Shown: positions 1 through 64,000 of the stretch, one piece after another
How positions within the stretch are numbered: position 1 is the stretch's first letter
How the letters are laid out: each line of letters starts with the position of its first letter
DNA from: an uncultured Flavobacteriales bacterium
GTDB lineage: Bacteria > Bacteroidota > Bacteroidia > Palsa-965
Assembly (NCBI GenBank): GCA_937974275.1
Contig: CALJIF010000055.1
Span: 23,290 to 87,289 of the forward strand
Length of the DNA stretch: 64,000 nucleotides
Direction of reading: 5' to 3'
Notes under the pieces: model-generated
Databases searched by the model: none
What the model was told of the DNA's origin: nothing
Seen by the model: the letters and a program-made list of their open reading frames with translations, nothing else
Position numbers and translations under genes: made by a program

Positions 1-2
1 AT

Positions 3-2288
3 GCAGGATCAGGTGAAGCGTACGGACAATCTGCAAGTGGCGGTAACGCGTATTTTTTGGGCAATGGTATGTTGAAGAGTACGGATAATGGTGCAACATG
101 GCAACCATTAGCAGCTACCACAACCAATACACCACAATCTTTCGATTCATTTTGGGACATGAACTGGAATGTAGCGTTGGATAAAAATGACACGATCAAC
201 GATATAGTTTATGCTGCGTGTTTGGGCGGCATTTACAAATCAGTTAACGGTGGAACTAATTGGACTGTTGTGCGAGGCGGCAGTACATCTGCATATTCAT
301 ATTTCACTGATGTAGCTGTTGCGGATTCAGGCATCGTGTATGCTACGTTAAGTTCTGATGGTCCTCAGCGCGGCATCTGGAGAAGTAATGATCAGGGCTC
401 ATCGTGGACGAAAATTTCTACTTCTCTATTCGGTGATTCTTTATGCAATCGTGTGGTGATGGGAATTAATCCAAGCAATAACAATGAAATTTATTTTCTC
501 GGCAACACAGAAGGTTTGGGAATGCCCGACACCAACTTTAACGGAGACGTAGAATACAATGTGCTGTGGAGATACACCTACATCAACGGTAATGGATCCG
601 GCAGCGGTGGGCAGTGGGAAGACTTGAGCATGAATTTGCCAACCGGACAACAACAAGGAATTTTCAGTGACTTCAATGCACAAGGTTCGTATGATTTAGT
701 TGTTGCTGTTAAACCCGATGATCCGAATACAGTTTTCATCGGTGGAACGAACACATACCGCAACACGAATCGTTTCAACGATACCACATCAACAACGTAC
801 ATAGGTGGTTATGAACCGTACACTAATTTTCCGTTTATCGGAAGTTATACCAATCATCATCCTGATCAGCACGCATTTGCCTTCTCACCGTCCAATCCTA
901 ATGTATTCTTCAATGCCAATGATGGCGGCATTTTTAAGACCACCAATTGCATGGCACAAAGTGTTTCATGGCAATCGCTGAACAATGGTTACCTCACTAC
1001 ACAGTATTACACTGTCGCCTTAGATCACGGAACACCCAACAGTGATATTATCGTTGGCGGTTTACAAGATAATGGCACCTGGTGGACGAATACTGCAAGT
1101 GCAACTGCACCATGGTCGCATGTTCGTGGTGGTGATGGATCGTATTGCGCGATAGAAGACGGAGCAGGCATGTACTACTTCTCCATTCAAAATGGAAAAA
1201 TGAATAAAGCGCAAGTGGATAACAACGGAAATGTAACCGGTTATCGACGAATCGATCCGATTGGAGCAGAAGATTATTTATTCATCAATCCATTTACATT
1301 GGATCCGAACAATCAAAACATCATGTACATGGCGGGAGGAAAATATTTGTGGAGAAACGATAATCTTGCCGGTATTCCGCTCGACAATCAATGGGACTCT
1401 ATCAGCACCAATTGGGTGCGTTGGAATGATTCCGTGCCAACCGCAAATTCCAGAATCACTGCTGTGCACGCGTGCAAAACGCCGGCCAACCGTGTATTCT
1501 ACGGCACTGACAAGAAGCGTATATATCGTGTTGACAATGCCAATGTCGGAACACCAACTCCAATTGATGTCACGCCAACCGCATTCCCAAGCACGGGTTA
1601 TATCAGCTGTATTACTACTAATCCGAATAACGGCAATGAAGTGATCGTGGCATTTTCCAACTACAGCATTTACAGCATCTGGAGAAGTCCGGATGGTGGT
1701 ACCACTTGGAATAAAGCAGGGGGTAATCTGGAGCAATTTGCAACGGGTTCCGGCAATGGTCCTTCCGTTCGTTGGGTGAGTGTATTACCTGTTTCGGATG
1801 GTACAATTTACCTTGCTGCAACCAGTACAGGTTTATACGCAACGGATACACTTAACGACATCAACACCGTTTGGGTGCGTCAGGGTGAAACTACTATTGG
1901 GGCTGTAGTATGCGATATGATTGATACGCGTATTTCCGATGGTCGCGTTGTTGTAGGTACGCATGCGAACGGCGTGTATAGCGCAACAATTACAAGTGTC
2001 AATGATATCGTCACGGTAAATGATTTTGAACAAATAAATAATCAGTTGCTTGCTTACCCGGTGCCTTTTGCGGATGATTTCACTGTAGAGATTCCAATGG
2101 AAAATAATGGCAATGCGCTCGTTGAAATATTTAACCTGAACGGACAAAGCGTTTATTCGCAGCAGCTTGTTGCAACGGGCGCATCAATGATTACCCACAA
2201 GGTTAATTCCATCACTGCGCCCGGAACATATATTGTTCGTGTCACTCAGAATGGGAAAGCCCGACATGCCAAAGTGATTAGACGTTAA
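3..2288 (+). CDS. BNR/Asp-box repeat beta-propeller protein (sortilin/GH74-like) with T9SS type A C-terminal sorting domain; 5' end truncated by window edge
   Basis: The frame is open to the window start. Repeated S-x-D-x-G-x-T-W Asp-box motifs (STDNGATWQ, SVNGGTNWT, SNDQGSSWT, SPDGGTTWN). The C-terminal ~80 aa (…EIFNLNGQSVYSQQL…GTYIVRVTQNGKARHAKVIRR) resembles the Por secretion tail. Confidence 0.7.
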   Translation, partial: AGSGEAYGQSASGGNAYFLGNGMLKSTDNGATWQPLAATTTNTPQSFDSFWDMNWNVALDKNDTINDIVYAACLGGIYKSVNGGTNWTVVRGGSTSAYSYFTDVAVADSGIVYATLSSDGPQRGIWRSNDQGSSWTKISTSLFGDSLCNRVVMGINPSNNNEIYFLGNTEGLGMPDTNFNGDVEYNVLWRYTYINGNGSGSGGQWEDLSMNLPTGQQQGIFSDFNAQGSYDLVVAVKPDDPNTVFIGGTNTYRNTNRFNDTTSTTYIGGYEPYTNFPFIGSYTNHHPDQHAFAFSPSNPNVFFNANDGGIFKTTNCMAQSVSWQSLNNGYLTTQYYTVALDHGTPNSDIIVGGLQDNGTWWTNTASATAPWSHVRGGDGSYCAIEDGAGMYYFSIQNGKMNKAQVDNNGNVTGYRRIDPIGAEDYLFINPFTLDPNNQNIMYMAGGKYLWRNDNLAGIPLDNQWDSISTNWVRWNDSVPTANSRITAVHACKTPANRVFYGTDKKRIYRVDNANVGTPTPIDVTPTAFPSTGYISCITTNPNNGNEVIVAFSNYSIYSIWRSPDGGTTWNKAGGNLEQFATGSGNGPSVRWVSVLPVSDGTIYLAATSTGLYATDTLNDINTVWVRQGETTIGAVVCDMIDTRISDGRVVVGTHANGVYSATITSVNDIVTVNDFEQINNQLLAYPVPFADDFTVEIPMENNGNALVEIFNLNGQSVYSQQLVATGASMITHKVNSITAPGTYIVRVTQNGKARHAKVIRR

Positions 2289-2342
2289 TAGTTTTTGAAA
2301 ACTGAACGCAAAACATGCATCCATACCATGTAGTTTTGCATC

Positions 2343-2918
2343 ATGTCAATTCCGGACGACGTTATTAATTACGTCATTTTACCATTACTGATTTTTATTG
2401 CACGCATGAGTGATGTGACACTCGCCACGCTTCGCAATATTTTTATCTCGAAAGGTTTTCGCAAGATTGTACCGTTTATCGGTTTTTTCGAAGTGTTGAT
2501 ATGGTTGATCGCCATGAAGCAGGTGATGAATCATGTGGATAATGTTTTCTCCTATTTGGCATGGGCATCGGGCTTTGCAATGGGCACTTACGTCGGTATG
2601 CGCATCGAAGAACGTCTGGCATTAGGAACACAGGTAATCCGAATCATTGCCAGCAGCAGTATCAACAATCAGAATCTTATTGATGCATTAAGTGCAAAAG
2701 GTTATGGTATTACGATACTCGACGGACAAGGTGCAAAAGGTCCGGTAAAGTTGATTTTTACGGTGGTAGCGAGAAAAAATGTTTTGGATGTAATTGCCAC
2801 TATTGAAGCTGTTCAACCTAATGCATTTTACAGTATAGAAGATGTGCGCAATGCAGAACATGGTGTATTCAAACCCGGAACACGTCGTTTATCAATCCGA
2901 AAAATGTTTTTTAAGTAA
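2343..2918 (+). CDS. UPF0316/DUF2179-type small membrane protein
   Basis: 191-aa ORF with N-terminal TM helices and a conserved C-terminal soluble domain typical of the UPF0316 family. A TAgtTTTG -7-like motif lies at 2331-2338, so the true start may be the internal Met (MSDVTL, ~2406). Confidence 0.5.
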   Translation: MSIPDDVINYVILPLLIFIARMSDVTLATLRNIFISKGFRKIVPFIGFFEVLIWLIAMKQVMNHVDNVFSYLAWASGFAMGTYVGMRIEERLALGTQVIRIIASSSINNQNLIDALSAKGYGITILDGQGAKGPVKLIFTVVARKNVLDVIATIEAVQPNAFYSIEDVRNAEHGVFKPGTRRLSIRKMFFK

Positions 2919-3008
2919 CAAATCAAAAACTGACTACAATCAGTTTAAGAGTTGACCATCGGCATATTCCAAAATCACGTTCAGGTCTTTCTTTGAAGAA
3001 AAAAAGAT

Positions 3009-3416
3009 ATGAGCAAAATTGGAATTTGGATGGATCATTACACTGCCCATTGCATCATCGGAGATAAGGGAATTGTGGCTACCATCAAGAATCAACACGA
3101 GAGCCAACCGCGTTATGAAGGTGAAGGTTCCAATGAAACGCAAGTGGCTCAATCACGTTTCGGGAATAACGAATACAAAACGAATCAAATCGAAAAAAAT
3201 ACGCTGAAAAGCTATTTTCAAAGTGTTGCTGACTTCGCAAAAGACTATCAACACATTTTGATATTCGGGCCAACAACAGCAAAAAAGGAATTCTTTAATG
3301 TTGTAATGGATGACTCCCGCTTCGATGGCAAAACACTGCACATGGAAAATTCTGACAAGCTCACCGACAACCAAATGGTAGCGTTTGTTCGAGAGTTTTA
3401 TTCAGATGTAAAGTAA
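3009..3416 (+). CDS. hypothetical cytoplasmic protein (135 aa)
   Basis: Clean ORF with no TM segment or signal peptide. No family recognised from the sequence. Confidence 0.45.
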   Translation: MSKIGIWMDHYTAHCIIGDKGIVATIKNQHESQPRYEGEGSNETQVAQSRFGNNEYKTNQIEKNTLKSYFQSVADFAKDYQHILIFGPTTAKKEFFNVVMDDSRFDGKTLHMENSDKLTDNQMVAFVREFYSDVK

Positions 3417-3509
3417 GTACGACCACCATGAATTGAATGCGTCAATTCAATTCTACTTGACTTTACCGAGCATTGGGCATATATTCGTTGTTGTATTTGT
3501 AGTTACAGT

Positions 3510-3675
3510 TTAAGCACTGTTCCACACTAATGACGCTAAGGAAATTATAACCTCAATAGATCTATAGTCCAATTCAGACAATCACTTCACACGATATTAA
3601 ATTCGATTTCCGGTGAATTAGTGATTACAATCTTGTTAGTGTATCAAATTCGACATACACGTTAACAGTGCTTAA
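3510..3675. repeat. perfect 12-bp inverted repeat (TTAAGCACTGTT / AACAGTGCTTAA) flanking ~142 bp of AT-rich intergenic DNA
   Basis: Arms at 3510-3521 and 3664-3675, in the 330-bp gap upstream of scoA. Confidence 0.6.
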
Positions 3676-3745
3676 TCCATTTTTTTACGCGTTGAACGGG
3701 CGAAAACAGCTATCTTTAGGACCTATTTCCAACAGAAAATAACCT

Positions 3746-4456
3746 ATGAATAAAGTAGTATCCGGAGCCGATGAGGCCGTGCGTGATATTGAAAACGGAG
3801 CCACCCTCATGCTGGGTGGTTTCGGGCTTTGCGGCATCCCCGAAAACTGCATTGAAGCGCTTGTACGCAAAGGCGTTAGCGGGCTAACGTGCATTTCTAA
3901 CAATGCCGGCGTAGATGATTTTGGCATTGGCCTTATGCTGAAAACACGTCAGGTAAAAAAAATGATTTCCTCTTATGTCGGTGAAAATGCGGAGTTTGAA
4001 AGCCAGTTGCTGAGTGGTGAACTTGAAGTTGACCTTGTGCCACAAGGCACGTTAGCCACACGCTGCATGGCTGCAAAATACGGCATGCCCGCTGTATGGG
4101 TCAAAGCCGGCTTCGGTACCGAAGTAGCAGAAGGCAAAGAATCACGTCGCTTTGCATTTCAGGGAGAAGAAGGTCACTACCTGTTGGAAACCGCCTTCAA
4201 TGCTGACTTCTCGATAGTGAAAGCTTGGAAAGGCGATCGTTTCGGAAATCTTGTATTCCGTAAAACCGCTCGCAACTTTAACGATCCGATGGCAGGTGCT
4301 GCAAAAATTACTATTGCTGAAGTAGAAGAACTTGTAGAACCCGGCGAAATTGATCCCGATCACATTCATATTCCCGGCATTTTTGTGCAGCGAATTTTCA
4401 AAGGCAACAATTACGAGAAACGCATTGAACAACGAACTGTTCGTAAGCGCGGATAA
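3746..4456 (+). CDS. scoA: 3-oxoacid CoA-transferase subunit A
   Basis: Strong similarity to ScoA/AtoD (N-terminal SGADEAVRDI..GATLMLGGFGLCGIPE, CoA-transferase family I alpha). Confidence 0.9.
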   Translation: MNKVVSGADEAVRDIENGATLMLGGFGLCGIPENCIEALVRKGVSGLTCISNNAGVDDFGIGLMLKTRQVKKMISSYVGENAEFESQLLSGELEVDLVPQGTLATRCMAAKYGMPAVWVKAGFGTEVAEGKESRRFAFQGEEGHYLLETAFNADFSIVKAWKGDRFGNLVFRKTARNFNDPMAGAAKITIAEVEELVEPGEIDPDHIHIPGIFVQRIFKGNNYEKRIEQRTVRKRG

Positions 4457-4479
4457 TAAACCATTATTCAAAGCAGACT

Positions 4480-5139
4480 ATGTTAGATAAAAACGGTATC
4501 GCAAAACGTATTGCACAAGAGCTGCGCGATGGTTATTACGTAAACCTCGGCATTGGTATCCCTACGCTGGTGGCCAACTACATTCCCGCAGGCGTCAACG
4601 TAATCTTACAATCAGAAAACGGCATGCTGGGCATGGGACCGTTTCCTTTCGAAGGTGATGAAGATCCCGACCTGATAAACGCAGGCAAGCAAACCATAAC
4701 GGAAATTCCCGGCACAGCATACTTCGACTCTGCACTAAGCTTTGGTATGATCCGCGCAGGTAAAGTTGACCTTACGATATTGGGAGCAATGGAAGTAAGT
4801 GAGGAAGGCGACATTGCTAACTGGAAAATTCCGAACAAAATGGTGAAAGGCATGGGTGGTGCAATGGATCTTGTTGCTGCAGCCAAAAACATTATTGTAG
4901 CCATGCAACACGTTAACAAGGCCGGAGAATCGAAGCTGCTGCCTAAGTGTTCGTTGCCGCTGACAGGCGTAGGCTGCGTAAAGAAAATTGTAACTGAACT
5001 TGCCGTACTTGAAGTTGTAAAAGGCAAGGGCTTTGTTCTTCTTGAGCGCGCTCCCGGCATTTCGGTAGAGCAAATAAAAAACGCGACTGCCGGTCGCCTA
5101 ATCATTGAAGGAGATATTCCTGAAATGCAACTTAATTAA
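4480..5139 (+). CDS. scoB: 3-oxoacid CoA-transferase subunit B
   Basis: ScoB/AtoA-like sequence (IAKRIAQEL.DG.YVNLGIGIPT…SENG), lying immediately downstream of subunit A. Confidence 0.9.
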   Translation: MLDKNGIAKRIAQELRDGYYVNLGIGIPTLVANYIPAGVNVILQSENGMLGMGPFPFEGDEDPDLINAGKQTITEIPGTAYFDSALSFGMIRAGKVDLTILGAMEVSEEGDIANWKIPNKMVKGMGGAMDLVAAAKNIIVAMQHVNKAGESKLLPKCSLPLTGVGCVKKIVTELAVLEVVKGKGFVLLERAPGISVEQIKNATAGRLIIEGDIPEMQLN

Positions 5140-5156
5140 GCCGAAACAAACATTAA

Positions 5157-7046
5157 ATGTGGAGTAAGCTACGCACCCTGCCATTGCTGCCGGCTGCACT
5201 GGCTCTAGCTGCAGTGATTTACATTGTGGTGCGGGCATGGACGATTCCGTTTACTTGGGATGAGTCGTTCTCTTGGCTCCTGTATGTACGAAGCGACGAC
5301 TGGTGGCCTGAGGTGAATTCAGAGATGTCAGCTAATAATCACTTGCTGAATACTTGGCTGATGAAGTTTAGTATTAGCAGCAGTGAGTTTTACTTGCGAA
5401 TACCAAATATTCTTGCGGGCATTGTTTATTTAGTTTTCGCCCTGTGTTTTTCGCGCCGCGAAGAAAATCCACTCAGGCAAGTGGCCGTTTTTCTTTTGCT
5501 GGCAGGGCATCCCTATTTATTGGAATTTTTTTCCATTGCACGCGGATACGGATTAGGTAACGGAATAATGCTGGCCGGTTTTTGGATGCTCTGGCGCTGG
5601 TGTCGGGATAACCACCTTCGAGATGCATTTTGGGGCCTTTCCATGCTTGCATTGGCTGCGTTTGCAAATCTTACGCTTATTTATGTTTTATTTGGTGCAA
5701 CAGCTGCTGTACTGTTGCGTTTGACTGCAGTTGCATCGCGTCTGCAGTGGGAGGCTAAGTTTGTGCGCATGCAGTTGGTCAGTTTTCCTGCTCTGGTTGT
5801 TGTGTTGCTCCTTGTCCCCTATTCCATGAAACTAAAGGAAGCTGGCGCTCTATTTTTTGGAGCACGTGGAAGCTGGTTTCAGATAACATGGCGTTCGTTG
5901 ATTGACCGGATGCTTTATGAGATAACGTTTCCTGCATTTTTGAAAGATTGCGGCGCAGCATTTTTTCTTATTGCGGCGATCATAGGCATTATCACAGCTG
6001 TTGTACTTCTTCTTAAGCAATGGCGTAAAGCGCTCAATGCAGATCAGTCGTTTCTAATTGTACTCAGCGGTGCCGCTGCACTTTCGGTATTCGGTCCCTT
6101 GCTGCAAAGTGCAGTATTGGGTACAAATCTCTTAACTGAACGTACAGCATTGTTTTACGTACCACTGCTCATGTTGTTGTTTGTGCAGCTGTTTCGATTA
6201 GTTAAAAACAAACCGAAAATTGCATGGGCAATTTATCTGCCCTTACCTCCTGCTCTTGCTTTATTTCCCTTCGTCCTTAATCTTTCTTATCAACGCGACT
6301 GGCCATATGAACGCACGATGAATGAAATTGCTGCCGAAATAAATGCATTGGCGAAAAAAGAAATGATTGTGGCAGGTATTGAAATGCAATTTTTTCCTAA
6401 TCTGAATTACCTCCGGAGCACAGACAGGATTTCGCAAAACGCAGGAATTCATGAAATAAAGAGTCCTTTGACACCTTACCAGTGGTTACTTATTTATTCT
6501 CGTGATAAGAACAAATATCCGGGTTACCGACTCTATAAAACGCTAAATGAGGGAAAGGTTTTACTCATGCAGAATAAATCGTTCAATTCAGTGTCCGATT
6601 GGGCCTTGATTGAAGAGAACTTTGATCGGCCAACCTACAAACAAGCAGTGGTAAATATTTCAGGGACACCCCACGGCACGAGCAATGTGTTATTTGGCGG
6701 TGCCGGAGAAGTATATCCTTACACAAAAAAGTTTGCCATTCCGGATTCGCTCGATGACAAATACTTGCATATTTCCACTCATCTGGATGCATATCGGGCG
6801 CAGTCGCATTTTGGCGCATCAATTCTGTATTACATCAAAAGAAAAAATATTGAACATATTGCGATGACTGAATTTAATTTGCTCAATCATTTACCGGGCA
6901 AGAATGCATGGAAGCATATATACACCAGAAATTTGCTGGACATGCCTGTTTGTTCAGGAGATACCCTTGTAGCTATGTTTTTTGTACGCTCAAGGGATCG
7001 ACTTTACTTCGACAATTTACGCGTAAGTGCGGGTGTAGCACAGTAG
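5157..7046 (+). CDS. GT-C fold glycosyltransferase, ArnT/PMT (GT39/GT83)-like polytopic membrane protein
   Basis: 629 aa with about 10 or more TM helices. An acidic D-E motif sits in the first extracytoplasmic loop (TWDESFSW) as in ArnT/PMT. Only 18 bp downstream of scoB. Confidence 0.55.
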   Translation: MWSKLRTLPLLPAALALAAVIYIVVRAWTIPFTWDESFSWLLYVRSDDWWPEVNSEMSANNHLLNTWLMKFSISSSEFYLRIPNILAGIVYLVFALCFSRREENPLRQVAVFLLLAGHPYLLEFFSIARGYGLGNGIMLAGFWMLWRWCRDNHLRDAFWGLSMLALAAFANLTLIYVLFGATAAVLLRLTAVASRLQWEAKFVRMQLVSFPALVVVLLLVPYSMKLKEAGALFFGARGSWFQITWRSLIDRMLYEITFPAFLKDCGAAFFLIAAIIGIITAVVLLLKQWRKALNADQSFLIVLSGAAALSVFGPLLQSAVLGTNLLTERTALFYVPLLMLLFVQLFRLVKNKPKIAWAIYLPLPPALALFPFVLNLSYQRDWPYERTMNEIAAEINALAKKEMIVAGIEMQFFPNLNYLRSTDRISQNAGIHEIKSPLTPYQWLLIYSRDKNKYPGYRLYKTLNEGKVLLMQNKSFNSVSDWALIEENFDRPTYKQAVVNISGTPHGTSNVLFGGAGEVYPYTKKFAIPDSLDDKYLHISTHLDAYRAQSHFGASILYYIKRKNIEHIAMTEFNLLNHLPGKNAWKHIYTRNLLDMPVCSGDTLVAMFFVRSRDRLYFDNLRVSAGVAQ

Positions 7047-7112
7047 CTATACGGGAGTAGGTTTTTAAGGAAAAACCGCCGAAAACTCCTATCTTTCGAC
7101 ACCAATTTCCAA

Positions 7113-7841
7113 ATGAATACACCGAAAAAACTCAGTATCGTTATTCCTGCGTATAACGAGGCCGCCACTATTCATCTGATTCTCAACAAGGTGATTGCTG
7201 TTGAACTTATCCAGAACATGACCAAGGAGATTGTCATAGTAAATGATTGCTCTAAGGACGATACTCAGGCTGTGGTGGAAAAATACATAGCTGATCATGT
7301 CGGGCATGACATCCGATTATTTAATCAACCCTATAATCAGGGAAAAGGCGCTGCGTTGCATAAAGGCATTGAAATTGCCTCCGGCGATTATATCATAATT
7401 CAAGATGCTGACCTGGAATACGATCCGGCAGAATACAATATTCTCCTCAAACCCATTGTAGACGGTTTTGCCGATGTGGTTTTTGGTTCGCGGTTCATGG
7501 GAGGGCGTCCGCATCGTATTCTCTTCTTCTGGCACACCATAGGCAACAAGTTTCTTACTTTCCTTTCAAACATGTTTACCAATCTGAACCTTACGGATAT
7601 GGAAACATGCTATAAGCTGTTCGACTCAAAAATGATCAAATCGCTCAAACTTCGTGAAAAGAGGTTTGGATTTGAGCCTGAAGTAACAGCACGCATTTCG
7701 CGCATACCCAACGTGCGTATATATGAGGTTGGTATTTCGTACTATGGCCGTACGTATGAAGAAGGTAAGAAAATAGGCTGGAAAGATGGATTCCGGGCGA
7801 TATTCTGCATTCTCAAGTATAATATCTGGGCACGCAAGTGA
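7113..7841 (+). CDS. GT2 polyprenyl-phosphate sugar synthase (ArnC/GtrB/DPM1-like)
   Basis: [10 protein letters not shown]…[10 protein letters not shown]…[12 protein letters not shown]…VVFGSRF, with a C-terminal amphipathic/TM tail. Classic GT2 UndP-sugar synthase. Confidence 0.85.
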
Positions 7842-10177
7842 GAGCTTATTACCATCGTGTGTTTACCGATAAAGGACTGCTTCTTGTAATCGGAGTTGGT
7901 CTGTTACTTACTTTTTTTTATTTCGGCCCGTTGGTTACGCATCCGAGCTCTCGCTACTTTGGAGCAGGTGGTGACGGTATGCAGATTTACTACCAGACCT
8001 ATTACCACGTGAAATATGATACCGCGTGGTGGCATCAACACAGTATGAATTACCCCGATGGCGAGAATATTTTCTTCACGGGAGCCCTGCCAATGTATAC
8101 GAATATCATGAAGATTTTCGGATCCGGCGCTGCTGAAGCATCGATCGGTTTACTCAATCTACTCATGATATTTTCGCCGTTGTTTGGAGCAATTTTCTTG
8201 TACGCACTTTTCAAGCATTGGAAGTTGCCCTGGTGGTATGCCGCATTATGTGGTGTAGGTATTATGTTTTGTTCGCCTCAACTCGACCGCATGTTGGGAC
8301 ATTATTCTCTTGCTATAAGCTTTATTATTCCGGCACTGATTTATTCGTTAGCTAGATTTTACGATTATCCGAGCATCAGATTGAGTTTGCTCATGGGCCT
8401 GCTCATCTTCTTTGCTGCAGCGACACATTTATACATGCTGGTGTTTTGTCTTGCGGCATGCGGCTTGTATTGGTTTGTTTTATTTATCACACGCGACCGA
8501 GGGTTTAGCCGAGTGAAATTTGTGGCGTTGCATTTCTCGCTTCAAGTTGTAATTCCGGTTGTGCTGACTCAGGTAATTCTCCAACTCACAGATCACGAAA
8601 CTGATCGAACGTCTATTCCATGGGGCTTCGAGGTGTTTACTTCGAATTGGAGCAGTGTATTTTATCCTTATTGGCGCGTTTACGAAAAATATGTATCCGG
8701 CTGGTTTTTTCCTGAGAGCGGCAGCTATGAAGGAGCAGCATACGTTGGCCTTGCAGCAATATTTGGATTGTTGGTAATCGTGGTAATACAATTAATTCGA
8801 CTGATACGCCGGCGATTTGATTTGATCTTGAGAATTTCGGATAAAAAAGTACTTAATATACTTGTTTTGACAGCACTCCTTTTATTGTTTCTTTCATTCG
8901 GTTGGCCGTTTCTGTTAAAAGACGACGGTAGTTGGATCAAGTATGCCGGACCGCTCAGGCAGTTCAGGGCATTAGGACGATTCGCGTGGATGTTTTTTTA
9001 CGTAGTAAATATTCTTGTTGTATATAGGCTTTGGAAATTAGTGGAGCATCGTACGAATTATTCCGGCAAAGCGTTGCGTTGGTTGGTGTCCATTATGGTA
9101 CCGGCATTGTTATTTTTCGACACCTGGGGCTCAGCATCACATCTTCAAGAACGATTAAATAATGAAATTGTGGAGTTGAGTGATACACAAAATATTCTTC
9201 CTCAAAACGCCTGGCTTCGAAAAATCAAGGTGAGTGATTATCAAGCCATACTTCCGCTGCCATATTATCATAACGGCAGCGAGGGACCACAGCTTATGCC
9301 GGCGAACCACGCCATAATTAATATCACTTATATTATTTCCCTTAAAACCGGTTTACCCATGCTTTCCATGCTTTCCGGGCGCAGTTCACTTTCGAAAGCC
9401 GCCGAGCACATTGCGATGGTTAAAGATCCAGTAAAACCACTTAGCTTGCTTGCACGCTTGCCCGATCAACGACCTTTTTTGGTGATTGCGCGTAAAGATG
9501 ACCTCAATACAAACGAAGCAGAGATACTTGACCTTTCCGAGTTGTTGTTTGAAACTCCGGATTACACTGTACATCGTTTGCAGCCTTCAAAAATGCAGGA
9601 GCGTGTTGCGCAACAATATTACAAACACCTTTTAGCCTTTGAAGCACAAAAAACTTGGCCCGTATGGCCGTATCTAAGTACAGATTCGGTTGTAAATTTC
9701 TCTTGTCGTGATTTTGAAGAAGTGCAAAATTATGGGCCACCTTTTCGCGGGAAAAAGTCAATGAAAGTAAATGGTGGACGTTTCGTTTATAATGTACTTT
9801 ACGATGCCAAAGTAGCCGGTGCAATTCCCGGAAATTACAGCATTACGTTCTGGTTAGCGAATTTCGACCAAGATTTAATTGCACGATCCTACGTAGAAGT
9901 GGCAAGCTACACCGGAGACCAATTAGATACCGTGGTGTATGGGAATATGTTTGAATCTTGCGTGGCAATTTCAGGGCACTGGTCGCTGGAAGAAAGAATC
10001 ATTAACATCAAACATCCCGAACAGCGTATCAAAGTAACGCTTTTCAATTTCGATATACCCGAGAAATCACCCATATACATCGATGAATTACTCATCAAAC
10101 CTGTAAACACACAGCTGTTTGATGTGCAGAAGGATTCTATTCAACACAATAACCGCACCTATTACCGCAAGCCGTGA
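7838..10177 (+). CDS. large polytopic membrane protein, YfhO/GT-C-like with a C-terminal periplasmic domain
   Basis: 779 aa. The N-terminal ~430 aa are multi-TM with a [11 protein letters not shown] motif reminiscent of YfhO, and the C-terminal ~340 aa are soluble. The start overlaps the upstream GT2 gene by 4 nt (ATGA coupling). Confidence 0.5.
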
Positions 10178-10905
10178 CCGACATCAGTTTTGTATTGCCT
10201 TCATATAAAGGAGCTGCACAATTGGAGCAATCGCTGCCGTTATTGCAACAGTGGCTGAATAGCTTAGGGAAAACATGGGAAATTATTGTTGTTGATGATG
10301 GCTCGGAAGATGGCGGTGCTACAGAGGATGTTGTAAAGCGTGCAGGTTGCAAATTCATCGGTCTTCCGAAAAATATGGGCAAAGGAGGAGCTGTGCGAGC
10401 CGGTATGCGCGAAGCAAAAGGAATTTTACGATTGTTTACAGATTCCGATGTGCCCTTTGACGAAGCCTCGATGGAACGTTTTATACAATATCTTGAAGAG
10501 AAGCAATTTCACATTGTTATCGGAGACCGCACGCTGGAGACATCGCGTTACTTCACCGAAATTTCAGGAGCACGTAAACTGGGAAGTGGTATTTTCACCT
10601 TCTTCGTAGGTCGATTTGTTACTACCGGTCTGCACGATACACAGTGCGGCCTGAAAGGCTTTCGTGCAGAAATTGCGGATGATCTTTTTGGTGTTTCACG
10701 CTTAAACAGCTTTGCGTTTGATGTGGAACTACTTTACATTGCACTCAAACGCAACTACGATATCAAACGCCTTCCCGTTGTATTTAAGAGTAGTCACGAT
10801 GAATCGAGCGTGAGTTTGCTTAAACACGCTCCGGGGATGCTGGTTGATTTATTCCGTATTAAATGGAATCACCTTACGGGAAAGTATAACAAACGAACTA
10901 CCTGA
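10174..10905 (+). CDS. GT2 glycosyltransferase (dolichyl/undecaprenyl-phosphate beta-glycosyltransferase-like)
   Basis: SFVLPSYKGA…IIVVDDGSEDG…FTDSDVPFD…DTQCGLKGF. 4-nt overlap with the upstream gene. Confidence 0.85.
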   Translation: MTDISFVLPSYKGAAQLEQSLPLLQQWLNSLGKTWEIIVVDDGSEDGGATEDVVKRAGCKFIGLPKNMGKGGAVRAGMREAKGILRLFTDSDVPFDEASMERFIQYLEEKQFHIVIGDRTLETSRYFTEISGARKLGSGIFTFFVGRFVTTGLHDTQCGLKGFRAEIADDLFGVSRLNSFAFDVELLYIALKRNYDIKRLPVVFKSSHDESSVSLLKHAPGMLVDLFRIKWNHLTGKYNKRTT

Positions 10906-10910
10906 TACTG

Positions 10911-11606
10911 ATGAATAGAGATCTTACCAATGCCATACGCTATGTAATGGATGAATGGATTCCGCCGGTAGTGCGTGACAGCCGCTGGTTTATGTATCCG
11001 TTTTTCTGGCTTGCGTATCGTGGACGCAACATTAGCGAAGTGATGGATTTTAAAAGTCGTGTTTACAGCTTCACTCCGGAAGATTATGACCGCTTTTACA
11101 ATAATCTCAATACCATTTCACGCAACCGTATTACCGATATCAATAAGCCGAGCTTGGCCTTTATTCTGGATAACATTGATCCTTCAGCCGAATCGCTGAT
11201 TGATGTTGGATCCGGGAATGGTTATTTATTGCGTACTATTCGCGAACGTCATCCGAATCTCCAACTCACAGCTTTCGATATCAAAGACAAGGACGACTCA
11301 ACCGAGTACACTTACGTTAAAGGCAATATCGAACAAATGCCTTTCCCCGATAAATCGTTTGATGTTGTAACCTGCAGCCATACGGTAGAGCATTTGCTCA
11401 AGCTGGAGCAATGTATGAAAGAGCTTGTGCGCATTGCCCGTAAGCAAGTGTTCATAGTTACGCCCTGTCAGCGTTACTACTATTATACACTGGATGAGCA
11501 CGTAAATTTTTTTCCGTTCAAAGAAAAATTAACTTCTGCAATTCCACTCACCAAATACGAGTGCCATAAACTTAATGGCGATTGGGTATATCTTGGCAAG
11601 CCGTAA
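10911..11606 (+). CDS. class I SAM-dependent methyltransferase
   Basis: Motif I DVGSGNGYLL and motif post-I/II FDVVTCSHTVEHL, within the glycosyltransferase operon. Confidence 0.8.
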   Translation: MNRDLTNAIRYVMDEWIPPVVRDSRWFMYPFFWLAYRGRNISEVMDFKSRVYSFTPEDYDRFYNNLNTISRNRITDINKPSLAFILDNIDPSAESLIDVGSGNGYLLRTIRERHPNLQLTAFDIKDKDDSTEYTYVKGNIEQMPFPDKSFDVVTCSHTVEHLLKLEQCMKELVRIARKQVFIVTPCQRYYYYTLDEHVNFFPFKEKLTSAIPLTKYECHKLNGDWVYLGKP

Positions 11607-11618
11607 GCTTCATTACAA

Positions 11619-13208
11619 ATGAAACTCCGCATACCCCGAAAAGCGCAATACAATATTGCCGAGATAGTTTTTTTCGGCGTAATGCTGTTTGTTGTTGCGA
11701 TTCCAATCACCTCCGGGAATTGGTTTGTTACCGAGGACGGTGCTTCGCACAGTTACAATGCAGGTGTATTGTACAATTTACTTTCGGGTAATGATGATTT
11801 TCTGGGGCAGTATTACAAGATCAACACAGTGCCTTCGCCAAACTGGCTGGGGCACTTGCTGCTGGCCTACACAGGGCATTGGTTTGGAGTGGCAGCCGGA
11901 GCCAAAATTCTGCATCTCACCTATATCGTAGGTTTTGCCCTGGCATTCCGGCAACTCATGTTTACGGTTTCGCCGCAGCCGCGTTTAATGAGTTACCTGG
12001 TCTTTCCTCTAATTTATAATGAGGTTTTCCTTTTTGGTTTTTACAACTATTGTCTGGGCATGGTATTCATGCTGGTTGTAATGAACAGCTGGCTTAGGTT
12101 TGTGACAAACCCTTCGTGGTGGCGCGCGTGGTGGCTTTTAATTGCATTAACGCTGCTTTGGTTTTCGCATCAGCTTACTTGGGCATTTGCCGGGCTGTTT
12201 GTTTTTTGCCATCTGCTTTATCTTCTTATTACTCAAAAGCAGTTTTTTTCAGTATTAAAAAAAGGAATAGTTGCACTAGCGATTTCTTTACCGTCGCTTA
12301 TTTGTCTGTTTATTTACATGGCAAACGGAGGAGGAGGTTCGGGAATGCACTTTGTTACATTATCAAAAAGATGGAGTGATTTTTCAGATGGTTCTTTTTT
12401 TCGGATTTATTTTGGTCAGGAGGATGCACTGGGGATATGCTTTCTGTTGCTGTTAGCTGCGCTGGCTGTTGCAGGTGCTGTTCGCCATTACCTATTACGG
12501 AGAAGTTACGTTACGGACTTATCAAATCAAAAACTATTCTGGCTGATAATCTTTGTATTGTCTTTTCTGATCATGTTGTTTATGCCCGAAGCGATTGGTA
12601 ACGGCGGGGTGATCGGCATACGAGTAGTATGGATTGCTATAGTTTTTCTGATGATACTGGTAGCTCAATTTCGTTTGTCATCGCGTTTGGGGGCTGCCGC
12701 GGGTGCAGTTTCGGTATTACTTGGGGTGCTGCATATCGCTTATTTCAAACCTTCTTTATTGGATTACAACCTTGATGCACATGCGGCACGTGATGCCGGG
12801 AAATATATCCGGGATAAATCTACAGTACTTGTGTTGCCATTTACTTACAAATGGTTGCACCTGCACATTGGTCAATATGCCATTGCAGGACGCGAAGTGG
12901 TTTTGCTTGATAATTACGAAGCACAGCACAACTACTTTCCGATTGAATGGAATTACGAAAAACTGCCTCACAATTATCAGCTTGCATCATTAAGCTGGCC
13001 TGCGGTAACTTGTGCCTGGCGCTGGCCGGAAATGAAAAACAAACCCGCGAAGCAGGCAGATTACATTATGATTGTTGGCGATTTGAATAATGAAGGTACC
13101 GGCGATCCCGTTTGCCGCACAAAAATTTCCTGCGCAATGGATTCACTCGATTACAGGGCAATATTTAAGCGGAACGAAATTACGCTGTATGAGTATATGC
13201 CCGATTAG
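11619..13208 (+). CDS. polytopic membrane protein, paralog A (uncharacterised; possible GT-C-like)
   Basis: 529 aa with about 11 TM helices followed by a ~130-aa C-terminal soluble domain. Has an N-terminal DGASHSYNAGVLY motif. Clear paralog of the next gene. Confidence 0.6.
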   Translation: MKLRIPRKAQYNIAEIVFFGVMLFVVAIPITSGNWFVTEDGASHSYNAGVLYNLLSGNDDFLGQYYKINTVPSPNWLGHLLLAYTGHWFGVAAGAKILHLTYIVGFALAFRQLMFTVSPQPRLMSYLVFPLIYNEVFLFGFYNYCLGMVFMLVVMNSWLRFVTNPSWWRAWWLLIALTLLWFSHQLTWAFAGLFVFCHLLYLLITQKQFFSVLKKGIVALAISLPSLICLFIYMANGGGGSGMHFVTLSKRWSDFSDGSFFRIYFGQEDALGICFLLLLAALAVAGAVRHYLLRRSYVTDLSNQKLFWLIIFVLSFLIMLFMPEAIGNGGVIGIRVVWIAIVFLMILVAQFRLSSRLGAAAGAVSVLLGVLHIAYFKPSLLDYNLDAHAARDAGKYIRDKSTVLVLPFTYKWLHLHIGQYAIAGREVVLLDNYEAQHNYFPIEWNYEKLPHNYQLASLSWPAVTCAWRWPEMKNKPAKQADYIMIVGDLNNEGTGDPVCRTKISCAMDSLDYRAIFKRNEITLYEYMPD

Positions 13209-13307
13209 CCGTTAAACACGTCCAAACTTTGATTTTCCCTCTCATGAGTACAAGTTTAACGTAAGTATTTAATAAGAGTATCTGGTGATACTTAATTTAT
13301 CACACAC

Positions 13308-14906
13308 ATGTCTATATTCATACCCGAAAAATTGTTACGTTCAGACAGATTCAGAAACCGGATCGAAGTTATTTTCTTTTGCGGAGTAACTTTATTCCTA
13401 CTCAATCCGCTCTCTGCTTCAAAATGGTTTCTTACACTCGATGGGGCGGCGCACAGCTACAATGCGAGTGTGTTGTATAAACTTGTGTTTGGCAATGATG
13501 ATTTTTTAAATCAGTTTTTTTCAGTGAACACATTGCCTTCCCCAAATTGGACCGGGCATATACTACTAGCTTTTTTCAATGAATGGTTTGGAATTGCATT
13601 GGCAGCTAAAATTGTTCATTTGCTTTATGGGGTCGGACTTGTATTTGCTTTCCGTTGGTTGATGTTTGTAGTTTCTCCTTATCCGCGAATAATGAGTTAC
13701 CTGATTTTTCCAATCGTGCTGACTTTAGTTTTCCAGCTGGGGTTCTACAATTTTTGCTTTGGAGTGGTTTTTATGTTACTGGGAATAACTGCCTGGCTTA
13801 AGTATTCTCCTAGTACCCGGTGGCCCAATGTATTACTACTTCTAGTATTGTTTACTGCGGGTTGGTTTTCGCATCAGCTTTCTTGGTTGTTTACAGGACT
13901 TTTTGTGTTTATTTCTCTTACAGTTAAGATGATTGGTCAACGCAACCTCAGACAATTATTACAGCCTTTGATGATCGCGGTTTTCAGCTTTTCACCTTCA
14001 CTTATTTTTTTTACAATTTACACATTGGGGAAATCCGCATCTACCGGGTTTAAATTCGATCCGATAGCAACTAGGTTGGATTTCTTTTTCAGTATGCATT
14101 CGGCACATATACTAACACAATCCGTAAAGCCACTGTACGAATTACTAGCGGTAATTATTTTGGCGGTAATTGTAATTGGTGTAATAAATACGTACATATT
14201 AAGCAAGAACGCAAATAGGGAAGCGAGATCGTTGACTTTGCTTCTGGCAATATTTACTGCATTGTGTTTTGGTGCCGTTTTACTCTTTCCAGAAGAAGCA
14301 GGTGGTGGCGGAATTTTTGGTGTACGAGTAGAGTGGATTACTTGGATTTTTTTGCTGGTGATTGTTGCCAGATTGCGATATCCAAAGCAGTGGCTGTATT
14401 CCTTCGCTGTAGTCGCCGTATTTATTACGCTTAGCAAAAATCTCCTGATAAAGGACCAAGCCGAACATTTGAATAACAATGTGCATGCTATTACTGAAGC
14501 AGGCAATTACATCCGCGAAAGGAGCACTATTGTTGTTTACTCCTTTTCGGATGAAGTACTTGATTTTCATTCAGGTGAGTATGCCATTGCGGGACGAGAT
14601 GTTGCACTGCTTAATAATTATGAAACCGCACAGGAATATTTTCCGTTAAAAAATAACGACTCCCAATTCCCCTATCGTTTTACCCTTGCTTCATATGATC
14701 CGCAGGAATTGCATTGCTTGAATGGATGGAAAACGGAAAAAAGTAAACCTACCCGACAAATAGATTATGTAATGTTTGTAGGTAACATCAACAACAATAA
14801 AGACACCTTGTGTACGCACAAATTAATGTCAGCAATGGACTCGCTCAATTATGAGGTCGTTTATAGGAAAAGACATGTTGTTCTCTACGAACATCAGCCC
14901 GAATAA
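13308..14906 (+). CDS. polytopic membrane protein, paralog B (uncharacterised; possible GT-C-like)
   Basis: 532 aa, alignable with paralog A along the full length (DGAAHSYNASVLY, SPNWTGH, MSYLIFP…). The C-terminal motif AMDSLNYEVVYRKRHVVLYE matches AMDSLDYRAIFKRNEITLYE in paralog A. Confidence 0.6.
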   Translation: MSIFIPEKLLRSDRFRNRIEVIFFCGVTLFLLNPLSASKWFLTLDGAAHSYNASVLYKLVFGNDDFLNQFFSVNTLPSPNWTGHILLAFFNEWFGIALAAKIVHLLYGVGLVFAFRWLMFVVSPYPRIMSYLIFPIVLTLVFQLGFYNFCFGVVFMLLGITAWLKYSPSTRWPNVLLLLVLFTAGWFSHQLSWLFTGLFVFISLTVKMIGQRNLRQLLQPLMIAVFSFSPSLIFFTIYTLGKSASTGFKFDPIATRLDFFFSMHSAHILTQSVKPLYELLAVIILAVIVIGVINTYILSKNANREARSLTLLLAIFTALCFGAVLLFPEEAGGGGIFGVRVEWITWIFLLVIVARLRYPKQWLYSFAVVAVFITLSKNLLIKDQAEHLNNNVHAITEAGNYIRERSTIVVYSFSDEVLDFHSGEYAIAGRDVALLNNYETAQEYFPLKNNDSQFPYRFTLASYDPQELHCLNGWKTEKSKPTRQIDYVMFVGNINNNKDTLCTHKLMSAMDSLNYEVVYRKRHVVLYEHQPE

Positions 14907-15004
14907 ATAGCTCGTGTGAACAGCAACTATCTGCATCCGTGGCTTAAATAGCAACAACAGGTTGAAATTGCTTTCTACTGCGATACAAGTCGATCAGCAT
15001 ATAC

Positions 15005-15634
15005 CTAATGCGGAACAATAATCTCGTTCGACTTAACCAGGCAGCCGGGAAGATTCCATTTTAACTTAAACTTTGAATAATCGACTACTGTTCCCGCACA
15101 ATTCAATCGTTGTTGCATTGCGTTCTTCTTAACAATATAAGCTTCGCCGTTCCAGATGACATTTAAAATCTTGTTAACGGCATTGGATTGCATAACAGAA
15201 GTATCAGTAGCGAGTCGCAAACCAATTTGATTGTTCAGCTCATCCATTACAGAACCTAACGAATCGGGTCGGGCGCCATCTTCCATTCGTCCTTTTTTAA
15301 ATTGGTGGTAATTTCCTTTCTCATGCGCAATTCCCAAGTTCTTCGCTGCATCCTGTCGTATTGACGTACCCAGTAAATACATCCAGTAAATGTGTCGGAA
15401 AGCGTCTAACTGTCCGCCGTTACTATCGTATAACACACCTTTTCGTTCCAACGAATCGCAAACAACGCGAGTACGTTCTGCACACCGTTTCGCTTTACCT
15501 GCTAAAAACGGATGAGCCATCACCCAACGTCTTTCGTATTTAGAAAGTTGTTTCAGTTTCACCTGATGTTGCGCAACACAGTTTGTGCTAACTAACGTCA
15601 GTACAAGAACAACGATGTATTGAATACCATTCAT
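15005..15634 (-). CDS. secreted hypothetical protein
   Basis: Start chosen at the internal Met that gives a signal peptide (MNGIQYIVVLVLTLVSTNCVAQ). The longer ORF to 15805 would overlap alkB. Confidence 0.5.
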   Translation of the reverse strand: MNGIQYIVVLVLTLVSTNCVAQHQVKLKQLSKYERRWVMAHPFLAGKAKRCAERTRVVCDSLERKGVLYDSNGGQLDAFRHIYWMYLLGTSIRQDAAKNLGIAHEKGNYHQFKKGRMEDGARPDSLGSVMDELNNQIGLRLATDTSVMQSNAVNKILNVIWNGEAYIVKKNAMQQRLNCAGTVVDYSKFKLKWNLPGCLVKSNEIIVPH

Positions 15635-15717
15635 ACGCAAGTCGAAGGTTAATTCGCGGAAAACAAAACCGTCTTCGAATCTGTTTACTTTGCGAATACT
15701 GCATGTGAAGTTACCAA

Positions 15718-16302
15718 ATGCATAAGATATCCGGTCAACATGAATTTGTCGAGTTTCGCGAACTTTTTTTCTCTCCGGAAAAAGCTGATGATTATTTGCA
15801 ATCATTAGTTCAAGAAGTGCATTGGCAGGAGCAACACATCACACTTTTCGGCAAGCAAGTTATGCAACCTCGTCTTACGGCTTGGTATGCCGATGTCGGA
15901 CTTTCATACACATACAGCAAAACTACCTTTCACCCGATGAAGTGGATTCCGATATTGGAAGAATTAAAAAACGTTGTAAGCACAACGATTAATACTCCTT
16001 TCAACAGCGTCCTCTGTAACTTATATCGCAACGGCAGCGACAGTATGGGTTGGCACAGCGATGATGAAAAAGAACTGGGATTAGATCCGATCATCGCATC
16101 TTTAAGTTTCGGTGCTGAACGTAAATTTTCGTTGCGCCATAAACAAACGCGATTAACTGAATCGTTGATACTTTCTCATGGATCTTTACTTATCATGAAG
16201 CCGGGTTGTCAATCGGTTTATCAGCATGCAGTGCCCAAAACGGGCAAATTGTGCGGACCGCGCGTTAACCTGACATTCCGCCAAATACACCCGGCGCAGT
16301 AA
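15718..16302 (+). CDS. alkB: alpha-ketoglutarate-dependent dioxygenase AlkB (DNA/RNA alkylation repair)
   Basis: 2OG-Fe(II) oxygenase signature (WHSDDE…RVNLTFRQI, HxD…H). Confidence 0.8.
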   Translation: MHKISGQHEFVEFRELFFSPEKADDYLQSLVQEVHWQEQHITLFGKQVMQPRLTAWYADVGLSYTYSKTTFHPMKWIPILEELKNVVSTTINTPFNSVLCNLYRNGSDSMGWHSDDEKELGLDPIIASLSFGAERKFSLRHKQTRLTESLILSHGSLLIMKPGCQSVYQHAVPKTGKLCGPRVNLTFRQIHPAQ

Positions 16303-16408
16303 CCATTTATCGTTTAAAATGCTCCAATTAACTAAATGCAATACCAATTGGTATGCGAGAAACGTTATATGGCATAGAATTAGCATAAGTAGCATAAAAC
16401 GTAGCACT

Positions 16409-16639
16409 ATGGATACGATGTCAACAGAAATGGCGTACGAACGGGTACAGAAAGCGATTGGTTCCAGCATTAATTTGTTGCAACTGGCTTCCGCCGAACG
16501 AATGATCAATTTGTTCCGAAATATGCATTCGCGCCCCGATTTGATCGAAAAACTGAACTATCAGTATTTGCTCAAAGCGTCAGAACTTCATTTTGAAGAA
16601 TGGAACAAAAACGAAGAAAATAACGCCAACGCAGCCTAA
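16409..16639 (+). CDS. small hypothetical helical protein (76 aa)
   Basis: ORF followed by a strong intrinsic terminator. The start is ambiguous (MDTMSTEMAYE) and no similarity was recognised. Confidence 0.3.
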   Translation: MDTMSTEMAYERVQKAIGSSINLLQLASAERMINLFRNMHSRPDLIEKLNYQYLLKASELHFEEWNKNEENNANAA

Positions 16640-16660
16640 ACCGGCTGATAAAGTATGCAA

Positions 16661-16686
16661 CGGCAGTCGAAAGGCTGCCGTTTTTT
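16661..16686 (+). terminator. intrinsic terminator
   Basis: Hairpin CGGCAGTC-gaaa-GGCTGCCG followed by TTTTTT. Confidence 0.7.
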
Positions 16687-16702
16687 GTTGGTTGCCCACT
16701 AA

Positions 16703-18397
<1,695 letters not shown>

Positions 18398-18431
18398 TTC
18401 ATCCAAATAGAGCGCAGAATTAACTAACTTA

Positions 18432-18458
18432 AGGGCATGAAAAATGCCCTTTTCTTTT
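18432..18458 (+). terminator. intrinsic terminator-like hairpin overlapping the M1 peptidase start codon
   Basis: AGGGCAT-gaaaa-ATGCCCT followed by TTTCTTTT. The ATG at 18437 lies inside the 5' arm. Confidence 0.55.
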
Positions 18459-20866
18459 GCAGTCTTTTTATCGTTGCGTTCTTACACGCGCAGCAGCAAC
18501 GTCCTGTTTGCCACCATCGTCATGCACCCTATACCCATCACAACACACAACCGGCAGCTACCAACGAACGTAGCGACACGTTGAATGTATTGCACTACAT
18601 GATTCATCTGAACATGACCGATTTCACGACGAACACTATCGCCGGTTACACCGATGTTCAGTTGACTCCGTTAATGAATAATATCACTACGGTTTCGCTT
18701 GATTTGCTGGAACTCACCGTTGATTCGGTCACACTGAATCAGCAAAGCATCAATTACAGCTATAACGACACACTGATCATCGCATCATTGCCCAACGCAA
18801 TCAATGTGTCTGACACCATTCAATTGCGTGTGTACTATCACGGCAATCCTCAAACCGATGCTTCCGGATGGGGCGGATTTTATTATTCCAGCGGCTATGC
18901 TTTTAATCTTGGAGTTGGATTTGATGCCAATCCGCACAACTACGGTCGTGTGTGGTTTCCATGCTTCGACAATTTTGTTGAACGTAGCAAGTACACGTTT
19001 CATATTGGCACAAACAATAACCGAATTGCATATTGCAATGGAACATTAACATCGGATACTACAGATGCCAACAGTGTTCGGTGGAGAACATGGTACATGA
19101 ATGAAGAAATTCCAACGTATCTCGCATCAGTTGCTGTGGCTCCCTACACACAAGTCAACTGGACACACAACGGTGTTAACGGTCCAATTCCTATTGTATT
19201 AACTGCATTGCCTGCCGATACCACCGGAATGAAAAATTCTTTCGTGCATTTGCCGGATGCGATCGATGCGTTTGAAGCACGCTATTACCAACACATGTGG
19301 AATCGTGTAGGATTTTGTTTGGTGCCTTTCAGCAGCGGAGCAATGGAACACGCCACAAACATTGCTTATCCGCGTTTAGCAGCAAACGGTTCGTTGACAT
19401 ATGAAACATTAATGGCGCACGAACTATCGCACCATTGGTTCGGTGATTTGGCTACGTGCAGAACGGCAGAAGATATGTGGCTGAACGAAGGTTGGGCATC
19501 CTATTCGGAATATTTGTTTCTCGAATGGGTGTATGGCATTAACAATTATCGCGCAGGAATTTTAGCCAATCATGATGATGTTGTTCACTTTGCTCACTTG
19601 CGCGAAAACGGATTCCGTGCAGTTTCCGGAGTTCCACACAATTATACCTATGGCGATCATGTGTATTTGAAAGGCGCAGATGTAGCGCATACGTTACGCG
19701 GCTATATGGGCGATTCGCTGTTCTTCGCAGGATTACGTTATCATTTATCGCAAAGTGAATACAAAGATGTGAGTAGTGCGGACTTCCGTGATAACTTAAT
19801 TACGGCAACGGGCTTAACTTATCTGAACGATTTTTTCAACGATTGGGTTTTTAACGGAGGTTTTCCGCAATTCTCAACAGATTCCGTAACTGCATTGCCG
19901 GTGGGAAATTCGTTTGACGTTACTGTTTATGTAAAACAAAAGTTGCGTGGAGCTCCAAACTATTTTACGAACGTACCACTCGATTTCACGTTCTTCAGCG
20001 CGAATGGAGACACCATCAATGAACGACGATTTGTTAGTGGCCCTCTGGCAACATTCACCACTTCCCTACCCTTTCAACCTGTTTATACTGCCGTTGATTT
20101 CAATGAAAAAATATCCGATGCAATCAGCGATGAACATCGAGTAATCGGAGCAACCGGTCAGTTTGTGTATACACATGCACGATGCACATTAACAGTAAAC
20201 AACATCAGTGATACGGCATTGGTGCGAATAGAACATAACTGGGTTGCACCGGATACGATTAAAAATAACGTTAACAATTTTAGAATTTCATCCGAACGTT
20301 ATTGGAATATTGACGGCGTATTACCAACCACATTTTATGCAAAAGCACGATTATATTACGATGGAAGAACCACAAGCACAGCAGGCCCTTCCCAATGGTT
20401 AGATCACGATTTGATGCCGGTTAATCAAGATTCAATCATTTTGTTGTATCGCAGAAATGCTGCTGATGATTGGCGCGAATGGCCTTATTACACCAAGACT
20501 CGTATTGGTTCCGCGACAACTTCTAAGTATGGATATGTAGAAGTTGATTCACTTGCTTTAGGGCAATACACTTTCGCCTGCGGGGTTTCATCTGTAGTTG
20601 GATTACAAGAAGAATCATTAGTTGATAACGGATTTGTGATTTATCCGAATCCGGCAAATGAACAAGTTGTAATTACAAATTCAGATCCTGCAGTCCGGAC
20701 CGAAACAGTGGAAATACTGGATGCTCTTGGACTATTGGTTCTTTCTGCACAAGTTAATGCAAGCACTTCAGTAATTTCAGTTGCTGCTCTTCCGACAGGT
20801 ATGTACTTTGTCCGTATCACCACGAATCAAGGTGTGGAACTGAAAAAGTTGAATATTGTCCGTTAA
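18437..20866 (+). CDS. M1 family zinc aminopeptidase with T9SS C-terminal sorting domain
   Basis: GAMEH exopeptidase motif, HELSHHWFG…(18 aa)…WLNEGWA zinc-binding motif and a signal peptide. The C-terminal tail (…YPNPANEQVVI…MYFVRITTNQGVELKKLNIVR) resembles a T9SS CTD. Confidence 0.85.
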   Translation: MKNALFFCSLFIVAFLHAQQQRPVCHHRHAPYTHHNTQPAATNERSDTLNVLHYMIHLNMTDFTTNTIAGYTDVQLTPLMNNITTVSLDLLELTVDSVTLNQQSINYSYNDTLIIASLPNAINVSDTIQLRVYYHGNPQTDASGWGGFYYSSGYAFNLGVGFDANPHNYGRVWFPCFDNFVERSKYTFHIGTNNNRIAYCNGTLTSDTTDANSVRWRTWYMNEEIPTYLASVAVAPYTQVNWTHNGVNGPIPIVLTALPADTTGMKNSFVHLPDAIDAFEARYYQHMWNRVGFCLVPFSSGAMEHATNIAYPRLAANGSLTYETLMAHELSHHWFGDLATCRTAEDMWLNEGWASYSEYLFLEWVYGINNYRAGILANHDDVVHFAHLRENGFRAVSGVPHNYTYGDHVYLKGADVAHTLRGYMGDSLFFAGLRYHLSQSEYKDVSSADFRDNLITATGLTYLNDFFNDWVFNGGFPQFSTDSVTALPVGNSFDVTVYVKQKLRGAPNYFTNVPLDFTFFSANGDTINERRFVSGPLATFTTSLPFQPVYTAVDFNEKISDAISDEHRVIGATGQFVYTHARCTLTVNNISDTALVRIEHNWVAPDTIKNNVNNFRISSERYWNIDGVLPTTFYAKARLYYDGRTTSTAGPSQWLDHDLMPVNQDSIILLYRRNAADDWREWPYYTKTRIGSATTSKYGYVEVDSLALGQYTFACGVSSVVGLQEESLVDNGFVIYPNPANEQVVITNSDPAVRTETVEILDALGLLVLSAQVNASTSVISVAALPTGMYFVRITTNQGVELKKLNIVR

Positions 20867-20933
20867 ACAAAACAATTGTTAGTCCATATTCAACACTTAT
20901 CCAGCTCTATCCGGCAAATAAAAAGTATCCGTG

Positions 20934-20959
20934 AAAGCGCATGTTTCATGCGCTTTTTT
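20934..20959 (+). terminator. intrinsic terminator
   Basis: AAAGCGCATG-ttt-CATGCGCTTT followed by TTTTTT, downstream of the M1 peptidase gene. Confidence 0.7.
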
Positions 20960-20964
20960 CACAC

Positions 20965-20972
20965 TACATTTG
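20965..20972 (+). promoter_or_regulatory. -7 element TAcaTTTG upstream of the A2M gene
   Basis: Exact TAnnTTTG, 26 bp upstream of the ATG at 20998 and just downstream of the preceding terminator. Confidence 0.4.
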
Positions 20973-20997
20973 ATCCATAACAAGCCACAAACAACCT

Positions 20998-23900
20998 ATG
21001 TCTAAGCGACTTCTTCTCTTCTTTGCCGGCGCGGTTACCTTAACCATGCTGATTGTGCCGTTTATTGCCTCCGACAGCAAATCGGCTCCGGCGGCAACAA
21101 AAATTAATCCTGCTTTTGGTGCGTATGTTTCTGCATACACCTCGGGTATGATTTCCAACGAATCAAAAATTCGAGTTCGATTATCGGAAGATTACACCGG
21201 AGAAATTCAGTACGATAAGCCAACCGCTGATTCCTATTTCGACTTTTCTCCTTCCATCGAAGGCGAAACATTCTGGATCGATGCCCGCACGTTGGAATTC
21301 CGTCCTTCAAAACGCTTGCCTTCCGACCAAGCCTATACGGCGAAGTTTAAGTTATCGAAGCTGATTTCCGACTTACCTGCCGACCTGGAGGTGATGGAAT
21401 TTAATTTCCGCACACTTAAACAAGGCGTAGTAGTTCAAATTGAAGGAACCAAGACAATTGACAAAAAAACATTGCGCTGGCAACAATTGAAAGGTACGTT
21501 GCACACCAATGATGCTGCGGATGACAAAGAAGCTGAAAAGACATTTACTGCCACACAAAATGGAAAAAAGTTACCGGTGCGCTGGACCCATGAATCCAAC
21601 CACACAACACGCTATTTTGTTGTTGACAGTATTGCACGCACCGATGTTGCGGGTGAAATTGTGTTGAACTGGGATGCAAAAGCAATTGGTGGAAGCCAAA
21701 CCGGATCAGTGAAGCAAGCTATTCCTTCCCTTAAAGATTTTAAAGTAACCGGAGTGCGACTGGAGCAAGGTGAACAACAATGTATCATCATTCAGTTTTC
21801 TGATCCATTGGATGAAAAACAAAGTGTAGACGGATTAATCACCCTAAACGGAGATATCGTTCCAATGCGATATACCATCCAGGACAATGATATCAAAGCT
21901 TATCCGTCCGACCATCTTAGCGGTGATTACACGCTGCGTGTCAATAAAGGCATCAAGAACATTTTGAAAACTAAAATGCCTGCAGGATTTTCTACAGGTG
22001 TGAAGTTCGAAGATCTCAAACCGGGAATTCGGTTGGTTGGAACAGGCGTCATTTTGCCCAATACAGATCGCGGTATGTTATTCCCGTTCCAGGCAGTTGG
22101 TTTAAATGCGGTTGATGTACGGATCATCAAAATTTACGAGAACAATATTCCTCAATTCTTGCAAGTGAGTTCGTTGGACGGTTCAAGCGAATTATATCGT
22201 GTCGGTAAAAAAATCATCAAGAAAAAAATAGATTTAAATGTTTCCAACAAAGCAGAACTCAGCAGTTGGGGCACGTACTCGTTAGATCTTTCCGAATTAG
22301 TTAAAACTGAACCCGGAGCTATATACCGCGTTACTTTAAGTTTCAAGCAAGCCTATTCAACGTACGACTGTCCGAAAGATTCCAGCGAAACACCGGTTGC
22401 CATAGAGGAAAATGTAGAAGAGGAAGAAGATCCGGATGGCTACGGTTATTACAGCGATTATTCCGACGACTCGTATTATTGGTGGGATGGTGATCGTGAT
22501 GATCCTTGCGATCCATCCTATTATTACGGAAGAAGTATCAGTAAAAATTTCCTGGCTTCCGACTTAGGATTATTAGCGAAGAAAGGAAATGATGGAGGTA
22601 TGCTCCTAGCTGTAAATCAACTTCAAACTACAACACCAATTGCAGGTGCTCAGTTAGAAATTTACGATTTCCAACATCAACTCATCACAAAATCTGTTTC
22701 CGATGCAGAAGGTTTGGCGAAAGTAAACGTAGGTAAGAAAAAACCGTTTTTATTAATTGCTAAACACGGAACACAACGTGGTTATTTGAAACTGGATGAT
22801 GGCACTTCGCTTTCCTTAGGTGCATTCGATGTTGCCGGCGCAACCGTACAGAAAGGATTGAAAGGATTTATTTACGGAGAACGCGGTGTATGGCGTCCGG
22901 GAGATACATTGTTCCTTGGTTTTATATTGGAGGACAAACAAAAAACCTTACCTGCCACACATCCTGTTACGATGGAATTATATAATCCACGTGGTCAGTT
23001 GGTAGAAAAAATGATTAAAGCGCAAGGTGTAAACGGATTTTATTCGTTTGCGCCTGTAACGGATGCTGAAGCACCAACAGGACGCTGGATTGCAAAAGTT
23101 AAAGTAGGTGGCGCAGTATTTACAAAAGATCTGAAAGTGGAATCCATTATGCCGAACCGCTTAAAGATCATGTTTGAAGTGGGTAAAAACGGCTTAGTTT
23201 CTGCAGCCGATCAAACGAAGTTGACATTACAATCACAGTGGTTACATGGCGCAAAGGCGCGCAATTTGAAGGCTGATGTTAGAGTGAGTTTAGCACAAAC
23301 TACCACAACATTTAAAGGTCATGACAAATTTCAATTTGACGATCCTGCATCCAGCTTCTACAGCGAAGAACAAACCGTATTCGACGGACGATTAGATGAA
23401 AATGGTGTTGCTCAATTTGAAGCCGGTGTGGATGTGAAACAAGCTCCCGGTATGTTAAAAGCTGCATTCAACACACGTGTATTTGAAGAAGGCGGTGCAT
23501 TTAGCGTCGATCGTTTCACGGTAAATTATTCACCGTACAAAAATTACGTAGGTGTGCTTGTGCCGGAAGGAAATTTGTGGGGTGGCATGTTGGAAACAGG
23601 AAAAGATCATCAGATCATCGTCGGTTCAGTGGACGAATACGGCAATAAAACTTCTCGCAGCAACTTACAAGTTAAAGTGTACAAGCTCGACTGGCGTTGG
23701 TGGTGGAGTTCCTCTTACGAAAGTTTGGCGCACTATGTATCGGGGAATTATTACTCGCCTGTATTGGAACAAACCATCAGCACAACAAATGGTCGCGGAT
23801 CATTTAAACTTAAAGTTGAGAACGAAAATTGGGGACGTTATTTAATTCGCGTTACCGATATGGAAAGTGGACACTCTTGCGGTTCCATAAGCTATTTCGA

Positions 23901-26586
23901 CTGGCCGTATTGGGATGGCGCAGGAACAAAAAATCCGGATGCTGCAAGTATTCTGCAATTCACCACAGATAAAACAACGTACAAGCCGGGCGAATCTATT
24001 CAACTTTCAATTCCGTCTCCGGGTCAAGGCCGTGCTTTGATTAGTGTTGAAAGCGGATCACGCATTATCAATTCGTATTGGGTAGAAACACAAACCAAAG
24101 GCACCTTCACACACGCCATTCCTGTTACATCAGAGATGGCACCGAATGTATATGTGAACGTGACGTTGATTCAGCCACACGGTCAGGTAAAGAATGATGC
24201 GCCAATCCGCTTGTTCGGCGTGGTTCCTGTTATTGTAGATGATCCTGCAAGTCACCTTGCACCACAAGTTCAAACTGCATCGGTTTGGAAACCGGAAGAA
24301 CAAGCATCAGTAACGGTAAGTGAAAAAGACGGTAAAGCGATGACATACACTCTTGCCATTGTTGATGAAGGTTTGCTGGATCTCACTCGCTTTAAAACAC
24401 CTGATCCGCACGGTCATTTTTATGCGCGTGAAGCATTGGGTGTAAAAACGTGGGATATGTATGATATGGTGATGGGAGCATATGGTGCCGAAATGAGTAA
24501 AGTACTTGGTATTGGCGGTGACGGCGATGATGGAAACAAAGGCGGACAAAAAGCAAATCGCTTTAAACCGATGGTGAAATTCATGGGGCCGTTTGAATTG
24601 AAAAAAGGAAGCAAACAAACGCACAACTTTATGATGCCGCAGTATGTCGGATCGGTTCGTGTGATGGTCATTGCCGGTCAAGATTTTGCATATGGACACG
24701 TAGACAAAGCTGTGCCTGTGCGTAAGCCGTTGATGTTGTTAGGCACACTGCCACGCGTAGTTGGTCCGGGAGAAACGGTGGACTTACCTGTAAACGTTTT
24801 TGCAATGGAAGCTAAAGTGAAAAACGTACACGTGCAGGTAACCACTAACAACATGTTTACGGTTGAAGGTGGTAATTCTCAAACATTGCAGTTCAATGAA
24901 GTTGGTGACCAAGTGGTGACATTCCGATTGAATGTTTCAAAAGCAGTTGGGTTGGGCAAAGTAAAAATTACCGCAAGCGGTGCAGGTGAAAAAGCGGAGC
25001 ACAGCATAGAGATTGATGTGCGGCACCCCAACGTTGAAGTTTCCGATGCGTATGAAGCAACATTGGAACCGGGCAAATCGTGGGAAATGGATTACACGCC
25101 ATTCGGTTTAACAGGTACGAATTCCGCTCAATTGGAATTCAGCACTGTTCCTCCGTTGAATTTAGGTCAACGTTTGGAATATCTGATTGGTTATCCGCAC
25201 GGATGTTTGGAGCAAACCACGTCGGCTGCATTCCCTCAATTATTCTTGCCTGATCTGGTGAAAATGAGCGAGAACAAAAAGAAGAAAGTTGAATTCAACA
25301 TTCGTGCAGCGATATCACGTTTGCAACGTTTCCAAACTTCTTCGGGTGCGTTTGGTTACTGGCCGGGCGATCAGTATCCTTCCGAATGGGGCAGTAACTA
25401 TGCCGGACATTTCTTACTCGAAGCAGAAGCAAAAGGCTATCATGTTTCTTCGAACGTGTTGGAGAACTGGAAAAAATTCCAACGTGAACGCGCATTAAAT
25501 TACACTCCTCGTTACGATCGTTATTATTACTACAACGACGATTTGATGCAGGCGTATCGTTTATACACACTTGCTCTCGCTAAAGCGCCTGAGGTTGGTG
25601 CGATGAATCGTCTGAAAGAGCAAGATAATTTAAGTACTGCAGCGCGCTGGCGATTAGCTGCGGCGTATCAATTAGCAGGTCAGCCGGAAGTTGCTGCACA
25701 AATGGTGAAAGGTTTGTCAACAGAAATCAAACCTTACAACGAGTTCTCCGGAACATTCGGCAGCTCCGATCGTGACCTTGCCATGATCTTAGAAACGATG
25801 AGTTTAATGGGTGGTTCATATAAAGTTCAGGCTGCAGTTGTTGCGAAGAAAATTTCTGAAACATTGAATCGCAAGAATTATTACATGAATACACAAGCTA
25901 CGGCGTATAGTTTATTGTCCTTGTGTAAATTCTCCGGTGGTGATAAAACATCGAAAGGATTCAGTTGCGATTTCGCCATTAACGGGAAAAAGAATTCCAT
26001 GAAGGAGTCTTTACCGATGGCATCAACGGATATTGAAATTGTAGGAACGAGCCGTGGTAAAGTAAGTGTGAAAAATACCGGCAGTAATGTCTTGTTCGTT
26101 CGTTTGGTATTAAACGGAATCCCCGATGTAGGTAACGAAACTGCCGCAAACAATTTCATGAACATGACGGTGGATTATTCGACGATAACCGGAAAACCAT
26201 TAGATCCGACGCAGATTGTACAGGGAACAGATTTTGTGGCAACAGTAACTGTTACTAATCCGGGAATGCGAGGAGAATATCGTGAAATGGCATTAACACA
26301 AGTATTCCCGTCAGGTTGGGAAATTCGCAACGAAAACATGGAAGCTACTGTTGGCGCTAATGTGAAAGGCAGTACCTACGATTTCCGCGATACCCGTGAT
26401 GATCGTGTTCATACATACTTCTATATTGCACCGAACAAAAGCAAAACATTCAAGGTGTATCTGAACGCAACTTACACCGGTAAGTTTTATTTGCCGGGTC
26501 CATTCTGCGAAGCTATGTACGACAATTCCGTCAATGCCCGTAAAGAAGGTCAATGGGTGCAAGTTGTGCCTGATGTTGTAAATTAA
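20998..26586 (+). CDS. bacterial alpha-2-macroglobulin family protein (thioester-containing protease trap)
   Basis: 1862 aa with a signal peptide and a CxEQ thioester motif (GYPHGCLEQTTSAAFP). The multi-domain MG architecture is typical of YfhM/A2M. Confidence 0.9.
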   Translation: MSKRLLLFFAGAVTLTMLIVPFIASDSKSAPAATKINPAFGAYVSAYTSGMISNESKIRVRLSEDYTGEIQYDKPTADSYFDFSPSIEGETFWIDARTLEFRPSKRLPSDQAYTAKFKLSKLISDLPADLEVMEFNFRTLKQGVVVQIEGTKTIDKKTLRWQQLKGTLHTNDAADDKEAEKTFTATQNGKKLPVRWTHESNHTTRYFVVDSIARTDVAGEIVLNWDAKAIGGSQTGSVKQAIPSLKDFKVTGVRLEQGEQQCIIIQFSDPLDEKQSVDGLITLNGDIVPMRYTIQDNDIKAYPSDHLSGDYTLRVNKGIKNILKTKMPAGFSTGVKFEDLKPGIRLVGTGVILPNTDRGMLFPFQAVGLNAVDVRIIKIYENNIPQFLQVSSLDGSSELYRVGKKIIKKKIDLNVSNKAELSSWGTYSLDLSELVKTEPGAIYRVTLSFKQAYSTYDCPKDSSETPVAIEENVEEEEDPDGYGYYSDYSDDSYYWWDGDRDDPCDPSYYYGRSISKNFLASDLGLLAKKGNDGGMLLAVNQLQTTTPIAGAQLEIYDFQHQLITKSVSDAEGLAKVNVGKKKPFLLIAKHGTQRGYLKLDDGTSLSLGAFDVAGATVQKGLKGFIYGERGVWRPGDTLFLGFILEDKQKTLPATHPVTMELYNPRGQLVEKMIKAQGVNGFYSFAPVTDAEAPTGRWIAKVKVGGAVFTKDLKVESIMPNRLKIMFEVGKNGLVSAADQTKLTLQSQWLHGAKARNLKADVRVSLAQTTTTFKGHDKFQFDDPASSFYSEEQTVFDGRLDENGVAQFEAGVDVKQAPGMLKAAFNTRVFEEGGAFSVDRFTVNYSPYKNYVGVLVPEGNLWGGMLETGKDHQIIVGSVDEYGNKTSRSNLQVKVYKLDWRWWWSSSYESLAHYVSGNYYSPVLEQTISTTNGRGSFKLKVENENWGRYLIRVTDMESGHSCGSISYFDWPYWDGAGTKNPDAASILQFTTDKTTYKPGESIQLSIPSPGQGRALISVESGSRIINSYWVETQTKGTFTHAIPVTSEMAPNVYVNVTLIQPHGQVKNDAPIRLFGVVPVIVDDPASHLAPQVQTASVWKPEEQASVTVSEKDGKAMTYTLAIVDEGLLDLTRFKTPDPHGHFYAREALGVKTWDMYDMVMGAYGAEMSKVLGIGGDGDDGNKGGQKANRFKPMVKFMGPFELKKGSKQTHNFMMPQYVGSVRVMVIAGQDFAYGHVDKAVPVRKPLMLLGTLPRVVGPGETVDLPVNVFAMEAKVKNVHVQVTTNNMFTVEGGNSQTLQFNEVGDQVVTFRLNVSKAVGLGKVKITASGAGEKAEHSIEIDVRHPNVEVSDAYEATLEPGKSWEMDYTPFGLTGTNSAQLEFSTVPPLNLGQRLEYLIGYPHGCLEQTTSAAFPQLFLPDLVKMSENKKKKVEFNIRAAISRLQRFQTSSGAFGYWPGDQYPSEWGSNYAGHFLLEAEAKGYHVSSNVLENWKKFQRERALNYTPRYDRYYYYNDDLMQAYRLYTLALAKAPEVGAMNRLKEQDNLSTAARWRLAAAYQLAGQPEVAAQMVKGLSTEIKPYNEFSGTFGSSDRDLAMILETMSLMGGSYKVQAAVVAKKISETLNRKNYYMNTQATAYSLLSLCKFSGGDKTSKGFSCDFAINGKKNSMKESLPMASTDIEIVGTSRGKVSVKNTGSNVLFVRLVLNGIPDVGNETAANNFMNMTVDYSTITGKPLDPTQIVQGTDFVATVTVTNPGMRGEYREMALTQVFPSGWEIRNENMEATVGANVKGSTYDFRDTRDDRVHTYFYIAPNKSKTFKVYLNATYTGKFYLPGPFCEAMYDNSVNARKEGQWVQVVPDVVN

Positions 26587-26604
26587 CAACCACCGGAACA
26601 AGTC

Positions 26605-26637
26605 GCGGGCAGATCTTATGATCTGCCCGCTTTTTTT
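26605..26637 (+). terminator. intrinsic terminator
   Basis: GCGGGCAGATC-ttatg-GATCTGCCCGC followed by TTTTTTT, after the A2M gene. Confidence 0.8.
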
Positions 26638-26685
26638 GCTTAAATTCTGATAAACAGTCATTTATGTCATATCCGTTCAGTTGTT

Positions 26686-26693
26686 TATATTTG
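26686..26693 (+). promoter_or_regulatory. -7 element TAtaTTTG
   Basis: Exact TAnnTTTG upstream of the 26746 gene. Confidence 0.35.
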
Positions 26694-26745
26694 TTTAGCA
26701 GCGTTGGGCACAATAATTGCAACGTTGATGCGTAACCACACCTCC

Positions 26746-27513
26746 ATGAAAAAAAATTACCTCTTCAGTGTTTTGTTTTTGCTGCTCATTGCAGGCGCAT
26801 TGCAAGCTCAGTTTGGTTTGCCGATGGGCTTCAACGTCAAAGAGTTTAAGAAAAACGAAGAAACGGCATTGTGGATTCTGATGTACGATACGGTTACGAT
26901 GAAAGTGCGCAACTACGACCGCATTCCTGCGGATAAAGAAGTTATTGCTGTTCAGGACAAATCGGGCTGGAAAGTAGTGGCTGCGGAATTAACAGCTGAA
27001 GGTTACCGCAATGCAACATACTATGCGGTTGACAACAAATATACTGTTACTGCGATGAAGCGAAAGCCGGATACAACGGCACTTGTGGCGGTCTCACGCG
27101 CTATGTTTCAGGCGAATGAAAACTTAAAAAAACTGAACATCAAAGTTTCCAATTGGAAAAAAGCGGTAAAGATTAACGTCGATCAAACCATTCACGTTTT
27201 TGCATTTTGTGATGGAGATGCGAACGGTACAATTTGGTATGGCCCTGAATGCATTTGGTATTTTACCGCTGACGGCAAAAATTTATCCGCAAGTAAAATC
27301 GTGAACAAGGCTCCGATGATGGCAGGTAAAGCAGGCAACGTTTTGAATGTGAATTGCCCGACAGATAAGATGCCTACGCTGGGTTTGATTTGGTTGGCAC
27401 ACCGTTTTAAGACAAACTACGCCACGGTTAATGTGGAATACAAAACCGGAACCAGCACATACTTATTCAATAAAGATCAAGGAATTTATTCCTGGGAACA
27501 CATGGCTAAATAA
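26746..27513 (+). CDS. secreted hypothetical protein (255 aa)
   Basis: Start at MKKNYLFSVLFLLLIAGALQAQ (signal peptide). Preceded by a TAtaTTTG motif. Confidence 0.55.
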   Translation: MKKNYLFSVLFLLLIAGALQAQFGLPMGFNVKEFKKNEETALWILMYDTVTMKVRNYDRIPADKEVIAVQDKSGWKVVAAELTAEGYRNATYYAVDNKYTVTAMKRKPDTTALVAVSRAMFQANENLKKLNIKVSNWKKAVKINVDQTIHVFAFCDGDANGTIWYGPECIWYFTADGKNLSASKIVNKAPMMAGKAGNVLNVNCPTDKMPTLGLIWLAHRFKTNYATVNVEYKTGTSTYLFNKDQGIYSWEHMAK

Positions 27514-28476
27514 TCAGCACAACTGCTCGATTATTTTCTCTACGCTTATTCCTTCCGCTTCTGCTTTGTAATTGCGCACGATTCGATGACGCAAAATCGG
27601 CTTTACAACAGCACGAACATCTTCCATATCAGGAGAATACTTTCCGCTTACAACGGCATGACATTTAGCACCAAGAATTAAGTATTGAGATGCACGCGGA
27701 CCAGCTCCCCAAGCAACATACTTGTTCACTTCAGGATCTGCGTTGGGTGTATTCGGACGTGTTTTAGCAACAATGCGCACCGCGTATTCCATAACATTAT
27801 CAGGAACCGGAACACGACGAACGAGATCTTGCAAATACATGATTTCATCTGTGCTCAACACCTTATTCACGGTAACATTGCGCTCAGAGGTTGTGTTCTT
27901 CACCACTTGTAATTCTTCCTCAAACGTCGGATAATCGAGCGATACGTTAAACATGAAGCGGTCGAGTTGAGCTTCAGGTAAAGCGTATGTTCCCTCCTGC
28001 TCAATCGGGTTTTGAGTAGCCAAGACGAAAAACGGTTGATCTAATTTATAACGCTTCCCTGCAGCCGTAACCGCGCGTTCCTGCATCGCTTCTAAAAGTG
28101 CCGATTGTGTTTTCGGAGGCGTACGGTTAATCTCATCGGCGAGAATGATATTGGCGAACAAAGGTCCTTTAATAAACTTAAACTGTCTTGTTTCATCCAA
28201 TATTTCAGTGCCGATAATATCAGATGGCATAAGATCGGGCGTAAACTGAATACGGTTATAGCTCAATCCTAACGATTGAGCAACAGTATTTACCAATAAT
28301 GTTTTAGCCAAACCGGGAACGCCAACCAGCAAACAATGACCGTTACTGAATATGGAAATCAAGACGTCTTTTACCACATCTTCCTGCCCGACAATAATCT
28401 TGCGAATTTCTGTATTAAGCAGATTATACTTCTCGCGGAAATAATTTACCGCTTCAACATCATTCTTAAACTGCAT
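27514..28476 (-). CDS. MoxR-family AAA+ ATPase
   Basis: Walker A GVPGLAKT and Walker B IILADEINR. The MoxR-like core is 320 aa. Confidence 0.9.
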   Translation of the reverse strand: MQFKNDVEAVNYFREKYNLLNTEIRKIIVGQEDVVKDVLISIFSNGHCLLVGVPGLAKTLLVNTVAQSLGLSYNRIQFTPDLMPSDIIGTEILDETRQFKFIKGPLFANIILADEINRTPPKTQSALLEAMQERAVTAAGKRYKLDQPFFVLATQNPIEQEGTYALPEAQLDRFMFNVSLDYPTFEEELQVVKNTTSERNVTVNKVLSTDEIMYLQDLVRRVPVPDNVMEYAVRIVAKTRPNTPNADPEVNKYVAWGAGPRASQYLILGAKCHAVVSGKYSPDMEDVRAVVKPILRHRIVRNYKAEAEGISVEKIIEQLC

Positions 28477-28494
28477 GTGGCAAAAATTAAATTC

Positions 28495-29871
28495 TTACTT
28501 CAGGTAATTCAGCCAAGGATATTTGAACTGATAATGCCTGTGATCCTCGGATATACGAATATACGTATTCGGTAATTTCTTCTTCACCCATTCATTGATG
28601 GCTTTTTCCTGCTTTGCCTGCAATGCCATATCCTGAATTAACTGGTAATCATCTTTCAAATTCGCTTTATGGGGCTCGGAACGTGATTTCAAGTATAACA
28701 CACGATAAGCTTGTTTTCCATCACGCGTAGCCATGGCATGAGGTGCAGAATAGCTTCCCGGCTTCATCTGGCTCACCAATACCGGAAACTCCGGATTCGG
28801 ATCCAAATCACCTAACATGTTTACTTCAATTTTTGTAGTGCCGGTATATGGATTGATAATCAAACCGCACGAATACTTGGAATCCGCGTCATCAGAAAAC
28901 TTCGCTGCAGCTTCACAAAAAGTCATTGAGTCAAGACGAACGAACTTCATAATTGAATCGAGTCGCACTTTGGCCAACTTTACATCTTCTGTTGTTACCG
29001 GAACTTCATATAAAATGTGTCGAATATCGACCTCTTCGCCCCTTCGTGCCAATAATTGTACAAAGTGAAAACCGTATTCCGTTTCGAAAACTTCCGATAT
29101 TTCATTTTCCTTCATGCTAAAGCATACGGCATCAAACGCCGGCACAAACGTTCCGCGACGTATGTTTTCGTATTTACCGCAATTGAACTGAGATCCGGGA
29201 TCTTTTGAATAGGTAGAAGCTGCAACACAGAAGTCTAATTTTCCGGTGACCACACGCTGACGAATACTTTCCAGTTCCATGCGCGCATATTCCTTCAATT
29301 CGGGGTTGATTGTCGGTTTAATCACAATTTGTCCAACCTCAACCTCCGCATTAATAAAAGGCAAACTATCTGCGGGAATAGAAGCGTAATATGCTTTAAT
29401 ATCAGCAGGAGTAACCGTGATATTCTGTGTAATCTGTCCTTCCATTTTTTGAATCATGATGAGTTCTTTAACACGATCATGTAATTCAAAACGGAATGCA
29501 TCGGTTGTTTTACCGTAGAACTCTTCGAACTTTTTTTGCGATCCGAATTGCATGATGAAATAACGCAAGCGACGATCAATCTCCCCGTTAATCTCTGCCT
29601 CAGACACCGTGATACTATCCTTTACAGCCTGAGCCAACATGAGTTTCTTCACCAACAGCGATTCAAGGATGACTCCGCGAAGCGAATCGTTTAACGGCAA
29701 ACCTTGTTCTTCATAATCCGCGTAAGCATTTTGAATATCAGATTCCTTAATGGTCTGATTTCCTACAACGGCAACAACACGATCCACCATTACAGGTTGA
29801 TCCTGAGCAGAAGCATCCGTGAAAGTCAACACCCACAAGGCGCTGAAGAGTAGCAATAAGTTAACCCGCAT
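28495..29871 (-). CDS. SurA-like periplasmic chaperone / PpiC-type peptidyl-prolyl isomerase
   Basis: Start set at MRVNLLLLFSALWVLTFTDASAQ (signal peptide). Has an N-terminal SurA chaperone region and PpiC-type rotamase domains (…YGFHFVQLL…). Confidence 0.75.
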   Translation of the reverse strand: MRVNLLLLFSALWVLTFTDASAQDQPVMVDRVVAVVGNQTIKESDIQNAYADYEEQGLPLNDSLRGVILESLLVKKLMLAQAVKDSITVSEAEINGEIDRRLRYFIMQFGSQKKFEEFYGKTTDAFRFELHDRVKELIMIQKMEGQITQNITVTPADIKAYYASIPADSLPFINAEVEVGQIVIKPTINPELKEYARMELESIRQRVVTGKLDFCVAASTYSKDPGSQFNCGKYENIRRGTFVPAFDAVCFSMKENEISEVFETEYGFHFVQLLARRGEEVDIRHILYEVPVTTEDVKLAKVRLDSIMKFVRLDSMTFCEAAAKFSDDADSKYSCGLIINPYTGTTKIEVNMLGDLDPNPEFPVLVSQMKPGSYSAPHAMATRDGKQAYRVLYLKSRSEPHKANLKDDYQLIQDMALQAKQEKAINEWVKKKLPNTYIRISEDHRHYQFKYPWLNYLK

Positions 29872-30745
29872 TGATCTTAATTTCTTTTTTATTAATAGCG
29901 TCATTATAAATATCATTCCGCATACGGTCGATAAGATCGCGTTTGCGTTGATTGATGATAATGCTGCGAATATTTTCCTTTTCAAATCCTATAGGACTTT
30001 TGCTGTCCCGAATCATAAAACCTCGAATATCCACGAAGTACAAATGCGTCGTATCGGAAACTTCTACATATCGGTTATTCTGCAGAAACAATTCCTTGTT
30101 ATAGGTTGGAATCGGCACTTCCTTCAACAAATCATCAAACAACAACCAGGACTGATCATCCAGAAAGTAGTTCGCTGCGAATTGCATACAATATCCTTCC
30201 AGTTCTTTTTTATCCTGAGGTTTTGTTGAACGTATCCAGTTTTTCAATTTGGCGACATTGGGTGCTTTTTTATCCACCTTAACGTATACAACCTTGATGA
30301 TGTTGTTCTTCAACGTGAAATCATCCGGATGTTCGTTGTAGTACTTCTCAATTTCAGTTTCACTCACGATGGTATCCAATTGCTGCTGCACCAGCTTCTG
30401 TTCATAGTTGTAAATGATCAGACTGTTGCGGTATTTACGTAATTGCTCCTCTACATTTTTTTCATCAGTACCCAAATTTTGTTCTGCCTGATGAACCAAC
30501 AACATTTCACGCACCCAACTGTTAATGTATGTCTGCGCAAAACGAGCGCTATCGTCTTTGGACATATCTTCAGTCATGGCCGACTTCAGATCGGATTCGT
30601 ACAGCTTGTAATTATAAACTTCCGCTAATACTTTTCCGCCCGTTTCATTTTGTTTGTTCTCTGTTCTATCGCATGAATAACACACAACTAACAGTACAGA
30701 GACGAACAAAAACAGAATACGTTGCCGCATGAGCAGAAAGTACAA
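29861..30745 (-). CDS. SurA N-terminal domain-like periplasmic protein (signal peptide)
   Basis: 294-aa ORF between two PPIase genes with a hydrophobic N-terminus (MRQRILFLFVSVLLVV). There is no rotamase motif, which suggests the chaperone domain only. Confidence 0.5.
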   Translation of the reverse strand: MYFLLMRQRILFLFVSVLLVVCYSCDRTENKQNETGGKVLAEVYNYKLYESDLKSAMTEDMSKDDSARFAQTYINSWVREMLLVHQAEQNLGTDEKNVEEQLRKYRNSLIIYNYEQKLVQQQLDTIVSETEIEKYYNEHPDDFTLKNNIIKVVYVKVDKKAPNVAKLKNWIRSTKPQDKKELEGYCMQFAANYFLDDQSWLLFDDLLKEVPIPTYNKELFLQNNRYVEVSDTTHLYFVDIRGFMIRDSKSPIGFEKENIRSIIINQRKRDLIDRMRNDIYNDAINKKEIKINAG

Positions 30746-30750
30746 GACTA

Positions 30751-32943
30751 CTATTTTACAAGCTTCAGAACATCACGATTAACTTGAACAGGATATTTCG
30801 CTTTTAACGATTCAACCCACTCACGCTCCAAACGATTTTGATAATCTGTTGTGATGACACCACGAGCTTCCTGAAGCGTTTTCGGCTTAGGCTGCTGAAC
30901 TTCGTACGTATGCACAAATGTTACTCGATTATCTTTCATTTGATCCGCTGATGTGCCTGCCTTCCAGTTGCCGTCAACAGCAGCATTTTCGCCCTTTGTC
31001 CACAACTTACGTTCAGCTTGTACATTTAACTGAGAGTCTTTATTTACCTCAGCCAAAATCTCCTTTTCAGTTTTGCCTTTGCTGATCATCTTGCGAACCA
31101 TTTTCGCAGTCTTGGCATCTTTACAAGAATACACAACAGCATCGGCACGCTCCGGCCACAAATAATTGTTCTTATTCCCTTCATAGAAAGTCCGAAGTCC
31201 TACCGTATCTTTTACTGCTTTCGACCACACACGCTGATCCATTAAGTCGAACAACAAAATTCCATCACGATATTCCTGCATCAGATATCCGAATTCTGCA
31301 TACTTCTTTTCCAATTTGCTATCCTCCAAAGTAATGCACATCTCGTTAACGTATGCCGTGTATGAATCATCCACCAGTTTCTTAAGCTCTGTTTTGGCAC
31401 GACGCACCTGCTGAGATTCCATCCACACCGCAAAGTCCATCTGCGTGTAGTTTTTACCACCCAGCGTAAACAACACTTTGTTCATTCCCTTCGCTTTTTC
31501 AGCAGCAACCCACTTGCCCATAAAAATTGTGCTGTCCACAACTTTGTACATCTCAGCTTTTACTTTAGGGTATTCTACAAAAGCATTTTCCTTTTTCACT
31601 GCTTCTATCAATGCTGTTTTGCCTTGCTGTCCGCGTTGATCACGATTACAACGTGCTTTAATATCATTCTTGGATTGTTCGAAAGTGGGCACCATTCTGC
31701 GATCCAATCGCTTCACGATGTGCCATCCCCAATCCGTTTTAACCGGCTCGGAATAATCACCGTTGTTTTGTAAACCAAAAGCTGCCTTTTCAAATGGAGC
31801 AGGCATTTTGTACAAACCAAACCATGGCATTTCACCTCCTTTTGCAGCTGATGGTTTGTCATCGGAAAACTGACGCGCCAATGTTGCGAAGTCTTCTCCT
31901 GCCTTAACCTTACCGTAAATTTCATCAATCTTATTTTTTGCATTGATGGAATCCTGAGTTGCCATTCCCATTGGAGCTTTAACCATGATGTGCGCCACCA
32001 AAACTTCTCCTTGCGCAGGACGACGATCATGTACATACACCAAGTGATATCCGTAACGCGTGCGTGCAGGACCGCCGATTTTACCGACCGGAGTATTATA
32101 GCACAACGTTTCGAACTGATACACCATAGAGAAAGCTGTAAAATATCCTAAATCACCACGATTCTGACGTGCAGACTCATCTTCAGACGCCATAAATGCC
32201 ACATCATCAAACGGCGCAGGTTTGCCACGATACTTGCGCTCCAATTGTTTCAACGGATTCACCAAATTATACACGCGCAAAGTATCAGAAGGCGAAGATT
32301 CTTTTGAGATTTTATATTTCGCCTTAAGCTTTGCTTCATAGTCGGCAATTTGCTTGGATACCGGCTTTCCTGCCAGCAAACCTTGAATGATATTGATTTT
32401 AGTGTAGGCGATATCCGTGTCTTTCGGAAGCGAATTTTCATCCAAACGAATCAGGATATGACTCGCACGAATATCTTCTTTCATACGATTGTATGCCTCG
32501 AGATATAAACTGTCATTCACCTTCTTGTCTGTCAAATATGGTTGCGCCACCTGACGGCGATAGCCAGCCAATTCATTCTTAAAAGCTGCAGAAGTATCCA
32601 TTTTCAGATCCTGAGCCTCTTTCACTTTCATCTTAAACGTCGTGAAGAGATCGAGATAGTTATTTAAAGCAGTAGTATCACCTGCCTGATCCTTGTTATT
32701 CTTTTTGTACACGTACATGAACTCACCCAAAGTAACCTTGGTGTCTCCAATAGTCATTAAGACCAAATTGGCCGTATCAACTCCGGCAACTTTAGGTTGC
32801 GGGCTTCCGGGAGCCGGCATCTGTTTCTGAGGAGCAGCCTTTTGCGAAGTAGTTTGTGTGGGTCTGGAGGTGTCTTTCTGCTGAGCAAATCCGTAAGTGC
32901 ACCCAACAGCGGCAACAACAAGAGCTAAAATCGACTTTTTCAT
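30751..32943 (-). CDS. large PpiC-type peptidyl-prolyl cis-trans isomerase (SurA/PpiD-like)
   Basis: Start at MKKSILALVVAAVGCTYGFAQQ. PpiC rotamase segments (SHILIRL…, GYHLVYVHDRR…) sit between long chaperone-like regions. Confidence 0.75.
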   Translation of the reverse strand: MKKSILALVVAAVGCTYGFAQQKDTSRPTQTTSQKAAPQKQMPAPGSPQPKVAGVDTANLVLMTIGDTKVTLGEFMYVYKKNNKDQAGDTTALNNYLDLFTTFKMKVKEAQDLKMDTSAAFKNELAGYRRQVAQPYLTDKKVNDSLYLEAYNRMKEDIRASHILIRLDENSLPKDTDIAYTKINIIQGLLAGKPVSKQIADYEAKLKAKYKISKESSPSDTLRVYNLVNPLKQLERKYRGKPAPFDDVAFMASEDESARQNRGDLGYFTAFSMVYQFETLCYNTPVGKIGGPARTRYGYHLVYVHDRRPAQGEVLVAHIMVKAPMGMATQDSINAKNKIDEIYGKVKAGEDFATLARQFSDDKPSAAKGGEMPWFGLYKMPAPFEKAAFGLQNNGDYSEPVKTDWGWHIVKRLDRRMVPTFEQSKNDIKARCNRDQRGQQGKTALIEAVKKENAFVEYPKVKAEMYKVVDSTIFMGKWVAAEKAKGMNKVLFTLGGKNYTQMDFAVWMESQQVRRAKTELKKLVDDSYTAYVNEMCITLEDSKLEKKYAEFGYLMQEYRDGILLFDLMDQRVWSKAVKDTVGLRTFYEGNKNNYLWPERADAVVYSCKDAKTAKMVRKMISKGKTEKEILAEVNKDSQLNVQAERKLWTKGENAAVDGNWKAGTSADQMKDNRVTFVHTYEVQQPKPKTLQEARGVITTDYQNRLEREWVESLKAKYPVQVNRDVLKLVK

Positions 32944-33034
32944 AAATATGTACTGAGATTTTTTGAGAAGAGCAAAAGTACTGATTATGAGAGAAACAGC
33001 CAACCATTAAAGTGGGCTAATCCAAACGAATTTA

Positions 33035-33042
33035 TACCTTTG
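33035..33042 (+). promoter_or_regulatory. -7 element TAccTTTG in a divergent intergenic region
   Basis: 31 bp upstream of the lipoprotein ATG at 33073. The PPIase operon diverges on the minus strand. Confidence 0.4.
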
Positions 33043-33072
33043 CGCCGTTCTTAGATAAACCCTTATACCACT

Positions 33073-33933
33073 ATGAGATTTACGACATTAACCTTAGCAG
33101 CAGCTTTTGCCTTTGCGGCATGTAGTAACGACAAGCCGGAAAACAATGATACCGATACACTCAAAGGCGATTCGACCGGTGTAACCGTGGAAGTAGACAA
33201 CGAAGGAAGCAAGACCACGTTGCCATCTCCTTTGCGCGTTGCCATGATGTTTCAGCGCAGCGGACTGAAATTTATTCCGGGCATCACCTTCGGATCTGAC
33301 AAGGCGATTAACTTCTCAACGAAATTTCAGAAAGCCCGCATTATGGGTGTGTACAGTTCGGATTTAGCTTACACGGTCCTTAATAAGCAGTCGAATGAGT
33401 CGCAGAAGCTTTTGAAAACTATCCGCGAAGTTGCAGGACAAATAGATTTGGGAAAAGTATTTGACCAAACCAACTTGTATGACCGTTTCAACGCGAATTT
33501 GGACAATACCGACTCGTTGGGAGGAATTATCGGCGATATTCAATATCAAACCGATTTACAGTTGCAAGCAGGTGGGCAAACAGAGATGTATGGCATCATT
33601 TTTTCAGGAGCTTGGGTGGAAGCCATGTATATCGGAGCTCAGGTGTATAAAAAAGAAGGCAATGACAACGTGGTACTGGCATTGTTAGAGCAAATGGCGG
33701 TTCTGAAGAGCATTTTGGAAGAATTGAATTCATACAATACACAAGACGCGGATTTAAAAGCATGGATTGCTGAATTATCGGCTCTTCAAACTATAGTGGA
33801 TGCAATGCCTTCTATCAAGAAGTTGAATGAAAATCCGGATTTGGAATTTAAAGATGTGAAGCCTACTTCAGAAGAGATGGCTCCTGTGATTCAGAAAATT
33901 GAAGAATTACGAGCAGCAATTGTGAAAGGATAA
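33073..33933 (+). CDS. hypothetical lipoprotein (286 aa)
   Basis: Lipobox AFAAC|S directly after the N-terminal hydrophobic segment. A TAccTTTG element lies 31 bp upstream. Confidence 0.55.
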   Translation: MRFTTLTLAAAFAFAACSNDKPENNDTDTLKGDSTGVTVEVDNEGSKTTLPSPLRVAMMFQRSGLKFIPGITFGSDKAINFSTKFQKARIMGVYSSDLAYTVLNKQSNESQKLLKTIREVAGQIDLGKVFDQTNLYDRFNANLDNTDSLGGIIGDIQYQTDLQLQAGGQTEMYGIIFSGAWVEAMYIGAQVYKKEGNDNVVLALLEQMAVLKSILEELNSYNTQDADLKAWIAELSALQTIVDAMPSIKKLNENPDLEFKDVKPTSEEMAPVIQKIEELRAAIVKG

Positions 33934-33951
33934 TTAAAAAACTAAAGCCCT

Positions 33952-34419
33952 ATGAAAAGATTTGCATTTATCCTGATTCCATGTGCCGTTGTAGTAATGG
34001 CCTTGACTACTGCAGCCGTTCAGCAAGCTGAAATTTGCGATACCAAAGCACTTAAAGAAGCTGCAAAAAACAAACTGAGCCCTTATAACTACGATAGCGG
34101 AAAAGTAACCAAGCTGACTTACAAGAATAAGCCACAGTTAAAAGAGATTGAAGTTCCGGTCTTCATCGGAGAAAAATATCGTATGGTATTTAACATGAGT
34201 GGAATTACGCGTGGGGTTGTGGTGACTGTCTTTAACAAAGACAAGGAAGCTAAAAATCGCAAAGCGTTATGGTCATCTAAAGACGCGAAAGCTGAAGGTG
34301 GATTATACAGCTTCGAACCGGAAGGCGGCAAGTTCAAATTTTATGTGGACTACGAAATTCCGGCGGTACAAGACTCTGCTAAAGCTGAATGTGCAGTTTT
34401 CATGCTGGGATACAAGTAA
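33952..34419 (+). CDS. secreted hypothetical protein (155 aa)
   Basis: Signal peptide, followed by an intrinsic terminator. Confidence 0.5.
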   Translation: MKRFAFILIPCAVVVMALTTAAVQQAEICDTKALKEAAKNKLSPYNYDSGKVTKLTYKNKPQLKEIEVPVFIGEKYRMVFNMSGITRGVVVTVFNKDKEAKNRKALWSSKDAKAEGGLYSFEPEGGKFKFYVDYEIPAVQDSAKAECAVFMLGYK

Positions 34420-34438
34420 CCCATTTTGCGAATGTTTT

Positions 34439-34466
34439 AAAGGCTTGCTTCGGCAGGCCTTTTTTA
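34439..34466 (+). terminator. intrinsic terminator
   Basis: AAAGGCTTGC-ttcg-GCAGGCCTTT (one G-U pair) followed by TTTTTT. Confidence 0.6.
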
Positions 34467-34718
34467 TGCTCTATTGTTAATAAGTGAAGAAGCTCGTACA
34501 AGAGTCGGCTATTAACAATTTCAACTCGACATTTGCGCCACGATATTTCGCAACCATCAAGGACTGCAGCGCTAATTCGCTCCGGTTATCAACAGGCACA
34601 GAACCACTTTTCGTAACAACATTTAACAAAAGGGTGTAGATAACTACGAAACCACCTCCTGAAGTGCTGTGATGCATAAATCTATTTTTGATCGCATCAA
34701 CCTACCAACAGAAGCATT

Positions 34719-35039
34719 ATGCTATACGGAGCACTCGAAATGTCAACAGGAGTTAAGATTATCGCAGTTAATGGCGAACGTGTCATTAACGGTAATCATG
34801 GCTATCACGATGCCGAAATTGAAAAGTGGGTCCAATTTAAATTTACCGAGGTTTCCGAACCTTTGGCTCAGGTGTGGACAGGTATTCCATTCCAATTTAT
34901 TTCTCGCCTGGAAGAATTAAACGAGGGGCGTCCGGTGCGAAATTACGCGCTGAGACAACTTGCCGAAACCATTCTGGAACATAATCCGGAATTTGATCCT
35001 GCTACCGACTATCTCTACATCTGTGGAGATCCCGAATAA
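34719..35039 (+). CDS. hypothetical protein (106 aa)
   Basis: ORF ending 25 bp before a bidirectional terminator. The start is uncertain. Confidence 0.35.
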   Translation: MLYGALEMSTGVKIIAVNGERVINGNHGYHDAEIEKWVQFKFTEVSEPLAQVWTGIPFQFISRLEELNEGRPVRNYALRQLAETILEHNPEFDPATDYLYICGDPE

Positions 35040-35062
35040 GAATGTGTTGATTTAGTTGTTTG

Positions 35063-35100
35063 TTTCAAAAGACCCTGACTGAACGGGGTCTTTTATTTTT
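35063..35100. terminator. bidirectional intrinsic terminator shared by convergent genes
   Basis: AAAAGACCC-tgactgaacg-GGGTCTTTT, with T-runs on both strands (…tgtttc AAAA on the left, TTTTATTTTT on the right). Confidence 0.7.
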
Positions 35101-35800
35101 GGTGCTTGGATTCACCACCCATCAATGCATACTGAATCAGGTTGGCACCCATACGTAACGCTTTCAGTCGTGCATCGGGCGAATCATTATGAACTTCAGG
35201 ACTTTCCCATCCATCGCCCAAATCACATTCGAAATCGTAAAAACAAACTAAACGTCCTTGCCACACCAGTCCAAATCCTTGAGGTGGTTTTTTGTCGTGC
35301 TCGTGTACTTTCGGTAAACCATTCGGGAAGTCGTATTTCTGGTGATATATTTTGTGTGAGAATGGCAGTTCAATAAAATCCAGCTCGGGAAATACCTTCT
35401 TCATTTGCGGACGGATAAATTTATCCATGCCGTAGTTATCACTGATGTGAAGAAATCCTCCACCAATTAAATAATTGCGCAGGTTGGTAGCTTCCTGATT
35501 ACTTAAAATAATATTACCGTGTCCGGTTAAATGAATAAACGGATAGTTAAATAATTCGCTACTGCCAACTTCGACTATAGCCTGCTCCGGATTGATTTTT
35601 GTTCCTAAATTTTCATTACAAAACTTAATCAAGTTGGGGAGTGATGTTTCGAGATTGGAATACCAGTCGCCACCACCGTTGTATTTAACCAGTCCCAGTT
35701 GACAGCTGTATGGCGGAGCAGGAGAGCGAAATCCGACCAATAGCAGTCCCACTAACAAGATGGTGATGGCATGTAGCTTATGTTTTGTTGGAATAATCAT
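35093..35800 (-). CDS. DUF4159-like secreted protein
   Basis: Signal peptide plus GGGDWY…FIHLTGHGN…GGFLHISDNYGMD. Memory-based match to DUF4159. The start abuts the stop of the upstream sensor gene. Confidence 0.5.
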   Translation of the reverse strand: MIIPTKHKLHAITILLVGLLLVGFRSPAPPYSCQLGLVKYNGGGDWYSNLETSLPNLIKFCNENLGTKINPEQAIVEVGSSELFNYPFIHLTGHGNIILSNQEATNLRNYLIGGGFLHISDNYGMDKFIRPQMKKVFPELDFIELPFSHKIYHQKYDFPNGLPKVHEHDKKPPQGFGLVWQGRLVCFYDFECDLGDGWESPEVHNDSPDARLKALRMGANLIQYALMGGESKHQK

Positions 35801-38800
35801 TTAAGAAATTTTTATACCAATTATACAAATATCGTCGGTTTGAGGTGCATTCTTTTGCCATTCACGCAATCGACGTAACAGTTCCTCTTTCTGCTCAGCC
35901 AAAGGCAAATGATGAATATCCAGCAAAATTTCCCGGAAAACACGCTGAGACATTTTTCGATCGGAATCTCCACCAAATTGATCCGCGTAACCATCGGAGA
36001 ACATATACAACACATCACCGCTCTGCAAATCACTTTCCTGATTGGTAAACGGACGGAATTTATTATCGAAATAGCTTCCGATAGAGAATCGGTTTCCTTT
36101 GGATTGTATCAGCATTCCGTCCCGAACTACGTACAACGGATTGATAGCACCCGCAAATTGAACAACGTTTGCCCCATCCTCGAAAACGCATAAGGCTACG
36201 TCCATTCCGTCGCGCAATTCACCTGCTCCTTTGTACTGATTTAACGTATGTTGAATGCCAATATTTAAATAATCCAAAATTGCCGCAGGTCGAATTAAAC
36301 CACGTTCATGAATGGCCTGATTTAATAAGTTGTGCCCCATCAAACTCAATAAAGAACCCGGCACTCCATGTCCTGTTGAATCGACAACAGCGAGATAAGT
36401 GTATTTATCACGACGTTCCACCCAGTAAAAATCACCACTCAATACATCTTTAGGTTGGTATAATACAAAGATGTCGCCAAAGCGTTCCTGAAGATATTCT
36501 TCCGGTGGTAGAATTGCATTTTGAATTCTACGTGCGTATAAAATTGAAGATTGAATATCTTCATTCTTCTGTTCAATGATGTTCAGATAGTTGATTTGCG
36601 CCACAGCAGCAGCCATTGCATCAGCTACTTCTCGAACCATATCTACCATTTCATCGGTAATTCCATTAACAATGCCGCTACCGAAATTAATCGAACCTAA
36701 CAACTTATTCTGGGAGAACAACGGCATAACCAGATATGAGTTAATACCGACTGAAATATTCTCTTCATCGGACATTGACTTAACAGCTTTACCGGTTAAA
36801 TTACCTTCAATAACGTAGTTGTTTTTTAACAAAGCGGGTAAGCTCCCAAATGCATCATACGGTACTTCATGCGTTGAACTATTGTATTGTGCATCCTTCA
36901 ATACAAATTGTATACGAATGGTTTTTGTGTTTTCATCAAGTAAAGCCAACGAAGCTCTTTTTAAATCCGGCAAACGTTGCACTAATGCCCCCAGCACATT
37001 GGTAGCAATTTCCTGAATGGTGTGCGAATGCAATAATTGTTGCTTCGCCATATTCAGGGTTTCCAATCGCACAGAATATGCGTTCAACTGCATTTGGAAT
37101 CGTTTCTTTTCCGTGGTGTCCGTAAATATTTCAATCTGTTTTAAAATACCGCCTCGCTCATCAACGATAGGTGTGTTACTTACGTCAATCCAAATTTCGT
37201 GACCGTCTTTATGATAAACTAAAAACTCTTCATGGAAACCTTCAGCACTACTCGATAAGTTACGCACCTTACGAATCGCATCTCTATCCGTGCGTTCACC
37301 TGCCATAACATCGCCGGGAAGTCGACCTTTTACTTCCTGTAATTCGAATCCGGTGATTCGCGTAAATCCTTCGTTGACCCATTCAATTAGTCCATCGGGG
37401 TCGCATATCAAAACGCCATTAATAGTTTCTGAAGCAACAAGCGATAACTTCTCTAACTCGGCTTCATAATTCTTTTTCTCGGTAATATCTCGCGCAATTG
37501 CTTGAAACCCTGAAATACCGCCGGGTTTTGAATCATCCAATAAAAGGCGCACTGTTTGTCCTATCCAAATCTTCTGCCCTTCTGCCCCAATCATGACAAA
37601 CTCCAAGTACGTATTCACCTGTTTACGTTCAAACTGCTTCTGGTAATGTCCGATTACTTCCTTCTTCCAATCGGGATGAATAATTTCAGAAAAATGTATC
37701 CCGATTAAATCCTTCATTTTGTAACCGGAAATCTTTGTTGCCACCTCATTCAAAAAAGTAAAACGTCCTTTATAATCAGTGGTATAAATGATATCAGTTG
37801 CCGCTTCAACAATGTGTTGGTAACGCGCTTCTATTTCATAACGATCCGTAACATCCTGGCCAATACCAACTTTAATACCTTCAATAATTTCTGTATCCAC
37901 CCACTGAATGTATTTTTTAGTTCCATCTCTGGCGGTAATAGTAGCGACGTAGGTTGGAGATGTTGTAGTTGTTTGTAATATTTTATCCAACATCCGCTTG
38001 TTCTCTTCATCGTCTTTAGTGCGAATTTTCCACCAACCATCTCCCAATAATTCATCTTCACGATAACCCAATATCTTTCGAAAACTGCGACTGGCAAAAA
38101 TGATCTTCCCCGCTTTGTCAGCTGCGATAATCAAACTTTGAGAATTGTTTATGGTACTGTCCGCAAAAATCAAACGGTTGAACATGTTCGATCGAGTGCT
38201 GACACTTAAAAACGCAATTACCAGATCAACTAATACCCCCAGCAACAACAAATACTTGTTATAAGCAGTATTGGATGTGGCTAATATCATGAGCGCAAAC
38301 GTCAACAACAATACAAGTGCAGAAAAAACAACTGCAGATTTATTGTTGTCCAAAATAAATCCGGCTCCGCTTAAGACAACCATCAGCGTAATCACAAATA
38401 CCGGATCAAGATTATTGATATGACATAAATAAAACGTGTGCAATACAATTGCTCCATAGCCCAAATGCGCTATGATTCGGACGATTTTATTCAACGATGA
38501 ATTTGAGTAGGACAGAACACCGATTACAATCATGACTGCTCCAATCGAAATTTGAATTGGGTGTTGATAGTCAATGTGATCAGCAAAAATGGAACAGATC
38601 AAACCTGATAGCGGATAAACAGCTCCTCCCAGCATCAGCATTACACGCCCTACAGTTCTTTGATAATTGTAATAGGTAATGTGCTCGCGGATAAAATCGG
38701 CACGCATACGCTGGTAGTAAAAGAGCAGGAATACGGATACTATTCCGACAACGACAATTACAATCAGGAAAAACCACCAAGTGGACCAGAACGGAGGCTG

Positions 38801-41017
38801 AATAGTAAAACGATACTCAATTGGATTACTGATAATTTTATGCGTATTGAGCGCCCGCACCTGCAATACATAATCTCCCGATGGCAAATTCGTTAATGCA
38901 ATGAGCGCGCTACTCCCGATGGACAGCCAATTAGTGTCGCGTCCTACTAAACGGTACTGATATTCGAGTTCAACACCTGCACCGAATTCAATACCGGTAA
39001 CTTTAAACGTAAGGTTGTTTTTATTCCAAGGTAACTTTAAGTTGAGCGGTAGTCCGGATTTGGATAGTGAATCAGCATAGTCACTCCAATTGGTCTCCGC
39101 GTTGTTTAATGTAATCGCTTTGAATTGAACGTTGGGCACAATGGCAAATCGTGCGCTTTTTGCGGGATGATAAATAATAACACCATCAGAACTTCCTATC
39201 CAAACCACGCCTTCCGTATCAATGAAAAGTGCGCCGGGTGAAAAATTTGACGTGCCAATTCCATCTTTATAATAAAAGTGACGGATGTACTGTGTATCAT
39301 TCGCAAGTGTGATTTCATCTAAGCCTAAAACAGTAAGCACATAAAAACCTTTTGCCCCATTTCTCGCAACGCCTTCTGTGTAGTTACTCCCTAATCCTTC
39401 TGATTTGTCAATCAGCTGTCCCTTATGATTGACTCTATTGTACCTCCATAAACCTCGGCTTTTTGTAGAGAAATAAATAAACTTTTCATCGCCATCTACA
39501 TCATAAATTGGCTCAAGTGGAAATCCTTTTTTGGTAATGGTATGCGGACGCACAGCGTTTCCATTCTCCATTTTGAGCAGCCCCTTGTCAGTACCAAGCC
39601 AGATCGTGCCTTCATTATCTTCATATAACGACCAAATCGGATTGCGTTGTAAAATATTTCCCGTGTTTACCTGTTCAATTTTATTGTTGTTGAATCGGAA
39701 TAAACCGTTGCTGACTGTACCTATCCATACAGATCCATCGTTGGTGTACAGCAAACTGATTATTTCACCTAATTCGGTTTCAGGTCCCGGCTGATGAACT
39801 TTTACTTTATCGTCTCGTATTTCAACAAGCGAACCATCCATGGCGCCGGCATAGATCGTGGAACCGTTCGCGCATATCGAGCTCATTCGAGGATAAGCGA
39901 TACCTTCTTTTTCACCATACACTTTTAAATCGACACCGTCATACATGACAACACCTCGTAATGTTGCCATCCAAATATTGCCGGATGCATCTTGTGTTAC
40001 GGAACGCACATCGTTACTCGGCAAACCATCCTGAACCGTAAGTTTTGTAAAAGCATCACCGTAATACATGATAAGCCCCGCATTGAAGCTTCCCATCCAG
40101 ATATCGCCTCTATTATCAGATGAAATGGTGAGAATCACATCATCAAACAATCCATTGTGTTTACCAAAATGTTTGAAGACACCATTCGTATAACTTAAAA
40201 CACCTTCACCCCATGTGCCAAACCACACAGTGCCGGACAAATCACGATGAGCACAAGTGATGTAATTTACTTTTGCATATTCCGGAAGTTGAAGTTGTGT
40301 AATCAAATTACCGTCGAAACTATAGATACCATCACCTGAAGTACCAATTAAAATTTCACCGCCGTCAAGCTCTACTAATCCCCGGATACGGGCAGCAGCA
40401 AGTTTGTCTTGTTCCGGAAATGTACGATTCGTGAACTTATTCAAAGAATAGTCTATTTGGAACAAGCCGTTGCGATCGGTTCCCAGCCATAACCTGTTTT
40501 TAGAATCGAGCAGCATAGTGCGCACTGCAAGATTGTCCGCAGGAGTACCCGTATTTACTTTAACAACGGTATTACCAACAATTTTATATAATCCATTATC
40601 GGTTGCCAGCAAGATCATCTTGGATGCTGTTGCAAACGAATACACTTTTGTAAAACGATTTGTGCCTTGTTGAATTAACGGCTTAAACACCCCTCCGGTA
40701 TACAACGCTACGCCTTTGTCCGTGGCAAAGTATAATCCTTCAGGGGCTTCTGTAATTGCTGTAACTTCATTACCGGGCAAGCCGGATGACATATCGAATA
40801 CATCAAACTCCTTTCCATCAAAACGACACAAACCACCCTCAGTGCCGATCCAAACAAATCCTGACTTATCCTGATAAATACTCAACACCTGAGAGTGCGG
40901 TAATCCGGTGCTTACGTTGTATTGAAGAAAATTATATTGCTGTGCAAAAACGGGACAGACAACACTAAGAAGTGCTATCACAACTGCATAAAGAATCGCC
41001 CGATTTCGTAATATCAT
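35801..41017 (-). CDS. multi-sensor signalling protein: periplasmic two-component-regulator propeller (Reg_prop) + Y_Y_Y domain, multi-TM block, PAS/GAF domains, C-terminal PP2C/SpoIIE serine phosphatase
   Basis: 1738 aa. Signal peptide, then repeated ~45-aa propeller blades, a Y_Y_Y segment ending at WWFFLIVIVVVGIV, 6-7 further TM helices, three PAS-like blocks, and a PP2C motif set (DFYWV…VVDSTGHGV…DD(I)C). Confidence 0.85.
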   Translation of the reverse strand: MILRNRAILYAVVIALLSVVCPVFAQQYNFLQYNVSTGLPHSQVLSIYQDKSGFVWIGTEGGLCRFDGKEFDVFDMSSGLPGNEVTAITEAPEGLYFATDKGVALYTGGVFKPLIQQGTNRFTKVYSFATASKMILLATDNGLYKIVGNTVVKVNTGTPADNLAVRTMLLDSKNRLWLGTDRNGLFQIDYSLNKFTNRTFPEQDKLAAARIRGLVELDGGEILIGTSGDGIYSFDGNLITQLQLPEYAKVNYITCAHRDLSGTVWFGTWGEGVLSYTNGVFKHFGKHNGLFDDVILTISSDNRGDIWMGSFNAGLIMYYGDAFTKLTVQDGLPSNDVRSVTQDASGNIWMATLRGVVMYDGVDLKVYGEKEGIAYPRMSSICANGSTIYAGAMDGSLVEIRDDKVKVHQPGPETELGEIISLLYTNDGSVWIGTVSNGLFRFNNNKIEQVNTGNILQRNPIWSLYEDNEGTIWLGTDKGLLKMENGNAVRPHTITKKGFPLEPIYDVDGDEKFIYFSTKSRGLWRYNRVNHKGQLIDKSEGLGSNYTEGVARNGAKGFYVLTVLGLDEITLANDTQYIRHFYYKDGIGTSNFSPGALFIDTEGVVWIGSSDGVIIYHPAKSARFAIVPNVQFKAITLNNAETNWSDYADSLSKSGLPLNLKLPWNKNNLTFKVTGIEFGAGVELEYQYRLVGRDTNWLSIGSSALIALTNLPSGDYVLQVRALNTHKIISNPIEYRFTIQPPFWSTWWFFLIVIVVVGIVSVFLLFYYQRMRADFIREHITYYNYQRTVGRVMLMLGGAVYPLSGLICSIFADHIDYQHPIQISIGAVMIVIGVLSYSNSSLNKIVRIIAHLGYGAIVLHTFYLCHINNLDPVFVITLMVVLSGAGFILDNNKSAVVFSALVLLLTFALMILATSNTAYNKYLLLLGVLVDLVIAFLSVSTRSNMFNRLIFADSTINNSQSLIIAADKAGKIIFASRSFRKILGYREDELLGDGWWKIRTKDDEENKRMLDKILQTTTTSPTYVATITARDGTKKYIQWVDTEIIEGIKVGIGQDVTDRYEIEARYQHIVEAATDIIYTTDYKGRFTFLNEVATKISGYKMKDLIGIHFSEIIHPDWKKEVIGHYQKQFERKQVNTYLEFVMIGAEGQKIWIGQTVRLLLDDSKPGGISGFQAIARDITEKKNYEAELEKLSLVASETINGVLICDPDGLIEWVNEGFTRITGFELQEVKGRLPGDVMAGERTDRDAIRKVRNLSSSAEGFHEEFLVYHKDGHEIWIDVSNTPIVDERGGILKQIEIFTDTTEKKRFQMQLNAYSVRLETLNMAKQQLLHSHTIQEIATNVLGALVQRLPDLKRASLALLDENTKTIRIQFVLKDAQYNSSTHEVPYDAFGSLPALLKNNYVIEGNLTGKAVKSMSDEENISVGINSYLVMPLFSQNKLLGSINFGSGIVNGITDEMVDMVREVADAMAAAVAQINYLNIIEQKNEDIQSSILYARRIQNAILPPEEYLQERFGDIFVLYQPKDVLSGDFYWVERRDKYTYLAVVDSTGHGVPGSLLSLMGHNLLNQAIHERGLIRPAAILDYLNIGIQHTLNQYKGAGELRDGMDVALCVFEDGANVVQFAGAINPLYVVRDGMLIQSKGNRFSIGSYFDNKFRPFTNQESDLQSGDVLYMFSDGYADQFGGDSDRKMSQRVFREILLDIHHLPLAEQKEELLRRLREWQKNAPQTDDICIIGIKIS

Positions 41018-41074
41018 GGTAACCTCTAAAGATAACTATTCCGATTTAGCTGTAACACTCGTTAAGCCGCAAGT

Positions 41075-41659
41075 TTATTTCAGCCATCGGCGGGCACCGA
41101 AATACGCCAACACCACAAATGCTAAACCCACGAGTCCGTAAATAAGAATTTGCTTCCGTTCAGGTCGTTCATTGTAATGTGTGGTGCGATCCTTAGCTTG
41201 CTCAGGAACTACTTCCAACGCAGGTAAATCATGTTGTAAATCATTCAATTGATCAGCGTACGTCATCCCGATTACTTCATTCATATGATCTACTTCACCT
41301 GCTGTAGGTTTGCGTCGGGAATGACTGCACAACTCTACCATTGGCACGCCGTATGATTCATACTTGCCGTATATAATCCACTCCTCACCATCGGCAAAAC
41401 TCATCTGGCAATCCGTTTCACAATCGGCTTTTAATGGTGTTTCGGCAAATAATTTTCCCTTATGCAAACTACGGACAACCATAGTTACTTCACTCATGCC
41501 TTTGTAACACGGGCCGACACTTTTAACGGTCCCAACGAATATCACATCATAAGTTGCGTACACTAAACTGTCCGGTTTAGAAATAGGCGGACAATTACAA
41601 GCTAAAATCTTGTCATAGGACATCACCAATAACAACAGAACAACTACAAGATGTCGCAT
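41075..41659 (-). CDS. TIMP/NTR-like domain protein with C-terminal TM anchor
   Basis: The signal peptide is followed directly by Cys-x-Cys (…KILA|CNCPPISKPDSLVYATYDVIFVGTVKSV). A later block EEWIIYGKYESYGVPMVELC resembles TIMP EYLIAGKAEGDGKMHITLC. A hydrophobic C-terminal helix is present. Confidence 0.45.
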   Translation of the reverse strand: MRHLVVVLLLLVMSYDKILACNCPPISKPDSLVYATYDVIFVGTVKSVGPCYKGMSEVTMVVRSLHKGKLFAETPLKADCETDCQMSFADGEEWIIYGKYESYGVPMVELCSHSRRKPTAGEVDHMNEVIGMTYADQLNDLQHDLPALEVVPEQAKDRTTHYNERPERKQILIYGLVGLAFVVLAYFGARRWLK

Positions 41660-41662
41660 CTT

Positions 41663-43168
41663 CTAAAAATTGTATTCGTTCAGGAAATTATCGGCAGCGG
41701 CTAAGTCAGGATACATTTCACGATCCTGCTCGTAAAAAGTTACTTTACTTCTAAAATCACGATGTACCTGCATAATGCGTTCGGAAGAATGCAATTTTTC
41801 TCGTTCTATTCGTAAATCCAAAGCCTGAGCCGCATTCAATAATTCAATTGCCAATACCTGACGAACATTATCCACAACACGCGCGCATTTTGTCGCTGCA
41901 TTTGCGCCCATACTTACATGATCTTCTTGTCCATTGGAAGACACAATAGAATCAACAGATGCCGGCGTGCACAGCTGTTTGTTTTGACTCACGATAGAAG
42001 CAGCAGTGTATTGAGGAATCATGAATCCTGAATTCAAGCCGGCTTGTTTAACCAACATGGGAGGAAGATTTCGCTTACCGGAAATAAGCAAATAGGTTCT
42101 ACGTTCCGAGATATTTGCTAACTCGGATAAAGCGATGGCCAGAAAATCTAACACCAACGCAAGCGGTTGCCCGTGAAAATTACCTCCCGATAAAATATCG
42201 CCATGATGAGGGAATACAGTTGGATTGTCGGTCACCGAATTAATTTCTGTCATAACGACGCGTTCCACATATCCGATAGCATCACGTGTTGCTCCATGCA
42301 CTTGCGGAATACAACGGAATGAATACGGATCCTGAACATCGTGTTTCATATTTGCCGGTTTTCCGGCAATTGCACTTCCGTCTAACCAGTCTAAAATATT
42401 GGAAGCAACTTCTATCTGACCGGCATGAGGACGAATGTCATGCAGTCGGGGATCGAAAGGTTCAGTTAATCCATCGAACGCGTCGAGGGACATCGCTGCT
42501 ATTCCATCTGCCGCACGAGTAAGTTGTTTGGCTCGGATCAAACAGTAAACAGACCATGCACTCATGAACTGCGTTCCGTTCAGAATGGCCAGACCTTCTT
42601 TGGCTTTCAATTTTATAGGAGTCAATCCGCACTCCTGCATTACTTCTGACGCAGGACGAATGCTGCCGTAGTAATTCACTTCTCCTTTCCCGATTAGTGG
42701 CAACGCCAGATGAGCTAACGGCGCTAAATCGCCCGAAGCACCTAACGAACCTTGCTCATACACAACAGGAAAAATGTGATTGTTGTATAAATCGACAAGC
42801 AATTGCACTGTTTCCGGTTGCACACCCGAATTGCCATGTACAAGACCCTGAAGTTTCAATAACATCATCAGTCGGACTACCTCAACAGGAACAGGTTTTC
42901 CGGTTCCACAAGCATGCGACATGATAAGATTTTCCTGCAACTGTGTTAACTCATGATCTGAAACACGTGTGTTCTTTAAATCACCAAATCCCGTATTAAC
43001 ACCGTAAATCGGACGTTCAGCAGCAGCGATAATTTCCAATAAGCGCTGATGACCAAATGCTACAGACTCCTTGGCACGATCCGATAACTGCAACTGGTGT
43101 GTATTCTGACGTAGTTGATTCAGTACATCAATCGTCACGGGTTGAGTGGGACAAATTTCGTAGATCAT
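41663..43168 (-). CDS. hutH: histidine ammonia-lyase
   Basis: Active-site MIO-forming ASG triad in [16 protein letters not shown], with full-length aromatic amino acid lyase similarity. Confidence 0.9.
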
Positions 43169-44556
43169 TTCAAGGTTTCAATTAGTTGGGAGAGATTCAG
43201 GAGTAATTGTTCGCCGGTAGATAAATTCTTAACCGCGATTACATTTTTAGCACGTTCATCCGCACCAAGCATAGCTACAAAAGGAATTGATCGTGCATCA
43301 GCATATTTAAATTGTTTTGCCATTTTCACCGGATCCGGATAAACTTCTGATGCCACGCCTGCATCCCGCAGTTGTTTTACCAAACGGACAGCATGCGCTT
43401 CATCTTCTCCGCCAAAATTTGCAATCAGAATACGTGTGCCTTCTTTTTGCATCACATCCTCCGGATAACCAACTTCATTCAACACATCAAAAATGCGATC
43501 GATACCGAATGAAATTCCCACACCCGACATTCCTTTCAATCCGAACACTCCGGTTAAATCGTCATAACGCCCGCCACCACAAATAGAACTGCTGAGTGTT
43601 CCTGCCAACGCTTTTACTTCGAAAATTGCTCCGGTATAATAATTTAATCCGCGAGCTAAAGTAATATCCAGCTCCACTTGTGCCGTTTGAAGACCTAACG
43701 AATTGACAGTATTAAAAACAAAGTTCAATTCTTCAATGCCTTTCTCTCCGATGGCATTTCCTTTCAACATATCACCAATCAAATTTAACTTCGCCTCCAT
43801 ATTGCCCGAAAAATTGAGCAACGGTTGAAGTTTTTCAACGGCAACTTCAGATACACCACGTTCACGAAGTTCTTTATTAACGCCATCAACACCAATTTTA
43901 TCGAGTTTATCAATGGCCATGGTAATTTCCATCATTCGTGAAGCTTCACCCAATACATCTGCAATCCCGGAAAGAATCTTACGGTTGTTGATTTTAATTA
44001 AAACCGGAACGCGAAAAGCATGAAAAACTTCATCGATCATTTGCACCAATTCCACTTCGTTGATCAATGAATCACTGCCAATCACATCTGCATCACATTG
44101 AAAAAACTCACGATAGCGTCCCTTCTGCGGGCGGTCAGCGCGCCAAACAGGTTGTATCTGATAACGACGAAACGGAAAAGTGATTTCACTCTGATGTTGC
44201 ACAACATAGCGTGCAAACGGAACGGTAAGATCGTAACGTAACGCACGCTCTGTTAAAATCGAGCTATTCGAGTTTTGTGCGAGTGAACGTTCGAAAGCTT
44301 CACGCATTTTTGCTTTTTTATCGTCGTTGGCTTCGTACGGACGTGAATTCAAAATCTTGAATAGCAACTGATCACCTTCTTCACCGTACTTCCCCGTTAG
44401 TGTTTCGATGTTTTCCATCGCCGGTGTTTCGATGGGCAAGAATCCGAATTTCTTGAACACCGAACGAATGGTGTCGAATATGTAATTGCGGCGCACCATT
44501 TGCTCCGGAGAAAAATCGCGTGTGCCGCTTGGTATTGAAGGTTTTTGAGATGCCAT
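43165..44556 (-). CDS. hisS: histidine--tRNA ligase
   Basis: Class II aaRS motifs, HisRS-specific regions and a C-terminal anticodon-binding domain. Its 3' end overlaps the hutH start by 4 nt. Confidence 0.9.
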
Positions 44557-44597
44557 AATTGATGCGAAAATACTAAACTAAAAGGGAGCAAATGTGA

Positions 44598-44632
44598 TAA
44601 AAGAAAAAAGCCCTGCACATGGACAGAGCTTT
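44598..44632 (-). terminator. intrinsic terminator (minus strand)
   Basis: Reverse-strand hairpin AGCTCTGTC-catg-tGCAGGGCT followed by TTTTTTCTTTTAT. Confidence 0.55.
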
Positions 44633-44659
44633 TGAACTATTAAGCGGAATTTACTGTGA

Positions 44660-45385
44660 TTAAGGCTTCTTAAATGCAGTTAATTCCGAATACGATTGCA
44701 ATTTATCGCCCTTATACGACTCTGTGCGAACAGTGCCTGCTTTAAACGACAACCAATCAATTGACTTTCTTGCCATACCCGGGATTTTCATTCCACCGAT
44801 CATCATTGAGAATTCAGTATCACACGAAATCTTGAAACACTCGAATGTTCCCGCACCCACAGTTTTATTCTCCTTCGCTTCCACTTTACGATTGGTCATT
44901 TTAATAATGCTGGTGCTGAACAATTGCCCGTCGGTATACATACTCATGGTCATAATTGCATCCGGCAATGTTTGACCCGCAACCATATCAGGCGAATATT
45001 CAATAATATTTCCTTCCAGTTTCACGGTAACGTCTTTCCCTTCTTGCTGTTTCTGTCCCGACTGGTTCATGAGGTCGCGCATATCCAGGTACAACTTGCC
45101 CTTATGACAACGATAATGCACCGTTCCTTTGCTTTGCTCTTTGCCTTTATCATCCAGAAACTGGCTTTCAATATCCGCAACAACCGTATCGCCGCTATTG
45201 TACACTTTCAGTACTTTAGAATTACTTACACCCTGTGGTTTTCCTTTGCCATCAAAGTGCGACATGGTCGTTGTAGTTCCGGTAACGAAATATTCCATCT
45301 CGTTACAAACCGAAGAACTTGTAAAAGCCCAACTAAGAGCAGCTACAGTAATAATTGCAGCAATAAATTTCAGGTTTGTTTTCAT
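44660..45385 (-). CDS. secreted hypothetical protein (241 aa)
   Basis: Signal peptide, followed on the minus strand by an intrinsic terminator. Confidence 0.5.
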   Translation of the reverse strand: MKTNLKFIAAIITVAALSWAFTSSSVCNEMEYFVTGTTTTMSHFDGKGKPQGVSNSKVLKVYNSGDTVVADIESQFLDDKGKEQSKGTVHYRCHKGKLYLDMRDLMNQSGQKQQEGKDVTVKLEGNIIEYSPDMVAGQTLPDAIMTMSMYTDGQLFSTSIIKMTNRKVEAKENKTVGAGTFECFKISCDTEFSMMIGGMKIPGMARKSIDWLSFKAGTVRTESYKGDKLQSYSELTAFKKP

Positions 45386-45396
45386 GGTGTTCAGTA

Positions 45397-47067
45397 TTAG
45401 GTAGTCAACTTTTTGTAACGGAAACGTTTCGGTTCTGTTTCACCCAGACGTTTCTTCTTATTCTCTTCATATTCTGAATATGAACCTTCGAAGAAATATA
45501 CAGACGCATTTCCTTCAAACGCGAGAATGTGTGTACAAACGCGATCCAGAAACCAACGATCGTGAGAAATGATTACGGCACAGCCGGCGAAGTTTTCCAA
45601 GGCTTCTTCCAATGCACGCATCGTATTCACGTCGATATCGTTGGTAGGTTCGTCCAGTAACAACACGTTTGCTCCGGAACGCAAGGTTAACGCCAAGTGC
45701 AAACGATTTCGCTCACCACCGGACAACACCTTTACTTTTTTACCCTGATCCTGTCCGTTGAAATTAAACTTTGAAACGTATGCACGTGAATTCAGTTTTG
45801 TACCCGCTAATTCTACGTATTCCGTTCCTCCGGTTATTGCTTCAAATACCGTGTGTTCCGGATTGATGTCAGCATGCGCCTGATCCACATAAGCCACTTT
45901 TACCGTTGGCCCTACTTTAAATTCGCCCTGATCCGGTTGTTCTTCGCCCATGATCAAACGGAACAATGTGGTTTTACCGGCACCATTCGGACCAATGATA
46001 CCGACGATTCCTGCAGGTGGCAATTTGAAATTTAAATTCTCATATAACACTTTATCACCGAAAGATTTCGATACACCTGCTGCTTCAATAACTTCATTAC
46101 CCAAACGTGGACCGTTAGGAATGAAAAGTTCCAATTTCTCCTCTTTCGACTTTACATCTTCGCTCAACATTTTTTCATAGTTGGCAAGACGCGCTTTGGA
46201 TTTAGACTGACGACCCTTCGGACCCTGACGCACCCACTCCAACTCGCGTTCCAATGTCTTACGACGTTTGCTCTCCGACTTTTCTTCCTGCTCTAATCGT
46301 TTCGACTTCTGATCCAACCATTCCGAGTAATTTCCTTTCCAAGGAATTCCTTCACCACGATCCAACTCCAAAATCCATCCCGCAACATTATCCAGGAAAT
46401 AACGGTCGTGCGTAACTGAAATGATCGTACCCGGATAATTCTGCAAATGATTTTCTAACCATTGCACCGATTCTGCATCGAGGTGGTTCGTAGGTTCGTC
46501 CAACAAGAGTATATCGGGCTGTTGCAATAACAAACGACATAATGCAACACGACGGCGCTCACCACCGGAACAAACAGCAATTGGCGTATCGCTGTCCGGA
46601 CACTGTAAGGCATCCATTGCTCTTTCCAGTTTGCTGTCGATGTTCCACGCATCCAATTGATCAATCTTTTCCTGTAAATGCGCCTGACGAGACAATAGCT
46701 TGTCATAGTCGGCATCCGGATCTGCAAACTTGTTATTCACTTCTTCGAATTCACGAAGAATATCCATGATCGGTTGCACACCTTCACGCACAATTTCGAT
46801 GACCGTTTTATTCTCGTCGAGTTTAGGCTCCTGTTCAAGAAAGCCAACACTATATCCCGGCGAAAAATGTATATCACCTAAATAATCTTTATCGACTCCT
46901 GCAATGATGCGGAGCAATGAAGATTTACCGGAACCGTTCAAACCGATTACACCGATTTTAGCACCGTAATAAAATGAGAGATAAATATCTTTTAATACTT
47001 GTTTCTGCGGAGGATGAATTTTTGAAACATTCACCATCGAGAAAATAATTTGTCTTCCTTCTGACAT
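45397..47067 (-). CDS. ettA: ABC-F ATPase, energy-dependent translational throttle EttA-like
   Basis: The N-terminus MSEGRQIIFSMVNVSKIHPPQKQVLKDIYLSF matches EttA (MAQFVYTMHRVGKVVPPKRHILKNISLSF). Two ABC cassettes. Confidence 0.85.
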   Translation of the reverse strand: MSEGRQIIFSMVNVSKIHPPQKQVLKDIYLSFYYGAKIGVIGLNGSGKSSLLRIIAGVDKDYLGDIHFSPGYSVGFLEQEPKLDENKTVIEIVREGVQPIMDILREFEEVNNKFADPDADYDKLLSRQAHLQEKIDQLDAWNIDSKLERAMDALQCPDSDTPIAVCSGGERRRVALCRLLLQQPDILLLDEPTNHLDAESVQWLENHLQNYPGTIISVTHDRYFLDNVAGWILELDRGEGIPWKGNYSEWLDQKSKRLEQEEKSESKRRKTLERELEWVRQGPKGRQSKSKARLANYEKMLSEDVKSKEEKLELFIPNGPRLGNEVIEAAGVSKSFGDKVLYENLNFKLPPAGIVGIIGPNGAGKTTLFRLIMGEEQPDQGEFKVGPTVKVAYVDQAHADINPEHTVFEAITGGTEYVELAGTKLNSRAYVSKFNFNGQDQGKKVKVLSGGERNRLHLALTLRSGANVLLLDEPTNDIDVNTMRALEEALENFAGCAVIISHDRWFLDRVCTHILAFEGNASVYFFEGSYSEYEENKKKRLGETEPKRFRYKKLTT

Positions 47068-47145
47068 GATTTTTCCGATAAAGTTAAAGAGGTGCAAATA
47101 TCGACAAAATCAGCCATTCACGGCAAACAACCGAAATTACATTTA

Positions 47146-47829
47146 TCATTTTCCGGGAAACTTCAACGGATGCTTTTCATTATACAAGCGCACATAATAA
47201 AACATCATCTCCTTGCGCTTGCGTTTTTTCAGTGCGTTAAACTCTGCTAACAAAACAGGATCTCCTTGAATTAAATACTGCACATTGTTGACATTCGCAT
47301 CATAAATCCGACCGGTTTTGGTATCCAAAAAATACTGCTGCAAAGTCTGAACGGGAGTGCCCATTGCAGGTCCGCCCATTCCTGCCGGTCCTGTAGTCAT
47401 GTAAGTTGTAACATACGCCGTAAACTGCGCGATATTTCCCATCAGCATAATTCTACTGAAATCGTTGTTACATGAAACATATACTGCGCGATTTTCGCAA
47501 AACCCCCAGGCGCGTAACGGATTCATTTCAATGACAACACTGCCCGTATCCTTGTAGCGAAGCGTTTTGGATGTCATTTGTGTTTTAATGAAATCAATAG
47601 CATTTGTATCTCCAACACCTACAATTTTGGAGCGCGGCACAGGTGTGTTGGTTCGAAATTGCTCGTAGGTTAAATAAATCCCATCCTTTAAGGGAAACGT
47701 TGATGAATAGACAATGGAATCCGTTTGTGCTTTAGCACTATCTGTAGCGAACAAAATACCCGCAGCAAACGTTAAGGAAAATACCCAATGAGCATTTAGA
47801 ATTGAATTGAATTGTTGATCTTTAAGCAT
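47146..47829 (-). CDS. secreted hypothetical protein
   Basis: ORF with a candidate signal peptide (…HWVFSLTFAAGILFATDSAKAQ). The start is uncertain because the longer ORF would overlap the divergent S8 gene. Confidence 0.4.
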   Translation of the reverse strand: MLKDQQFNSILNAHWVFSLTFAAGILFATDSAKAQTDSIVYSSTFPLKDGIYLTYEQFRTNTPVPRSKIVGVGDTNAIDFIKTQMTSKTLRYKDTGSVVIEMNPLRAWGFCENRAVYVSCNNDFSRIMLMGNIAQFTAYVTTYMTTGPAGMGGPAMGTPVQTLQQYFLDTKTGRIYDANVNNVQYLIQGDPVLLAEFNALKKRKRKEMMFYYVRLYNEKHPLKFPGK

Positions 47830-47848
47830 GGCAATAAAACGGGCTACT

Positions 47849-49966
47849 ATGAAACGCATATTGATACTCCTTTCCATTGTTTTCTATTTCTCAAATCTTT
47901 CAGCACAAACTCCGTGCAAAGTTCCGATTTCTTTATTGTTAAAAGCGCAACAATTTGCACCGGGACAATTCATGGGTATTTTAGTTGAAGGAGAACCAAC
48001 TGCAATTGCCGCCACTGTAAAGAACTATGGAGGATTTGTTGCGTACAATACCGGTGCTATTTGCAGCGTTCAACTTCCTGCCGGAGCTGTACAGGCATTT
48101 TGCGCAGAGCCTGTGGTTAAGCGTGTCAATCCGGACATTAACAACCGCGTATTGAACGACACGATGAAAACACAAACGCGCGTGATGGAGGTTCGCAACG
48201 GATTATCGCCGTTAACGCAAGGATATTCGGGACAAGGAATTATCATGGGCATTATTGATTCGGGAATTGATTTTAATCATCCCGACTTTAAAGATTCTAC
48301 AGGACGAACACGCATTTTAAAAATTTGGGATCAGCGGGATGCAACAGGCCCTGCGCCGGGTCCATGGAATTACGGAACGCAATGGGACAGTGCACAAATT
48401 AACGCAACAACCTGCGCACACAACGACTTGCAGTATTGGGGACACGGCACACAAATCAGCGGCATTGCAGGAGGTAACGGACGTTCTGTATCGATGTTAG
48501 ATATGAGTGGTGTGGCACCTGACGTTGAATTTATGGTGGTGGCACTGGATTTTGTCGGGACGAACAGTCCTGTGGCCGTTGCAGATGCAGCAGCATGGAT
48601 TTACGCACAATCACAGGCATTAGGAAGGCCGTGTGTAATTAATGCCAGCGTTGGCGACTATTACGGTTCTCACGATGGTCAGGATTTGCAAGCGTTAATG
48701 ATTGACAGCTTATTAAACACAACAGGTCGCGTGATGGTCGGAGCCGCAGGAAATGCGGGAGATTTACCCATTCATCTTTCTTACAATTTAACGGCTGACA
48801 CCAACTTCACCTGGTTTACTTCCAATGGAACCGTTTACTTGCAACTGTGGGCTAACCTCAACAATTTCAGTGGTGCGCAAATGGCTATTGGTGCAACGCG
48901 TTCATCATCATGGACTAACGTTAACAGAACAGGTTTTACCAATATTGCCAACAACTTAAACGTGCTCAGTGCCGACACCCTGTATAACACTAACGGCGAT
49001 CGTATTGCCATAATTCAACGTATTGCAACAACACAAGGCGGCACATACAGCATGGAGTATTTGATTACGCCCGATTCTGCAGGGTTGCATTGGAGTTTGG
49101 AACTTACGGGAACAGGAGGATTTCATCTGTGGAGTTTTAATATGGTAAATAGCAATCTTCCGTCGGTCAATCAATATCCGCGAATTGTAGATTATAAACT
49201 TCCCGATTACACGCATAACATTGTGAGTAGCTTTCAATGTTCCGATAAGGTTGTTACTGTTGGAAATTATGTCAATCGTACAGCATGGCCGAATTACAAT
49301 AACGGATGGAGTTACGATACAACAGTAACTGCGGGCGATATTATGTATAACAGCAGTCGCGGACCAACTCGCGATGGTCGCGTGAAGCCTGAAATTACGG
49401 CACCCGGAGCCAACTCATTTACGTGTGGAGTGATCAGTATGATGCCCGGAATTATTGCAGGAGCGCCTCAGGATGTAACACCGGGTGGCTATCACGTTCG
49501 CGGTGGAGGAACATCTGCTTCGTCGCCTGTAGTAGCGGGTGCTGCAGCATTATGGTTAGAACGTTTTCCGAATTCTAGTTGGACAGATTTTAAAACAGCG
49601 CTCATCAATTGTGCACATACAGATGGCTTCACCGGCAACACACTTCCCGATAACACTTGGGGATACGGAAAAACAGACGCCTTTGCGCTAATGACCAATT
49701 GTGCGCTAACGGTTGATAATAATGAGTCTGACGGAGATGTAACTATTCCTGCATATCCGAATCCGATTGTTGCCGGAAATACCTTACGGTTGAATGGGGT
49801 TGAACCTGCGAAAACAATTTGGATTTACAACGCAGCAGGGCAATTAATTATTAATGCGGTTAATAGTTCAAATGCGCCTGTTGAAATAAACACCACAGGC
49901 TGGGCACCGGGATTATATTTAATCAGAACTTCATCCGGAGGAACAGCACGCATCATCGTACAATAA
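47849..49966 (+). CDS. S8 subtilisin-like serine protease with T9SS C-terminal sorting domain
   Basis: Asp (IGIIDSGID), His (GHGTQISG) and Ser (GTSASSPVVAG) catalytic motifs, with a signal peptide at MKRILILLSIVFYFSNLSAQ. The C-terminal tail (…AYPNPIVAGNTLRL…GLYLIRTSSGGTARIIVQ) resembles a T9SS CTD. Confidence 0.85.
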   Translation: MKRILILLSIVFYFSNLSAQTPCKVPISLLLKAQQFAPGQFMGILVEGEPTAIAATVKNYGGFVAYNTGAICSVQLPAGAVQAFCAEPVVKRVNPDINNRVLNDTMKTQTRVMEVRNGLSPLTQGYSGQGIIMGIIDSGIDFNHPDFKDSTGRTRILKIWDQRDATGPAPGPWNYGTQWDSAQINATTCAHNDLQYWGHGTQISGIAGGNGRSVSMLDMSGVAPDVEFMVVALDFVGTNSPVAVADAAAWIYAQSQALGRPCVINASVGDYYGSHDGQDLQALMIDSLLNTTGRVMVGAAGNAGDLPIHLSYNLTADTNFTWFTSNGTVYLQLWANLNNFSGAQMAIGATRSSSWTNVNRTGFTNIANNLNVLSADTLYNTNGDRIAIIQRIATTQGGTYSMEYLITPDSAGLHWSLELTGTGGFHLWSFNMVNSNLPSVNQYPRIVDYKLPDYTHNIVSSFQCSDKVVTVGNYVNRTAWPNYNNGWSYDTTVTAGDIMYNSSRGPTRDGRVKPEITAPGANSFTCGVISMMPGIIAGAPQDVTPGGYHVRGGGTSASSPVVAGAAALWLERFPNSSWTDFKTALINCAHTDGFTGNTLPDNTWGYGKTDAFALMTNCALTVDNNESDGDVTIPAYPNPIVAGNTLRLNGVEPAKTIWIYNAAGQLIINAVNSSNAPVEINTTGWAPGLYLIRTSSGGTARIIVQ

Positions 49967-49983
49967 GTATGTAACTTCGCGCC

Positions 49984-50241
49984 ATGAAAAATTGGGTCAA
50001 GTGGTTAGGAATTGCAGCAGTTGCAATTGGGTGTTGTGTGTCCATAATGGCTTTTCTTCCCGGATACTTCGGTTTGCTGGCGTTAATGTTAATGATACCG
50101 GGATTTATCGTATCCACCGCATACATTATGATTAGTGCACGCGCAGAAATTGAACACCGTATTAACCCGGGCTATGTTGGCTTGGCGTTATCGTCCTTGC
50201 CTTTGTTGCTGATCATTTACTTTACGTTTTTTCGCGGATAA
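49984..50241 (+). CDS. small membrane protein (85 aa, 3 TM)
   Basis: A hydrophobic ORF overlapping the start of the UbiA gene by 1 nt (TAATG). Confidence 0.4.
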   Translation: MKNWVKWLGIAAVAIGCCVSIMAFLPGYFGLLALMLMIPGFIVSTAYIMISARAEIEHRINPGYVGLALSSLPLLLIIYFTFFRG

Positions 50242-51101
50242 TGAGCAGCATCAAATCCTATTTCTCGCTCGTAACGTTTAGTCATACCATTTTCGCGATG
50301 CCCTTTGCCGTGATTGGATTTTTTCTCGCTGTAACACGCACCGATGCAACATTATCGTGGAAGCTTCTCGGACTTGTTGTGTTGTGTATGATTTTCGCTC
50401 GCAACGCCTCAATGGGTTTTAATCGTTACGCCGATCGCGAAATTGACACTAAAAATGAACGAACACAAAATCGCGAAATTCCTGCAGGAACAATAAAACC
50501 ACAACAAGCACTGTGGTTTGTAATACTCAACTGTATTGCATTTTGCACGACAACCTATTTTATCAATACGATTTGTTTTTACCTATCTCCTGTCGCATTG
50601 TTGGTTGTTTTAGGATACAGCTTAACGAAACGTTTTACGGCGCTGTGCCATTTTGTTCTTGGTGTTGGTTTAGCTCTTGCCCCAATTGGCGCATGGTTAG
50701 CGGTTACCGGCTATTTCGATTGGCTTCCGTTATTATTCTCGTTTGCCGTGTTGTTTTGGGTTAGCGGATTTGATATGATATATGCCTTGCAGGACGAAGA
50801 GTTTGATCAGAAACAAGGACTGAACTCTATTCCTGTTTTGTTAGGCAAAAAGGGAGCGCTGCGTTTATCCGAACTCTTACATCTCATAAGTGCCGGATTT
50901 ATTTGGACAGCATGGTATACAGGAAATTTCAACTGGCTCTACGTGATCGGTGCAGCTCTATTCAGCGGATTATTGATCTATCAACATTCGTTGGTAAAGC
51001 CCAACGATTTGAGTAAAGTGAATCGCGCATTTTTCACAACCAATGGTATTGCAAGCGTTGTATTTGCTGTTTGCGTATTAGGCGATCTATTTATTTTGTG
51101 A
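50241..51101 (+). CDS. UbiA-family aromatic prenyltransferase
   Basis: Polytopic protein with Asp-rich motifs NRYADREID and DMIYALQDEEFD, typical of UbiA/MenA/CyoE-type prenyltransferases. Confidence 0.8.
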   Translation: MSSIKSYFSLVTFSHTIFAMPFAVIGFFLAVTRTDATLSWKLLGLVVLCMIFARNASMGFNRYADREIDTKNERTQNREIPAGTIKPQQALWFVILNCIAFCTTTYFINTICFYLSPVALLVVLGYSLTKRFTALCHFVLGVGLALAPIGAWLAVTGYFDWLPLLFSFAVLFWVSGFDMIYALQDEEFDQKQGLNSIPVLLGKKGALRLSELLHLISAGFIWTAWYTGNFNWLYVIGAALFSGLLIYQHSLVKPNDLSKVNRAFFTTNGIASVVFAVCVLGDLFIL

Positions 51102-51189
51102 ACTTCCTGAACGCTTTATCTAATTCGATTTTGCCGATAGATGTACTGTTTTCATCTCGCAAAATATTGATTTCATCGAATTCCTGCAA

Positions 51190-51197
51190 TATATTTG
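51190..51197 (+). promoter_or_regulatory. -7 element TAtaTTTG upstream of the SprB-like gene
   Basis: Exact TAnnTTTG, ~140 bp upstream of the start at 51334. Confidence 0.3.
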
Positions 51198-51333
51198 GGT
51201 CCCTTACTTGACCCAATGCACTTTAGTAATTCAGGTAATCATTCCCCGATTACCGGCAGTTTCGATGAGTATAACTCACATCTGGTTTTAACAGGTGCAT
51301 GGGAAGCGTATTTTCTCAAAACCCAATTTTCCC

Positions 51334-54300
51334 ATGAAAATTTTAAAACTTGTGTTGAGCATGTTCTGCCTGATGTGGGCAGCAACATCAAAAGGTCAAT
51401 CACCAACTTTTCGCTACAGCTATAACGTAGGGCTGTTCGATATTTCCGGAGGAATGGTGCAAACACCAACCGGAGGATTTACGGTTGCCGGTTTAAACAA
51501 CAGCATTGGTCCGTATTACGGCAATGTATTTAACATGAATGCGCAAGGTGCTATTCAGTGGTCGAATGCTTATACGGCGGGCTTCGCGAGTTCATTTAAT
51601 GACATTAAAAATGTAAGCACAGGAGGTTACATTGTTACGGGTCAATCGACGAGTTCAGGCGGTGGAGCAATATTACTGCGCCTTGATGCTGCCGGAAATA
51701 TCATTTGGGGATTTCGTTACCAATGTCCCGATTTCAATAGTTCGCGAACTTCCAATGAATACGGCAACGCTGTAATTGAAACCAGTGATGGAGGATTCGT
51801 TGTTGGCGGTGGTGTAGATTACTTCTGGGACGGAGTAAGTGGTAATACCGTTGATACTGCTTCTGCAATGGGTTTCAAAGTTAATAGCGCAGGCGTTTTG
51901 CAATGGAGTCGTGTTTGGACAATTTCTACCGCAAATCCTGATGAACATTATATCAATGACGTAGTTGAAACTGCCGATGGATATATTTTCGTTGGCCAAT
52001 CTTCTGAAGGAAGCGGAACGCTGAGCAGTAATGGTGATTATCCATCCAATGCACTCGTTGTTAAAACAGACAAAATCACAGGAAACCTCACCTATATACG
52101 AAGATGGGGAGCAGGTAATACTACTTCACAAGGCATCAGCTGTGCTACAACACTTTCAACAGGAAATGTTCTTTTAGGAGGATTTGATGATACTCACACA
52201 TTTGTAATATCCATATCAGGTACAGGTAGTGGAACGCCTTCTGTTATTTTCAACAGACGCATAAATGGTTCCATTTCTAACATTCATTTAATTACTGAGG
52301 TGATGGAAAATTCCGACGGTAATTATTCAATGTTAGGTACATGGATAAACATTAATCTTTTCCCTCCGGCTCAGAACTATTACACAGTGCTTGGCAAGAT
52401 TAATAGCACAACAACCAATTGGATGTTCGGTAGAGCTTATCAAACCATCAACGGTTTGGGTGGCATCTTGCCGGAAGGTGGATTAGCGAGCGATCAGGGA
52501 TATTATATGTCTTATACTGATCAACAATTTTCCGGCTTCAACTACAATGTTATTCGTACCGACGCAACAGGTCAAGTAGCGGCAACGCCGAGTGGATGTC
52601 CGGGCATTGCTTGGACACCGGGATTAAATACTATTGGAGTAACGTTCACTACTCCTACAAACGCTGTGTTTACACCATTTACCGGTTCTGCTGCAACCTT
52701 TGCTATTACGGCACAAACGGTTACGCCGGTGCAACATTGCTTAAATGTTCCTTCAGTTTTATCTGCCACTGCGACATCTACTAATGTCAACTGTTTCGGA
52801 CAATGCACAGGAACAGCCACCGCAACACCAAGCGGCGGAACACCGGGTTATACGTATTCCTGGGCACCAAGCGGAGGTAATGCCGCAACAGCAACCGGAT
52901 TATGTGCGGGAACTTACACTTGTACAATAACAGATGCAGCATCAGCAACAACAACAGTAAGTGTAAACATAACGCAACCTGCGTCTGCGGTATCGGCATC
53001 TATTCCAACGTCTACAAACGTGGCATGTAATGGTGGTTGTACGGGTTCTGCAACGGCTGCAGGAGCGGGTGGAACTCCGGGATATACCTACTCATGGGCA
53101 CCTAGCGGTGGTAATGCGGCGACAGCTTCTGCTCTTTGTGCAGGCGGTTATACCGTAACCGTTACTGATGCTAACGGTTGTACAACCACGCAAAGCATTA
53201 CAATTACCCAACCTCCAGCATTGTCAGGTAGCGCTACTTCTACTCCATCGGGGTGTGCTGCCACTACGGGCACAGCTACGGCTACACCAACCGGTGGCGT
53301 AGGTCCGTACACATACAATTGGTTACCTTCCGGTGGCACAGCTGCAACTGCAACCAACCTGGGACCGGGCTCTTACACATGTGTAATTACTGATGCAAAT
53401 GGTTGTACGTTTAATGCGATTACAACAGTTTCAACAACCAGTGGTCCTTCCGCTTCGCTGCAGAGTCAAAACGATGTTGATTGTAACGGCAATACGAACG
53501 GCAGTGCAACAGTTAACGTTACCGGTGGAAACCCGGGCTATACCTATTCGTGGGCACCTAGCGGAGGTAATGCAGCCACAGCGAGTGGCCTTGGAGCCGG
53601 AACCTACACGTGTACCATCACCGACCAATCGGGGTGTGTTACATCGCAAATTGTAACGATCACGCAACCAACTCCACTTGCAGCGTTGGGCAATAGTGCA
53701 TCCTCCGGTTGTACGAATACAGGTAGTGCATCCGTTACACCATCAGGAGGAAGTCCATCGTACTCCTATCTGTGGTCAACAGGCGGTACTAATTCATCAA
53801 TTTCTAATGTCGGTCCCGGAAACTACACCTGCGTTGTAACAGATGCCAACGGTTGCACAACCACGGCCAGCGTTACTGTAACCTTAGGTACACCGATAAC
53901 GGTTACCACAAGCGCCAGCTCCTCGACAATTTGTGATAACACAACGGCAACGCTCACGGCATCAGGTGCTACAACTTATACCTGGCAACCGGGAAATTTA
54001 ACCGGATCATCAATTACTATAAATCCATCCACAACTACCACGTACACGGTAATTGGAGTTACCGGCACAAATTGCGCTGACACTACAACTCAATTGATTA
54101 CGGTAAACCCTGCTCCGGGCTTAACGGTTGGTTCATTACCTACTACCATCTGTCAGGGAGATAGCGCTATCATTGGGGTAAGCGGCGCCGCAACATATTT
54201 ATGGCAACCGGGCAATCTTACTGATTCCGTGTTGGTGGTTTATCCGAATACGACAACTACTTACACTGTCATAGGAACAAATACCGCGGGATGTTCAGAT

Positions 54301-55698
54301 ACCACAACTGTAACCGTTACAGTTACAGGCCCACCAAATGTCACGGCTTCAGCGAGTACCACTACTACATGCGTTGGAAATCCTGTTACTCTGACAGCTT
54401 CAGGCGCATCAACGTACACTTGGAATCCGGGCAACCTGAGTGGTTCATCCATTTCCGTAACTCCAAGTTCAACCACAACGTACACGGTTGTTGGCGCGAA
54501 CGGATCCTGTTCGGATACGACTACAATCACCATCAACGTTGCACCGGGACCTGTTGTTAATATTACATCATCAAATGCATCTGTTTGTCCGGGCACATCC
54601 GTACAACTAACTGCGTCCGGTGCTGTAAGTTATGTTTGGTCAAGCGGGGGAACAACTGCGACTGAAACGGTAACACCTGCAACATCTCAAACGTATACAG
54701 TTACCGGCACGGATGCCAATGGTTGCACAGGTACAGCAACATTTTCGGTAACGGTGTTTCCTGCGCCTCAAGTAAATATTACAGGAAACAATTTGGTTTG
54801 CACAGGAAATTCAACAACACTTACGGCAACCGGTGCAACAAATTATGTTTGGAGTAATTCATCTGTTTCAACCTCTATTACTGTTACACCGACAACCACA
54901 ACTTCGTATTCGGTAATCGGAACAGATGCTAACGGATGCGTGGATACGGCAACTGTTACTGTTAGTACAACTGCACCACCTGTAGCCAATATTACAGGAG
55001 ACACCAGCATCTGTGCAGGTTCTTCAACTATTCTTACGGCAACAGGTGGAGGAACATATTCATGGAATACCGGCGGAACAAGTTCTTTGGAAACAGTTTC
55101 ACCAACCGCAACAACAACATATACAGTTGTCGTTTCAAATGGCGCTTGTACAGATACAGCAACTATTACAGTAAACGTATTGACAGGACCAACCGCTAAT
55201 GCAGGTTCCGATGTTACGATAAGCCTTGGCAACTCAACCACACTAAGCGGCACAGGAGGCGGAACATATTCCTGGAGTCCGAGCACAGGACTTAACAACA
55301 CCATAATGGCCAATCCGACAGCTTCACCAACAGTAACAACAACGTATACTTTAGTTGTTACCGATGCTAATGGATGTACTTCTATTGATTCAGTAACTGT
55401 TTTTGTGACATTGGAATGCGGGGAGTTGTTTGTACCGAATATCTTCTCTCCAAATGCTGATGGTCACAATGATGAATTCAAAGTTTACTATTCACCGTAC
55501 TGTTTTGCAACTTACCAGTTGATCATATTTGATCGATGGGGACAAGCGGTATTCGAATCCGTAACTCCGGGAGAAGCCTGGGACGGAACATTCAAAGGCA
55601 AGGAACTTAATTCGGCGGTATTTGCGTATATCTTAAAAGCAACGCTGATTAACGGAGAAGAAGTGGAGAAACACGGTAACGTAACATTGGTTAAATAA
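51334..55698 (+). CDS. SprB-repeat cell-surface adhesin with T9SS type B (gliding-motility) C-terminal domain
   Basis: Start at MKILKLVLSMFCLMWAATSKGQ. About five SprB-type repeats (C.G.CTG.ATA…GGTPGYTYSWAPSGGNAATA…G.YTCTITD.NGC), then about 8 Ig-like ~70-aa repeats. The CTD is LFVPNIFSPNADGHNDEFKVY…. Confidence 0.85.
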   Translation: MKILKLVLSMFCLMWAATSKGQSPTFRYSYNVGLFDISGGMVQTPTGGFTVAGLNNSIGPYYGNVFNMNAQGAIQWSNAYTAGFASSFNDIKNVSTGGYIVTGQSTSSGGGAILLRLDAAGNIIWGFRYQCPDFNSSRTSNEYGNAVIETSDGGFVVGGGVDYFWDGVSGNTVDTASAMGFKVNSAGVLQWSRVWTISTANPDEHYINDVVETADGYIFVGQSSEGSGTLSSNGDYPSNALVVKTDKITGNLTYIRRWGAGNTTSQGISCATTLSTGNVLLGGFDDTHTFVISISGTGSGTPSVIFNRRINGSISNIHLITEVMENSDGNYSMLGTWININLFPPAQNYYTVLGKINSTTTNWMFGRAYQTINGLGGILPEGGLASDQGYYMSYTDQQFSGFNYNVIRTDATGQVAATPSGCPGIAWTPGLNTIGVTFTTPTNAVFTPFTGSAATFAITAQTVTPVQHCLNVPSVLSATATSTNVNCFGQCTGTATATPSGGTPGYTYSWAPSGGNAATATGLCAGTYTCTITDAASATTTVSVNITQPASAVSASIPTSTNVACNGGCTGSATAAGAGGTPGYTYSWAPSGGNAATASALCAGGYTVTVTDANGCTTTQSITITQPPALSGSATSTPSGCAATTGTATATPTGGVGPYTYNWLPSGGTAATATNLGPGSYTCVITDANGCTFNAITTVSTTSGPSASLQSQNDVDCNGNTNGSATVNVTGGNPGYTYSWAPSGGNAATASGLGAGTYTCTITDQSGCVTSQIVTITQPTPLAALGNSASSGCTNTGSASVTPSGGSPSYSYLWSTGGTNSSISNVGPGNYTCVVTDANGCTTTASVTVTLGTPITVTTSASSSTICDNTTATLTASGATTYTWQPGNLTGSSITINPSTTTTYTVIGVTGTNCADTTTQLITVNPAPGLTVGSLPTTICQGDSAIIGVSGAATYLWQPGNLTDSVLVVYPNTTTTYTVIGTNTAGCSDTTTVTVTVTGPPNVTASASTTTTCVGNPVTLTASGASTYTWNPGNLSGSSISVTPSSTTTYTVVGANGSCSDTTTITINVAPGPVVNITSSNASVCPGTSVQLTASGAVSYVWSSGGTTATETVTPATSQTYTVTGTDANGCTGTATFSVTVFPAPQVNITGNNLVCTGNSTTLTATGATNYVWSNSSVSTSITVTPTTTTSYSVIGTDANGCVDTATVTVSTTAPPVANITGDTSICAGSSTILTATGGGTYSWNTGGTSSLETVSPTATTTYTVVVSNGACTDTATITVNVLTGPTANAGSDVTISLGNSTTLSGTGGGTYSWSPSTGLNNTIMANPTASPTVTTTYTLVVTDANGCTSIDSVTVFVTLECGELFVPNIFSPNADGHNDEFKVYYSPYCFATYQLIIFDRWGQAVFESVTPGEAWDGTFKGKELNSAVFAYILKATLINGEEVEKHGNVTLVK
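52780..53900 (+). repeat. tandem ~230-bp coding repeats (SprB-type repeat units) inside the adhesin gene
   Basis: Near-identical DNA segments tgggcacc(a/t)agcgg(a/t)ggtaatgc(c/g)gc(a/g)acagc at 52861, 53095 and 53551. The protein repeat unit is ~77 aa. Confidence 0.7.
53900..55330 (+). repeat. tandem ~200-bp coding repeats (Ig-like T..TYTW.PGN.. units) inside the adhesin gene
   Basis: About eight ~65-70-aa units sharing the TTYTWQPGNLTGSSITV.P..TTTYTV.G.. pattern. They have diverged at the DNA level. Confidence 0.6.
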
Positions 55699-55716
55699 TT
55701 AAACACTCTACCGATC

Positions 55717-56757
55717 ATGAAAAACTTAAAATATATAATCATCGTTGTTGCTGTGCATGCTATCACCATTGCAAAGACACAAGACATTCACCATTCCATG
55801 TTCAATGAAACTCCTGTTCTATTAAATCCATCACGAGCAGGTGTTCCATTTGAAACACGTGTCATCATGAATTATAAAAGCCAATGGGCATCTGTCGCAA
55901 CGCCATACAAAACGTTTGCTTTCAGTGGAGATATGGCCATGTTGAAAAAGAAAAACAAAAAATCATATCTGGGTGTTGGTCTAAACTTTTTCAATGACAA
56001 GGCCGGTGATGTGGGATTACACACTACACAAGCAAATTTATCCGTGGCCGGAATTCTTGCTCCTAACGACTATAACAGAATTTCAGCGGGTATCATGACA
56101 GGATTTGTTCAGCGTGGTGTGGGCGGTGGACAACAACAATGGGGCGAACAGTACATTGCGGGAACCTATGTACCGGCTGCTGCCAGCGGAGAACCCGGCG
56201 CATTGCAAAACCACACATTTCTTGACTTAGGTTTTGGAATGAACTGGTATTACGGCAAAGGGGAAAAATACATGACCGCGAATGATGGTGTTAAAATCAA
56301 TTTAGGTGCAGCAGTCTTTCATCCTCATCGACCTCAGTATTCATACTATCAATCGGGTGATGAGCGCTTGCACATGAAAGTTGTCGTGCACGGTTGGTCT
56401 TCAATTGGAACAGGCAATAGCAACTTGTGTATAGAACCTTCCTTCTTGTATTTACGTCAAGGGCCGTTGTCGGAGTTTACGCCGGGGGTTAATTTTAAAT
56501 ACATTGTATCGGAAGGATCCAAATATACAGGACGTAAAAAAGCATCGGCGTTCTCGTTAGGCGGATACCTGCGTGCGAAAGACGCGATTATTGCTACATC
56601 CATGTTTGAGTTCCAGAATTACGCTTGCGGGTTCAGCTACGACATCAATGTTTCCCGATTGAAAACTGTGAGTCAGTTACGCGGTGGTTTTGAAGTGTTT
56701 GTGCGTTTTGTATTGCCAAATCCATTTGGTGGGGCGGGAAGCAAATCAATGATATAA
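55717..56757 (+). CDS. type IX secretion system membrane protein PorP/SprF family
   Basis: Signal peptide and the N-terminal motif QDIHHSMFNETPVLLNPSRAG (PorP/SprF consensus QDxxFSQY…P..LNPA..G). Lies immediately after the type B CTD cargo gene. Confidence 0.8.
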   Translation: MKNLKYIIIVVAVHAITIAKTQDIHHSMFNETPVLLNPSRAGVPFETRVIMNYKSQWASVATPYKTFAFSGDMAMLKKKNKKSYLGVGLNFFNDKAGDVGLHTTQANLSVAGILAPNDYNRISAGIMTGFVQRGVGGGQQQWGEQYIAGTYVPAAASGEPGALQNHTFLDLGFGMNWYYGKGEKYMTANDGVKINLGAAVFHPHRPQYSYYQSGDERLHMKVVVHGWSSIGTGNSNLCIEPSFLYLRQGPLSEFTPGVNFKYIVSEGSKYTGRKKASAFSLGGYLRAKDAIIATSMFEFQNYACGFSYDINVSRLKTVSQLRGGFEVFVRFVLPNPFGGAGSKSMI

Positions 56758-56764
56758 GGAACTT

Positions 56765-58318
56765 GTGATGATGGGGAAGATTTTTCGTGCGACAATACTT
56801 CTGTTTGTTTTTGTTACTCGCTTATCAGGGCAAGAAGATTCTGTGAAGATCAGTATTTACAATTTGGGCAATCAAGTGAATTCTGAATTCAACGAATATT
56901 CTCCTGTCATTGCTGCAGATGGCAGTTTGATGTTGTTTGCCTCGCGAAAGCCATTTACAGAGAAAGAAAGAAAGAAAAACAAACAAAGCATGGAGATGAT
57001 CTACATGTCCACGTATAATACTTCAACGAAGTCTTGGCGTGAACCTGCAGTTGCTCCTGCACCCATCAATGCACCCGGAAGAAACAATGTCGTATTGGGA
57101 TTATCCAATGACGGGCAACGCATGATGATCTATCGCGACGATGAATCGGGCAACGGAAACATTTGGGAAAGTCGCTTGGAAGGGGTTACCTGGAGCGAAC
57201 CTGTTGCGTTGCCTGAGCCGGTTAACTCGGCATATCACGAATCTTCCGCTTCTCTAGCGCCTGATGGCAAAACCTTGTACTTCTGCAGTAACAGGCCGGG
57301 CGGTCTTGGTGGAAGAGACATCTGGATCAGCACGATGAATGCGGAAGGGAAATGGTCGGAGCCTATCAATGCAGGACCTTCTATAAACACGCCTGAAGAT
57401 GAAGAAGGTGTTTTTATGCATCCCGACGGAACAACGTTATATTTCAGTTCCAAAGGGCGCGGTGGACAAGGCGGCTACGATGTGTATCAATCGCACCGTG
57501 TGAAAGGCATGTGGACAACTGCTGAAAATTTGGGTAACATTATCAACACCAAAGGTGACGATATCTTTTTTCAATTGCGCGCAGACGGCACGAAAGCATA
57601 TTACAGTTCATCCGGTCATGGTTCGGGTAAAGGCGAAAAAGATATTTACGAAGTAGTTTTTACTCCTATTGAAAAGAAAAAAGAAACAGGACCACGACTG
57701 ACGTTATTAAAAGGAATATTGCTGGATTCGGCCAGCCGCAAGCCGATTGGAGGCAGAATAGATATTTACGATAACGAAAAAAACGAGTTGATTACCTCTG
57801 TCATGGCGAATAGCGCAACAGGTAATTTCCTCGTGTCGTTACCGGCAGGAAAAAATTATAATATTACAGCAACCAGCGCAGGCTATTTGTTTCACTCCGA
57901 AAACTTCAATATTCCCGACACAGCGCGATATCAAGAAGTATATAAAGAAATTGAACTTCAGAAATTAGAAGTAGGCAGCAAGGTAATTCTGAATAATATA
58001 TTCTTCGATTACAATAAAGCCACATTGCGACCTGAATCCTTTACGGAACTCAACAACTTATTGCAACTGCTTCGTCAGAATCCAAGTATGTCGATTGAAA
58101 TTTCCGGGCATACGGATAATCGTGGTACTGCAGAATACAACAAACGATTATCTGAAGCACGCGCAAAAGCAGTAGTTGATTATCTCATCGGACAAGGAAT
58201 TTCTGCTACGCGATTACGATATGCCGGTTATGGGTTTGATCAACCCATTGCACCAAATACCACAGAAGCGAACATGCAATTAAATCGCAGAGTGGAATTT
58301 AAAATATTAAGCAAGTAA
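56765..58318 (+). CDS. OmpA-family protein with TolB-like beta-propeller repeats
   Basis: Repeated (D/G)G…(L/A)YF.S.R…GG.D(I/V)(W/Y) blades and a C-terminal OmpA domain (…ISGHTDNRGTAEYNKRLSEARAKAV…NRRVEF). Confidence 0.85.
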   Translation: MMMGKIFRATILLFVFVTRLSGQEDSVKISIYNLGNQVNSEFNEYSPVIAADGSLMLFASRKPFTEKERKKNKQSMEMIYMSTYNTSTKSWREPAVAPAPINAPGRNNVVLGLSNDGQRMMIYRDDESGNGNIWESRLEGVTWSEPVALPEPVNSAYHESSASLAPDGKTLYFCSNRPGGLGGRDIWISTMNAEGKWSEPINAGPSINTPEDEEGVFMHPDGTTLYFSSKGRGGQGGYDVYQSHRVKGMWTTAENLGNIINTKGDDIFFQLRADGTKAYYSSSGHGSGKGEKDIYEVVFTPIEKKKETGPRLTLLKGILLDSASRKPIGGRIDIYDNEKNELITSVMANSATGNFLVSLPAGKNYNITATSAGYLFHSENFNIPDTARYQEVYKEIELQKLEVGSKVILNNIFFDYNKATLRPESFTELNNLLQLLRQNPSMSIEISGHTDNRGTAEYNKRLSEARAKAVVDYLIGQGISATRLRYAGYGFDQPIAPNTTEANMQLNRRVEFKILSK

Positions 58319-58321
58319 TAC

Positions 58322-59083
58322 CTACTCTACTTCCTTCTGCGCCTTCTTCTTTTCTGCTTTCTTACGCATACGCATGTTCAACAATTCCACCAGGAAGGCG
58401 AATGCCATGGAACTGTACACGTATTGTTTCGGAACTTCTACGTGGAATGATTCCATTACGAGTAAGATACCGATCATTAACAAGAATGCTAACGCTAACA
58501 TTTTTACTGTCGGATTCCGATTGATGAACTCGCTCACCGATTCGCTAAAAATGAGCATGATTACCATAGAGATAATCACCGCTGCAATCATGATAACCAC
58601 TTCATTCACGATACCTACAGCGGTAAGAATTGAATCGAACGAGAAAACGATATCAATAAATACAATCTGCATCACGATATTCATGATGGTTGGATATTTC
58701 CCTTTCTTTTCCTCCGGTGTATCATCTGCACCTTCCATCTTGTGGTGAATTTCAGAAGTCGTTTTTACCAACAGAAATATTCCTCCTGCTAACAAGATGA
58801 TATCACGTCCACTGAAATGAAAATCGAAAAACTCGATCAGCGGTTCTTTCAAACCAATAATCCACGTGATTGCAAACAACAACGCAACACGCATCAATAA
58901 CGCCAGAACGAGTCCTGTAAAACGAGCTTTCTTCTGTTCCTTTTTATGTTCCAGACGGGAAGCAATGATGGAAATGAAGATGATATTATCAATACCCAAT
59001 ACAATTTCTAAAACGGCCAAAGTCAATAAACTAATTAGTCCGTCAAGGGTAAAAAGGTGGTGAAATTGAGCTGCGAAATCCAT
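58322..59083 (-). CDS. TerC family integral membrane protein
   Basis: GIDNIIFIS…SFDSILTAVG…VMESFHVEVP motifs. Confidence 0.85.
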   Translation of the reverse strand: MDFAAQFHHLFTLDGLISLLTLAVLEIVLGIDNIIFISIIASRLEHKKEQKKARFTGLVLALLMRVALLFAITWIIGLKEPLIEFFDFHFSGRDIILLAGGIFLLVKTTSEIHHKMEGADDTPEEKKGKYPTIMNIVMQIVFIDIVFSFDSILTAVGIVNEVVIMIAAVIISMVIMLIFSESVSEFINRNPTVKMLALAFLLMIGILLVMESFHVEVPKQYVYSSMAFAFLVELLNMRMRKKAEKKKAQKEVE

Positions 59084-59196
59084 AGTTAGTTTAATTTGGA
59101 TGCAAAGGTAATGAGTATTTAAATCATCCCATAAAAATTAAAGTCACTGAAATACAGCTACTTGCAAATTTATTTAGTACCTTGTGTTGCATAGTA

Positions 59197-59235
59197 GTAA
59201 CATATGCATATATCTTTGCGTCATAAGGTTAAATG
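59197..59235 (+). promoter_or_regulatory. ECF-sigma-type promoter module copy A (GTAAC-N17-CGTC), overlapping a TAtcTTTG element
   Basis: GTAACATatgcatataTCTTTGCGTCATAAGGTTAAA. The same module with the same spacing recurs at 61565 and 62214. Confidence 0.4.
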
Positions 59236-59483
59236 TAAAACCAAGTAAATATGATCACAACATCGCTATTACTGCTTCAATTAACCGCTGCATCTCCGCA
59301 CTTGGAACAGTCGCCTCAAAAACTTTGGTCGTGGACCGGCTCTGAGCGACAAGTTTCTGTCGTGGTGGATAACAACAGTGGGTTTCGTGTCATTGGAATT
59401 CAATTATCCGGTTCTCGTATGACCACTCACCAACTGGTAATCCAATCCGGTAATTATCACATCAGCATTAATACTTCTCAACT

Positions 59484-59825
59484 ATGAGTATAGAAAACAC
59501 TAAAGCGCAGATGCGCAAAGGCGTGCTGGAATTTTGCATCCTCTCCATTCTTGCAGACGGTGATGCCTATCCGACAGAAATTATTGAGCGCATGAAACAG
59601 GCACAGTTGGTAGTTGTGGAAGGTACGTTGTACCCACTGTTAACACGACTCAAGAACATGGGCTTACTGGCGTATCGCTGGGAAGAAAGTACAGGCGGTC
59701 CACCTCGTAAGTACTATCGTCTGACAGAAACTGGAACCGAGTTCCTTCGGGAATTAGAAAACACCTGGGACGAGCTTGTTCAGTCGGTGAATACGGTTAC
59801 TAAACGCACTAATTCTAACGCTTAA
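59484..59825 (+). CDS. PadR family transcriptional regulator
   Basis: Winged HTH (GVLEFCILSILADGDAYPTEIIERMK…EGTLYPLLTRLKNMGLL…RKYYRLTETG). Confidence 0.85.
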   Translation: MSIENTKAQMRKGVLEFCILSILADGDAYPTEIIERMKQAQLVVVEGTLYPLLTRLKNMGLLAYRWEESTGGPPRKYYRLTETGTEFLRELENTWDELVQSVNTVTKRTNSNA

Positions 59826-59835
59826 TCTCCACGTC

Positions 59836-61524
59836 ATGAAAAAGACATTAACAATAAATATTAGCGGCATCGTTTTTCATATTGATGAAGATGCTTTTGA
59901 TAAACTGAAATATTATCTGGAAGCGCTGCGTATGCGTTTTAACCAGGAAGAAGGCCGTGACGAAATCATGACCGATATTGAATCGCGCATTGCCGAATTA
60001 TTAACGCAACGTAATGGTACTTCCAAACAAGTGGTTACCATCAGCGATGTTGATCATGTCATCAGCGTTATGGGCGAACCGCAGGAAATGGGCGGAGATG
60101 CAACCACGGAGCAGACCAATCATAACCGCGATTATAATACTGCGGATAATCGCAAATCGCGACGCCGATTTTTCCGTGACCCGGATGATGCTGTAGTAGG
60201 CGGTGTTTGTTCCGGATTGGGCCACTATTTTGACGTTGATCCGCTTTGGATTCGTTTAGGATTTGTGCTGATCTTCTTCGCATTCGGAACCGGATTTCTG
60301 TTCTATTTATTATTGATGATCATTATTCCTAAGGCAGAAACCACCGCGGACAAACTGGAAATGCGCGGAGAAGCAGCTGACGTGAATAATATTCACCGAA
60401 CGATTAAAGAAGAATTTGAGTCGTTTGGTGACAGAATGAAAAACTTCGGAAAAGATGCGGATCAATTCGGGCGCGACTTTAAGGGTAATGTAAGAAGAAG
60501 CGGTACTACCGCAGAACGTATCCTCGCCAACATATTCGAAGTAATGGGACGATTATTAGCTTTCGGGTTAGTCTTCATTGGTATTGCTTTACTGATCGGA
60601 TTACTGACATCCACATTCACGATAAACGAATTTGGTCCTGTGGAATTGGGCGATGGCATTGAGAGTTTCTTCCCGAACTCTACAGTTTATCATCTGGCAG
60701 TTACCGCATTCTTACTCAGCTTCGGCATTCCTATTTTGATGATGATTTATTGGGGAATTAAAATGATTTTCAGAATAAAAAATCGTCAGCGATTTGTTGG
60801 GATTACAGCCTTGGCATTATGGGTTACGGGCTTAGTACTTGGAGGATATGTCATCGCGAAAACAGCTTCGGATTACAAAGAAGAATCACGAGTTAAAGAA
60901 ATAATAGCGCTGGATCAACCACATGGCGACACATTGATTGTTGATGTTCAAATTGATCCTGAAATGATGAACGATGACTACGACAGTAACTGGAATAAAC
61001 GTCATCGTCTGGAGCGCCGCTGGAAAGGTTTACATTTTAAGGACAATCAACCCTATTTCGGTTATCCAGGCTTGAAGATAGTTCCATCAAACAGCGACAG
61101 TTTTGAATTGGTCATTTACCAATATGCTCGTGGTGAAAATGAGCGTGTGGCATTGCAACGTTCCAAGGAAATCAAATATCAAGTGACGTCTCAGGATTCT
61201 CTGCTGTTGCTAAGTTCTTATTTCACCATCGGAAGCGAGAAAAAATGGCGCGGACAACGCGTGATTGCTGAATTACGTGTTCCGAAAAATAAAGTTATAC
61301 ATCTGAGACCAAATACATCTGAAGTGTTGGATGACGTGGACAACCTCACAAACACCTACGATGAAGACATGGCGGATCGTCGCTGGAAAATGACCGAACG
61401 TGGCCTGGCTTGTATCGATTGTGCAGGTCTGGAAGCACGCGAAGGAACACGAGCAGCAGATTATCCTGCTCCAATTCCTCCAATTCCTCCGGTTCCTCCA
61501 ATTGAACCCAACAAAGACCGTTAA
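59836..61524 (+). CDS. PspC domain-containing membrane protein
   Basis: PspC motif (VVGGVCSGLGHYFDVDPLWIRLGFVLIFF) plus additional TM helices and a C-terminal extracytoplasmic domain. Sits directly downstream of padR. Confidence 0.8.
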   Translation: MKKTLTINISGIVFHIDEDAFDKLKYYLEALRMRFNQEEGRDEIMTDIESRIAELLTQRNGTSKQVVTISDVDHVISVMGEPQEMGGDATTEQTNHNRDYNTADNRKSRRRFFRDPDDAVVGGVCSGLGHYFDVDPLWIRLGFVLIFFAFGTGFLFYLLLMIIIPKAETTADKLEMRGEAADVNNIHRTIKEEFESFGDRMKNFGKDADQFGRDFKGNVRRSGTTAERILANIFEVMGRLLAFGLVFIGIALLIGLLTSTFTINEFGPVELGDGIESFFPNSTVYHLAVTAFLLSFGIPILMMIYWGIKMIFRIKNRQRFVGITALALWVTGLVLGGYVIAKTASDYKEESRVKEIIALDQPHGDTLIVDVQIDPEMMNDDYDSNWNKRHRLERRWKGLHFKDNQPYFGYPGLKIVPSNSDSFELVIYQYARGENERVALQRSKEIKYQVTSQDSLLLLSSYFTIGSEKKWRGQRVIAELRVPKNKVIHLRPNTSEVLDDVDNLTNTYDEDMADRRWKMTERGLACIDCAGLEAREGTRAADYPAPIPPIPPVPPIEPNKDR

Positions 61525-61564
61525 TCCTTTTAAAATAAACTTCATCAAAAAGTAACGCAAGGTT

Positions 61565-61600
61565 GTAACATTATCATTCACCTTTGCGTCATAGGTAAAC
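61565..61600 (+). promoter_or_regulatory. ECF-sigma-type promoter module copy B (GTAAC-N17-CGTC)
   Basis: GTAACATtatcattcaCCTTTGCGTCATAGGTAAAC. A 12-nt core CTTTGCGTCATA is identical to copy A. Confidence 0.4.
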
Positions 61601-61644
61601 AGAGCTGCTATTACAGGTTAGGTTTAAGTTCTGTTTCGTGCGAT

Positions 61645-61679
61645 GAAACCCGGGATCGCAGCCCCGGGTTTCTTTTTTT
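61645..61679 (+). terminator. intrinsic terminator/attenuator hairpin
   Basis: GAAACCCGGG-atcgcagc-CCCGGGTTTC followed by TTTTTTT. It lies between an ECF-type promoter module and the cupin gene start. Confidence 0.7.
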
Positions 61680-61708
61680 GTGCATTTTTGAAAAAAGAAA
61701 AAATTGGC

Positions 61709-62176
61709 ATGAACGCACAAGATCTCATCAACCGCTTACAATTGTTACCGCATCCCGAAGGAGGATTTTATAAAGAAATTTACCGCTCGGAAACCGGTTG
61801 CAATTACGAAAGTCAGGACCGATCCGTTCTCACAGGCATTTATTTTTTATTGCGTCAAAATGAACACAGCAGATGGCACGTTGTTGATGCAGACGAAGTT
61901 TGGCATTATTACGATGGCGCTCCGCTCGAATTATTTATTGCTTCTCCGGACAGATTGATTTACAATAAAATAATTCTTGGACCGGTTACTGAAGGTTACG
62001 AAGCCTCCTATGTCATTCCCCGCAATTGGTATCAGGCTGCAAGAAGCGCCGGCGAATGGTCGCTATGCGGTTGCAATGTAGCACCCGCATTCAGTTTCGA
62101 TGGATTCCGATTTCTTACTACAGAAGAAGGTGATGCTTTTCGCCTGATTTCCGCGGAAGCCGGCTTGATGGTGTGA
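61709..62176 (+). CDS. cupin-fold protein (DUF985-like)
   Basis: Start at MNAQDLINRLQLLPHPEGGFYKE, which is the conserved DUF985 N-terminus (…L.PHPEGG(Y/F)(Y/F).E). The longer ORF from 61643 would run through a terminator hairpin. Confidence 0.6.
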   Translation: MNAQDLINRLQLLPHPEGGFYKEIYRSETGCNYESQDRSVLTGIYFLLRQNEHSRWHVVDADEVWHYYDGAPLELFIASPDRLIYNKIILGPVTEGYEASYVIPRNWYQAARSAGEWSLCGCNVAPAFSFDGFRFLTTEEGDAFRLISAEAGLMV

Positions 62177-62213
62177 GCCAATCGTTAAAATTTGAAAAAA
62201 ATAAAAATTCAGG

Positions 62214-62248
62214 GTAACATTTCACCAATTCTTGCGTCTTACACATAG
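62214..62248 (+). promoter_or_regulatory. ECF-sigma-type promoter module copy C (GTAAC-N16-CGTC), degenerate
   Basis: GTAACATttcaccaatTCTTGCGTCTTACACATAG, followed 5 nt later by a hairpin. Confidence 0.3.
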
Positions 62249-62317
62249 AAGCGCCTCCCGACAGGGTCAGGTCAGGTTAACGGGAGGTTCTGTTTCTTGC
62301 AATTGGTGTGCAGAACT

Positions 62318-62360
62318 GGGCTGATTCATCTCTACGAATCAGCCCTTTTCATTTTATTTT
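62318..62360 (+). terminator. intrinsic terminator
   Basis: GGGCTGATTC-atctctac-GAATCAGCCC followed by TTTTCATTTTATTTTT. Confidence 0.75.
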
Positions 62361-62443
62361 TCCGTAGGAATTTCATTTCCGGACGCTCGTATTTTTCAGA
62401 AAACCTGTATACTTGCATCCGTATCATTTCAAGCGCTACTATT

Positions 62444-62797
62444 ATGGCACATCACGAGCACGACTCTCACGGACACGACACTGAAGGTAACCGCCAATAT
62501 TATCCTCAGGGATGGCATCTTCCATTAGTCGGATTAGTTGTTATTGCGTTAGCATTCTCATTACTTGCAGGCTGGATTCTGAACATTTCCGGCTCCGACA
62601 AATGGGGTAAACACGACGATCACGCTGTTGTTCACGGACACGGTGATGCGCATGGACACGACAATCATGACGGACACGGACACAGTCAACCGGCCGAAGA
62701 GAAAAAAGCGGAAGGTCAACACACGGATTCAGTGGCTGTTAAACCTGCTGCTGACTCTGCTCATACCGACAGCGTTAAGACAGAAGAGAAGCACTAA
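62444..62797 (+). CDS. histidine-rich single-TM membrane protein (117 aa)
   Basis: Sequence is MAHHEHDSHGHD… then TM helix LPLVGLVVIALAFSLLAGWIL then …HAVVHGHGDAHGHDNHDGHGHS. Followed by an intrinsic terminator. Confidence 0.5.
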   Translation: MAHHEHDSHGHDTEGNRQYYPQGWHLPLVGLVVIALAFSLLAGWILNISGSDKWGKHDDHAVVHGHGDAHGHDNHDGHGHSQPAEEKKAEGQHTDSVAVKPAADSAHTDSVKTEEKH

Positions 62798-62813
62798 AGT
62801 TAACTCCATACGA

Positions 62814-62850
62814 AGAAAGCCATCCCGAAACGGATGGCTTTCTTTATTTA
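62814..62850 (+). terminator. intrinsic terminator
   Basis: GAAAGCCATCC-cgaaac-GGATGGCTTTC followed by TTTATTT, after the His-rich protein gene. Confidence 0.7.
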
Positions 62851-62920
62851 TAGCGTTTCCGTAAACGCGAAAGTGTTAAAATGCGTATTTTTAACCACTA
62901 TAGAATAACACACACAACTT

Positions 62921-64000
62921 ATGAGTAACGTGGCCGCAAAACCAACAGGAATCAGCAGTGAGAAGTGGGCTGAATTTCGTACTGCCGTTCTGAATGATTT
63001 TCGAATTGTGAACGAAAGTCGTGAAGCCAGTTTAACGGGCAGAAAAGAAGTGCTCACCGGCAAAGCGAAGTTTGGAATATTTGGTGATGGCAAAGAATTG
63101 GCGCAAGTGGCGATGGCGAAAGTTTTTCGCAATGGCGATTTTCGTTCCGGATATTATCGTGACCAAACTTTCATGTTCGCGACCGGTAATTTATCCATCC
63201 GTGAGTGGTTTGCCGGATTGTATGCGCACACTGATGTAGATGCAGAACCGTCTTCCGGTGGTCGTCAAATGAATGGTCACTTTTCAACACGCAGTTTAAA
63301 TCCGGACGGCAGTTGGAAAAATCTGATGGAAATGAAAAATTCTTCATCAGACATTTCCCCTACTGGTTCGCAAATGCCACGATTGGTTGGACTTGCACTC
63401 GCATCGAAGCATTATCGTCAAAATCCGCAATTACACGATTCACAGTTTTCCATTTTTTCTAATAAAGGAAATGAAATTGCATTTGGAACCATTGGTGATG
63501 CTTCTACATCTGAAGGATTATTCTGGGAATCCATGAATGCTGCTTCGGTAATGCAAATTCCGATGTTGGTATCTGTTTGGGATGATGGTTACGGGATTTC
63601 CGTTCCTAAAAAATATCAAACTACTAAAGAAAGTATTTCCGAGGCGCTTGCCGGCTTTCAACGTACGGCAGATAAGCCCGGATTCGTGATCTTCAAAACC
63701 AAAGGCTGGGATTATCCGCATTTGGTAGAGACTTACGAGAAAGCGGCAAAAGTTTGTCGCGACGAACACACTCCTGTTCTGGTGCATGTTGAAGAAGTCA
63801 ATCAACCGCAAGGTCACTCTACATCGGGTTCACACGAACGCTACAAAACCAAGGAGCGTTTGCAGTGGGAATTAGATTTTGACTGTGTCAAGAAATTCAA
63901 AGAATGGATTTTAGCCACTAAGTTGGCGACACCGGAAGAGGTAGATGAAATTGAAAAGCAAGCGAAAGAGACGGTTAAAACAGAACGTCGCGCAGCATGG
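62921..64000 (+). CDS. TPP-dependent 2-oxoacid dehydrogenase E1 component (alpha/beta-fused type); 3' end truncated by window edge
   Basis: Translated in-frame to the window end with no stop. TPP-binding region …IAFGTIGDASTSEGLFWESMNAA… and overall E1-alpha-like organisation. Confidence 0.7.
   Translation, partial: MSNVAAKPTGISSEKWAEFRTAVLNDFRIVNESREASLTGRKEVLTGKAKFGIFGDGKELAQVAMAKVFRNGDFRSGYYRDQTFMFATGNLSIREWFAGLYAHTDVDAEPSSGGRQMNGHFSTRSLNPDGSWKNLMEMKNSSSDISPTGSQMPRLVGLALASKHYRQNPQLHDSQFSIFSNKGNEIAFGTIGDASTSEGLFWESMNAASVMQIPMLVSVWDDGYGISVPKKYQTTKESISEALAGFQRTADKPGFVIFKTKGWDYPHLVETYEKAAKVCRDEHTPVLVHVEEVNQPQGHSTSGSHERYKTKERLQWELDFDCVKKFKEWILATKLATPEEVDEIEKQAKETVKTERRAAW

Follow-up and report, generated by a model that had tools for sequence, protein, structure and literature searches.

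A probable periplasmic glycosylation locus downstream of scoAB

In the window (the whole 64,000-nucleotide stretch that was analysed, from an uncultured Bacteroidota bacterium), the genes that follow scoAB probably form a locus for periplasmic glycosylation that is built of several modules and draws on lipid-linked monosaccharides. The initial annotation had proposed a methyltransferase, two cytoplasmic sugar synthases and as many as four GT-C transferases facing the periplasm, and this set is supported by GT2 homology, by the GT-C fold and by conservation of the block. All of the nine plus-strand open reading frames annotated between 3746 and 14906 were found at their coordinates. Full-length homologues were detected for each of them (E=0 to 1e-200), and the predicted models obtained for p5 and p8 are highly confident (pLDDT 92.3 and 95.1, respectively). 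The nine open reading frames are real genes, not chance open reading frames. The first two encode subunits A and B of 3-oxoacid CoA-transferase: scoA (3746-4456, + strand; PF01144 E=1.3e-66; TIGR02429 242 bits, cutoff 128.5) and scoB (4480-5139, + strand; PF01144 E=1.1e-48; TIGR02428 321 bits, cutoff 243.55).

The genes are closely packed. The gap between scoB and p3 measures 17 nt, rather than the 18 bp given initially, and those between p3 and p4 (66 nt) and between p8 and p9 (99 nt) are as annotated. At two junctions the genes overlap by 4 bp (p4/p5, 7838-7841; p5/p6, 10174-10177). These overlaps had been described as ATGA but both read GTGA, in which a GTG start codon overlaps the TGA stop of the preceding gene. 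The GTG starts of p5 and p6 are supported by the lengths of their homologues at locus L002 (779 and 243 aa). The remaining junctions are 5 nt (p6 to p7) and 12 nt (p7 to p8), and no plus-strand terminator-like site was found in any intergenic gap of the block.

Two putative donor synthases and a methyltransferase

p4 (242 aa; 7113-7841, + strand) is a GT2 and putative polyprenyl-phosphate hexose synthase (donor synthase 1), and p6 (243 aa; 10174-10905, + strand) is a second GT2 and putative polyprenyl-phosphate sugar synthase (donor synthase 2). Both match Glycos_transf_2 (PF00535; E=6e-33 for p4 and E=1.4e-19 for p6) and their nearest solved relatives are exclusively polyprenyl-phosphate sugar synthases, in agreement with the earlier assignment. 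The nearest PDB entries were GtrB (3e-13), PfDPMS (1e-12) and ArnC (6e-10) for p4, and ArnC (1.5e-10) and PfDPMS (1.4e-7) for p6. Among NCBIfam models p4 matched AglJ best, followed by PgfS, PpgS and ArnC, and the best matches of p6 were PpgS, a Dol-P-hexose transferase and ArnC, all with scores far under every equivalog cutoff (41-52 bits against 529 for the ArnC equivalog model). A crude hydropathy scan detected no TM segments in p4, p6 or p7; neither p4 nor p6 has the C-terminal TM helices found in GtrB, ArnC and PfDPMS, and both are probably soluble or peripheral enzymes. p4 is very strongly conserved: its orthologues retain 67-96% identity, including at loci where the identity of p5 drops to 25-45%. 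By family membership, p4 and p6 would each load a nucleotide-sugar-derived sugar onto polyprenyl (undecaprenyl) phosphate at the cytoplasmic face.

p7 (231 aa; 10911-11606, + strand) is a class I SAM-dependent methyltransferase, as had been annotated (Methyltransf_11 E=5e-16). It also matches Methyltransf_25, 23 and 31, carries an N-terminal extension of ~80 aa and is 75-94% identical in all syntenic blocks; the search for a specific characterised relative returned none. p7 may methylate one of the two lipid-linked sugars or the finished glycan. No GtrA-like or other small multi-TM gene was found in or near the block and no flippase gene in the window, which agrees with the initial annotation, and the lipid-linked sugars would reach the periplasmic face via a flippase that is encoded elsewhere or is not recognisable yet.

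Four GT-C-type enzymes of three families

The membrane enzymes are p3 (629 aa; 5157-7046), p5 (779 aa; 7838-10177), p8 (529 aa; 11619-13208) and p9 (532 aa; 13308-14906), all on the + strand. When searched against Pfam and NCBIfam, including PMT_2, YfhO and Glucos_trans_II, none of the four gave a direct match even at E<=10, and the earlier family labels were not borne out by direct searching. The GT-C assignment is upheld by fold and transitive homology rather than by direct HMM matches: p5 and p8 are of GT-C type by predicted fold, and p3 and p9 by homology. The four enzymes most likely belong to three uncharacterised families (p3, p5 and p8/p9), between which hhalign gave values of 92-96% (95.9% for the p3 family against the p5 family). 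An Asp or Asp-Glu directly after TM1 is invariant in the GT-C families of the block. In the hydropathy scan, ~10-11 hydrophobic segments were counted in p8 and p9, 9 in p3 and 8 in p5; the N-termini are K/R-rich and the first loops are acidic and K/R-poor. This topology would place the invariant acidic residue in the first periplasmic loop, and the four enzymes would transfer sugars to acceptors.

p3 is a divergent PMT_2-related enzyme. It is 28% identical to a homologue, P0015 (E=6e-43), which passes the PMT_2 threshold (31.1 bits against a cutoff of 26.1) in the region aligned to p3 residues ~66-220, and PMT_2 is matched by 6 of 20 p3-family members. The earlier description of p3 as ArnT/PMT-like holds as a relationship to PMT_2 through P0015, but p3 itself falls under the PMT_2 threshold. 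The invariant D35-E36 pair directly follows TM1, and about 9 hydrophobic segments within residues 1-375 are followed by a C-terminal predicted periplasmic domain of roughly 250 aa.

p5 belongs to the DUF6311 family according to precomputed annotation. In its predicted model a TM core (~1-440) is followed by a periplasmic alpha/beta domain (~470-600), and the C-terminal part (~605-779) is a CBM-like beta-sandwich. The label "YfhO-like" given to it previously is not supported. p5 most resembles AftA and AftD, with AftA its best structural match, and Pmt4 and Pmt2 were within the top two or three structural matches of both p5 and p8. Because of the CBM-like beta-sandwich and the closest likeness to AftA and AftD, the most likely candidate acceptor of p5 is a glycan chain, be it LPS/O-polysaccharide, some other envelope polysaccharide or a protein-linked glycan, and not a bare lipid.

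The predicted model of p8 shows a TM core with a small alpha/beta domain on the periplasmic side, and the overall architecture is ArnT-like. p9 shares 40% identity with p8 along the whole protein (E=1e-139) and retains all residues that are invariant in their family. The two are tandem paralogues, as annotated, with about 10-11 hydrophobic segments against the 11 TM helices claimed. Their family exceeds 10,000 clusters at 50% identity and has no Pfam model.

Conservation of the block and link to scoAB

The initial annotation had suggested testing whether the gene order is conserved in relatives, and the scoAB–p3–p4–p5–p6–p7 block was found again in at least eight other species, the full block being conserved at loci L002, L003, L007-L013 and L019. 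A GT2 gene directly adjoins a DUF6311 gene in 34 of the 72 species loci, and in 12 of the 72 the p4 orthologue lies directly upstream of the DUF6311 gene; this pair is much more widespread than the full block. The p4 orthologue is paired with a p8-family GT-C at L017, and accompanied by a methyltransferase and a PMT_2 protein at L006. GT-C copy number varies, with two copies of p3 in L003, L013 and L019, two of DUF6311 in L009, and p8/p9 present or absent. The evolutionary unit is the GT2-GT-C pair, with p4 overlapping p5, and p6-p7-p8(-p9) is a second tightly packed unit. As the more distant members of the p8 family stand alone, without a neighbouring GT2, the p6-p7-p8 module is backed in close relatives only.

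It is highly improbable that functionally unrelated glycosyltransferase genes came by chance to lie downstream of scoAB and were kept there by phylogenetic inertia. The full block is found only in a related set of MAGs, the distant p8-family genes are solitary and the scoAB link has no obvious biochemical logic, as such inertia would predict. Against it, the 4-bp overlaps and the 5-12-nt gaps are kept, gene order persists even though the identity of p3 and p5 has fallen to 27-45%, GT2-DUF6311 adjacency occurs also in distant families such as Saprospiraceae and Lewinellaceae, and the GT2+MTase+PMT_2 and GT2+DUF6311 modules occur without scoAB in L006.

Upstream of the scoA ATG by ~27 nt, a TATCTTTAG box (3711..3719, + strand) resembles the Bacteroidota -7 promoter element TAnnTTTG and is a likely candidate promoter of scoA-scoB-p3. 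The string CTATCTTTnG...ATTTCCAA upstream of scoA is found again upstream of p4, where a TATCTTTCG box (7090..7098, + strand) lies about 15-23 nt 5' of the ATG. This TATCTT(T)/TATATTT box is conserved, at an unchanged position, in 9 syntenic loci whose flanking spacer has diverged, and its L013 version, TATATTTG, is an exact TAnnTTTG. Since a TAnnTTTG-like box is conserved here, the TATCTTTCG box is likely to be an internal promoter, a candidate for p4-p9. The block had been described as fused to scoAB. This applies to p3, which is tightly coupled to scoB, but the conserved promoter-like box precedes p4. scoAB is a conserved upstream neighbour that, from the spacing, would be co-transcribed at least with p3, and p4-p9 probably have their own promoter as well.

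Possible acceptors

Several readings of the locus differ in the acceptor. The GT-Cs may act in sequence on one polymer, building up or branching an envelope polysaccharide or a lipoglycan step by step in the periplasm, by analogy with mycobacterial Ppm1 and PimE/Mpt/Aft/Emb. The CBM-like domain that p5 shares with AftD, the presence of four GT-Cs for two donors, and the between-species variation in GT-C copy number, which is expected for diversification of glycan structure, are consistent with this. We regard it as somewhat unlikely: the window contains no initiating phosphoglycosyltransferase or primer gene, no Wzx/Wzy/ABC polymer export genes and no lipid anchor genes, Bacteroidota have no known polymer of this kind, and the proposal overlaps with a general periplasmic glycosylation locus, differing in the acceptor alone.

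An ArnC/ArnT-type function is improbable. Here the GT2s would make Und-P-sugars, and the ArnT-sized p8 and p9 and/or p3 would add them to the phosphates of lipid A or to sugars of the core, which would change surface charge and resistance to antimicrobial peptides. Among PDB entries, ArnC matches p6 best and p4 strongly, and the tandem paralogues could target two positions. However, the window has no ArnA-, ArnB- or ArnD-type sugar-modifying gene, no deacetylase gene and no ArnE/F flippase gene, the block proteins fall short of the ArnC and ArnT family models, STT3B and the Pmts outscore ArnT, and four GT-Cs with a CBM-bearing enzyme are more than such decoration needs. LgmABC of Bordetella is a variant of the ArnC/ArnT theme. 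FlmF/FlmK of Francisella is another variant.

Protein O-mannosylation was also considered. p4 would make Und-P-mannose, one or more of the Pmt-like GT-Cs p3, p8 and p9 would put single sugars on Ser/Thr residues of proteins in the periplasm or outer membrane or of T9SS proteins, p6 and another GT-C would provide a second sugar, and p7 would add the O-methyl groups that are typical of O-glycans in Bacteroidota. This accords with the rank of Pmt4 and Pmt2 for p5 and p8, and with the PMT_2 relationship and loop-1 DE motif of p3. In Bacteroidota O-glycans, the reducing-end sugar is mannose and rhamnose is next, the pathway resembles eukaryotic O-mannosylation, methylation is common, by enzymes not yet identified, and neither the core machinery nor the OTase or the ligase has been discovered (2025 review, PMC12871550); our literature search turned up no paper identifying this machinery. 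Por_Secre_tail T9SS cargo genes lie at 57-2288, 18437-20866 and 47828-49966, confirming that such cargo is encoded nearby, but this proximity carries little weight in a phylum rich in such genes. Moreover, the O-glycosylation system is phylum-wide whereas the full block is confined to a narrow uncultured lineage, and the named p5 homologues include Hymenobacter, Saprospiraceae, Lewinellaceae and Prolixibacteraceae, with none from Bacteroides, Porphyromonas or Flavobacterium. The fold does not discriminate the acceptor, because STT3, AftA, ArnT and ALG12 score about like the Pmts, and the CBM-like domain argues for a glycan as the acceptor of p5. Overall, O-mannosylation appears quite improbable.

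Comparison with known systems

Periplasmic glycosylation by a lipid-linked monosaccharide, our preferred reading, has several precedents. In the GtrA/GtrB/GtrC systems of Shigella and Salmonella phages and in related systems for O-antigen side branches, a GT2 makes a cytoplasmic Und-P-monosaccharide and a GT-C transfers it periplasmically to the glycan (PMC11127046). The block resembles these in its adjacent GT2 and GT-C genes, and the best solved relative of p4 is a GtrB. In contrast, it has no GtrA-type flippase, p4 and p6 lack the two C-terminal TM helices of GtrB, the GT-Cs do not match GtrC-type Pfam models, and there are two synthases, four GT-Cs of three families and a methyltransferase. 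CsbB/GtcA/YfhO and GtlA/GtlB glycosylate teichoic acids in Firmicutes (PMC8035078, PMC7389260). CsbB/GtcA/YfhO shares the three-component logic and a large GT-C with a big extracytoplasmic C-terminal part, like p5, but p5 lies outside the YfhO HMM, the host is a diderm without teichoic acids, and GtcA is missing.

As in the Dpm1/Ppm1 and PMT systems of eukaryotes and actinobacteria, the GT2s are short, Dpm1-like and free of TM helices, and the GT-Cs show Pmt likeness; unlike in those systems, no MIR domains are present. The mycobacterial enzymes PimE, MptA-C, AftA-D and EmbA-C, fed by Ppm1/DPA synthesis, likewise comprise several GT-Cs using one or two lipid-linked donors, but they belong to an unrelated phylum and envelope, whereas the block is compacted and operon-like and contains no arabinofuranose or DPA pathway genes. 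The Pgf locus of Streptococcus mutans (PgfS GT2, PgfM1/PgfM2 and PgfE) also combines one GT2 with more than one membrane transferase, and among NCBIfam models PgfS ranks second for p4; however, p4 scores 64 bits against an equivalog cutoff of 500, the block has no epimerase, and the Pgf host is Gram-positive. We regard the block as a variant on the established theme of periplasmic glycosylation by three components, a documented paradigm (PMC11127046, PMC8035078, PMC7389260).

The nine-gene block

All nine plus-strand genes placed between 3746 and 14906 by the initial annotation were recovered in the ORF listing. These are scoA (3746-4456), scoB (4480-5139), the membrane protein gene p3 (5157-7046, 629 aa), the GT2 gene p4 (7113-7841, 242 aa), the membrane protein gene p5 (7838-10177, 779 aa), a second GT2 gene, p6 (10174-10905, 243 aa), the methyltransferase gene p7 (10911-11606, 231 aa), and two further membrane protein genes, p8 (11619-13208, 529 aa) and p9 (13308-14906, 532 aa). 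The ORFs are real genes, since full-length homologs were found for each (E=0 to 1e-200). From scoB/p3 through p8/p9 the successive spacings are 17, 66, -4, -4, 5, 12 and 99 nt. The p4/p5 and p5/p6 overlaps had been reported as ATGA, but both read GTGA, in which a GTG start codon overlaps a TGA stop, and these GTG starts are backed by same-length orthologs in L002, a locus of another genome (as are all L handles below). The window derives from an uncultured Bacteroidota bacterium. The GC content of the block (0.41-0.47) is no different from that of the remaining window, and an identical segment is carried by the JGI metagenome contig Ga0180391_1000942.

Several other features of the window were recorded. 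Downstream of the block, a DUF6973 ORF (15005-15805, minus strand) overlaps a 2OG-Fe(II) oxygenase (AlkB-like) ORF (15718-16302, plus strand) head-to-head by ~90 nt, probably owing to a start codon misassigned by the ORF finder. On the minus strand, genes for a MoxR-type AAA_3 ATPase (27514-28476), a DUF4159 protein (35093-35800) and a 1738-aa ORF (35801-41017) may constitute a Bat/MoxR-vWA-type envelope operon. The stretch 51295-58318 carries a 1467-aa ORF with a PorP/SprF gene and an OmpA/PD40 gene behind it, in that order, as is typical for a large T9SS-secreted surface protein and its dedicated PorP-like partner.

Soluble enzymes

ScoA scored above the TIGR02429 cutoff (242 vs 128.5 bits) and ScoB above that of TIGR02428 (321 vs 243.55 bits). 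Glycos_transf_2 (PF00535) was matched by both p4 (6e-33) and p6 (1.4e-19), and their nearest solved structures are GtrB, the Pyrococcus Dol-P-Man synthase (PfDPMS) and ArnC. The top NCBIfam models (AglJ, PgfS, PpgS, Dol-P-hexose transferase and ArnC) are all polyprenyl- or dolichyl-phosphate sugar synthases. Both proteins fell far under every NCBIfam equivalog cutoff tried (ArnC, PpgS, AglJ, PgfS), the top equivalog scores being 105 vs 325 bits for p4 (AglJ) and 49 vs 370 bits for p6 (PpgS). At the family level, these sequence comparisons support p4 and p6 as putative GT2 polyprenyl-phosphate monosaccharide synthases, in agreement with the initial annotation. Synthases of the GtrB, ArnC and archaeal DPMS type carry C-terminal transmembrane (TM) helices after the GT-A domain. 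In contrast, these helices are missing from p4 and p6, in which no TM segments were predicted, and the two proteins are therefore more like the short Dpm1/PpgS-type enzymes than GtrB or ArnC. The models of two such short enzymes, PpgS and Dol-P-hexose transferase, comprise 226 and 213 positions, respectively. FpgA of F. psychrophilum, a 319-aa WcaA-like GT2 (PMC4293000), was considered as an equivalent of p4 and rejected, as no sequence link was established.

The proposed SAM methyltransferase, p7, is a class I enzyme (Methyltransf_11, 5e-16); searches of Pfam, NCBIfam and homologs returned no informative closer relative. Source-database names for p3, p4, p7, p9 and 20 p8-family representatives were just 'hypothetical protein', 'UbiE-like methylase' or MAG labels.

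The four membrane proteins as probable GT-C transferases

Pfam and NCBIfam searches relaxed to E<=10 gave no match for p3, p5, p8 or p9, so the family labels first given to them were not confirmed by the proposed HMM route. Likewise, the p3- and p8-family profiles found nothing significant among PDB sequences, the best match being EmbA at E=0.7 (p8). The structural model of p8 (pLDDT 95.1, pTM 0.94) matched the folds of STT3B (17.4), Pmt4 (17.3), Pmt2 (16.6), ArnT (15.8, 408 residues aligned) and AftD, and no Wzy, WaaL or transporter fold was among the top matches. The tandem paralogy of p8 and p9 was borne out by 40% identity end to end, which places p9 in the GT-C family of p8. The family profiles of p3, p5 and p8/p9 align with one another across the N-terminal TM core (hhalign probability 92-96%), and in each family an acidic position just past TM1 is invariant or almost so: D35-E36 in p3, D46 in p5 and D40 in p8/p9. 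In known GT-C enzymes, the first loop with its acidic residue lies in the periplasm. The N-termini of the three families are K/R-rich and their first loops are acidic and K/R-poor, which places loop 1 in the periplasm. Such features fit a GT-C-fold transferase whose acidic, putatively catalytic residue sits in the first loop outside the cytoplasm. The GT-C identity of the membrane proteins thus stands on fold, homology, profile alignment and the loop-1 acid, but not on direct HMM matches of the PMT_2, YfhO or Glucos_trans_II type.

The description of p3 as ArnT/PMT-like holds through its relatives and not through a match of its own. While p3 did not match PMT_2 (PF13231, GT39) at E<=10, its homolog P0015 (28% identity, E=6e-43) scored 31.1 bits against a gathering threshold of 26.1. 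The PMT_2-matching segment of P0015 aligns to the conserved core of p3, and PMT_2 was matched by 6 of 20 p3-family members (E<=0.01). We therefore regard p3 as a divergent PMT_2 relative rather than a scored member. The Asp-Glu motif D35-E36, right behind TM1, was invariant among 20 p3-family sequences. Eukaryotic PMT1/2/4 carry MIR domains in a large luminal loop; Pfam gave no MIR match in p3.

The YfhO-like label for p5 is not supported: YfhO (PF09586) was not matched by p5 at E<=10 or by any of 38 family members. The shared protein database lists a precomputed match to PF19830.5 (DUF6311) for P0026, a protein identical to p5, and for 97 of 99 p5 homologs; DUF6311 homologs occur in Hymenobacter, for instance. 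A local Pfam-A hmmscan gave no PF19830 match for p5 or the 38 members, even at E<=10, a discrepancy that may reflect a difference in Pfam version or content. A literature search found no paper mentioning DUF6311.

For p8/p9, an ArnT/GT83 assignment, resting on a PMT/PMT_2 HMM match together with a lipid A acceptor, was not obtained. By word-indexed search p3 had just 25 relatives and p8 just 18. When the p8/p9 alignment was used as a profile in an exhaustive search, 10,277 50%-identity representatives passed E<=1e-3 and 2,580 passed E<=1e-30; no fewer than 150 matches were full-length with E-values of roughly 1e-99 or lower. Pfam annotation was essentially absent from ten sampled members, bar one DUF6541 match, and twenty sampled members were all named 'hypothetical protein' and came from Bacteroidia, Chitinophagales or Salibacteraceae MAGs. 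Together, the search numbers and blank annotation indicate that p8/p9 are members of a GT-C family that is large and uncurated.

Conservation of the block and its recurrent unit

Gene order proved to be conserved, with scoA-scoB-p3-p4-p5-p6-p7 kept in L002, L003, L007-L011, L013 and L019 (L012 is truncated). The order persists despite identities as low as ~27-37% for p3 and ~40-45% for p5. Conservation is uneven, and p4 (79-96%), p7 (75-94%) and scoB (88-98%) are all far above the GT-Cs. The p3 gene is doubled in L003, L013 and L019, the DUF6311 gene is doubled in L009, and p8 is confined to the nearest relatives (L002, L007). In L002 the p9 ortholog consists of two overlapping ORFs (18139-19738; 248 + 293 aa), which suggests frameshift or decay, and L007 has p8 and lacks p9. 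On this evidence the tandem duplication has not been stable in evolution.

Among 72 GTDB-species loci carrying DUF6311, a GT2 gene directly adjoins DUF6311 in 34, a p4 ortholog (at least 60% identity) lies directly upstream of it in 12, Saprospiraceae-type genomes included, and scoB was found in 10. In L017 a p8-family GT-C comes after a p4 ortholog (69%). L006, which belongs to a distant genome and is without scoAB, has a methyltransferase and a PMT_2 protein behind its p4 ortholog (68%), and another GT2 ahead of DUF6311. These recurring arrangements show that the recurrent unit is a GT2 followed by a GT-C, several of which are joined in the window.

In L006 a type II restriction-modification pair (N6_Mtase/Eco57I and a BsuBI_PstI endonuclease, 4171-6652) lies between the GT2-methyltransferase-PMT_2 and GT2-DUF6311 modules. 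Distant p8-family genes stand alone just upstream of sdhCAB in L004 (10001-11569), L086 (6001-7566) and L087 (577-2142); in L004 one p8-family gene is also found beside a divergently transcribed PMT_2 gene.

Transcription and the association with scoAB

No plus-strand terminator-like sites were found in the intergenic gaps of the block. The 66-nt p3-p4 spacer holds TATCTTTCG, and the string CTATCTTTnG...ATTTCCAA is present before both scoA and p4 (3711-3719 and 7090-7098). A TATCTT(T)/TATATTT box occurs at the same place before p4 in nine syntenic loci, within an otherwise divergent spacer. The Bacteroidota -7 promoter element has the consensus TAnnTTTG, which this box resembles in sequence. 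The TATCTTTNG motif was not enriched window-wide (4 matches vs 2.1 expected) and draws its weight solely from its conserved position before p4 orthologs. A sigma-70 promoter scan, uninformative for Bacteroidota, gave 23 sites vs 30 expected. The block thus probably comprises two nested transcription units: scoA-scoB-p3, and p4-p9 with a promoter of its own and possible read-through.

The initial annotation had treated the whole block as fused to scoAB. This fits p3, which begins ~10-20 nt after scoB in every full block, and is qualified for p4-p9 by their putative separate promoter. In the more distant L023, L034 and L073 a GT2 or DUF6311 gene directly follows scoB, and thus the association is kept beyond the closest relatives; scoAB is absent from most DUF6311 loci. 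ScoAB yields acetoacetyl-CoA, with which the mevalonate pathway to polyprenyl phosphate begins, and a speculative link is that ScoAB feeds this pathway. In L002 scoA and scoB are separated by an Acyl_transf_3 (OafA-like acyltransferase) gene (8149-9309), and a 102-aa ORF occupies the same place in L003, so the pair tolerates glycan-type inserts.

A proposed flippase-less periplasmic glycosylation system

No small flippase of the GtrA/GtcA or ArnE/F type was found in the locus, as the initial annotation had noted for GtrA. The flanks of the block gave no GtrA Pfam match, no small ORF with at least 3 hydrophobic segments occurs within 40 kb (the sole one is at 54843-55313, minus strand), and the rest of the 64-kb window contains no flippase families. 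A UbiA-family prenyltransferase gene that may matter for polyprenyl/quinone metabolism lies ~35 kb from the locus (50241-51101).

Periplasmic glycosylation by a three-component logic is documented (PMC11127046, PMC8035078, PMC7389260), and an expanded form of it is the best-supported model for the locus. The two cytoplasmic synthases, p4 and p6, would produce two polyprenyl-P-sugars, p7 would methylate a donor or product, and the four GT-Cs, p3, p5, p8 and p9, would transfer the sugars in the periplasm, with a flippase not encoded in the locus. Compared with GtrABC, ArnC-ArnT-ArnEF and CsbB-GtcA-YfhO, the block has the GT2 and GT-C parts, but the flippase part is missing. The results support a multi-module, flippase-less, GT-C-rich version of periplasmic lipid-linked-monosaccharide systems, whose GT-Cs come from three uncharacterised families. 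The original reading of the locus is upheld in this form, corrected for the GTGA overlaps and the family label of p5.

The modelled folds do not tell lipid A/core decoration of the ArnT kind from protein O-glycosylation of the Pmt kind or polymer building of the Aft/Emb kind. For p5, a CBM-like domain and an AftA/AftD-like predicted fold favour a glycan acceptor.

A possible link to the Bacteroidota O-glycan

According to a 2025 review, the Bacteroidota O-glycan has a conserved reducing-end core of mannose-rhamnose(-glucuronic acid), its pathway is likened to eukaryotic O-mannosylation, its glycans often carry methyl groups added at an unknown stage, and the OTase, ligase, core flippase and core-synthesis enzymes are all undiscovered (PMC12871550). 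Our literature search found no later paper identifying these enzymes. Loci that join Dpm1-like synthases to Pmt-like GT-Cs and a methyltransferase are an obvious class in which to look for them. It is nonetheless improbable that part of this particular locus (the strongly conserved p4, at least one Pmt-like GT-C and the methyltransferase being the candidates) forms the periplasmic apparatus by which the conserved mannose-rhamnose core of the general protein O-glycan is built or decorated. On that reading the core would arise by a eukaryote-like route in which Dpm1-like Und-P-sugar synthases feed Pmt-like transferases, with no en-bloc OTase. The low weight given to it follows from the lineage-restricted distribution of the full block and from the genome-collection scan, in which Bacteroides, Porphyromonas and Flavobacterium were missing among the named DUF6311/p5 matches.

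With two synthases, a methyltransferase, four GT-Cs and no cognate flippase, the locus is richer than canonical three-component systems of one synthase and one transferase. A fold and a probable activity can be assigned to three membrane families that databases name 'hypothetical', among them the p8/p9 family, which counts more than 10,000 50%-identity clusters and lacks a Pfam model, and the GT2-to-GT-C pairs supply concrete candidate donor-transferase assignments. The phylum-wide O-mannose-initiated protein glycosylation of Bacteroidota is still without an identified transferase, and gene sets of the Dpm1-like plus Pmt-like type, the present one included, are obvious candidates for it.

Follow-up and report, generated by a model that had tools for sequence, protein, structure and literature searches.

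A and B, two adjacent membrane proteins encoded in the window (the whole 64,000-nucleotide stretch analysed here, from an uncultured Flavobacteriales bacterium), are probably periplasmic glycosyltransferases of the inner membrane that use polyprenyl-phosphate sugars; in an operon that probably serves glycan modification, they take up a last position whose content varies. This reading draws on a structural model and on analogy with known systems. The two proteins represent an uncatalogued sequence family of a known kind, the GT-C glycosyltransferases, and constitute a new family within it. GT-C enzymes assemble or modify many of the glycans on cell surfaces, including those that act as antigens, phage receptors and determinants of antibiotic resistance (ArnT, Emb).

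Proteins A and B are paralogs over their full length

Protein A (529 aa; 11619..13208, + strand) is a membrane protein with a predicted GT-C fold, 11 TM helices and a C-terminal alpha/beta domain, and protein B (532 aa; 13308..14906, + strand) is its paralog over the full length. The original prediction had described the pair as adjacent, co-linear paralogs, and both reading frames were recovered at these positions. BLASTP aligned them end to end, A residues 1-529 with B residues 1-532 (213/535 identities, or 40%; 58% positives; 9 gap positions; E = 1e-139). The paralogy is far beyond chance and extends past the TM regions: A and B are 42% identical in their soluble C-terminal domain (A residues 397-529), and the region of highest conservation, at 64%, is the first outer loop, EL1.

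Most of the motifs that had been predicted to be shared, namely DGA(S/A)HSYNA(G/S)VLY, SPNW(L/T)GH, MSYL(V/I)FP and AMDSL(D/N)Y...LYE(Y/H), fall into register in this alignment, but the glycine-rich loops listed with them are not homologous. GGGGSG of A (residues 237-242), in the variable outer loop EL4, is aligned with KSASTG of B, and AGGGGIFG of B, in loop EL5, is aligned with IGNGGVIG of A. The term 'tandem-duplicated' is correct in that the paralogs are adjacent, but it does not describe a recent event. The duplication is old, as A and B share only 40% identity and form separate clades. When compared to the locus L034, where both copies are intact, dN/dS was 0.146 for A and 0.155 for B, and by this measure both are functional copies.

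The model of protein A has a GT-C fold

An AlphaFold2 model of A reached a pLDDT of 89.7 and a pTM of 0.90. When this model was searched with Foldseek, the top 23 matches were all GT-C enzymes, led by ArnT at E = 3e-5, with TM-scores of up to 0.52 (an apo ArnT entry). Sequence identity in the structural alignments with GT-C structures was only 6-12%. The model contains 11 TM helices in the helix arrangement of a GT-C core, which has 7-13. As modelled, then, A has a GT-C fold, and B has it likewise by its 40% full-length identity to A, as expected from the original prediction of GT-C-like transferases. The closest relatives by structure are found in GT-C(A), a subclass with members such as PMT, ArnT, STT3/PglB and Aft/Emb. 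RodA/FtsW, WaaL and Wzy-type folds were absent from the fold matches, and a Wzy/WaaL/SEDS-type fold was rejected for A and B. Enzymes of that type are the diphospholipid-sugar glycosyltransferases of families GT119-GT135 (PMC10920833).

Could A and B instead be transporters, permeases or non-catalytic scaffolds whose helical bundles merely look like GT-C? The fold search returned GT-C for A and not a transporter fold. Its first transporter match had a Foldseek probability of 0.11, and transporter folds as a group gave probabilities of at most 0.15 and TM-scores of about 0.1; the transporter reading was rejected on these scores. The scaffold reading is countered by the 12 polar or aromatic residues that are invariant in the family: they include an Asp immediately following TM1 and gather on a single face of the membrane, which fits an active site and not a scaffold. 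We consider this whole group of explanations barely credible.

The GT-C reading also comes with a topology. Lys and Arg make up 12 of 48 residues in the inferred cytoplasmic loops of A, compared with 4 of 107 in the inferred periplasmic loops. Within the C-terminal domain, Cys465 and Cys499 are both present in 29 of 49 family members (29 and 30 when the columns are counted singly), a co-occurrence expected for an extracytoplasmic disulfide. The putative active site and the C-terminal domain of A and B are predicted to lie on the periplasmic side.

The family is large and missing from curated libraries

A and B had been predicted to belong to an unrecognised family, and for curated libraries this is the case. 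Neither protein matched Pfam or NCBIfam, even at E <= 1, and none of 49 diverse family members matched NCBIfam convincingly. Searches against PDB sequences with single sequences and profiles gave nothing significant; the profile search came no closer than EmbA, with an E-value of 0.7. By these comparisons, the family has no sequence-level link to any characterised glycosyltransferase family.

The sole curated model touched is Pfam DUF6541 (PF20176), which describes membrane proteins of no known function and is matched by 3 of the 49 members. The one match inspected (P0019) is partial, pairing residues 140-319 with positions 244-410 of the 646-position profile, and its score of 32.3 bits (E = 4.6e-8) lies just above the cutoff of 29. 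A and B themselves are not DUF6541 members, with no match even at E <= 1 (gathering cutoff 29 bits). A literature search on DUF6541, and on the family DUF6311 discussed below, found no papers.

The apparent size of the family depends on the search method. A word-indexed homolog search gave just 18-19 matches, even with a 49-sequence profile as query, whereas an exhaustive HMMER profile search gave 10,277 clusters at 50% identity. These relatives come from at least 6 phyla and are all labelled 'hypothetical protein'. Judged by these sequence searches, the family is large and common in environmental bacteria, not rare.

Neither A nor B matched the PMT, PMT_2 or ArnT profiles of GT39 and GT83 (Pfam and NCBIfam, E <= 1). 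In favor of the GT-C reading, PMT_2-type GT-C genes adjoin family members at two loci by Pfam (L003 and L021), with homologous neighbours from the same BLAST cluster at two more (L024 and L029). A and B might be PMT-like protein O-glycosyltransferases that move a polyprenyl-phosphate sugar, e.g. mannose, onto Ser/Thr of secreted or envelope proteins. We regard a PMT-like role of this kind as unlikely, and a cell-envelope glycan as the most likely acceptor.

Invariant residues outline a candidate active site

Among 49 diverse members with an average column identity of 26%, 12 residues are invariant in 49/49: D40, G41, H44, N47, G140, N143, H184, R335, N432, Y433, E434 and F440 in A numbering. 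B keeps the full set (D45, G46, H49, N52, G145, N148, H189, R340, N437, Y438, E439 and F445). In the model of A, each of the 12 is found in an outer loop, at the outer end of a helix or in the C-terminal domain. Their proposed roles rest on topology and analogy rather than superposition.

EL1 (A residues 32-90; 11712..11888, + strand) contains helices at residues 41-55 and 76-89 in the model, and carries the invariant D40, G41, H44 and N47 together with the near-invariant P74, N75 and H79. The Asp of the N-terminal loop motif in the original prediction is the invariant D40 of A, or D45 of B. EL1 and D40 supply the structured loop with a conserved acidic residue that is expected after TM1 of a GT-C enzyme. 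For GT-C enzymes, the catalytic residue is proposed to be an Asp soon after TM1, such as D31 of the GT136 enzyme ORF12 (PMC11127046), and we propose EL1 as a candidate catalytic loop. R335 (codon at 12621..12623, + strand; 49/49 conserved) lies at the outer end of TM10 according to the secondary structure of the model and, by analogy, is a putative ligand of the donor phosphate. The C-terminal alpha/beta domain (A residues 397-529; 12807..13205, + strand) holds the invariant N432-Y433-E434 and F440 as well as the Cys465/Cys499 pair.

ORF12 of Citrobacter combines 11 TM helices with a helical domain and a catalytic Asp that both follow TM1, and with a further domain that follows TM11 (PMC11127046). 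A shares this layout, with D40 as the candidate catalytic Asp. GT-C(A) enzymes with solved structures are PMT (GT39), ArnT (GT83), STT3/PglB/AglB (GT66) and the mycobacterial AftA, AftB, AftD and Emb. The A/B signature, DGxxHxxN...PNWxGH...GFYN...H...R...NYE, differs from theirs, and A and B have a compact alpha/beta domain of about 130 aa at the C-terminus where those enzymes have MIR, CBM or OST periplasmic domains.

A and B are the last genes of an operon with polyprenyl-phosphate-sugar synthase-like genes

The genes of the operon are tightly packed, with 4-nt overlaps at 7838-7841 and 10174-10177 followed by gaps of 5, 12 and 99 nt; A and B are the last genes. A scan for terminators between A and B found none that was convincing. 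Promoter-like sites were below shuffled expectation in a scan with the sigma-70 consensus, which is not appropriate for Bacteroidota.

Two of the upstream genes encode soluble family-2 glycosyltransferases. GT2a (242 aa; 7113..7841, + strand; Pfam Glycos_transf_2, E = 6e-33) has as its closest solved relatives GtrB sll0501, the Pyrococcus Dol-P-Man synthase (DPMS) and ArnC, and is of the polyprenyl-phosphate-sugar synthase type (Dpm1/GtrB-like). GT2b (243 aa; 10174..10905, + strand; Pfam Glycos_transf_2, E = 1.4e-19) is about 25% identical to GT2a, and its best NCBIfam matches, none of which reached the cutoff, are PpgS, dolichyl-phosphate hexose transferase and ArnC. Directly before A lies a SAM-dependent methyltransferase (231 aa; 10911..11606, + strand; Pfam Methyltransf_11, E = 5e-16).

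The remaining two genes encode membrane proteins. The 629-aa multi-TM protein (5157..7046, + strand) carries, by hydropathy, D35-E36 close behind TM1 and ends in about 250 aa of soluble sequence. D35 and E36 are invariant in 7 orthologs, 2 of which gave sub-threshold PMT_2 matches (best E = 2e-4), and the protein is a probable fourth GT-C of the operon. The 779-aa protein (7838..10177, + strand) has a predicted GT-C fold and a C-terminal beta-sandwich resembling carbohydrate-binding modules.

The 779-aa protein had been called YfhO-like. It is GT-C by fold, but neither it nor two orthologs (L001 and L032) matched Pfam YfhO (PF09586) at E <= 10; precomputed labels place it in DUF6311 (PF19830), and it had no Pfam match of its own at E <= 10. 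A and B likewise did not match Pfam YfhO at E <= 1. A loose sharing of a D-x-x-H/Q-x-Y loop motif between this protein and A/B, also part of the original prediction, was not borne out: hhalign of the family profile gave a probability of 10% and did not align the N-terminal loops. The corresponding probability for the 629-aa protein was 5%. Across single sequences and ortholog profiles the values were 0.5-10%, and a sequence-level link of A/B to the upstream membrane proteins was rejected. The resemblance between A/B and the 779-aa protein is at the fold level only. Like A and B, the DUF6311 protein lies in this operon, has a GT-C fold and carries an acidic residue soon after TM1 (D46, conserved in at least 90% of homologs); it differs in being about 250 aa longer, in its CBM-like beta-sandwich and in having no detectable sequence or profile homology to them.

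A GT2 polyprenyl-phosphate-sugar synthase gene beside a GT-C gene is the arrangement of three-component systems such as GtrA/GtrB/GtrC, CsbB/GtcA/YfhO, GacI-L and Citrobacter GT136, and GT2a and GT2b provide it here. The operon departs from the 1:1:1 set in having two GT2 genes, four GT-C-like genes and a methyltransferase gene. It also differs from Gtr-type systems in that GT2a and GT2b have no TM anchors, unlike GtrB and ArnC, and in that no flippase gene is recognised. In a hydropathy survey of the operon and of the ORF map of the 64-kb window, no flippase of the GtrA-like/GtcA, SMR, MATE or other types was recognised; within the operon there is neither a small 4-TM ORF nor a further membrane ORF left unassigned.

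The final slot varies among syntenic loci

We used the A/B-clade alignment to find syntenic loci, across which GT2a is 92-96% and the methyltransferase 93-96% identical. Otherwise syntenic operons carry A only (L005 and L033), a B-type gene only (L006 and L032) or both intact (L034). A T8 homopolymer lies inside B (14005..14012, + strand). In the relative L001/L002, the B ortholog is broken into two ORFs by a 1-nt insertion immediately behind the T8 run; L001 has an intact A beside its frameshifted B copy. The variability of this last slot suggests alternative or additive terminal decorations, and the content of the GT-C slot also varies among related strains in three-component systems. It is plausible that acceptor specificity has diversified, as the original prediction proposed.

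Some GT-C enzymes form paralog heterodimers. If A and B were an obligate pair like Pmt1-Pmt2 or EmbA-EmbB, they would be one enzyme rather than two specificities. The genes are adjacent and co-oriented both here and in L034, and independent tandem pairs of family members occur at L017 and L022. An obligate pair is nonetheless at odds with the operons that have A only or a B-type gene only, with the frameshifted B copy beside an intact A in L001, and with the full invariant-residue set retained by each paralog. We therefore consider an obligate heterodimer very improbable.

The association with GT2 genes reaches beyond the syntenic loci. GT2a orthologs that are 63-74% identical lie directly upstream of distant family members at L007 and L017 and within 3 kb of one at L031, while the family members themselves are just ~25% identical. 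At 13 of 32 loci, a Dpm1/GtrB-type GT2 gene is located near a family member. About 60% of the examined family loci have no GT2 within ~10 kb, and many have unrelated neighbours; apart from GT2 and PMT_2, no recurrent partner was found among the neighbours at distant loci. Apparently incidental neighbours there include a sigma-54 activator, a GFO oxidoreductase, an MFS transporter, a radical SAM enzyme and YdjM. If A and B used polyprenyl-diphosphate-linked oligosaccharides, they would act as an oligosaccharyltransferase, ligase or polymerase that transfers preassembled units en bloc, independently of the adjacent GT2 enzymes. We view this as improbable, more so than a PMT-like role, and favor donors made by the GT2 enzymes.

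Discussion

With polyprenyl-phosphate sugars as donors, the pathway would begin at the cytoplasmic face, where GT2a and GT2b (soluble, Dpm1/GtrB-like) would transfer sugar from a nucleotide sugar to polyprenyl phosphate. The lipid-linked monosaccharide would then be flipped across the membrane. At the periplasmic face, A or B would hold the donor in a groove built from EL1 and the outward-facing ends of TM helices, with the donor phosphate gripped by R335 and perhaps also by K96, H79 and H184. D40 would activate the acceptor hydroxyl, and the sugar would be moved onto the acceptor. The C-terminal domain, which carries the invariant N-Y-E motif and is predicted to be periplasmic, may help to position that acceptor. 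Points against this pathway are the missing TM anchors of GT2a and GT2b, the failure to recognise a flippase gene, the lack of a sequence-level link to characterised glycosyltransferase families, and the family loci with no GT2 nearby or with unrelated neighbours.

A broader and rather doubtful reading is that the operon encodes a wholly periplasmic multi-GT-C assembly line of Bacteroidota that uses two different polyprenyl-phosphate sugars and methylation, in which A and B are interchangeable terminal modules. It would comprise four GT-C-like enzymes, with a predicted GT-C fold for A and the 779-aa protein, and the closest analogues would be arabinan/mannan synthesis in mycobacteria and the ALG steps of the ER lumen. 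If it is true, the presence, absence or frameshift of A and B would set strain-level surface-glycan types, and the DGxxHxxN...R...NYE family would merit its own CAZy GT family, distinguished by a C-terminal acceptor-binding domain of a new kind.

The principles of glycobiology are unaltered by these findings. A and B illustrate that the GT-C superfamily is so divergent that entire families evade sequence annotation, and the GT-C assignment, together with the invariant residues and the recurrent Dpm1-like GT2 partner, gives this family a concrete annotation, targets for mutagenesis and candidacy as a new CAZy family. The polymorphism of A only, B only and A plus B at a fixed operon position offers a natural experiment for relating genotype to glycan structure in uncultivated Bacteroidota.

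Paralogy of A and B and size of the family

The plus-strand ORFs of protein A (11619..13208, 529 aa) and its paralog B (13308..14906, 532 aa) lie exactly where the original prediction placed them, as co-oriented neighbours 99 nt apart. Their predicted co-linear paralogy is borne out by a full-length BLASTP alignment (40% identity, 58% positives, 9 gap positions, E 1e-139). The first outer loop is 64% identical, the helices after it and the second outer loop 58-60%, the C-terminal soluble domain 42%, and outer loop 4 and TM8-9 16-25%. The paralogy is thus real, co-linear and wider than the TM regions; paralogy of the TM regions only is excluded by the 42% of the soluble domain. The motifs quoted from the pair are present, but the two Gly-rich loops occupy non-equivalent positions: in the BLASTP alignment, GGGGSG of A pairs with KSASTG of B, and AGGGGIFG of B with IGNGGVIG of A.

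The family was correctly called unrecognised. Pfam and NCBIfam gave no match to A or B even at E ≤ 1, and neither single-sequence nor profile search found anything significant among PDB sequences. A word-indexed search returned 18 relatives, all "hypothetical protein" and chiefly from Bacteroidota MAGs. At E ≤ 1e-3, exhaustive HMMER search with the family profile matched 10,277 cluster representatives (clusters at 50% identity), of which 2,580 pass E ≤ 1e-30; given the 10,277 clusters, "small family" is the wrong description. The best 150 HMMER matches are nearly all 500-580 aa long and mostly cover profile positions ~10-525, indicating that the whole architecture, including the C-terminal domain, is conserved in a large family. 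When one genome per species was scanned, members, all from MAGs, were found in Bacteroidota, Acidobacteriota (Thermoanaerobaculia, Bryobacterales), Deinococcota (Trueperaceae), Planctomycetota, Sumerlaeia and Actinomycetota. Among 49 diverse members, three touch Pfam DUF6541 (in the one inspected the match is partial and scores 32.3 bits, where the cutoff is 29), and NCBIfam convincingly covers none. One family member weakly matches (E 1.9e-4) the NCBIfam model of putative glycosyltransferases LA_3751/LA_3752, which are adjacent genes in Leptospira.

Predicted fold and conserved residues

We modelled A with AlphaFold2 on a 19-sequence alignment (mean pLDDT 89.7, pTM 0.90). Its structural neighbour list is headed by Pmt4 (18.3), AftD (17.4), STT3B (17.2), AftA (16.5), Pmt2 (15.9), AglB (15.8), ArnT (15.7), ALG12 (15.2), AftB (14.4) and PglB (12.7), with ALG9, PIGM, DPY19, ALG3, ALG6, PIGU, GAB1 and PimE below. 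The top 23 Foldseek matches are all GT-C, the class of membrane glycosyltransferases with lipid-linked sugar donors (E 3e-5 for ArnT; the TM-score reaches 0.52 with the apo ArnT entry). MFS transporters and GPCRs follow, with probability ≤ 0.15 and TM-score ~0.1. On these fold scores, a transporter that lacks a catalytic loop in the periplasm is rejected. The predicted fold of A thus agrees with the GT-C-like reading originally proposed, and the model supports placing A and B in the GT-C superfamily. SEDS, WaaL and Wzy-type structures were absent from the Foldseek matches. It is quite improbable that A and B act as a diphosphate-donor oligosaccharyltransferase or polymerase.

In the model, TM1 (residues 13-31) is followed by the first outer loop (32-90; helices 41-55 and 76-89 plus a short strand), then another ten TM helices (91-117, 121-139, 142-163, 167-183, 185-206, 209-235, 268-292, 302-321, 333-348 and 355 to ~380) and an alpha/beta domain (397-529). 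With topology taken from the model helices and the K/R-rich N-terminus assumed to be inside, K/R make up 12 of 48 residues in putative cytoplasmic loops and 4 of 107 in putative periplasmic loops. ORF12, a GT136 enzyme that has been characterised by experiment, combines 11 TM helices with a helical domain past TM1 and an extra domain past TM11; its essential residues include D31 past TM1, and H106 and R349 in the donor-binding pocket (PMC11127046). A follows the same plan in TM count, in the domains after TM1 and TM11, and in the Asp after TM1.

Across the 49-member alignment (mean column identity 26%), D40, G41, H44, N47, G140, N143, H184, R335, N432, Y433, E434 and F440 (A numbering) are invariant, and near-invariant residues include P74, N75, H79, K96, P323 and Y420; B has all of them. 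In the inferred topology, all of the invariant and most of the near-invariant residues fall in an outer loop, an outer helix end or the C-terminal domain. GT-C enzymes show this pattern, in which the conserved polar residues form one group at the outer side of the membrane, with an Asp a few residues past TM1 at its head. There is next to no chance that A and B are non-enzymes. By analogy, D40 would be the base, R335, K96, H79 and H184 may have a donor phosphate role, and N432-Y433-E434 may position the acceptor. In 29 of the 49 members Cys465 and Cys499 are found as a pair, and either is almost never found alone, which fits a disulfide in an extracytoplasmic domain.

The operon and its variable last slot

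A and B end a close-packed plus-strand array with two 4-nt overlaps and later gaps of 5, 12 and 99 nt. It starts with a 629-aa membrane protein (5157..7046), followed by GT2a (7113..7841), a 779-aa membrane protein (7838..10177), GT2b (10174..10905) and a SAM methyltransferase (10911..11606); a convergent DUF6973 gene lies downstream of B. GT2a and GT2b are soluble family-2 glycosyltransferases. Among solved structures, GT2a is closest to polyprenyl-phosphate glycosyltransferases, namely GtrB, Pyrococcus Dol-P-Man synthase and ArnC. In NCBIfam the top matches of the two enzymes stay below cutoff; they are AglJ, PpgS, dolichyl-phosphate hexose transferase and ArnC. Directly past TM1, the 629-aa protein carries an invariant D35-E36, and two of its seven orthologs give sub-threshold PMT_2 matches (best E 2e-4); it is probably a fourth GT-C. 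The proposed motif link between A/B and the 779-aa protein did not hold at the sequence level (profile-profile probability 10%), and the comparison likewise shows no sequence relationship of the family to the 629-aa protein (5%). Precomputed labels assign all but two of the 779-aa protein's homologs P0172-P0270 to PF19830 (DUF6311), and some UniRef names agree. The window protein and two orthologs had no hmmscan match at E ≤ 10 in the 2025 Pfam, which may be a database-version discrepancy.

Further downstream, translations alone suggest a large secreted zinc peptidase with HELSHHWFGD and a C-terminal sorting-type tail (18437..20866) and an 1862-aa alpha-2-macroglobulin-like protein (20998..26586). 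Both appear unrelated to A and B.

Six related Bacteroidota contigs keep the whole array in synteny, and the content of the last slot, the A/B end, varies. A and B are both intact in the window and in relative locus L034. L005 and L033 have A only, and L006 and L032 only a B-clade copy. L001/L002 has A and a B ortholog split (~12381-12390) into ORFs of 248 and 293 aa by a 1-nt insertion right behind a T8 run, which is conserved in relatives (window 14005..14012). The split could reflect an error in the assembly, a pseudogene or an on/off site prone to slippage. It is very improbable that A and B are an obligate heterodimer. The A and B clades separate in a neighbour-joining tree, indicating an old duplication followed by differential retention.

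Against L034, A has a dN/dS of 0.146 and B one of 0.155, looser than for GT2a (0.022), the methyltransferase (0.026) and GT2b (0.055), all values being approximate because dS is near saturation. Both paralogs are, on these sequence comparisons, under purifying selection. The operon shows a sharp rate contrast: the cytoplasmic enzymes (7113..7841, 10174..10905, 10911..11606) are 91-96% identical to L034 (approximate dN/dS 0.02-0.055), and the GT-C-like membrane proteins (5157..7046, 11619..14906) 73-82% (0.08-0.18).

L006 (CALRTD020000120.1) is labelled a Synechococcus sp. UW140 MAG and carries a Bacteroidota-type operon, in which GT2a shares 93% and the methyltransferase 96% identity with the window; the contig probably got into that MAG by contamination during binning. 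Comparison of window 3746..5139 with L001 (972-3538), L032 (1-2574) and L033 (1-2538) showed an Acyl_transf_3 gene (~386-390 aa) between the two CoA-transferase subunit genes just upstream of the operon in these three loci, missing in the window and L034. Acyltransferase-3 proteins frequently O-acetylate surface glycans, so this gene may be a further variable part of the same locus.

Distant members recur beside similar genes. Of the 32 loci analysed, 13 contain GT2a-type GT2 genes. In L007 and L017 a GT2a ortholog lies immediately upstream of the family member, and L031 has one within 3 kb of it; these orthologs are 63-74% identical, while the family members are just ~25% identical. PMT_2-type GT-C genes adjoin members in L003 and L021 (Pfam), with homologous genes in L024 and L029. 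The remaining neighbours are heterogeneous. Independent tandem pairs in L017 (8107-11536, Sumerlaeia MAG) and L022 (8213-11539, Solibacteraceae MAG) make tandem duplication look like a recurrent habit of the family.

Proposed pathway

Most likely, A and B work like GT-C(A) enzymes in a Gtr-like periplasmic modification pathway. Going by what is known of GT2s of the Dpm1/GtrB/ArnC type, GT2a and GT2b would synthesise two polyprenyl-phosphate sugars on the cytoplasmic side. After flipping, A, B and the 779-aa and 629-aa proteins would move the sugars onto an envelope acceptor at the periplasmic face, and the methyltransferase may act on the sugar or donor. The operon fits the three-component Gtr-type definition in part, since it pairs two GT2s with four GT-C-like proteins and a hydropathy survey found no obvious flippase candidate in the operon or the ORF/TM map of the 64-kb window. 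We favour a glycan over a protein acceptor because the 779-aa partner has a CBM-like domain and the slot varies; that A and B are instead protein O-glycosyltransferases is rather unlikely. On a glycan, A and B would add alternative or additive terminal residues. On the boldest reading, a fairly unlikely one, the operon would be a multi-GT-C periplasmic assembly line whose swappable terminal modules yield glycan types.

Tested against PMT, PMT_2, ArnT, YfhO and DUF6311, A and B belong to none, and contact with DUF6541 is marginal, through a few relatives. Their sequence family is new and a candidate for a CAZy family of its own, within a kind of enzyme that is well known. The family is conceptually unsurprising; it has value for annotation and is a good experimental target.

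Follow-up and report, generated by a model that had tools for sequence, protein, structure and literature searches.

Why should the gene of a MoxR AAA+ ATPase close a cluster of genes for exported SurA-type chaperones, with neither a DUF58 nor a VWA gene beside it? The question is raised by a 64,000-nucleotide stretch of DNA from an uncultured Flavobacteriales bacterium (the window, for the whole stretch), in which an initial annotation had recognized four minus-strand genes, for a PpiC-type isomerase, a SurA-N-like protein, a SurA-like isomerase, and MoxR. The ORF list, the sequence, and the Pfam domain calls agreed with these genes and identities. The features of the locus, in the direction of transcription, are the following:

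32973..32980, minus strand: putative promoter, the Bacteroidota-type -7 motif TACTTTTG, a match to the consensus TAnnTTTG
30751..32943, minus strand: first gene (PpiC730), 730-aa PpiC-type SurA-like protein, ATG start
29861..30730, minus strand: second gene (Mid), 289-aa predicted SurA-N-like lipoprotein, ATG start
28495..29871, minus strand: third gene, 458-aa SurA orthologue
27514..28476, minus strand: fourth and last gene, 320-aa MoxR AAA+ ATPase

The products of 289, 458, and 320 aa were reproduced by independent gene calls on near-identical contigs. As previously annotated, the start of the SurA gene overlaps the preceding stop by 11 nt, and 18 nt separate the SurA stop from the MoxR start; the 5-bp gap given for the first two genes holds only if the second begins at an alternative TTG at position 30745 (yielding 294 aa), and is otherwise 20 nt. 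The stop-to-stop arrangement reported for MoxR and its convergent neighbor was also found, the MoxR stop codon (27516-27514) adjoining that of a 269-aa ORF ending at 27513. The motif TACTTTTG lies ~30 nt 5' of the ATG of the first gene and is the sole minus-strand match to TAnnTTTG in 27514-33000, at the head of the cluster, where it may act as a promoter, as judged only by its match to the consensus. In related loci, the motif occurred within 120 nt of 11 of the 45 PpiC starts and four of the nine starts in which SurA comes first, and near MoxR starts it was at background (2/71 and 5/74, versus 6% of random windows). No terminator-like site was detected in any intergenic gap of the window locus or after MoxR, and the weak matches inside coding sequence were at the level of shuffled controls. 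Spacing, overlap, and the distribution of the promoter motif fit one PpiC-Mid-SurA-MoxR transcript and are consistent with a single co-transcribed operon.

The first product comprises a signal peptide, a Q/P-rich linker, a SurA-N-like region, two parvulin (PpiC) domains (Pfam Rotamase, 1.7e-43, in two stretches), and a C-terminal extension of ~300 aa for which no family match was obtained. A profile of 25 homologues matched residues 150-384 of E. coli SurA (the P1 and P2 domains) at 1.7e-36. In its N-terminus, MKKSILALVVAAVGCTYGFA|QQ, the signal peptide is followed by Gln21, shared by all 25 homologues, which indicates cleavage by type I signal peptidase under the Q-rule described for Bacteroidota (PMC10653852). 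The candidate role of a PpiD-type membrane-anchored chaperone was rejected, as this signal is cleavable and not an uncleaved N-terminal anchor. A model for the protein is nonetheless the SecYEG-associated PpiD/YfgM chaperone of E. coli, which works at an early stage of folding in the periplasm. Like the 730-aa protein, PpiD combines a SurA-N-like region, parvulin domain(s), and a long C-terminal region; however, it has an N-terminal transmembrane helix as anchor and one inactive parvulin, whereas in the 730-aa protein the signal is cleavable, with a conserved Gln at +1, and two parvulins match P1 and P2 of SurA.

In the 289-aa protein, a hydrophobic leader is followed by Cys20, which does not vary among 30 homologues. 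Its N-terminal similarities were to the N-domain of the SurA family (hhalign, 86% probability, E 4.7e-6) and, as a profile, to the N-domain of Cbf2/PEB4 (PDB 3rfw, 2.5e-6); NCBIfam EpsD was matched at 3.5e-8, below the EpsD cutoff, and no recognizable active parvulin domain was present. The protein is thus predicted to be a lipoprotein whose N-terminal chaperone domain is of the SurA/PEB4 type. The 458-aa protein has the composition of SurA itself, namely, a signal peptide, a SurA N-domain (SurA_N_3, 6.2e-7, 29.8 bits against a cutoff of 27.2), and two parvulin domains (Rotamase_3, 2.7e-24, two stretches). It matched PDB 8hm4 over residues 29-453 (5.9e-79) and E. coli SurA over residues 25-283 (~3e-19), and Gln23, after its hydrophobic leader, is nearly invariant across homologues. 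The export that had been proposed for all three chaperone-like proteins is supported by the Q-rule signal with Gln21, the lipoprotein Cys20, and the leader with Gln23. The 458-aa protein is also 34% identical to the protein of the Bacteroides finegoldii SurA cluster that holds the position of BT_3848. BT_3848/SurA of B. thetaiotaomicron was co-purified with BamA (PMC12578637), and by this homology the 458-aa protein may deliver outer-membrane proteins to BAM. The term "MoxR" was not found in the supplementary proteomics tables available for that paper.

The last gene encodes a typical member of the MoxR family, with a single AAA_3-type AAA+ module (2.6e-63, score 212 against a cutoff of 27 bits) followed by AAA_lid_2 (3.5e-13) in 320 aa, family members having ~300-350 aa. 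It matched PDB 2r44 (CHU_0153 of Cytophaga hutchinsonii) over its full length (6.4e-83, ~50% identity), and its ATPase motifs are intact:

residues 52-59: Walker A, GVPGLAKT (motif search)
residues 111-115: Walker B, ILADE (read by eye from the sequence)
residue N156: sensor 1, in TQNP (154-157)
residue R173: Arg finger, in DRF (172-174)
residue R261: sensor 2, in GAGPRA (257-262)

Neither a signal peptide nor a transmembrane segment was predicted, and MoxR is accordingly predicted to be cytoplasmic. The protein evolves slowly: across 70 orthologues, conservation reaches 97% or more at 137 of its 320 positions, its clade shows 69-83% identity between species, and the median identity to the window protein was 72%, versus ~40% for the three chaperones. 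A MoxR-VWA-beta-propeller (bpMoxR-type) ternary conflict or anti-phage system was considered and rejected, since bpMoxR was matched at 6e-11, far more weakly than AAA_3, the VWA gene is absent, and PADLOC gave only marginal matches (2e-5 or weaker).

The absence of a VWA or DUF58 partner, reported at the outset for the cluster, held in the whole 64-kb window by Pfam and tblastn. Pfam scans of all substantial ORFs of the window detected neither domain, and tblastn with DUF58, BatA, BatB, and BatD queries from four phyla matched only control loci, the positive controls having worked. In more than 80 SurA-type MoxR loci, no DUF58, VWA, or BatD gene was found within ±10 kb of MoxR. Among the relatives, Pfam detected no such domain in 10 upstream or downstream MoxR neighbors chosen as the likeliest DUF58 genes by size and strand, and no DUF58 or VWA in 10 more flanking ORFs, which included an extended MoxR ORF.

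The window protein is also distinct from the MRP-type MoxR of the Bat (Bacteroides aerotolerance) operon, exemplified by B. fragilis BatI and the Riemerella anatipestifer MoxR (PMC11834572). In Bacteroides (B. finegoldii), the order of that operon is MoxR-DUF58-BatD-VWA-VWA-TPR-BatD-TPR, and its MoxR is 47% identical to the window protein. Both are AAA_3 plus AAA_lid_2 proteins of equal length, with intact ATPase motifs and from the same phylum, but Bat moxR opens its operon (PMC11834572), with its partners downstream, whereas the window gene ends a surA operon, without DUF58 or VWA within 10 kb. In a neighbor-joining tree, the window-type MoxRs were monophyletic in 100 of 100 bootstraps, and the other branch held the Bat MoxRs of Bacteroides, Cetobacterium, and Leptospira together with the CHU_0153 type. 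An assignment to the MRP/Bat-operon type was rejected for the lack of a downstream DUF58 or VWA gene, the last rather than first position, and the separate clade, which sets the window MoxR apart as a paralogue of its own. CHU_0153 was the one match among MRP-like MoxRs of solved structure. Its clade, the nearest other one, likewise has no DUF58 or VWA neighbors, which shows that partnerless MoxRs recur in Bacteroidota; it differs in grouping with the Bat-type MoxRs and in that its conserved neighbor is a small membrane protein of the DMT_6 family instead of SurA.

A canonical MoxR could still act in trans, with a VWA/DUF58 adaptor encoded elsewhere (the Bat proteins or an orphan VWA) and the surA operon only setting its expression. 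The closest partnered MoxR loci inspected (Bacteroides, Leptospira, Cetobacterium, and Rhizobium) do have DUF58 with VWA or DUF4159 directly downstream. However, Bat operons have a MoxR of their own, of the other clade, and Flavobacteriales possess such an operon separately (PMC11834572); this, together with the empty flanks described above and the equally partnerless CHU_0153 type, makes the explanation unlikely. Still more improbable, in our judgment, is that the missing adaptor between ATPase and envelope is a stand-alone protein encoded nearby:

35093-35800: membrane-anchored, stand-alone DUF4159 protein

Rhizobium fuses DUF4159 to the N-terminal membrane domain of BatA inside a MoxR-DUF58 operon. 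The window gene, at a distance of 6.6 kb from the cluster, keeps its regional position in loci L009, L092, and L093 and is conserved about as well as MoxR (70-80% identity). DUF4159 and the window-type MoxR were, moreover, both not found on PLSDB contigs of gut Bacteroidales holding the SurA cluster and the Bat operon, but this co-absence rests on incomplete genomes. DUF4159 was within 10 kb of MoxR in only four of 82 loci (tblastn), plus two more from the same family-level lineage; its context in locus L094 was unrelated, and a fusion to VWA or BatA was absent from the long DUF4159 proteins nearest to it.

The initial annotation had pointed to synteny across Bacteroidetes as a check, and the arrangement proved not to be unique to this genome. 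The comparison covered 80 species-level loci, those with the highest scores (at least 69% identity) among more than 563 relatives. Of these, 78 could be judged, and in 71 of these species SurA immediately preceded the MoxR orthologue in the same orientation, a figure (91%) that is valid for that clade only. The full four-gene order was kept in 49 of the 78, and a homologue of the 730-aa protein was upstream in 52 of the 71 loci. From the SurA stop to the MoxR start the median distance was 19 nt (no more than 30 nt in 44 of the 67 loci), with overlaps of 4-5 nt in several. The control genes of the window (hyp269, hyp286, hyp155, A2M, and DUF4159) were detected in only four to nine of the loci searched; as flanks, hyp269, hyp286, and A2M were kept in only five to nine, against 71 of 78 for SurA before MoxR. 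The genes downstream of MoxR differ from species to species. The SurA-MoxR arrangement is thus beyond chance, and it is a conserved, apparently undescribed variant of MoxR genomic context.

What the conserved order means is less direct. It is a serious possibility, if somewhat doubtful, that only co-regulation is involved: MoxR and surA would both be constitutive or growth-linked housekeeping genes, the clients of MoxR would be unrelated cytoplasmic complexes, and operon inertia would keep the order. The purine-biosynthesis gene guaB immediately preceded the cluster in 29 of 46 loci, so that adjacency by itself is weaker evidence for a shared function. In seven of the 78 species, MoxR is no longer beside SurA, and its new surroundings are in part unrelated, FGase and FabH being examples. 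The order guaB-PpiC-Mid-SurA leads to an OstA-like gene, without MoxR, in Bacteroides, Phocaeicola, Parabacteroides, and Prevotella, as in BT_3846-3849 of B. thetaiotaomicron; this retention of the chaperone genes without MoxR in gut and oral Bacteroidales also weakens the argument from adjacency. The same holds for E. coli, in which surA is co-transcribed with unrelated cytoplasmic genes (lptD-surA-pdxA-rsmA-apaG-apaH). That operon has no MoxR and other cytoplasmic passengers, and Bacteroidota add two upstream SurA-like paralogues; its link to LPS transport recurs, however, as the OstA-like gene after SurA, which, being of an envelope-biogenesis type, points to an envelope theme for the operon in gut Bacteroidales. 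In Francisella, proteins of the MoxR operon are interaction partners of pyruvate and oxoglutarate dehydrogenases, as cited in PMC11834572. Against co-regulation alone, the adjacency outlasts the change of every other flank across orders, the SurA-MoxR spacing is operon-tight with occasional overlaps, and MoxR always follows SurA immediately, including in loci that lack PpiC and Mid.

We prefer, tentatively and with rather less than even confidence, a surA-operon MoxR that is produced in step with SurA and serves the envelope pathway from the cytoplasmic side. The position of MoxR in a chaperone operon suggests a role in building the cell envelope, and we infer from gene order a functional link with the chaperones. 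MoxR would be an active, hexameric cytoplasmic remodelling factor, made in step with SurA and acting in its pathway. It might keep envelope-destined precursors (outer-membrane proteins and T9SS cargo) export-competent or, alternatively, bring about the assembly or activation of a factor that is exported or resides in the inner membrane; the periplasmic chaperones would then receive its product, with no direct contact between these and MoxR. Indeed, as MoxR lacks both a signal peptide and a transmembrane segment and the three chaperones are exported, contact is impossible without a membrane adaptor; no membrane-spanning adaptor was identified between them, PpiC730 having no PpiD-like anchor. 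The envelope module initially proposed thus stands as to identities, export, absence of a partner, and synteny, whereas a single functional module of the four proteins is more conjectural, the compartments being different.

There are precedents for such a division of labor. The periplasmic methanol dehydrogenase of Paracoccus depends on MoxR for its activity. We know of no operon link to SurA-type chaperones for this system or for MoxR1-RipA of M. tuberculosis. The latter, with TAT, is a case of a cytoplasmic MoxR serving an exported protein (PMC4810496). In both, a cytoplasmic MoxR is required for the export or activation of an extracytoplasmic protein, as proposed here, but the phyla and the clients are different.

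The relocated MoxR genes offer a further hint from context, as they lie beside a rhomboid gene in two loci and beside HtpG in one.

The cluster consists of four genes on the minus strand:

32943..30751, minus strand, PpiC-type protein, 730 aa (ORF table and sequence)
30730..29861, minus strand, SurA-N-like protein (Mid), 289 aa from the ATG, or 294 aa from a TTG at 30745
29871..28495, minus strand, SurA-like protein, 458 aa (ORF table and sequence)
28476..27514, minus strand, MoxR, 320 aa (ORF table and sequence)

The 289-, 458-, and 320-aa products are the same in the gene calls on near-identical public contigs, and the window matches, at 99%, a Bacteroidia MAG of freshwater origin (Lake Mendota series). 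The initial annotation described spacings of 5 to 18 bp with an 11-nt overlap; the overlap and the 18-nt gap stand, while the first gap is 20 nt and falls to 5 nt only if Mid starts at the TTG. The stop-to-stop junction with a convergent gene was found as described, the stop codon of a 269-aa ORF ending at 27513 abutting that of MoxR at 27514.

Pfam, profile, and leader evidence agree with the identities first proposed for the four genes and with the export of the chaperones. MoxR matches AAA_3 (2.6e-63) and AAA_lid_2, can be aligned over its whole length with the MoxR structure 2r44 (6.4e-83, ∼50% identity), and by these matches is clearly a member of the MoxR family. Because its AAA+ catalytic motifs are complete, and neither a signal peptide nor a transmembrane segment was found in its sequence, it is an active-looking cytoplasmic ATPase. 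The 458-aa protein, with SurA_N and two parvulin stretches (Pfam), is a SurA orthologue as judged from its domains and from its matches to PDB 8hm4 (5.9e-79) and E. coli SurA (∼3e-19). A profile built from homologues of the 730-aa protein hits both parvulin domains, P1 and P2, of E. coli SurA (1.7e-36), and no family matched its ∼300 C-terminal residues. The N-terminal half of the 289-aa protein resembles the N-domains of SurA (hhalign probability 86%, E 4.7e-6) and of PEB4/Cbf2 (2.5e-6), and its invariant Cys20, preceded by a hydrophobic leader, marks it as a lipoprotein. Together with the Gln that directly follows the leader in the other two (near-invariant in SurA, invariant as Gln21 in the 730-aa protein), this residue predicts that all three chaperone-like proteins are exported. 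Literature searches for PG0415 and 8HM3/8HM4 returned unrelated papers only.

The linkage of moxR to surA-like genes, noted in this one stretch, was then scored across Bacteroidetes, using one genome per GTDB species. The 80 best-matching loci (69%–99% identity), out of a total of more than 563 relatives, were kept with 10-kb flanks, and neighboring genes were scored by tblastn with the window proteins; 78 of the 80 had enough upstream DNA to be judged. A SurA homologue lies directly upstream of MoxR, on the same strand, in 71 of these 78 loci (91%). The complete PpiC-Mid-SurA-MoxR order is present in 49, Mid alone is absent from three, the SurA-MoxR pair stands by itself in ∼10, including Pedobacter- and Chitinophagales-labelled genomes, and MoxR is located away from SurA in seven. 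Since the pair persists in loci without PpiC and Mid, it is the core of the arrangement. Record titles of the loci name Flavobacteriales, Bacteroidales, Marinilabiliales, Chitinophagales, and Sphingobacteriales. The other window genes were detected in just 4 to 9 of the searched loci, and the genes 3′ of MoxR vary freely. The median distance from the SurA stop to the MoxR start is 19 nt (≤30 nt in 44 of 67 loci). MoxR is among the most conserved proteins of its neighborhood, with a median identity to the window protein of 72%, against ∼40% for each chaperone, and with 137 of its 320 positions at least 97% conserved.

Some loci depart from this pattern. In L004–L008, the closest relatives outside the window's own species (81%–83% MoxR identity), SurA and MoxR are separated by 154–205 nt without a promoter motif, compared with 18 nt in the window. 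In one MAG (L011, 7260–9998), a 912-aa gene with fn3 and CHU_C (a T9SS C-terminal signal) lies between the two and ends 2 nt before MoxR. The MoxR ORF of L050 (9995–12184) extends to 729 aa, into an AAA_14 domain, which may reflect read-through, a frameshift, or fusion with a neighboring ATPase gene. In two species, a relocated MoxR lies just 3′ of a gene of the rhomboid family, and in a third it lies 455 nt 3′ of htpG (L056, 9365–9916; L065, 9312–9926; L076, 7656–9545).

MoxR ATPases are widespread, with clients known for few, and current thinking about them is nearly all built on VWA/DUF58 partners. That this MoxR has no such neighbor was borne out by Pfam scans, which found no DUF58, VWA, or BatA domain in any substantial ORF of the 64-kb window, and by a controlled tblastn search. 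As positive controls, canonical MoxR loci were fetched from Bacteroides finegoldii (MoxR-DUF58-BatD-VWA-VWA-TPR-BatD-TPR), Leptospira and Cetobacterium (equivalent Bat-type operons), and Rhizobium (MoxR-DUF58-[BatA_N...DUF4159]). Their DUF58, BatA, BatB, and BatD proteins, searched against the window and all fetched loci (1.58 Mb), found matches across phyla that were confined to the control loci, with none near the SurA-linked MoxR genes. No DUF58 or VWA was seen at MoxR in other species among 10 neighbors, picked by size and strand, and 10 further flanking ORFs; all fall into unrelated families, namely PBP, permease, TrxR-like, Usp, GAPDH, adenylosuccinate lyase, FabH, T9SS cargo, FGase, rhomboid, and HtpG. 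A VWA or DUF58 partner might instead act in trans, which we regard as unlikely. The fetched loci were also searched for a second MoxR paralogue, and none was found. Membership in a defense system was rejected, the PADLOC matches being marginal only.

In a neighbor-joining tree, the window-type MoxRs, the seven relocated ones included, are monophyletic in 100 of 100 bootstraps, and the other branch unites the type of CHU_0153, the Cytophaga hutchinsonii protein of PDB 2r44, with Bat-operon MoxRs from Bacteroides, Phocaeicola, Cetobacterium, and Leptospira. The Bacteroides Bat MoxR shares more residues with the CHU_0153 type (55% identity) than with the window protein (47%). CHU_0153 was rejected as an orthologue, given ∼50% identity and a different clade context. 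That clade likewise shows no partner in its vicinity, and its MoxR sits after a DMT_6 gene; this small membrane-protein gene consistently precedes MoxRs of its type in Cytophagales and Chitinophagaceae (L083, 3025–4525; L085, 9620–10,993). The window MoxR differs from Bat/MRP systems in the genomic traits that define them, as it lacks DUF58/VWA neighbors, does not occupy the first operon position, and belongs to another clade. Because the clades are separate and the Bat operon of the flavobacterium Riemerella is headed by a MoxR of its own (PMC11834572), Bacteroidota probably carry the window-type MoxR in addition to the Bat MoxR, a comparison based on separate genomes. The full-text searches turned up no paper on a Bacteroidota operon that pairs MoxR with SurA or with a PPIase.

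The main rival to a functional link is co-regulation without shared function, a serious if somewhat doubtful reading for which several features of these loci speak. In 29 of 46 loci, from many orders, the gene immediately 5′ of the cluster is guaB (IMP dehydrogenase), on the same strand as the PpiC homologue (e.g., L017, 4258–5709; L040, 4060–5526), and therefore an unrelated gene is also syntenic there; in the window, a divergent 286-aa gene takes its place. The E. coli surA operon is likewise of mixed functions. Moreover, gut and oral Bacteroidales (L095–L098: Bacteroides finegoldii, Parabacteroides distasonis, Prevotella sp., and Phocaeicola massiliensis) keep the chaperone genes without MoxR, in the order guaB-PpiC-Mid-SurA-OstA-like-hyp-mutL, the arrangement of B. 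thetaiotaomicron BT_3845-3849. The gene that stands there in the place of MoxR, OstA-like and of the LptD/LptA type, has a small ORF and mutL 3′ of it, an order reminiscent of the lptD-surA linkage of E. coli. The PPIases in BAM proteomics tables from B. thetaiotaomicron include BT_3846, BT_3847, and BT_3848/SurA, whereas BT_3849 is entered there as an OstA-N-domain protein, and SurA co-purifies with BamA in this species (PMC12578637); BT_3849, elsewhere named LptD (PMC10861873), was thus rejected as a MoxR. The PLSDB contigs of these gut species, whose genomes that collection covers only in part, yielded no MoxR of the window type at an identity of 60% or more. Five PLSDB records labelled as plasmids of TSDC17.2-1.1 gut isolates (OY725888, OY725920, OY725757, OY726008, and OY726026) carry genes of the chromosomal core (ribosomal proteins, ftsY, guaB, and mutL) and appear to be chromosomal contigs.

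Because a sigma-70 promoter/terminator scan gave counts equal to shuffled controls and was uninformative, the Bacteroidota −7 motif TAnnTTTG was used instead. Its single minus-strand match in the region lies ∼30 nt 5′ of the first gene. In related loci, it stands no more than 120 nt 5′ of 11 of 45 PpiC starts, of 4 of 9 SurA starts in clusters headed by SurA, and of 5 of 74 MoxR starts (2 of 71 by another count), the frequency in random windows being 6%. No terminator-like site was found in any intergenic gap of the cluster or after MoxR, and weak matches inside coding sequence were at shuffled-control level. This pattern is consistent with a single PpiC-Mid-SurA-MoxR transcript. No Rfam family was found in 25,000–37,000 and no tRNA in the window. 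Over the whole window the motif is strongly depleted (28 matches, 63 expected), and many matches lie just 5′ of gene starts (2331, 16,741, 20,965, 26,686, 33,035, and 32,973).

What the loci share is a conserved, tightly packed surA operon whose last gene encodes a distinct MoxR and has no partner in its vicinity. SurA is the main outer-membrane-protein chaperone, and since a MoxR ATPase cannot touch periplasmic chaperones, action in the SurA pathway from the cytoplasmic side is the most economical reading, and the one that we tentatively hold to be the best explanation. The ATPase could remodel or hold envelope-destined precursors in the cytoplasm, or alternatively assemble a membrane or exported factor, and co-transcription would match its amount to that of SurA. 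One precedent is the Paracoccus MoxR with periplasmic methanol dehydrogenase. A second is the MoxR1 of M. tuberculosis with the TAT substrate RipA (PMC4810496). A more specific version, which we think improbable as a whole, is that the SurA-linked clade is a cytoplasmic ATPase specific to Bacteroidota and devoted to the biogenesis of envelope proteins, which could serve outer-membrane and T9SS proteins as an ATP-driven, SecB-like pre-export holdase/unfoldase or as an assembly factor, and might be coupled to the membrane via an equally conserved stand-alone DUF4159 protein rather than a VWA/DUF58 adaptor.

For DUF4159 as the adaptor, one can cite its fusion to BatA_N inside the Rhizobium MoxR-DUF58 operon and a regional synteny that does not extend beyond the lineage of the window, but the MoxR link exists only in distant Rhizobium-type operons, and we consider this role very unlikely. 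As a fused MoxR partner in close relatives it was rejected: the best 150 representatives are mostly stand-alone, and the three long ones have no VWA/BatA fusion, one being fused to an S8 peptidase. The literature search on DUF4159 returned only the Pfam database paper. The window gene (35,093–35,800, minus strand; Pfam 5.9e-70, N-terminal hydrophobic segment) lies directly 3′ of a gene for a 1738-aa Y_Y_Y/PAS/GAF/SpoIIE sensor-phosphatase (35,801–41,017, minus strand), and is 4–9 kb from the SurA-MoxR cluster in its lineage (L009, L092, and L093) and elsewhere in L094. A Bacteroidota-like DUF4159 (57% identity to the window protein) is also present on the actinobacterial plasmid pCRULAC1 of Corynebacterium crudilactis (L099, 9989–11,176), adjoining a dihydrofolate reductase gene inside an IS26/ISVsa3 multi-resistance region.

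Current work is showing that the envelope machinery of Bacteroidota (BAM, Lol, and T9SS) departs from the E. coli model. The SurA-MoxR arrangement is a well-supported comparative-genomic observation, and its functional reading is testable but unproven. With a MoxR clade that is partnerless nearby, highly conserved, and tied to SurA by operon structure, an envelope role for MoxR becomes a concrete hypothesis, testable by a single knock-out, for which the gut Bacteroidales, with an OstA-like gene in the slot, and the seven species with a relocated MoxR are natural comparison groups. If the more specific version, with DUF4159 coupling, is true, it would provide a new route for cytoplasmic ATP energy into a pathway of periplasmic chaperones, and MoxR ATPases would gain a new partner logic; if only co-regulation is involved, the clade still defines a separate orthologue group, not to be taken for the Bat-operon MoxR in annotation or interpretation. 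T9SS-related genes are abundant in the window, including Por_Secre_tail/CHU_C cargo (among it an M1 peptidase, an S8 subtilase, and a SprB-repeat protein) and a PorP/SprF gene, and the window also encodes an 1862-aa bacterial alpha-2-macroglobulin; together these genes occupy 57–2288, 18,437–20,866, 47,828–49,966, 51,295–56,757, and 20,998–26,586.

Follow-up and report, generated by a model that had tools for sequence, protein, structure and literature searches.

The locus described here raises two related questions, namely what kind of output is controlled by a 1738-aa propeller sensor, and whether that sensor works with the DUF4159 protein encoded immediately after it. Both reading frames were confirmed at the coordinates given in a preliminary description of the 64-kb window (the whole stretch of DNA analysed), and both lie on the minus strand (Table 1). 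As described, the TAA stop codon of the sensor gene directly abuts the ATG of the DUF4159 gene (0 nt). A terminator scan revealed no terminator between the two genes; the only terminator-like hairpin (11-pair stem, five GC pairs) follows DUF4159, in the space where this gene and orf106 converge, and may serve as a terminator for them. This arrangement is compatible with co-transcription and translational coupling. Taking all evidence together, we consider it probable that the sensor is a receptor phosphatase feeding a SiaABC-type switch with partners encoded elsewhere, and that DUF4159 is a mere inherited neighbour.

Table 1. Features of the sensor phosphatase locus, in positions of the 64-kb window.
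Feature	Position	Strand	Basis
Sensor phosphatase gene, 1738 aa	35801..41017	-	ATG start, stop codon included; ORF list, translation, Pfam/NCBIfam
DUF4159 gene, 235 aa	35093..35800	-	ATG start; Pfam DUF4159 5.9e-70
Signal peptide-like N-terminus, aa 1-25 (...CPVFAQQ)	40943..41017	-	Hydropathy peak 2.64 over aa 1-31
Periplasmic module: Reg_prop repeats aa ~26-640 and Y_Y_Y region aa ~641-738	38804..40942	-	Pfam and PDB homology
7-TM block, aa ~739-945, unnamed membrane module	38183..38803	-	Hydropathy and positive-inside rule
Three cytoplasmic PAS domains, aa ~946-1310	37088..38182	-	Pfam, TIGR00229
GAF domain, aa ~1325-1475	36593..37045	-	Pfam GAF_2, GAF
Linker helices and SiaA-like PP2C (SpoIIE-family) domain, aa ~1476-1738	35804..36592	-	Pfam, NCBIfam, PDB
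Terminator-like symmetric G+C-rich hairpin, A-/T-runs on flanks	35067..35094	.	Terminator scan
57-nt intergenic region 5' of sensor start	41018..41074	-	Sequence
orf194, conserved upstream neighbour (context, not component)	41075..41659	-	Family: none matched

The input region of the sensor agrees well with what had been proposed. HMM searches recovered the predicted sensing module of Reg_prop repeats (1.6e-33) and a Y_Y_Y domain (3.6e-09, aa 683-732), and sequence comparison of this periplasmic module with the PDB returned 3v9f (3.7e-43), 4a2l/4a2m (BT4663; 5.6e-34) and 3ott/3va6 (7e-26). They likewise confirmed three PAS stretches (Pfam PAS_9, PAS and PAS_4, with PAS_9 at 5.7e-34; TIGR00229 at 5.3e-53) and a GAF domain (GAF_2, 4.4e-07, aa 1332-1472; GAF, 7.6e-05). 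Hydropathy analysis placed a signal-like segment at the N-terminus, suggestive of a cleaved signal peptide, and six strong and one weak hydrophobic segments at aa 741-943. The loop charges of this membrane block follow the positive-inside rule and fit the seven transmembrane (TM) helices claimed earlier, with a predicted topology of N-terminus out and C-terminus in. The 7-TM block has no Pfam match even at E<=10; among 1.84 billion representatives it has 56 relatives at E<=1e-3, mostly occupying residues ~700-965 of 1300-2170-aa proteins and paired with either HisKA/HATPase_c or SpoIIE outputs. 7TMR-DISM receptors combine an extracytoplasmic sensor domain and seven TM helices with a variable cytoplasmic output, and the overall logic of the sensor is the same, its 7-TM relatives having kinase or PP2C outputs. 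It differs from them, however, in that its 7-TM block lacks a 7TMR-DISM_7TM match even at E<=10 and in that a propeller/Y_Y_Y module is used in place of the 7TMR-DISMED domain. Among orthologs, the 7-TM block is the least conserved domain (36%) and GAF is poorly conserved (41%); PAS3 is the best conserved (71%), followed by PP2C (67%). A weak YtvA-family match led us to consider PAS3 as a LOV photoreceptor, which was rejected, since it scores 62.5 bits with YtvA_fam (cut-off 250) and the stretch matching NCRFLQ, the flavin-adduct cysteine motif of LOV domains, reads LPGDVMAG, without cysteine.

Among the known systems related to the input module are the hybrid two-component system (HTCS) sensors of Bacteroides (e.g. 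BT4663; 4A2L/4A2M, 3V9F, 3OTT), which have a homologous Reg_prop and Y_Y_Y module, a signal peptide and a membrane-spanning region after Y_Y_Y. HTCS have one TM helix at this point whereas the sensor has seven, and the sensor gene lies outside any polysaccharide utilisation locus. Although its periplasmic module fits, the sensor is not an HTCS, since Pfam (E<=0.01) finds no HisKA, HATPase_c, Response_reg or AraC domain in it; its C-terminus consists of GAF and SpoIIE domains, and a predicted Ser/Thr phosphatase output stands, as had been noted, in place of the kinase, receiver and AraC domains. BT4663 has been reported to signal across the membrane by a scissor-like mechanism (PMC8534201). The fusion of propellers to PP2C had been presented as a departure from the usual output; the architecture holds but is not unusual, Reg_prop, Y_Y_Y and SpoIIE combinations being abundant in databases. 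The sensor matches 5231 proteins at E<=1e-20 and, among the best 120 of these matches, all ~70 shorter proteins carry the three domains; many shorter relatives are named 'ligand-binding sensor domain-containing protein/serine phosphatase RsbU' (JGI naming). Such short sensors of Bacteroidota (1035-1260 aa) share the input and output families of the sensor (PP2C 37-48% identity) but have neither the three PAS domains nor GAF and, judging by length, probably no 7-TM block, overall identity being only 25-30%. The 7TM+PAS+GAF variant forms a small clade of ~48 full-length orthologs (~1740 aa each, 43-97% identity). Our literature search found no paper pairing the propeller-sensor and phosphatase domain names, and we regard the sensor as a so far uncharacterised but otherwise ordinary variant of sensor phosphatase.

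The output domain matches Pfam SpoIIE at 2.7e-20 (aa 1537-1737; 73.6 bits against a gathering cut-off of 25, profile positions 2-191 of 192). Of its earlier assignment to the SpoIIE/RsbU type, the SpoIIE family membership stands but the RsbU likeness does not: the sole PDB sequence match of the domain, even at E<=10, is the PP2C domain of P. aeruginosa SiaA (SiaABCD pathway; 6k4e), aligned over its full length at 1.5e-34, and no RsbU, SpoIIE, RsbP or RssB structure is matched at the same threshold. The NCBIfam SiaA model (NF038263) is matched at 2e-52 through its PP2C part only (profile positions 381-657) and at 178.6 bits against a curated equivalog cut-off of 700, from which we conclude that the domain is SiaA-like without the protein as a whole being an ortholog of SiaA. 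Residues D1529, D1546, G1549, D1606, D1675, G1676, D1679 and D1728 correspond in the 6k4e alignment to D457, D474, G477, D534, D600, G601, D604 and D653 of SiaA, the active-site residues listed in PMC7647112, and all eight are invariant in 17 orthologs. The metal-binding aspartates, whose absence had been named beforehand as grounds for rejecting a phosphatase, are thus all present, and the domain is predicted to be catalytically competent. Both SiaA and the sensor are membrane-anchored sensor phosphatases, yet the propellers, Y_Y_Y, seven TM helices, three PAS domains and GAF of the latter do not align to the SiaA model, and its gene has no adjacent siaB, siaC or siaD.

Clues to the partners of this domain come from the paralogs of the sensor. 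Genes for a SiaB kinase and/or a SiaC phosphoprotein adjoin PP2C paralogs at 19 of 104 loci (18%; 9/77 genome loci and 10/27 metagenome loci), frequently separated from the PP2C gene by 4-70 nt, and were verified beside paralogous sensors as SiaC (PF09345, 1.8e-35) and SiaB-family kinase (NF038262, 1.6e-76). At locus L015 a verified Reg_prop-Y_Y_Y-SpoIIE sensor is followed by siaB and siaC; here and at L057 the short sensors lie just 5' of siaB/siaC in the same orientation. When 84 small ORFs flanking paralogous sensors were scanned without bias, SiaC (7) and DUF6272/SiaB (4) ranked highest among the families, and neither a STAS nor a HATPase_c_2 family had at least two members. This recurrence leads us to expect a Ser/Thr switch of the SiaABC type. 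The preliminary description had deduced partner switching as opposed to His-Asp signalling; the lack of His-Asp domains in the sensor agrees with this, but the recurrent partners are SiaB and SiaC, not the STAS and RsbW proteins it had in mind. Its observation that no STAS or anti-sigma factor gene lies nearby was reproduced, the 42 of 46 window ORFs scanned with Pfam and local HMMs containing no STAS, RsbW-type, SiaB or SiaC protein, although a missing STAS gene says little given which partners recur beside the paralogs. Searched at E<=1 with local HMMs built from the verified SiaB/SiaC genes beside paralogs, neither the window nor the orthologous loci L001-L003 and L081-L089 gave a match. 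A recount adding L164-L166 found SiaB/SiaC (E<1e-10) within +/-10 kb of none of 15 orthologous loci, and the substrate is therefore assigned by analogy with the paralogs (PP2C identity 37-47%). No diguanylate cyclase was seen near the sensor.

Alternatively, the PP2C domain could operate in a classical RsbU/SpoIIE switch, acting on a STAS antagonist encoded elsewhere and freeing a sigma factor from an RsbW-type kinase. The Pfam match and the JGI 'RsbU' names of relatives are suggestive of such a switch, and SiaC is itself structurally STAS-like (PMC8457831), so that the SiaABC and RsbU mechanisms are closely related. We nonetheless find this reading unlikely in view of the PDB sequence matches, which lead to SiaA and to no RsbU, SpoIIE, RsbP or RssB structure, of the neighbours that recur among the 84 flanking ORFs, and of the absence of STAS and RsbW from the window ORFs scanned.

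The second ORF is, as annotated earlier, a DUF4159 protein, and is a full-length member of the family (PF13709, profile positions 2-202 of 202). Its N-terminal hydrophobic helix (aa ~5-27) fits a cleaved signal and a membrane anchor alike. The best Foldseek match of its AF2 model (pLDDT 83.7) is the DUF4159 crystal structure of the uncharacterised protein Hoch_4089 (4i66; E 5e-12, TM 0.69/0.80), with weak matches to ThuA-like/class-I GATase-like folds as well. While the predicted fold is that of Hoch_4089, the short Bacteroidota subfamily has invariant His/Asp/Cys-rich motifs of its own, and its H90 and H94 are not shared in the alignment.

The abutting genes had been taken to suggest that the two proteins work together, DUF4159 acting for instance as a periplasmic co-sensor or ligand-processing accessory kept at a fixed ratio by translational coupling. 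We judge such a pairing quite unlikely, as adjacency is all that speaks for the claim and is no better kept than that of flanking housekeeping genes. The co-occurrence of the pair had been suggested as a check. DUF4159 adjoins the sensor at 13 of 17 orthologous loci, 10 of them same-strand and three convergent, and is absent from four. Same-strand adjacency, with one inversion and one break among the loci, appears to be ancestral and survives down to 44-54% sensor identity, so that a functional link retains some plausibility. Consistent with one are also the 0-nt junction with a terminator-like hairpin only beyond DUF4159, locus L165, where the adjacency outlasts loss of the upstream block, and the N-terminal hydrophobic segment by which DUF4159 could reach the compartment of the propellers. 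The 0-nt abutment, however, is confined to the source organism's own sub-clade, other gaps being 13-337 nt. In the convergent clade DUF4159 comes last in a string of TPR/PD40/OmpA genes, with 8 nt separating it from the gene before; in another a pseudouridine synthase takes its place; and in GCA_016194975.1 it lies ~60 kb from the sensor with its own downstream block retained. The flanking HisRS/HutH/PPIase housekeeping genes are kept as well as DUF4159, and no co-directional conservation beyond background synteny was found across the 17 loci. Upstream, orf194 (no match in Pfam or NCBIfam), the last gene of an ABC-F/DUF3108/HisRS/HutH block, precedes the sensor at most orthologous loci (33-42% identity) and is also present without it at L171/L172. 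DUF4159 was found at none of 77 paralogous sensor loci. Identity between its copies is 77-97% at loci whose sensors share 45-73%, and its homologs at >=70% identity far outnumber sensor orthologs, adjoining folP/DUF5686 or Peptidase_M23 genes where the sensor is missing. DUF4159 is probably a highly conserved envelope protein with a distribution of its own, placed next to the sensor by inherited synteny and not as a dedicated partner.

A very improbable reading is that no partner switch exists and that the PP2C domain has other substrates, such as targets of Hanks-type kinases or the cytoplasmic domains of the sensor itself, or is mainly a scaffold. It would account for the lack of linked partner genes at the 15 orthologous loci and at 82% of paralogous loci, but the invariant catalytic residues and the high conservation of the PP2C domain argue against a pseudo-enzyme, and SiaB and SiaC are the sole signalling genes that recur beside PP2C domains of this subfamily. 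We give as little credence to the proposal that in the clade of the sensor DUF4159 is exported and makes or presents the propeller ligand as a metal-dependent enzyme or binding protein, the two abutting genes encoding a two-protein envelope sensor that acts on a SiaB/SiaC-type switch with an output other than a diguanylate cyclase; if true, it would provide a first function for DUF4159 and an HTCS-type chassis rewired from His-Asp to Ser/Thr signalling.

In the mechanism that we favour, that of a receptor phosphatase with a SiaABC-type switch, the sensor would reside in the inner membrane and detect an extracytoplasmic ligand, by analogy probably an oligosaccharide, through its periplasmic double-propeller/Y_Y_Y module. 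The signal would pass the seven-helix membrane module, be integrated by the three PAS domains and GAF, and control the SiaA-like PP2C domain. The latter most likely dephosphorylates Ser/Thr of a small STAS-like switch protein of the SiaC type, and a SiaB-type kinase would restore the phosphate, in a SiaABC-style switch as opposed to His-Asp phosphotransfer. Kinase, switch protein and final output would be encoded elsewhere in the genome. The layout of the genes makes it probable that DUF4159 shares a transcript with the sensor in the source lineage.

At the sensor-DUF4159 locus itself the gain is mostly negative, in that the abutment of the two genes should not be taken as functional pairing. 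HTCS-type propeller sensor phosphatases are numerous in Bacteroidota, and the class is made testable by a SiaA-like domain, by SiaB/SiaC genes beside some paralogs and by the use of the same propeller/7-TM/PAS chassis with either histidine-kinase or PP2C outputs. The compact L015 and L057 gene clusters are concrete candidates for experiments. Together, these three findings point to a Ser/Thr partner-switch route from envelope sensors that runs parallel to His-Asp signalling.

From its residues and domain content, the locus appears to encode a catalytically intact, SiaA-like receptor phosphatase in which the periplasmic input of hybrid two-component systems (HTCS) is combined with an unnamed 7-TM module and a PAS/GAF integrator [Table]. 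The order of modules that the preliminary description had assigned to this protein (propeller, Y_Y_Y, seven transmembrane segments, PAS/GAF, PP2C) was borne out by Pfam and hydropathy analyses, and no histidine-kinase, receiver or AraC domain was found in it by Pfam. Hydropathy further revealed an N-terminus resembling a signal sequence and, between residues 741 and 943, seven hydrophobic segments, six of them strong and one (residues ~846-866) weaker; since the loop charges also obey the positive-inside rule, a periplasmic location is predicted for the propellers and a cytoplasmic one for the PAS-GAF-PP2C portion. A PDB sequence search showed the periplasmic module to be homologous to solved Bacteroides HTCS sensor domains (3v9f, 3.7e-43; 4a2l/4a2m of BT4663, 5.6e-34; 3ott/3va6, 7e-26), and a scissor-like motion has been reported for transmembrane signalling by BT4663 (PMC8534201). 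Conservation of the modules among 15 orthologs (44-55% identical overall) is highest for PAS3 (71%) and PP2C (67%) and lowest for the 7-TM block (36%) and GAF (41%). A LOV identity for PAS3 was rejected, LOV-type models matching weakly (62 bits for a cut-off of 250) and the stretch where the flavin-cysteine motif would fall having no cysteine.

Table. Features of the sensor-DUF4159 region, of the rest of the window and of comparison loci (L-numbers; from other genomes and metagenomes)
Feature	Position	Strand	Remarks
Sensor ORF	35801..41017	minus	1738 aa
Reg_prop repeats	sensor		Pfam 1.6e-33
Y_Y_Y	sensor aa 683-732		Pfam
Three PAS domains	sensor		Pfam
GAF_2	sensor aa 1332-1472		Pfam
SpoIIE-family PP2C	sensor aa 1537-1737		Pfam 2.7e-20
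DUF4159 ORF	35093..35800	minus	235 aa; full-length DUF4159, Pfam 5.9e-70
Terminator-like hairpin	35067-35094		right after DUF4159
HisRS, HutH, orf194	41075-44556	minus	HisRS-HutH overlap 4 nt; HutH-orf194 gap 3 nt
Three small ORFs (286, 155, 106 aa)	33073-35039	plus	no family match
PPIase/SurA-like genes (750, 294, 496 aa) and MoxR-type AAA_3 ATPase	27514-33003	minus	ends in the lone ATPase (27514-28476)
Alpha-2-macroglobulin-like protein	20998-26586	plus	1862 aa; bMG3, MG2, bMG5, bMG6, bait region, TED, bMG10
SprB-repeat protein, then PorP/SprF	51295-56757	plus	1467 aa; CHU_C type IX secretion signal
Three Por_Secre_tail proteins	57-2288, 18437-20866, 47828-49966
Glycosyltransferase/methyltransferase cluster	5157-14906	plus	GT2 7113-7841, 10174-10905; methyltransferase 10911-11606
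Gene between sensor and siaB-siaC	L015 13201-13977; L057 13496-14326		258-276 aa; no Pfam match
SiaB-family kinases of ~380 aa	L048 17811-18959; L144 10387-11547; L146 4101-5366; L163 11772-12920
Long ORF with SiaB-HMM match	L103 15713-18949		PP2C tblastn match 17594-18352

The PP2C domain aligns over its full length with the crystal construct of the PP2C domain of SiaA, the phosphatase of the Pseudomonas aeruginosa SiaABCD pathway (6k4e, 1.5e-34). The active-site residues of SiaA, D457, D474, G477, D534, D600/G601, D604 and D653 (PMC7647112), correspond in this alignment to D1529, D1546, G1549, D1606, D1675/G1676, D1679 and D1728 of the sensor. All eight are invariant in 17 orthologs, so that the metal-binding aspartates, whose loss would have spoken against a PP2C output, are retained throughout. 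Because SiaA is the sole PDB sequence match of the domain even at E<=10, and because the NCBIfam SiaA model scores far higher (178 bits, PP2C part only) than Pfam's generic model for SpoIIE (73.6 bits), the domain can be described, by sequence, as SiaA-like. The two proteins thus have the PP2C domain and active-site residues in common, but the whole-protein score falls far below the equivalog cut-off of 700 bits, for which reason the sensor was rejected as a SiaA ortholog.

A whole-sensor search matched 5231 proteins at E<=1e-20, of which roughly 48 are full-length orthologs (~1740 aa, 43-97% identity) with an identical domain list. Below these the score falls abruptly, and the proteins that follow are shorter (1035-1350 aa); all ~70 of these shorter matches among the best 120 of the 5231 carry Reg_prop, Y_Y_Y and SpoIIE. 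Many are named 'ligand-binding sensor domain-containing protein/serine phosphatase RsbU' by JGI and several 'SpoIIE family protein phosphatase' by NCBI. Given this abundance, the propeller-PP2C fusion is already an established database architecture, and the exact sensor protein of the window is itself present in public collections; our literature search found no paper mentioning 'Y_Y_Y' together with 'SpoIIE'. A GTDB genome scan with the full-length alignment returned mostly paralogs (other loci with a related PP2C), since one of its two search patterns was a PP2C motif, and only L001-L003 were orthologs; a metagenome scan with an ortholog-specific alignment of the PAS2-PAS3 linker added only six (L084-L089), its other matches serving the SiaB/SiaC statistics below.

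The 7-TM block matched no Pfam family even at E<=10, on which ground membership of 7TMR-DISM was rejected, and phmmer, run exhaustively against 1.84 billion representatives, yielded only 56 relatives at E<=1e-3, most of them proteins of 1300-2170 aa with the block at residues ~700-965. Domain content was checked in seven of these. In P0242, HisKA and HATPase_c are found together with Reg_prop, Y_Y_Y, the 7-TM block and PAS domains, whereas the output is SpoIIE in P0249, P0254 and P0250. In P0266 and P0268, whose outputs are SpoIIE and a kinase, respectively, the block is N-terminal and there is no propeller. In P0246 (1326 aa), no output domain was detected at the threshold used beside Reg_prop, Y_Y_Y and PAS. 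These mixed outputs indicate that an unnamed 7-TM/PAS chassis is combined with either kinase or phosphatase outputs.

As to the partners of the phosphatase, the preliminary description had suggested partner switching and stated that no STAS antagonist or anti-sigma factor is encoded nearby. The latter is confirmed in that no STAS or RsbW-type protein was detected in the 42 of 46 window ORFs scanned. Clustering of the ORFs around the PP2C gene across 77 paralogous genome loci disclosed two recurring families, both verified: SiaC (PF09345, 1.8e-35) and a SiaB-family kinase (NF038262, 1.6e-76; Pfam DUF6272). With local HMMs, SiaB and/or SiaC were found in 9/77 genome loci and in 10 of the 27 PP2C-bearing metagenome loci, their distance from the gene for the PP2C often being as little as 4-70 nt. 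An unbiased scan against Pfam, covering 84 small ORFs from the flanks, likewise gave SiaC (7) and DUF6272 (4) as the commonest families and no STAS or HATPase_c_2 family with two or more members. In two unrelated loci, L015 and L057, the order is the same: a propeller-PP2C sensor (in L015 a verified Reg_prop-Y_Y_Y-SpoIIE protein), a small gene (258 aa in L015), siaB and siaC. In Pseudomonas, SiaC is dephosphorylated by SiaA and phosphorylated by SiaB, its unphosphorylated form binds the target, and its structure is STAS-like (PMC7647112; PMC8457831). Together with the neighbours of the paralogs, this makes partner switching a reasonable proposal, though with SiaB and SiaC as the expected partners rather than a STAS antagonist and an anti-sigma factor. 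The local HMMs gave no match to SiaB or SiaC, either in the window (64 kb) or at 15 orthologous loci, and we therefore infer a SiaB/SiaC-type substrate for the sensor by analogy. We consider it most likely, with a confidence somewhat better than even, that a Ser/Thr partner switch of the SiaB/SiaC type, with its genes elsewhere, is under the control of the sensor.

Several features of the paralogous loci deserve mention. The small gene of L015 and L057 holds the place expected for the output protein (SiaD in Pseudomonas) and is replaced in L034 by a Usp-domain gene. SiaB-family kinases of ~380 aa occur in four loci, each adjoined by a siaC gene; that of L048 has two DUF6272/SiaB matches, and those of L144, L146 and L163 score similarly high (394-409 bits). 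The long ORF of L103, with siaC genes to either side, may represent a fusion of phosphatase and kinase. Within the window, orf194 is SiaB-sized (194 aa); it was rejected as a SiaB candidate because it matches no Pfam, NCBIfam or SiaB HMM and also occurs with no sensor in L171/L172. It is kept between HutH and the sensor at 33-42% identity, and an inorganic pyrophosphatase gene often adjoins it in relatives.

The sensor TAA directly precedes the ATG of the DUF4159 gene, as had been described. Co-transcription is plausible given the lack of a spacer and the terminator-like hairpin right after DUF4159; a sigma-70-type promoter scan, with a tool that does not model Bacteroidota promoters, found none on the minus strand near the junction. 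Abutment and hairpin alone are not evidence of a common function. The expectation that DUF4159 accompanies orthologous sensors held in part. Across 17 orthologous loci, window included (L082/L085 and L083/L088 are near-duplicates, so not all are independent), DUF4159 lies directly downstream on the same strand in 10 and adjacent but convergent in 3, that is, adjacent in 13/17; in the other 4 it is absent within 10 kb, a pseudouridine synthase gene taking its place. In the convergent locus L166 it closes a TPR/PD40/OmpA string, with 8 nt between it and the gene before. When the sensors were placed on a neighbour-joining tree, the 'absent' loci grouped in one clade and the 'convergent' loci in a second, implying a single event each, and the ancestral arrangement looks to be adjacency on the same strand. 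Only within the window's own sub-clade do the two genes abut with 0 nt between them; the remaining gaps measure 13-337 nt.

The synteny around the pair is conserved at least as well as this adjacency. Both the genes upstream (ABC-F, DUF3108, HisRS, HutH, orf194) and those downstream (orf106, orf155, orf286, PPIase, orf294, SurA-like, MoxR) are kept as blocks even in L002, whose sensor is only 45% identical, and in GCA_016194975.1 the sensor and DUF4159 lie ~60 kb apart on the same contig, the downstream block staying with DUF4159. DUF4159 is absent from all 77 paralogous sensor loci. The family is far more widespread than the sensor: a homolog search gave at least 8000 candidates, the best 120 all at least 70% identical, and in other Bacteroidota the neighbours of DUF4159 are either folP together with a DUF5686 gene or else a Peptidase_M23 gene, and no sensor was found within 8 kb of it there. 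Its identity across orthologous loci (77-97%, versus 45-73% for the sensor) agrees with an independent function under strong constraint. The fold predicted for it (pLDDT 83.7) has a sole strong match, the uncharacterised DUF4159 crystal structure 4i66, with weak matches to ThuA-like and class-I glutamine-amidotransferase folds, and a literature search for 'DUF4159' found only the Pfam database paper. Residues H90, H94, H149, H153, H166-E167-H168, C192-D193, D196, H204 and D206 are invariant in an alignment of the short Bacteroidota subfamily; this His/Asp/Cys/Glu set and the 77-97% identity hint at a metal-binding or catalytic site. The MoxR ATPase was dismissed as a link to DUF4159, since it simply closes the conserved PPIase block at its distal end and no vWA/Bat genes adjoin it. 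DUF4159 is thus most likely a syntenic, possibly co-transcribed, functionally independent envelope protein.

Other genes of the window are noted here. The three small ORFs keep their order and orientation beside DUF4159 in distant relatives (49-75% identity) and remain with it where it has parted from the sensor; by weak NCBIfam matches, the N-terminus of the 286-aa protein is lipoprotein-like. The PPIase/SurA-like/MoxR string is kept as a block across the clade. The SprB-repeat/CHU_C gene and the PorP/SprF gene directly after it form a gliding-adhesin-type cassette, and such a pair also lies upstream of DUF4159 in L167. The three Por_Secre_tail proteins, predicted type IX secretion cargo, include one M1 peptidase and one S8 subtilase, and four large ORFs (529-779 aa) with no Pfam match are interleaved in the glycosyltransferase/methyltransferase cluster.

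The sensor points to a large class of Bacteroidota sensor phosphatases, unstudied so far, and the compact loci L015 and L057 are places where the pathway could be tested.
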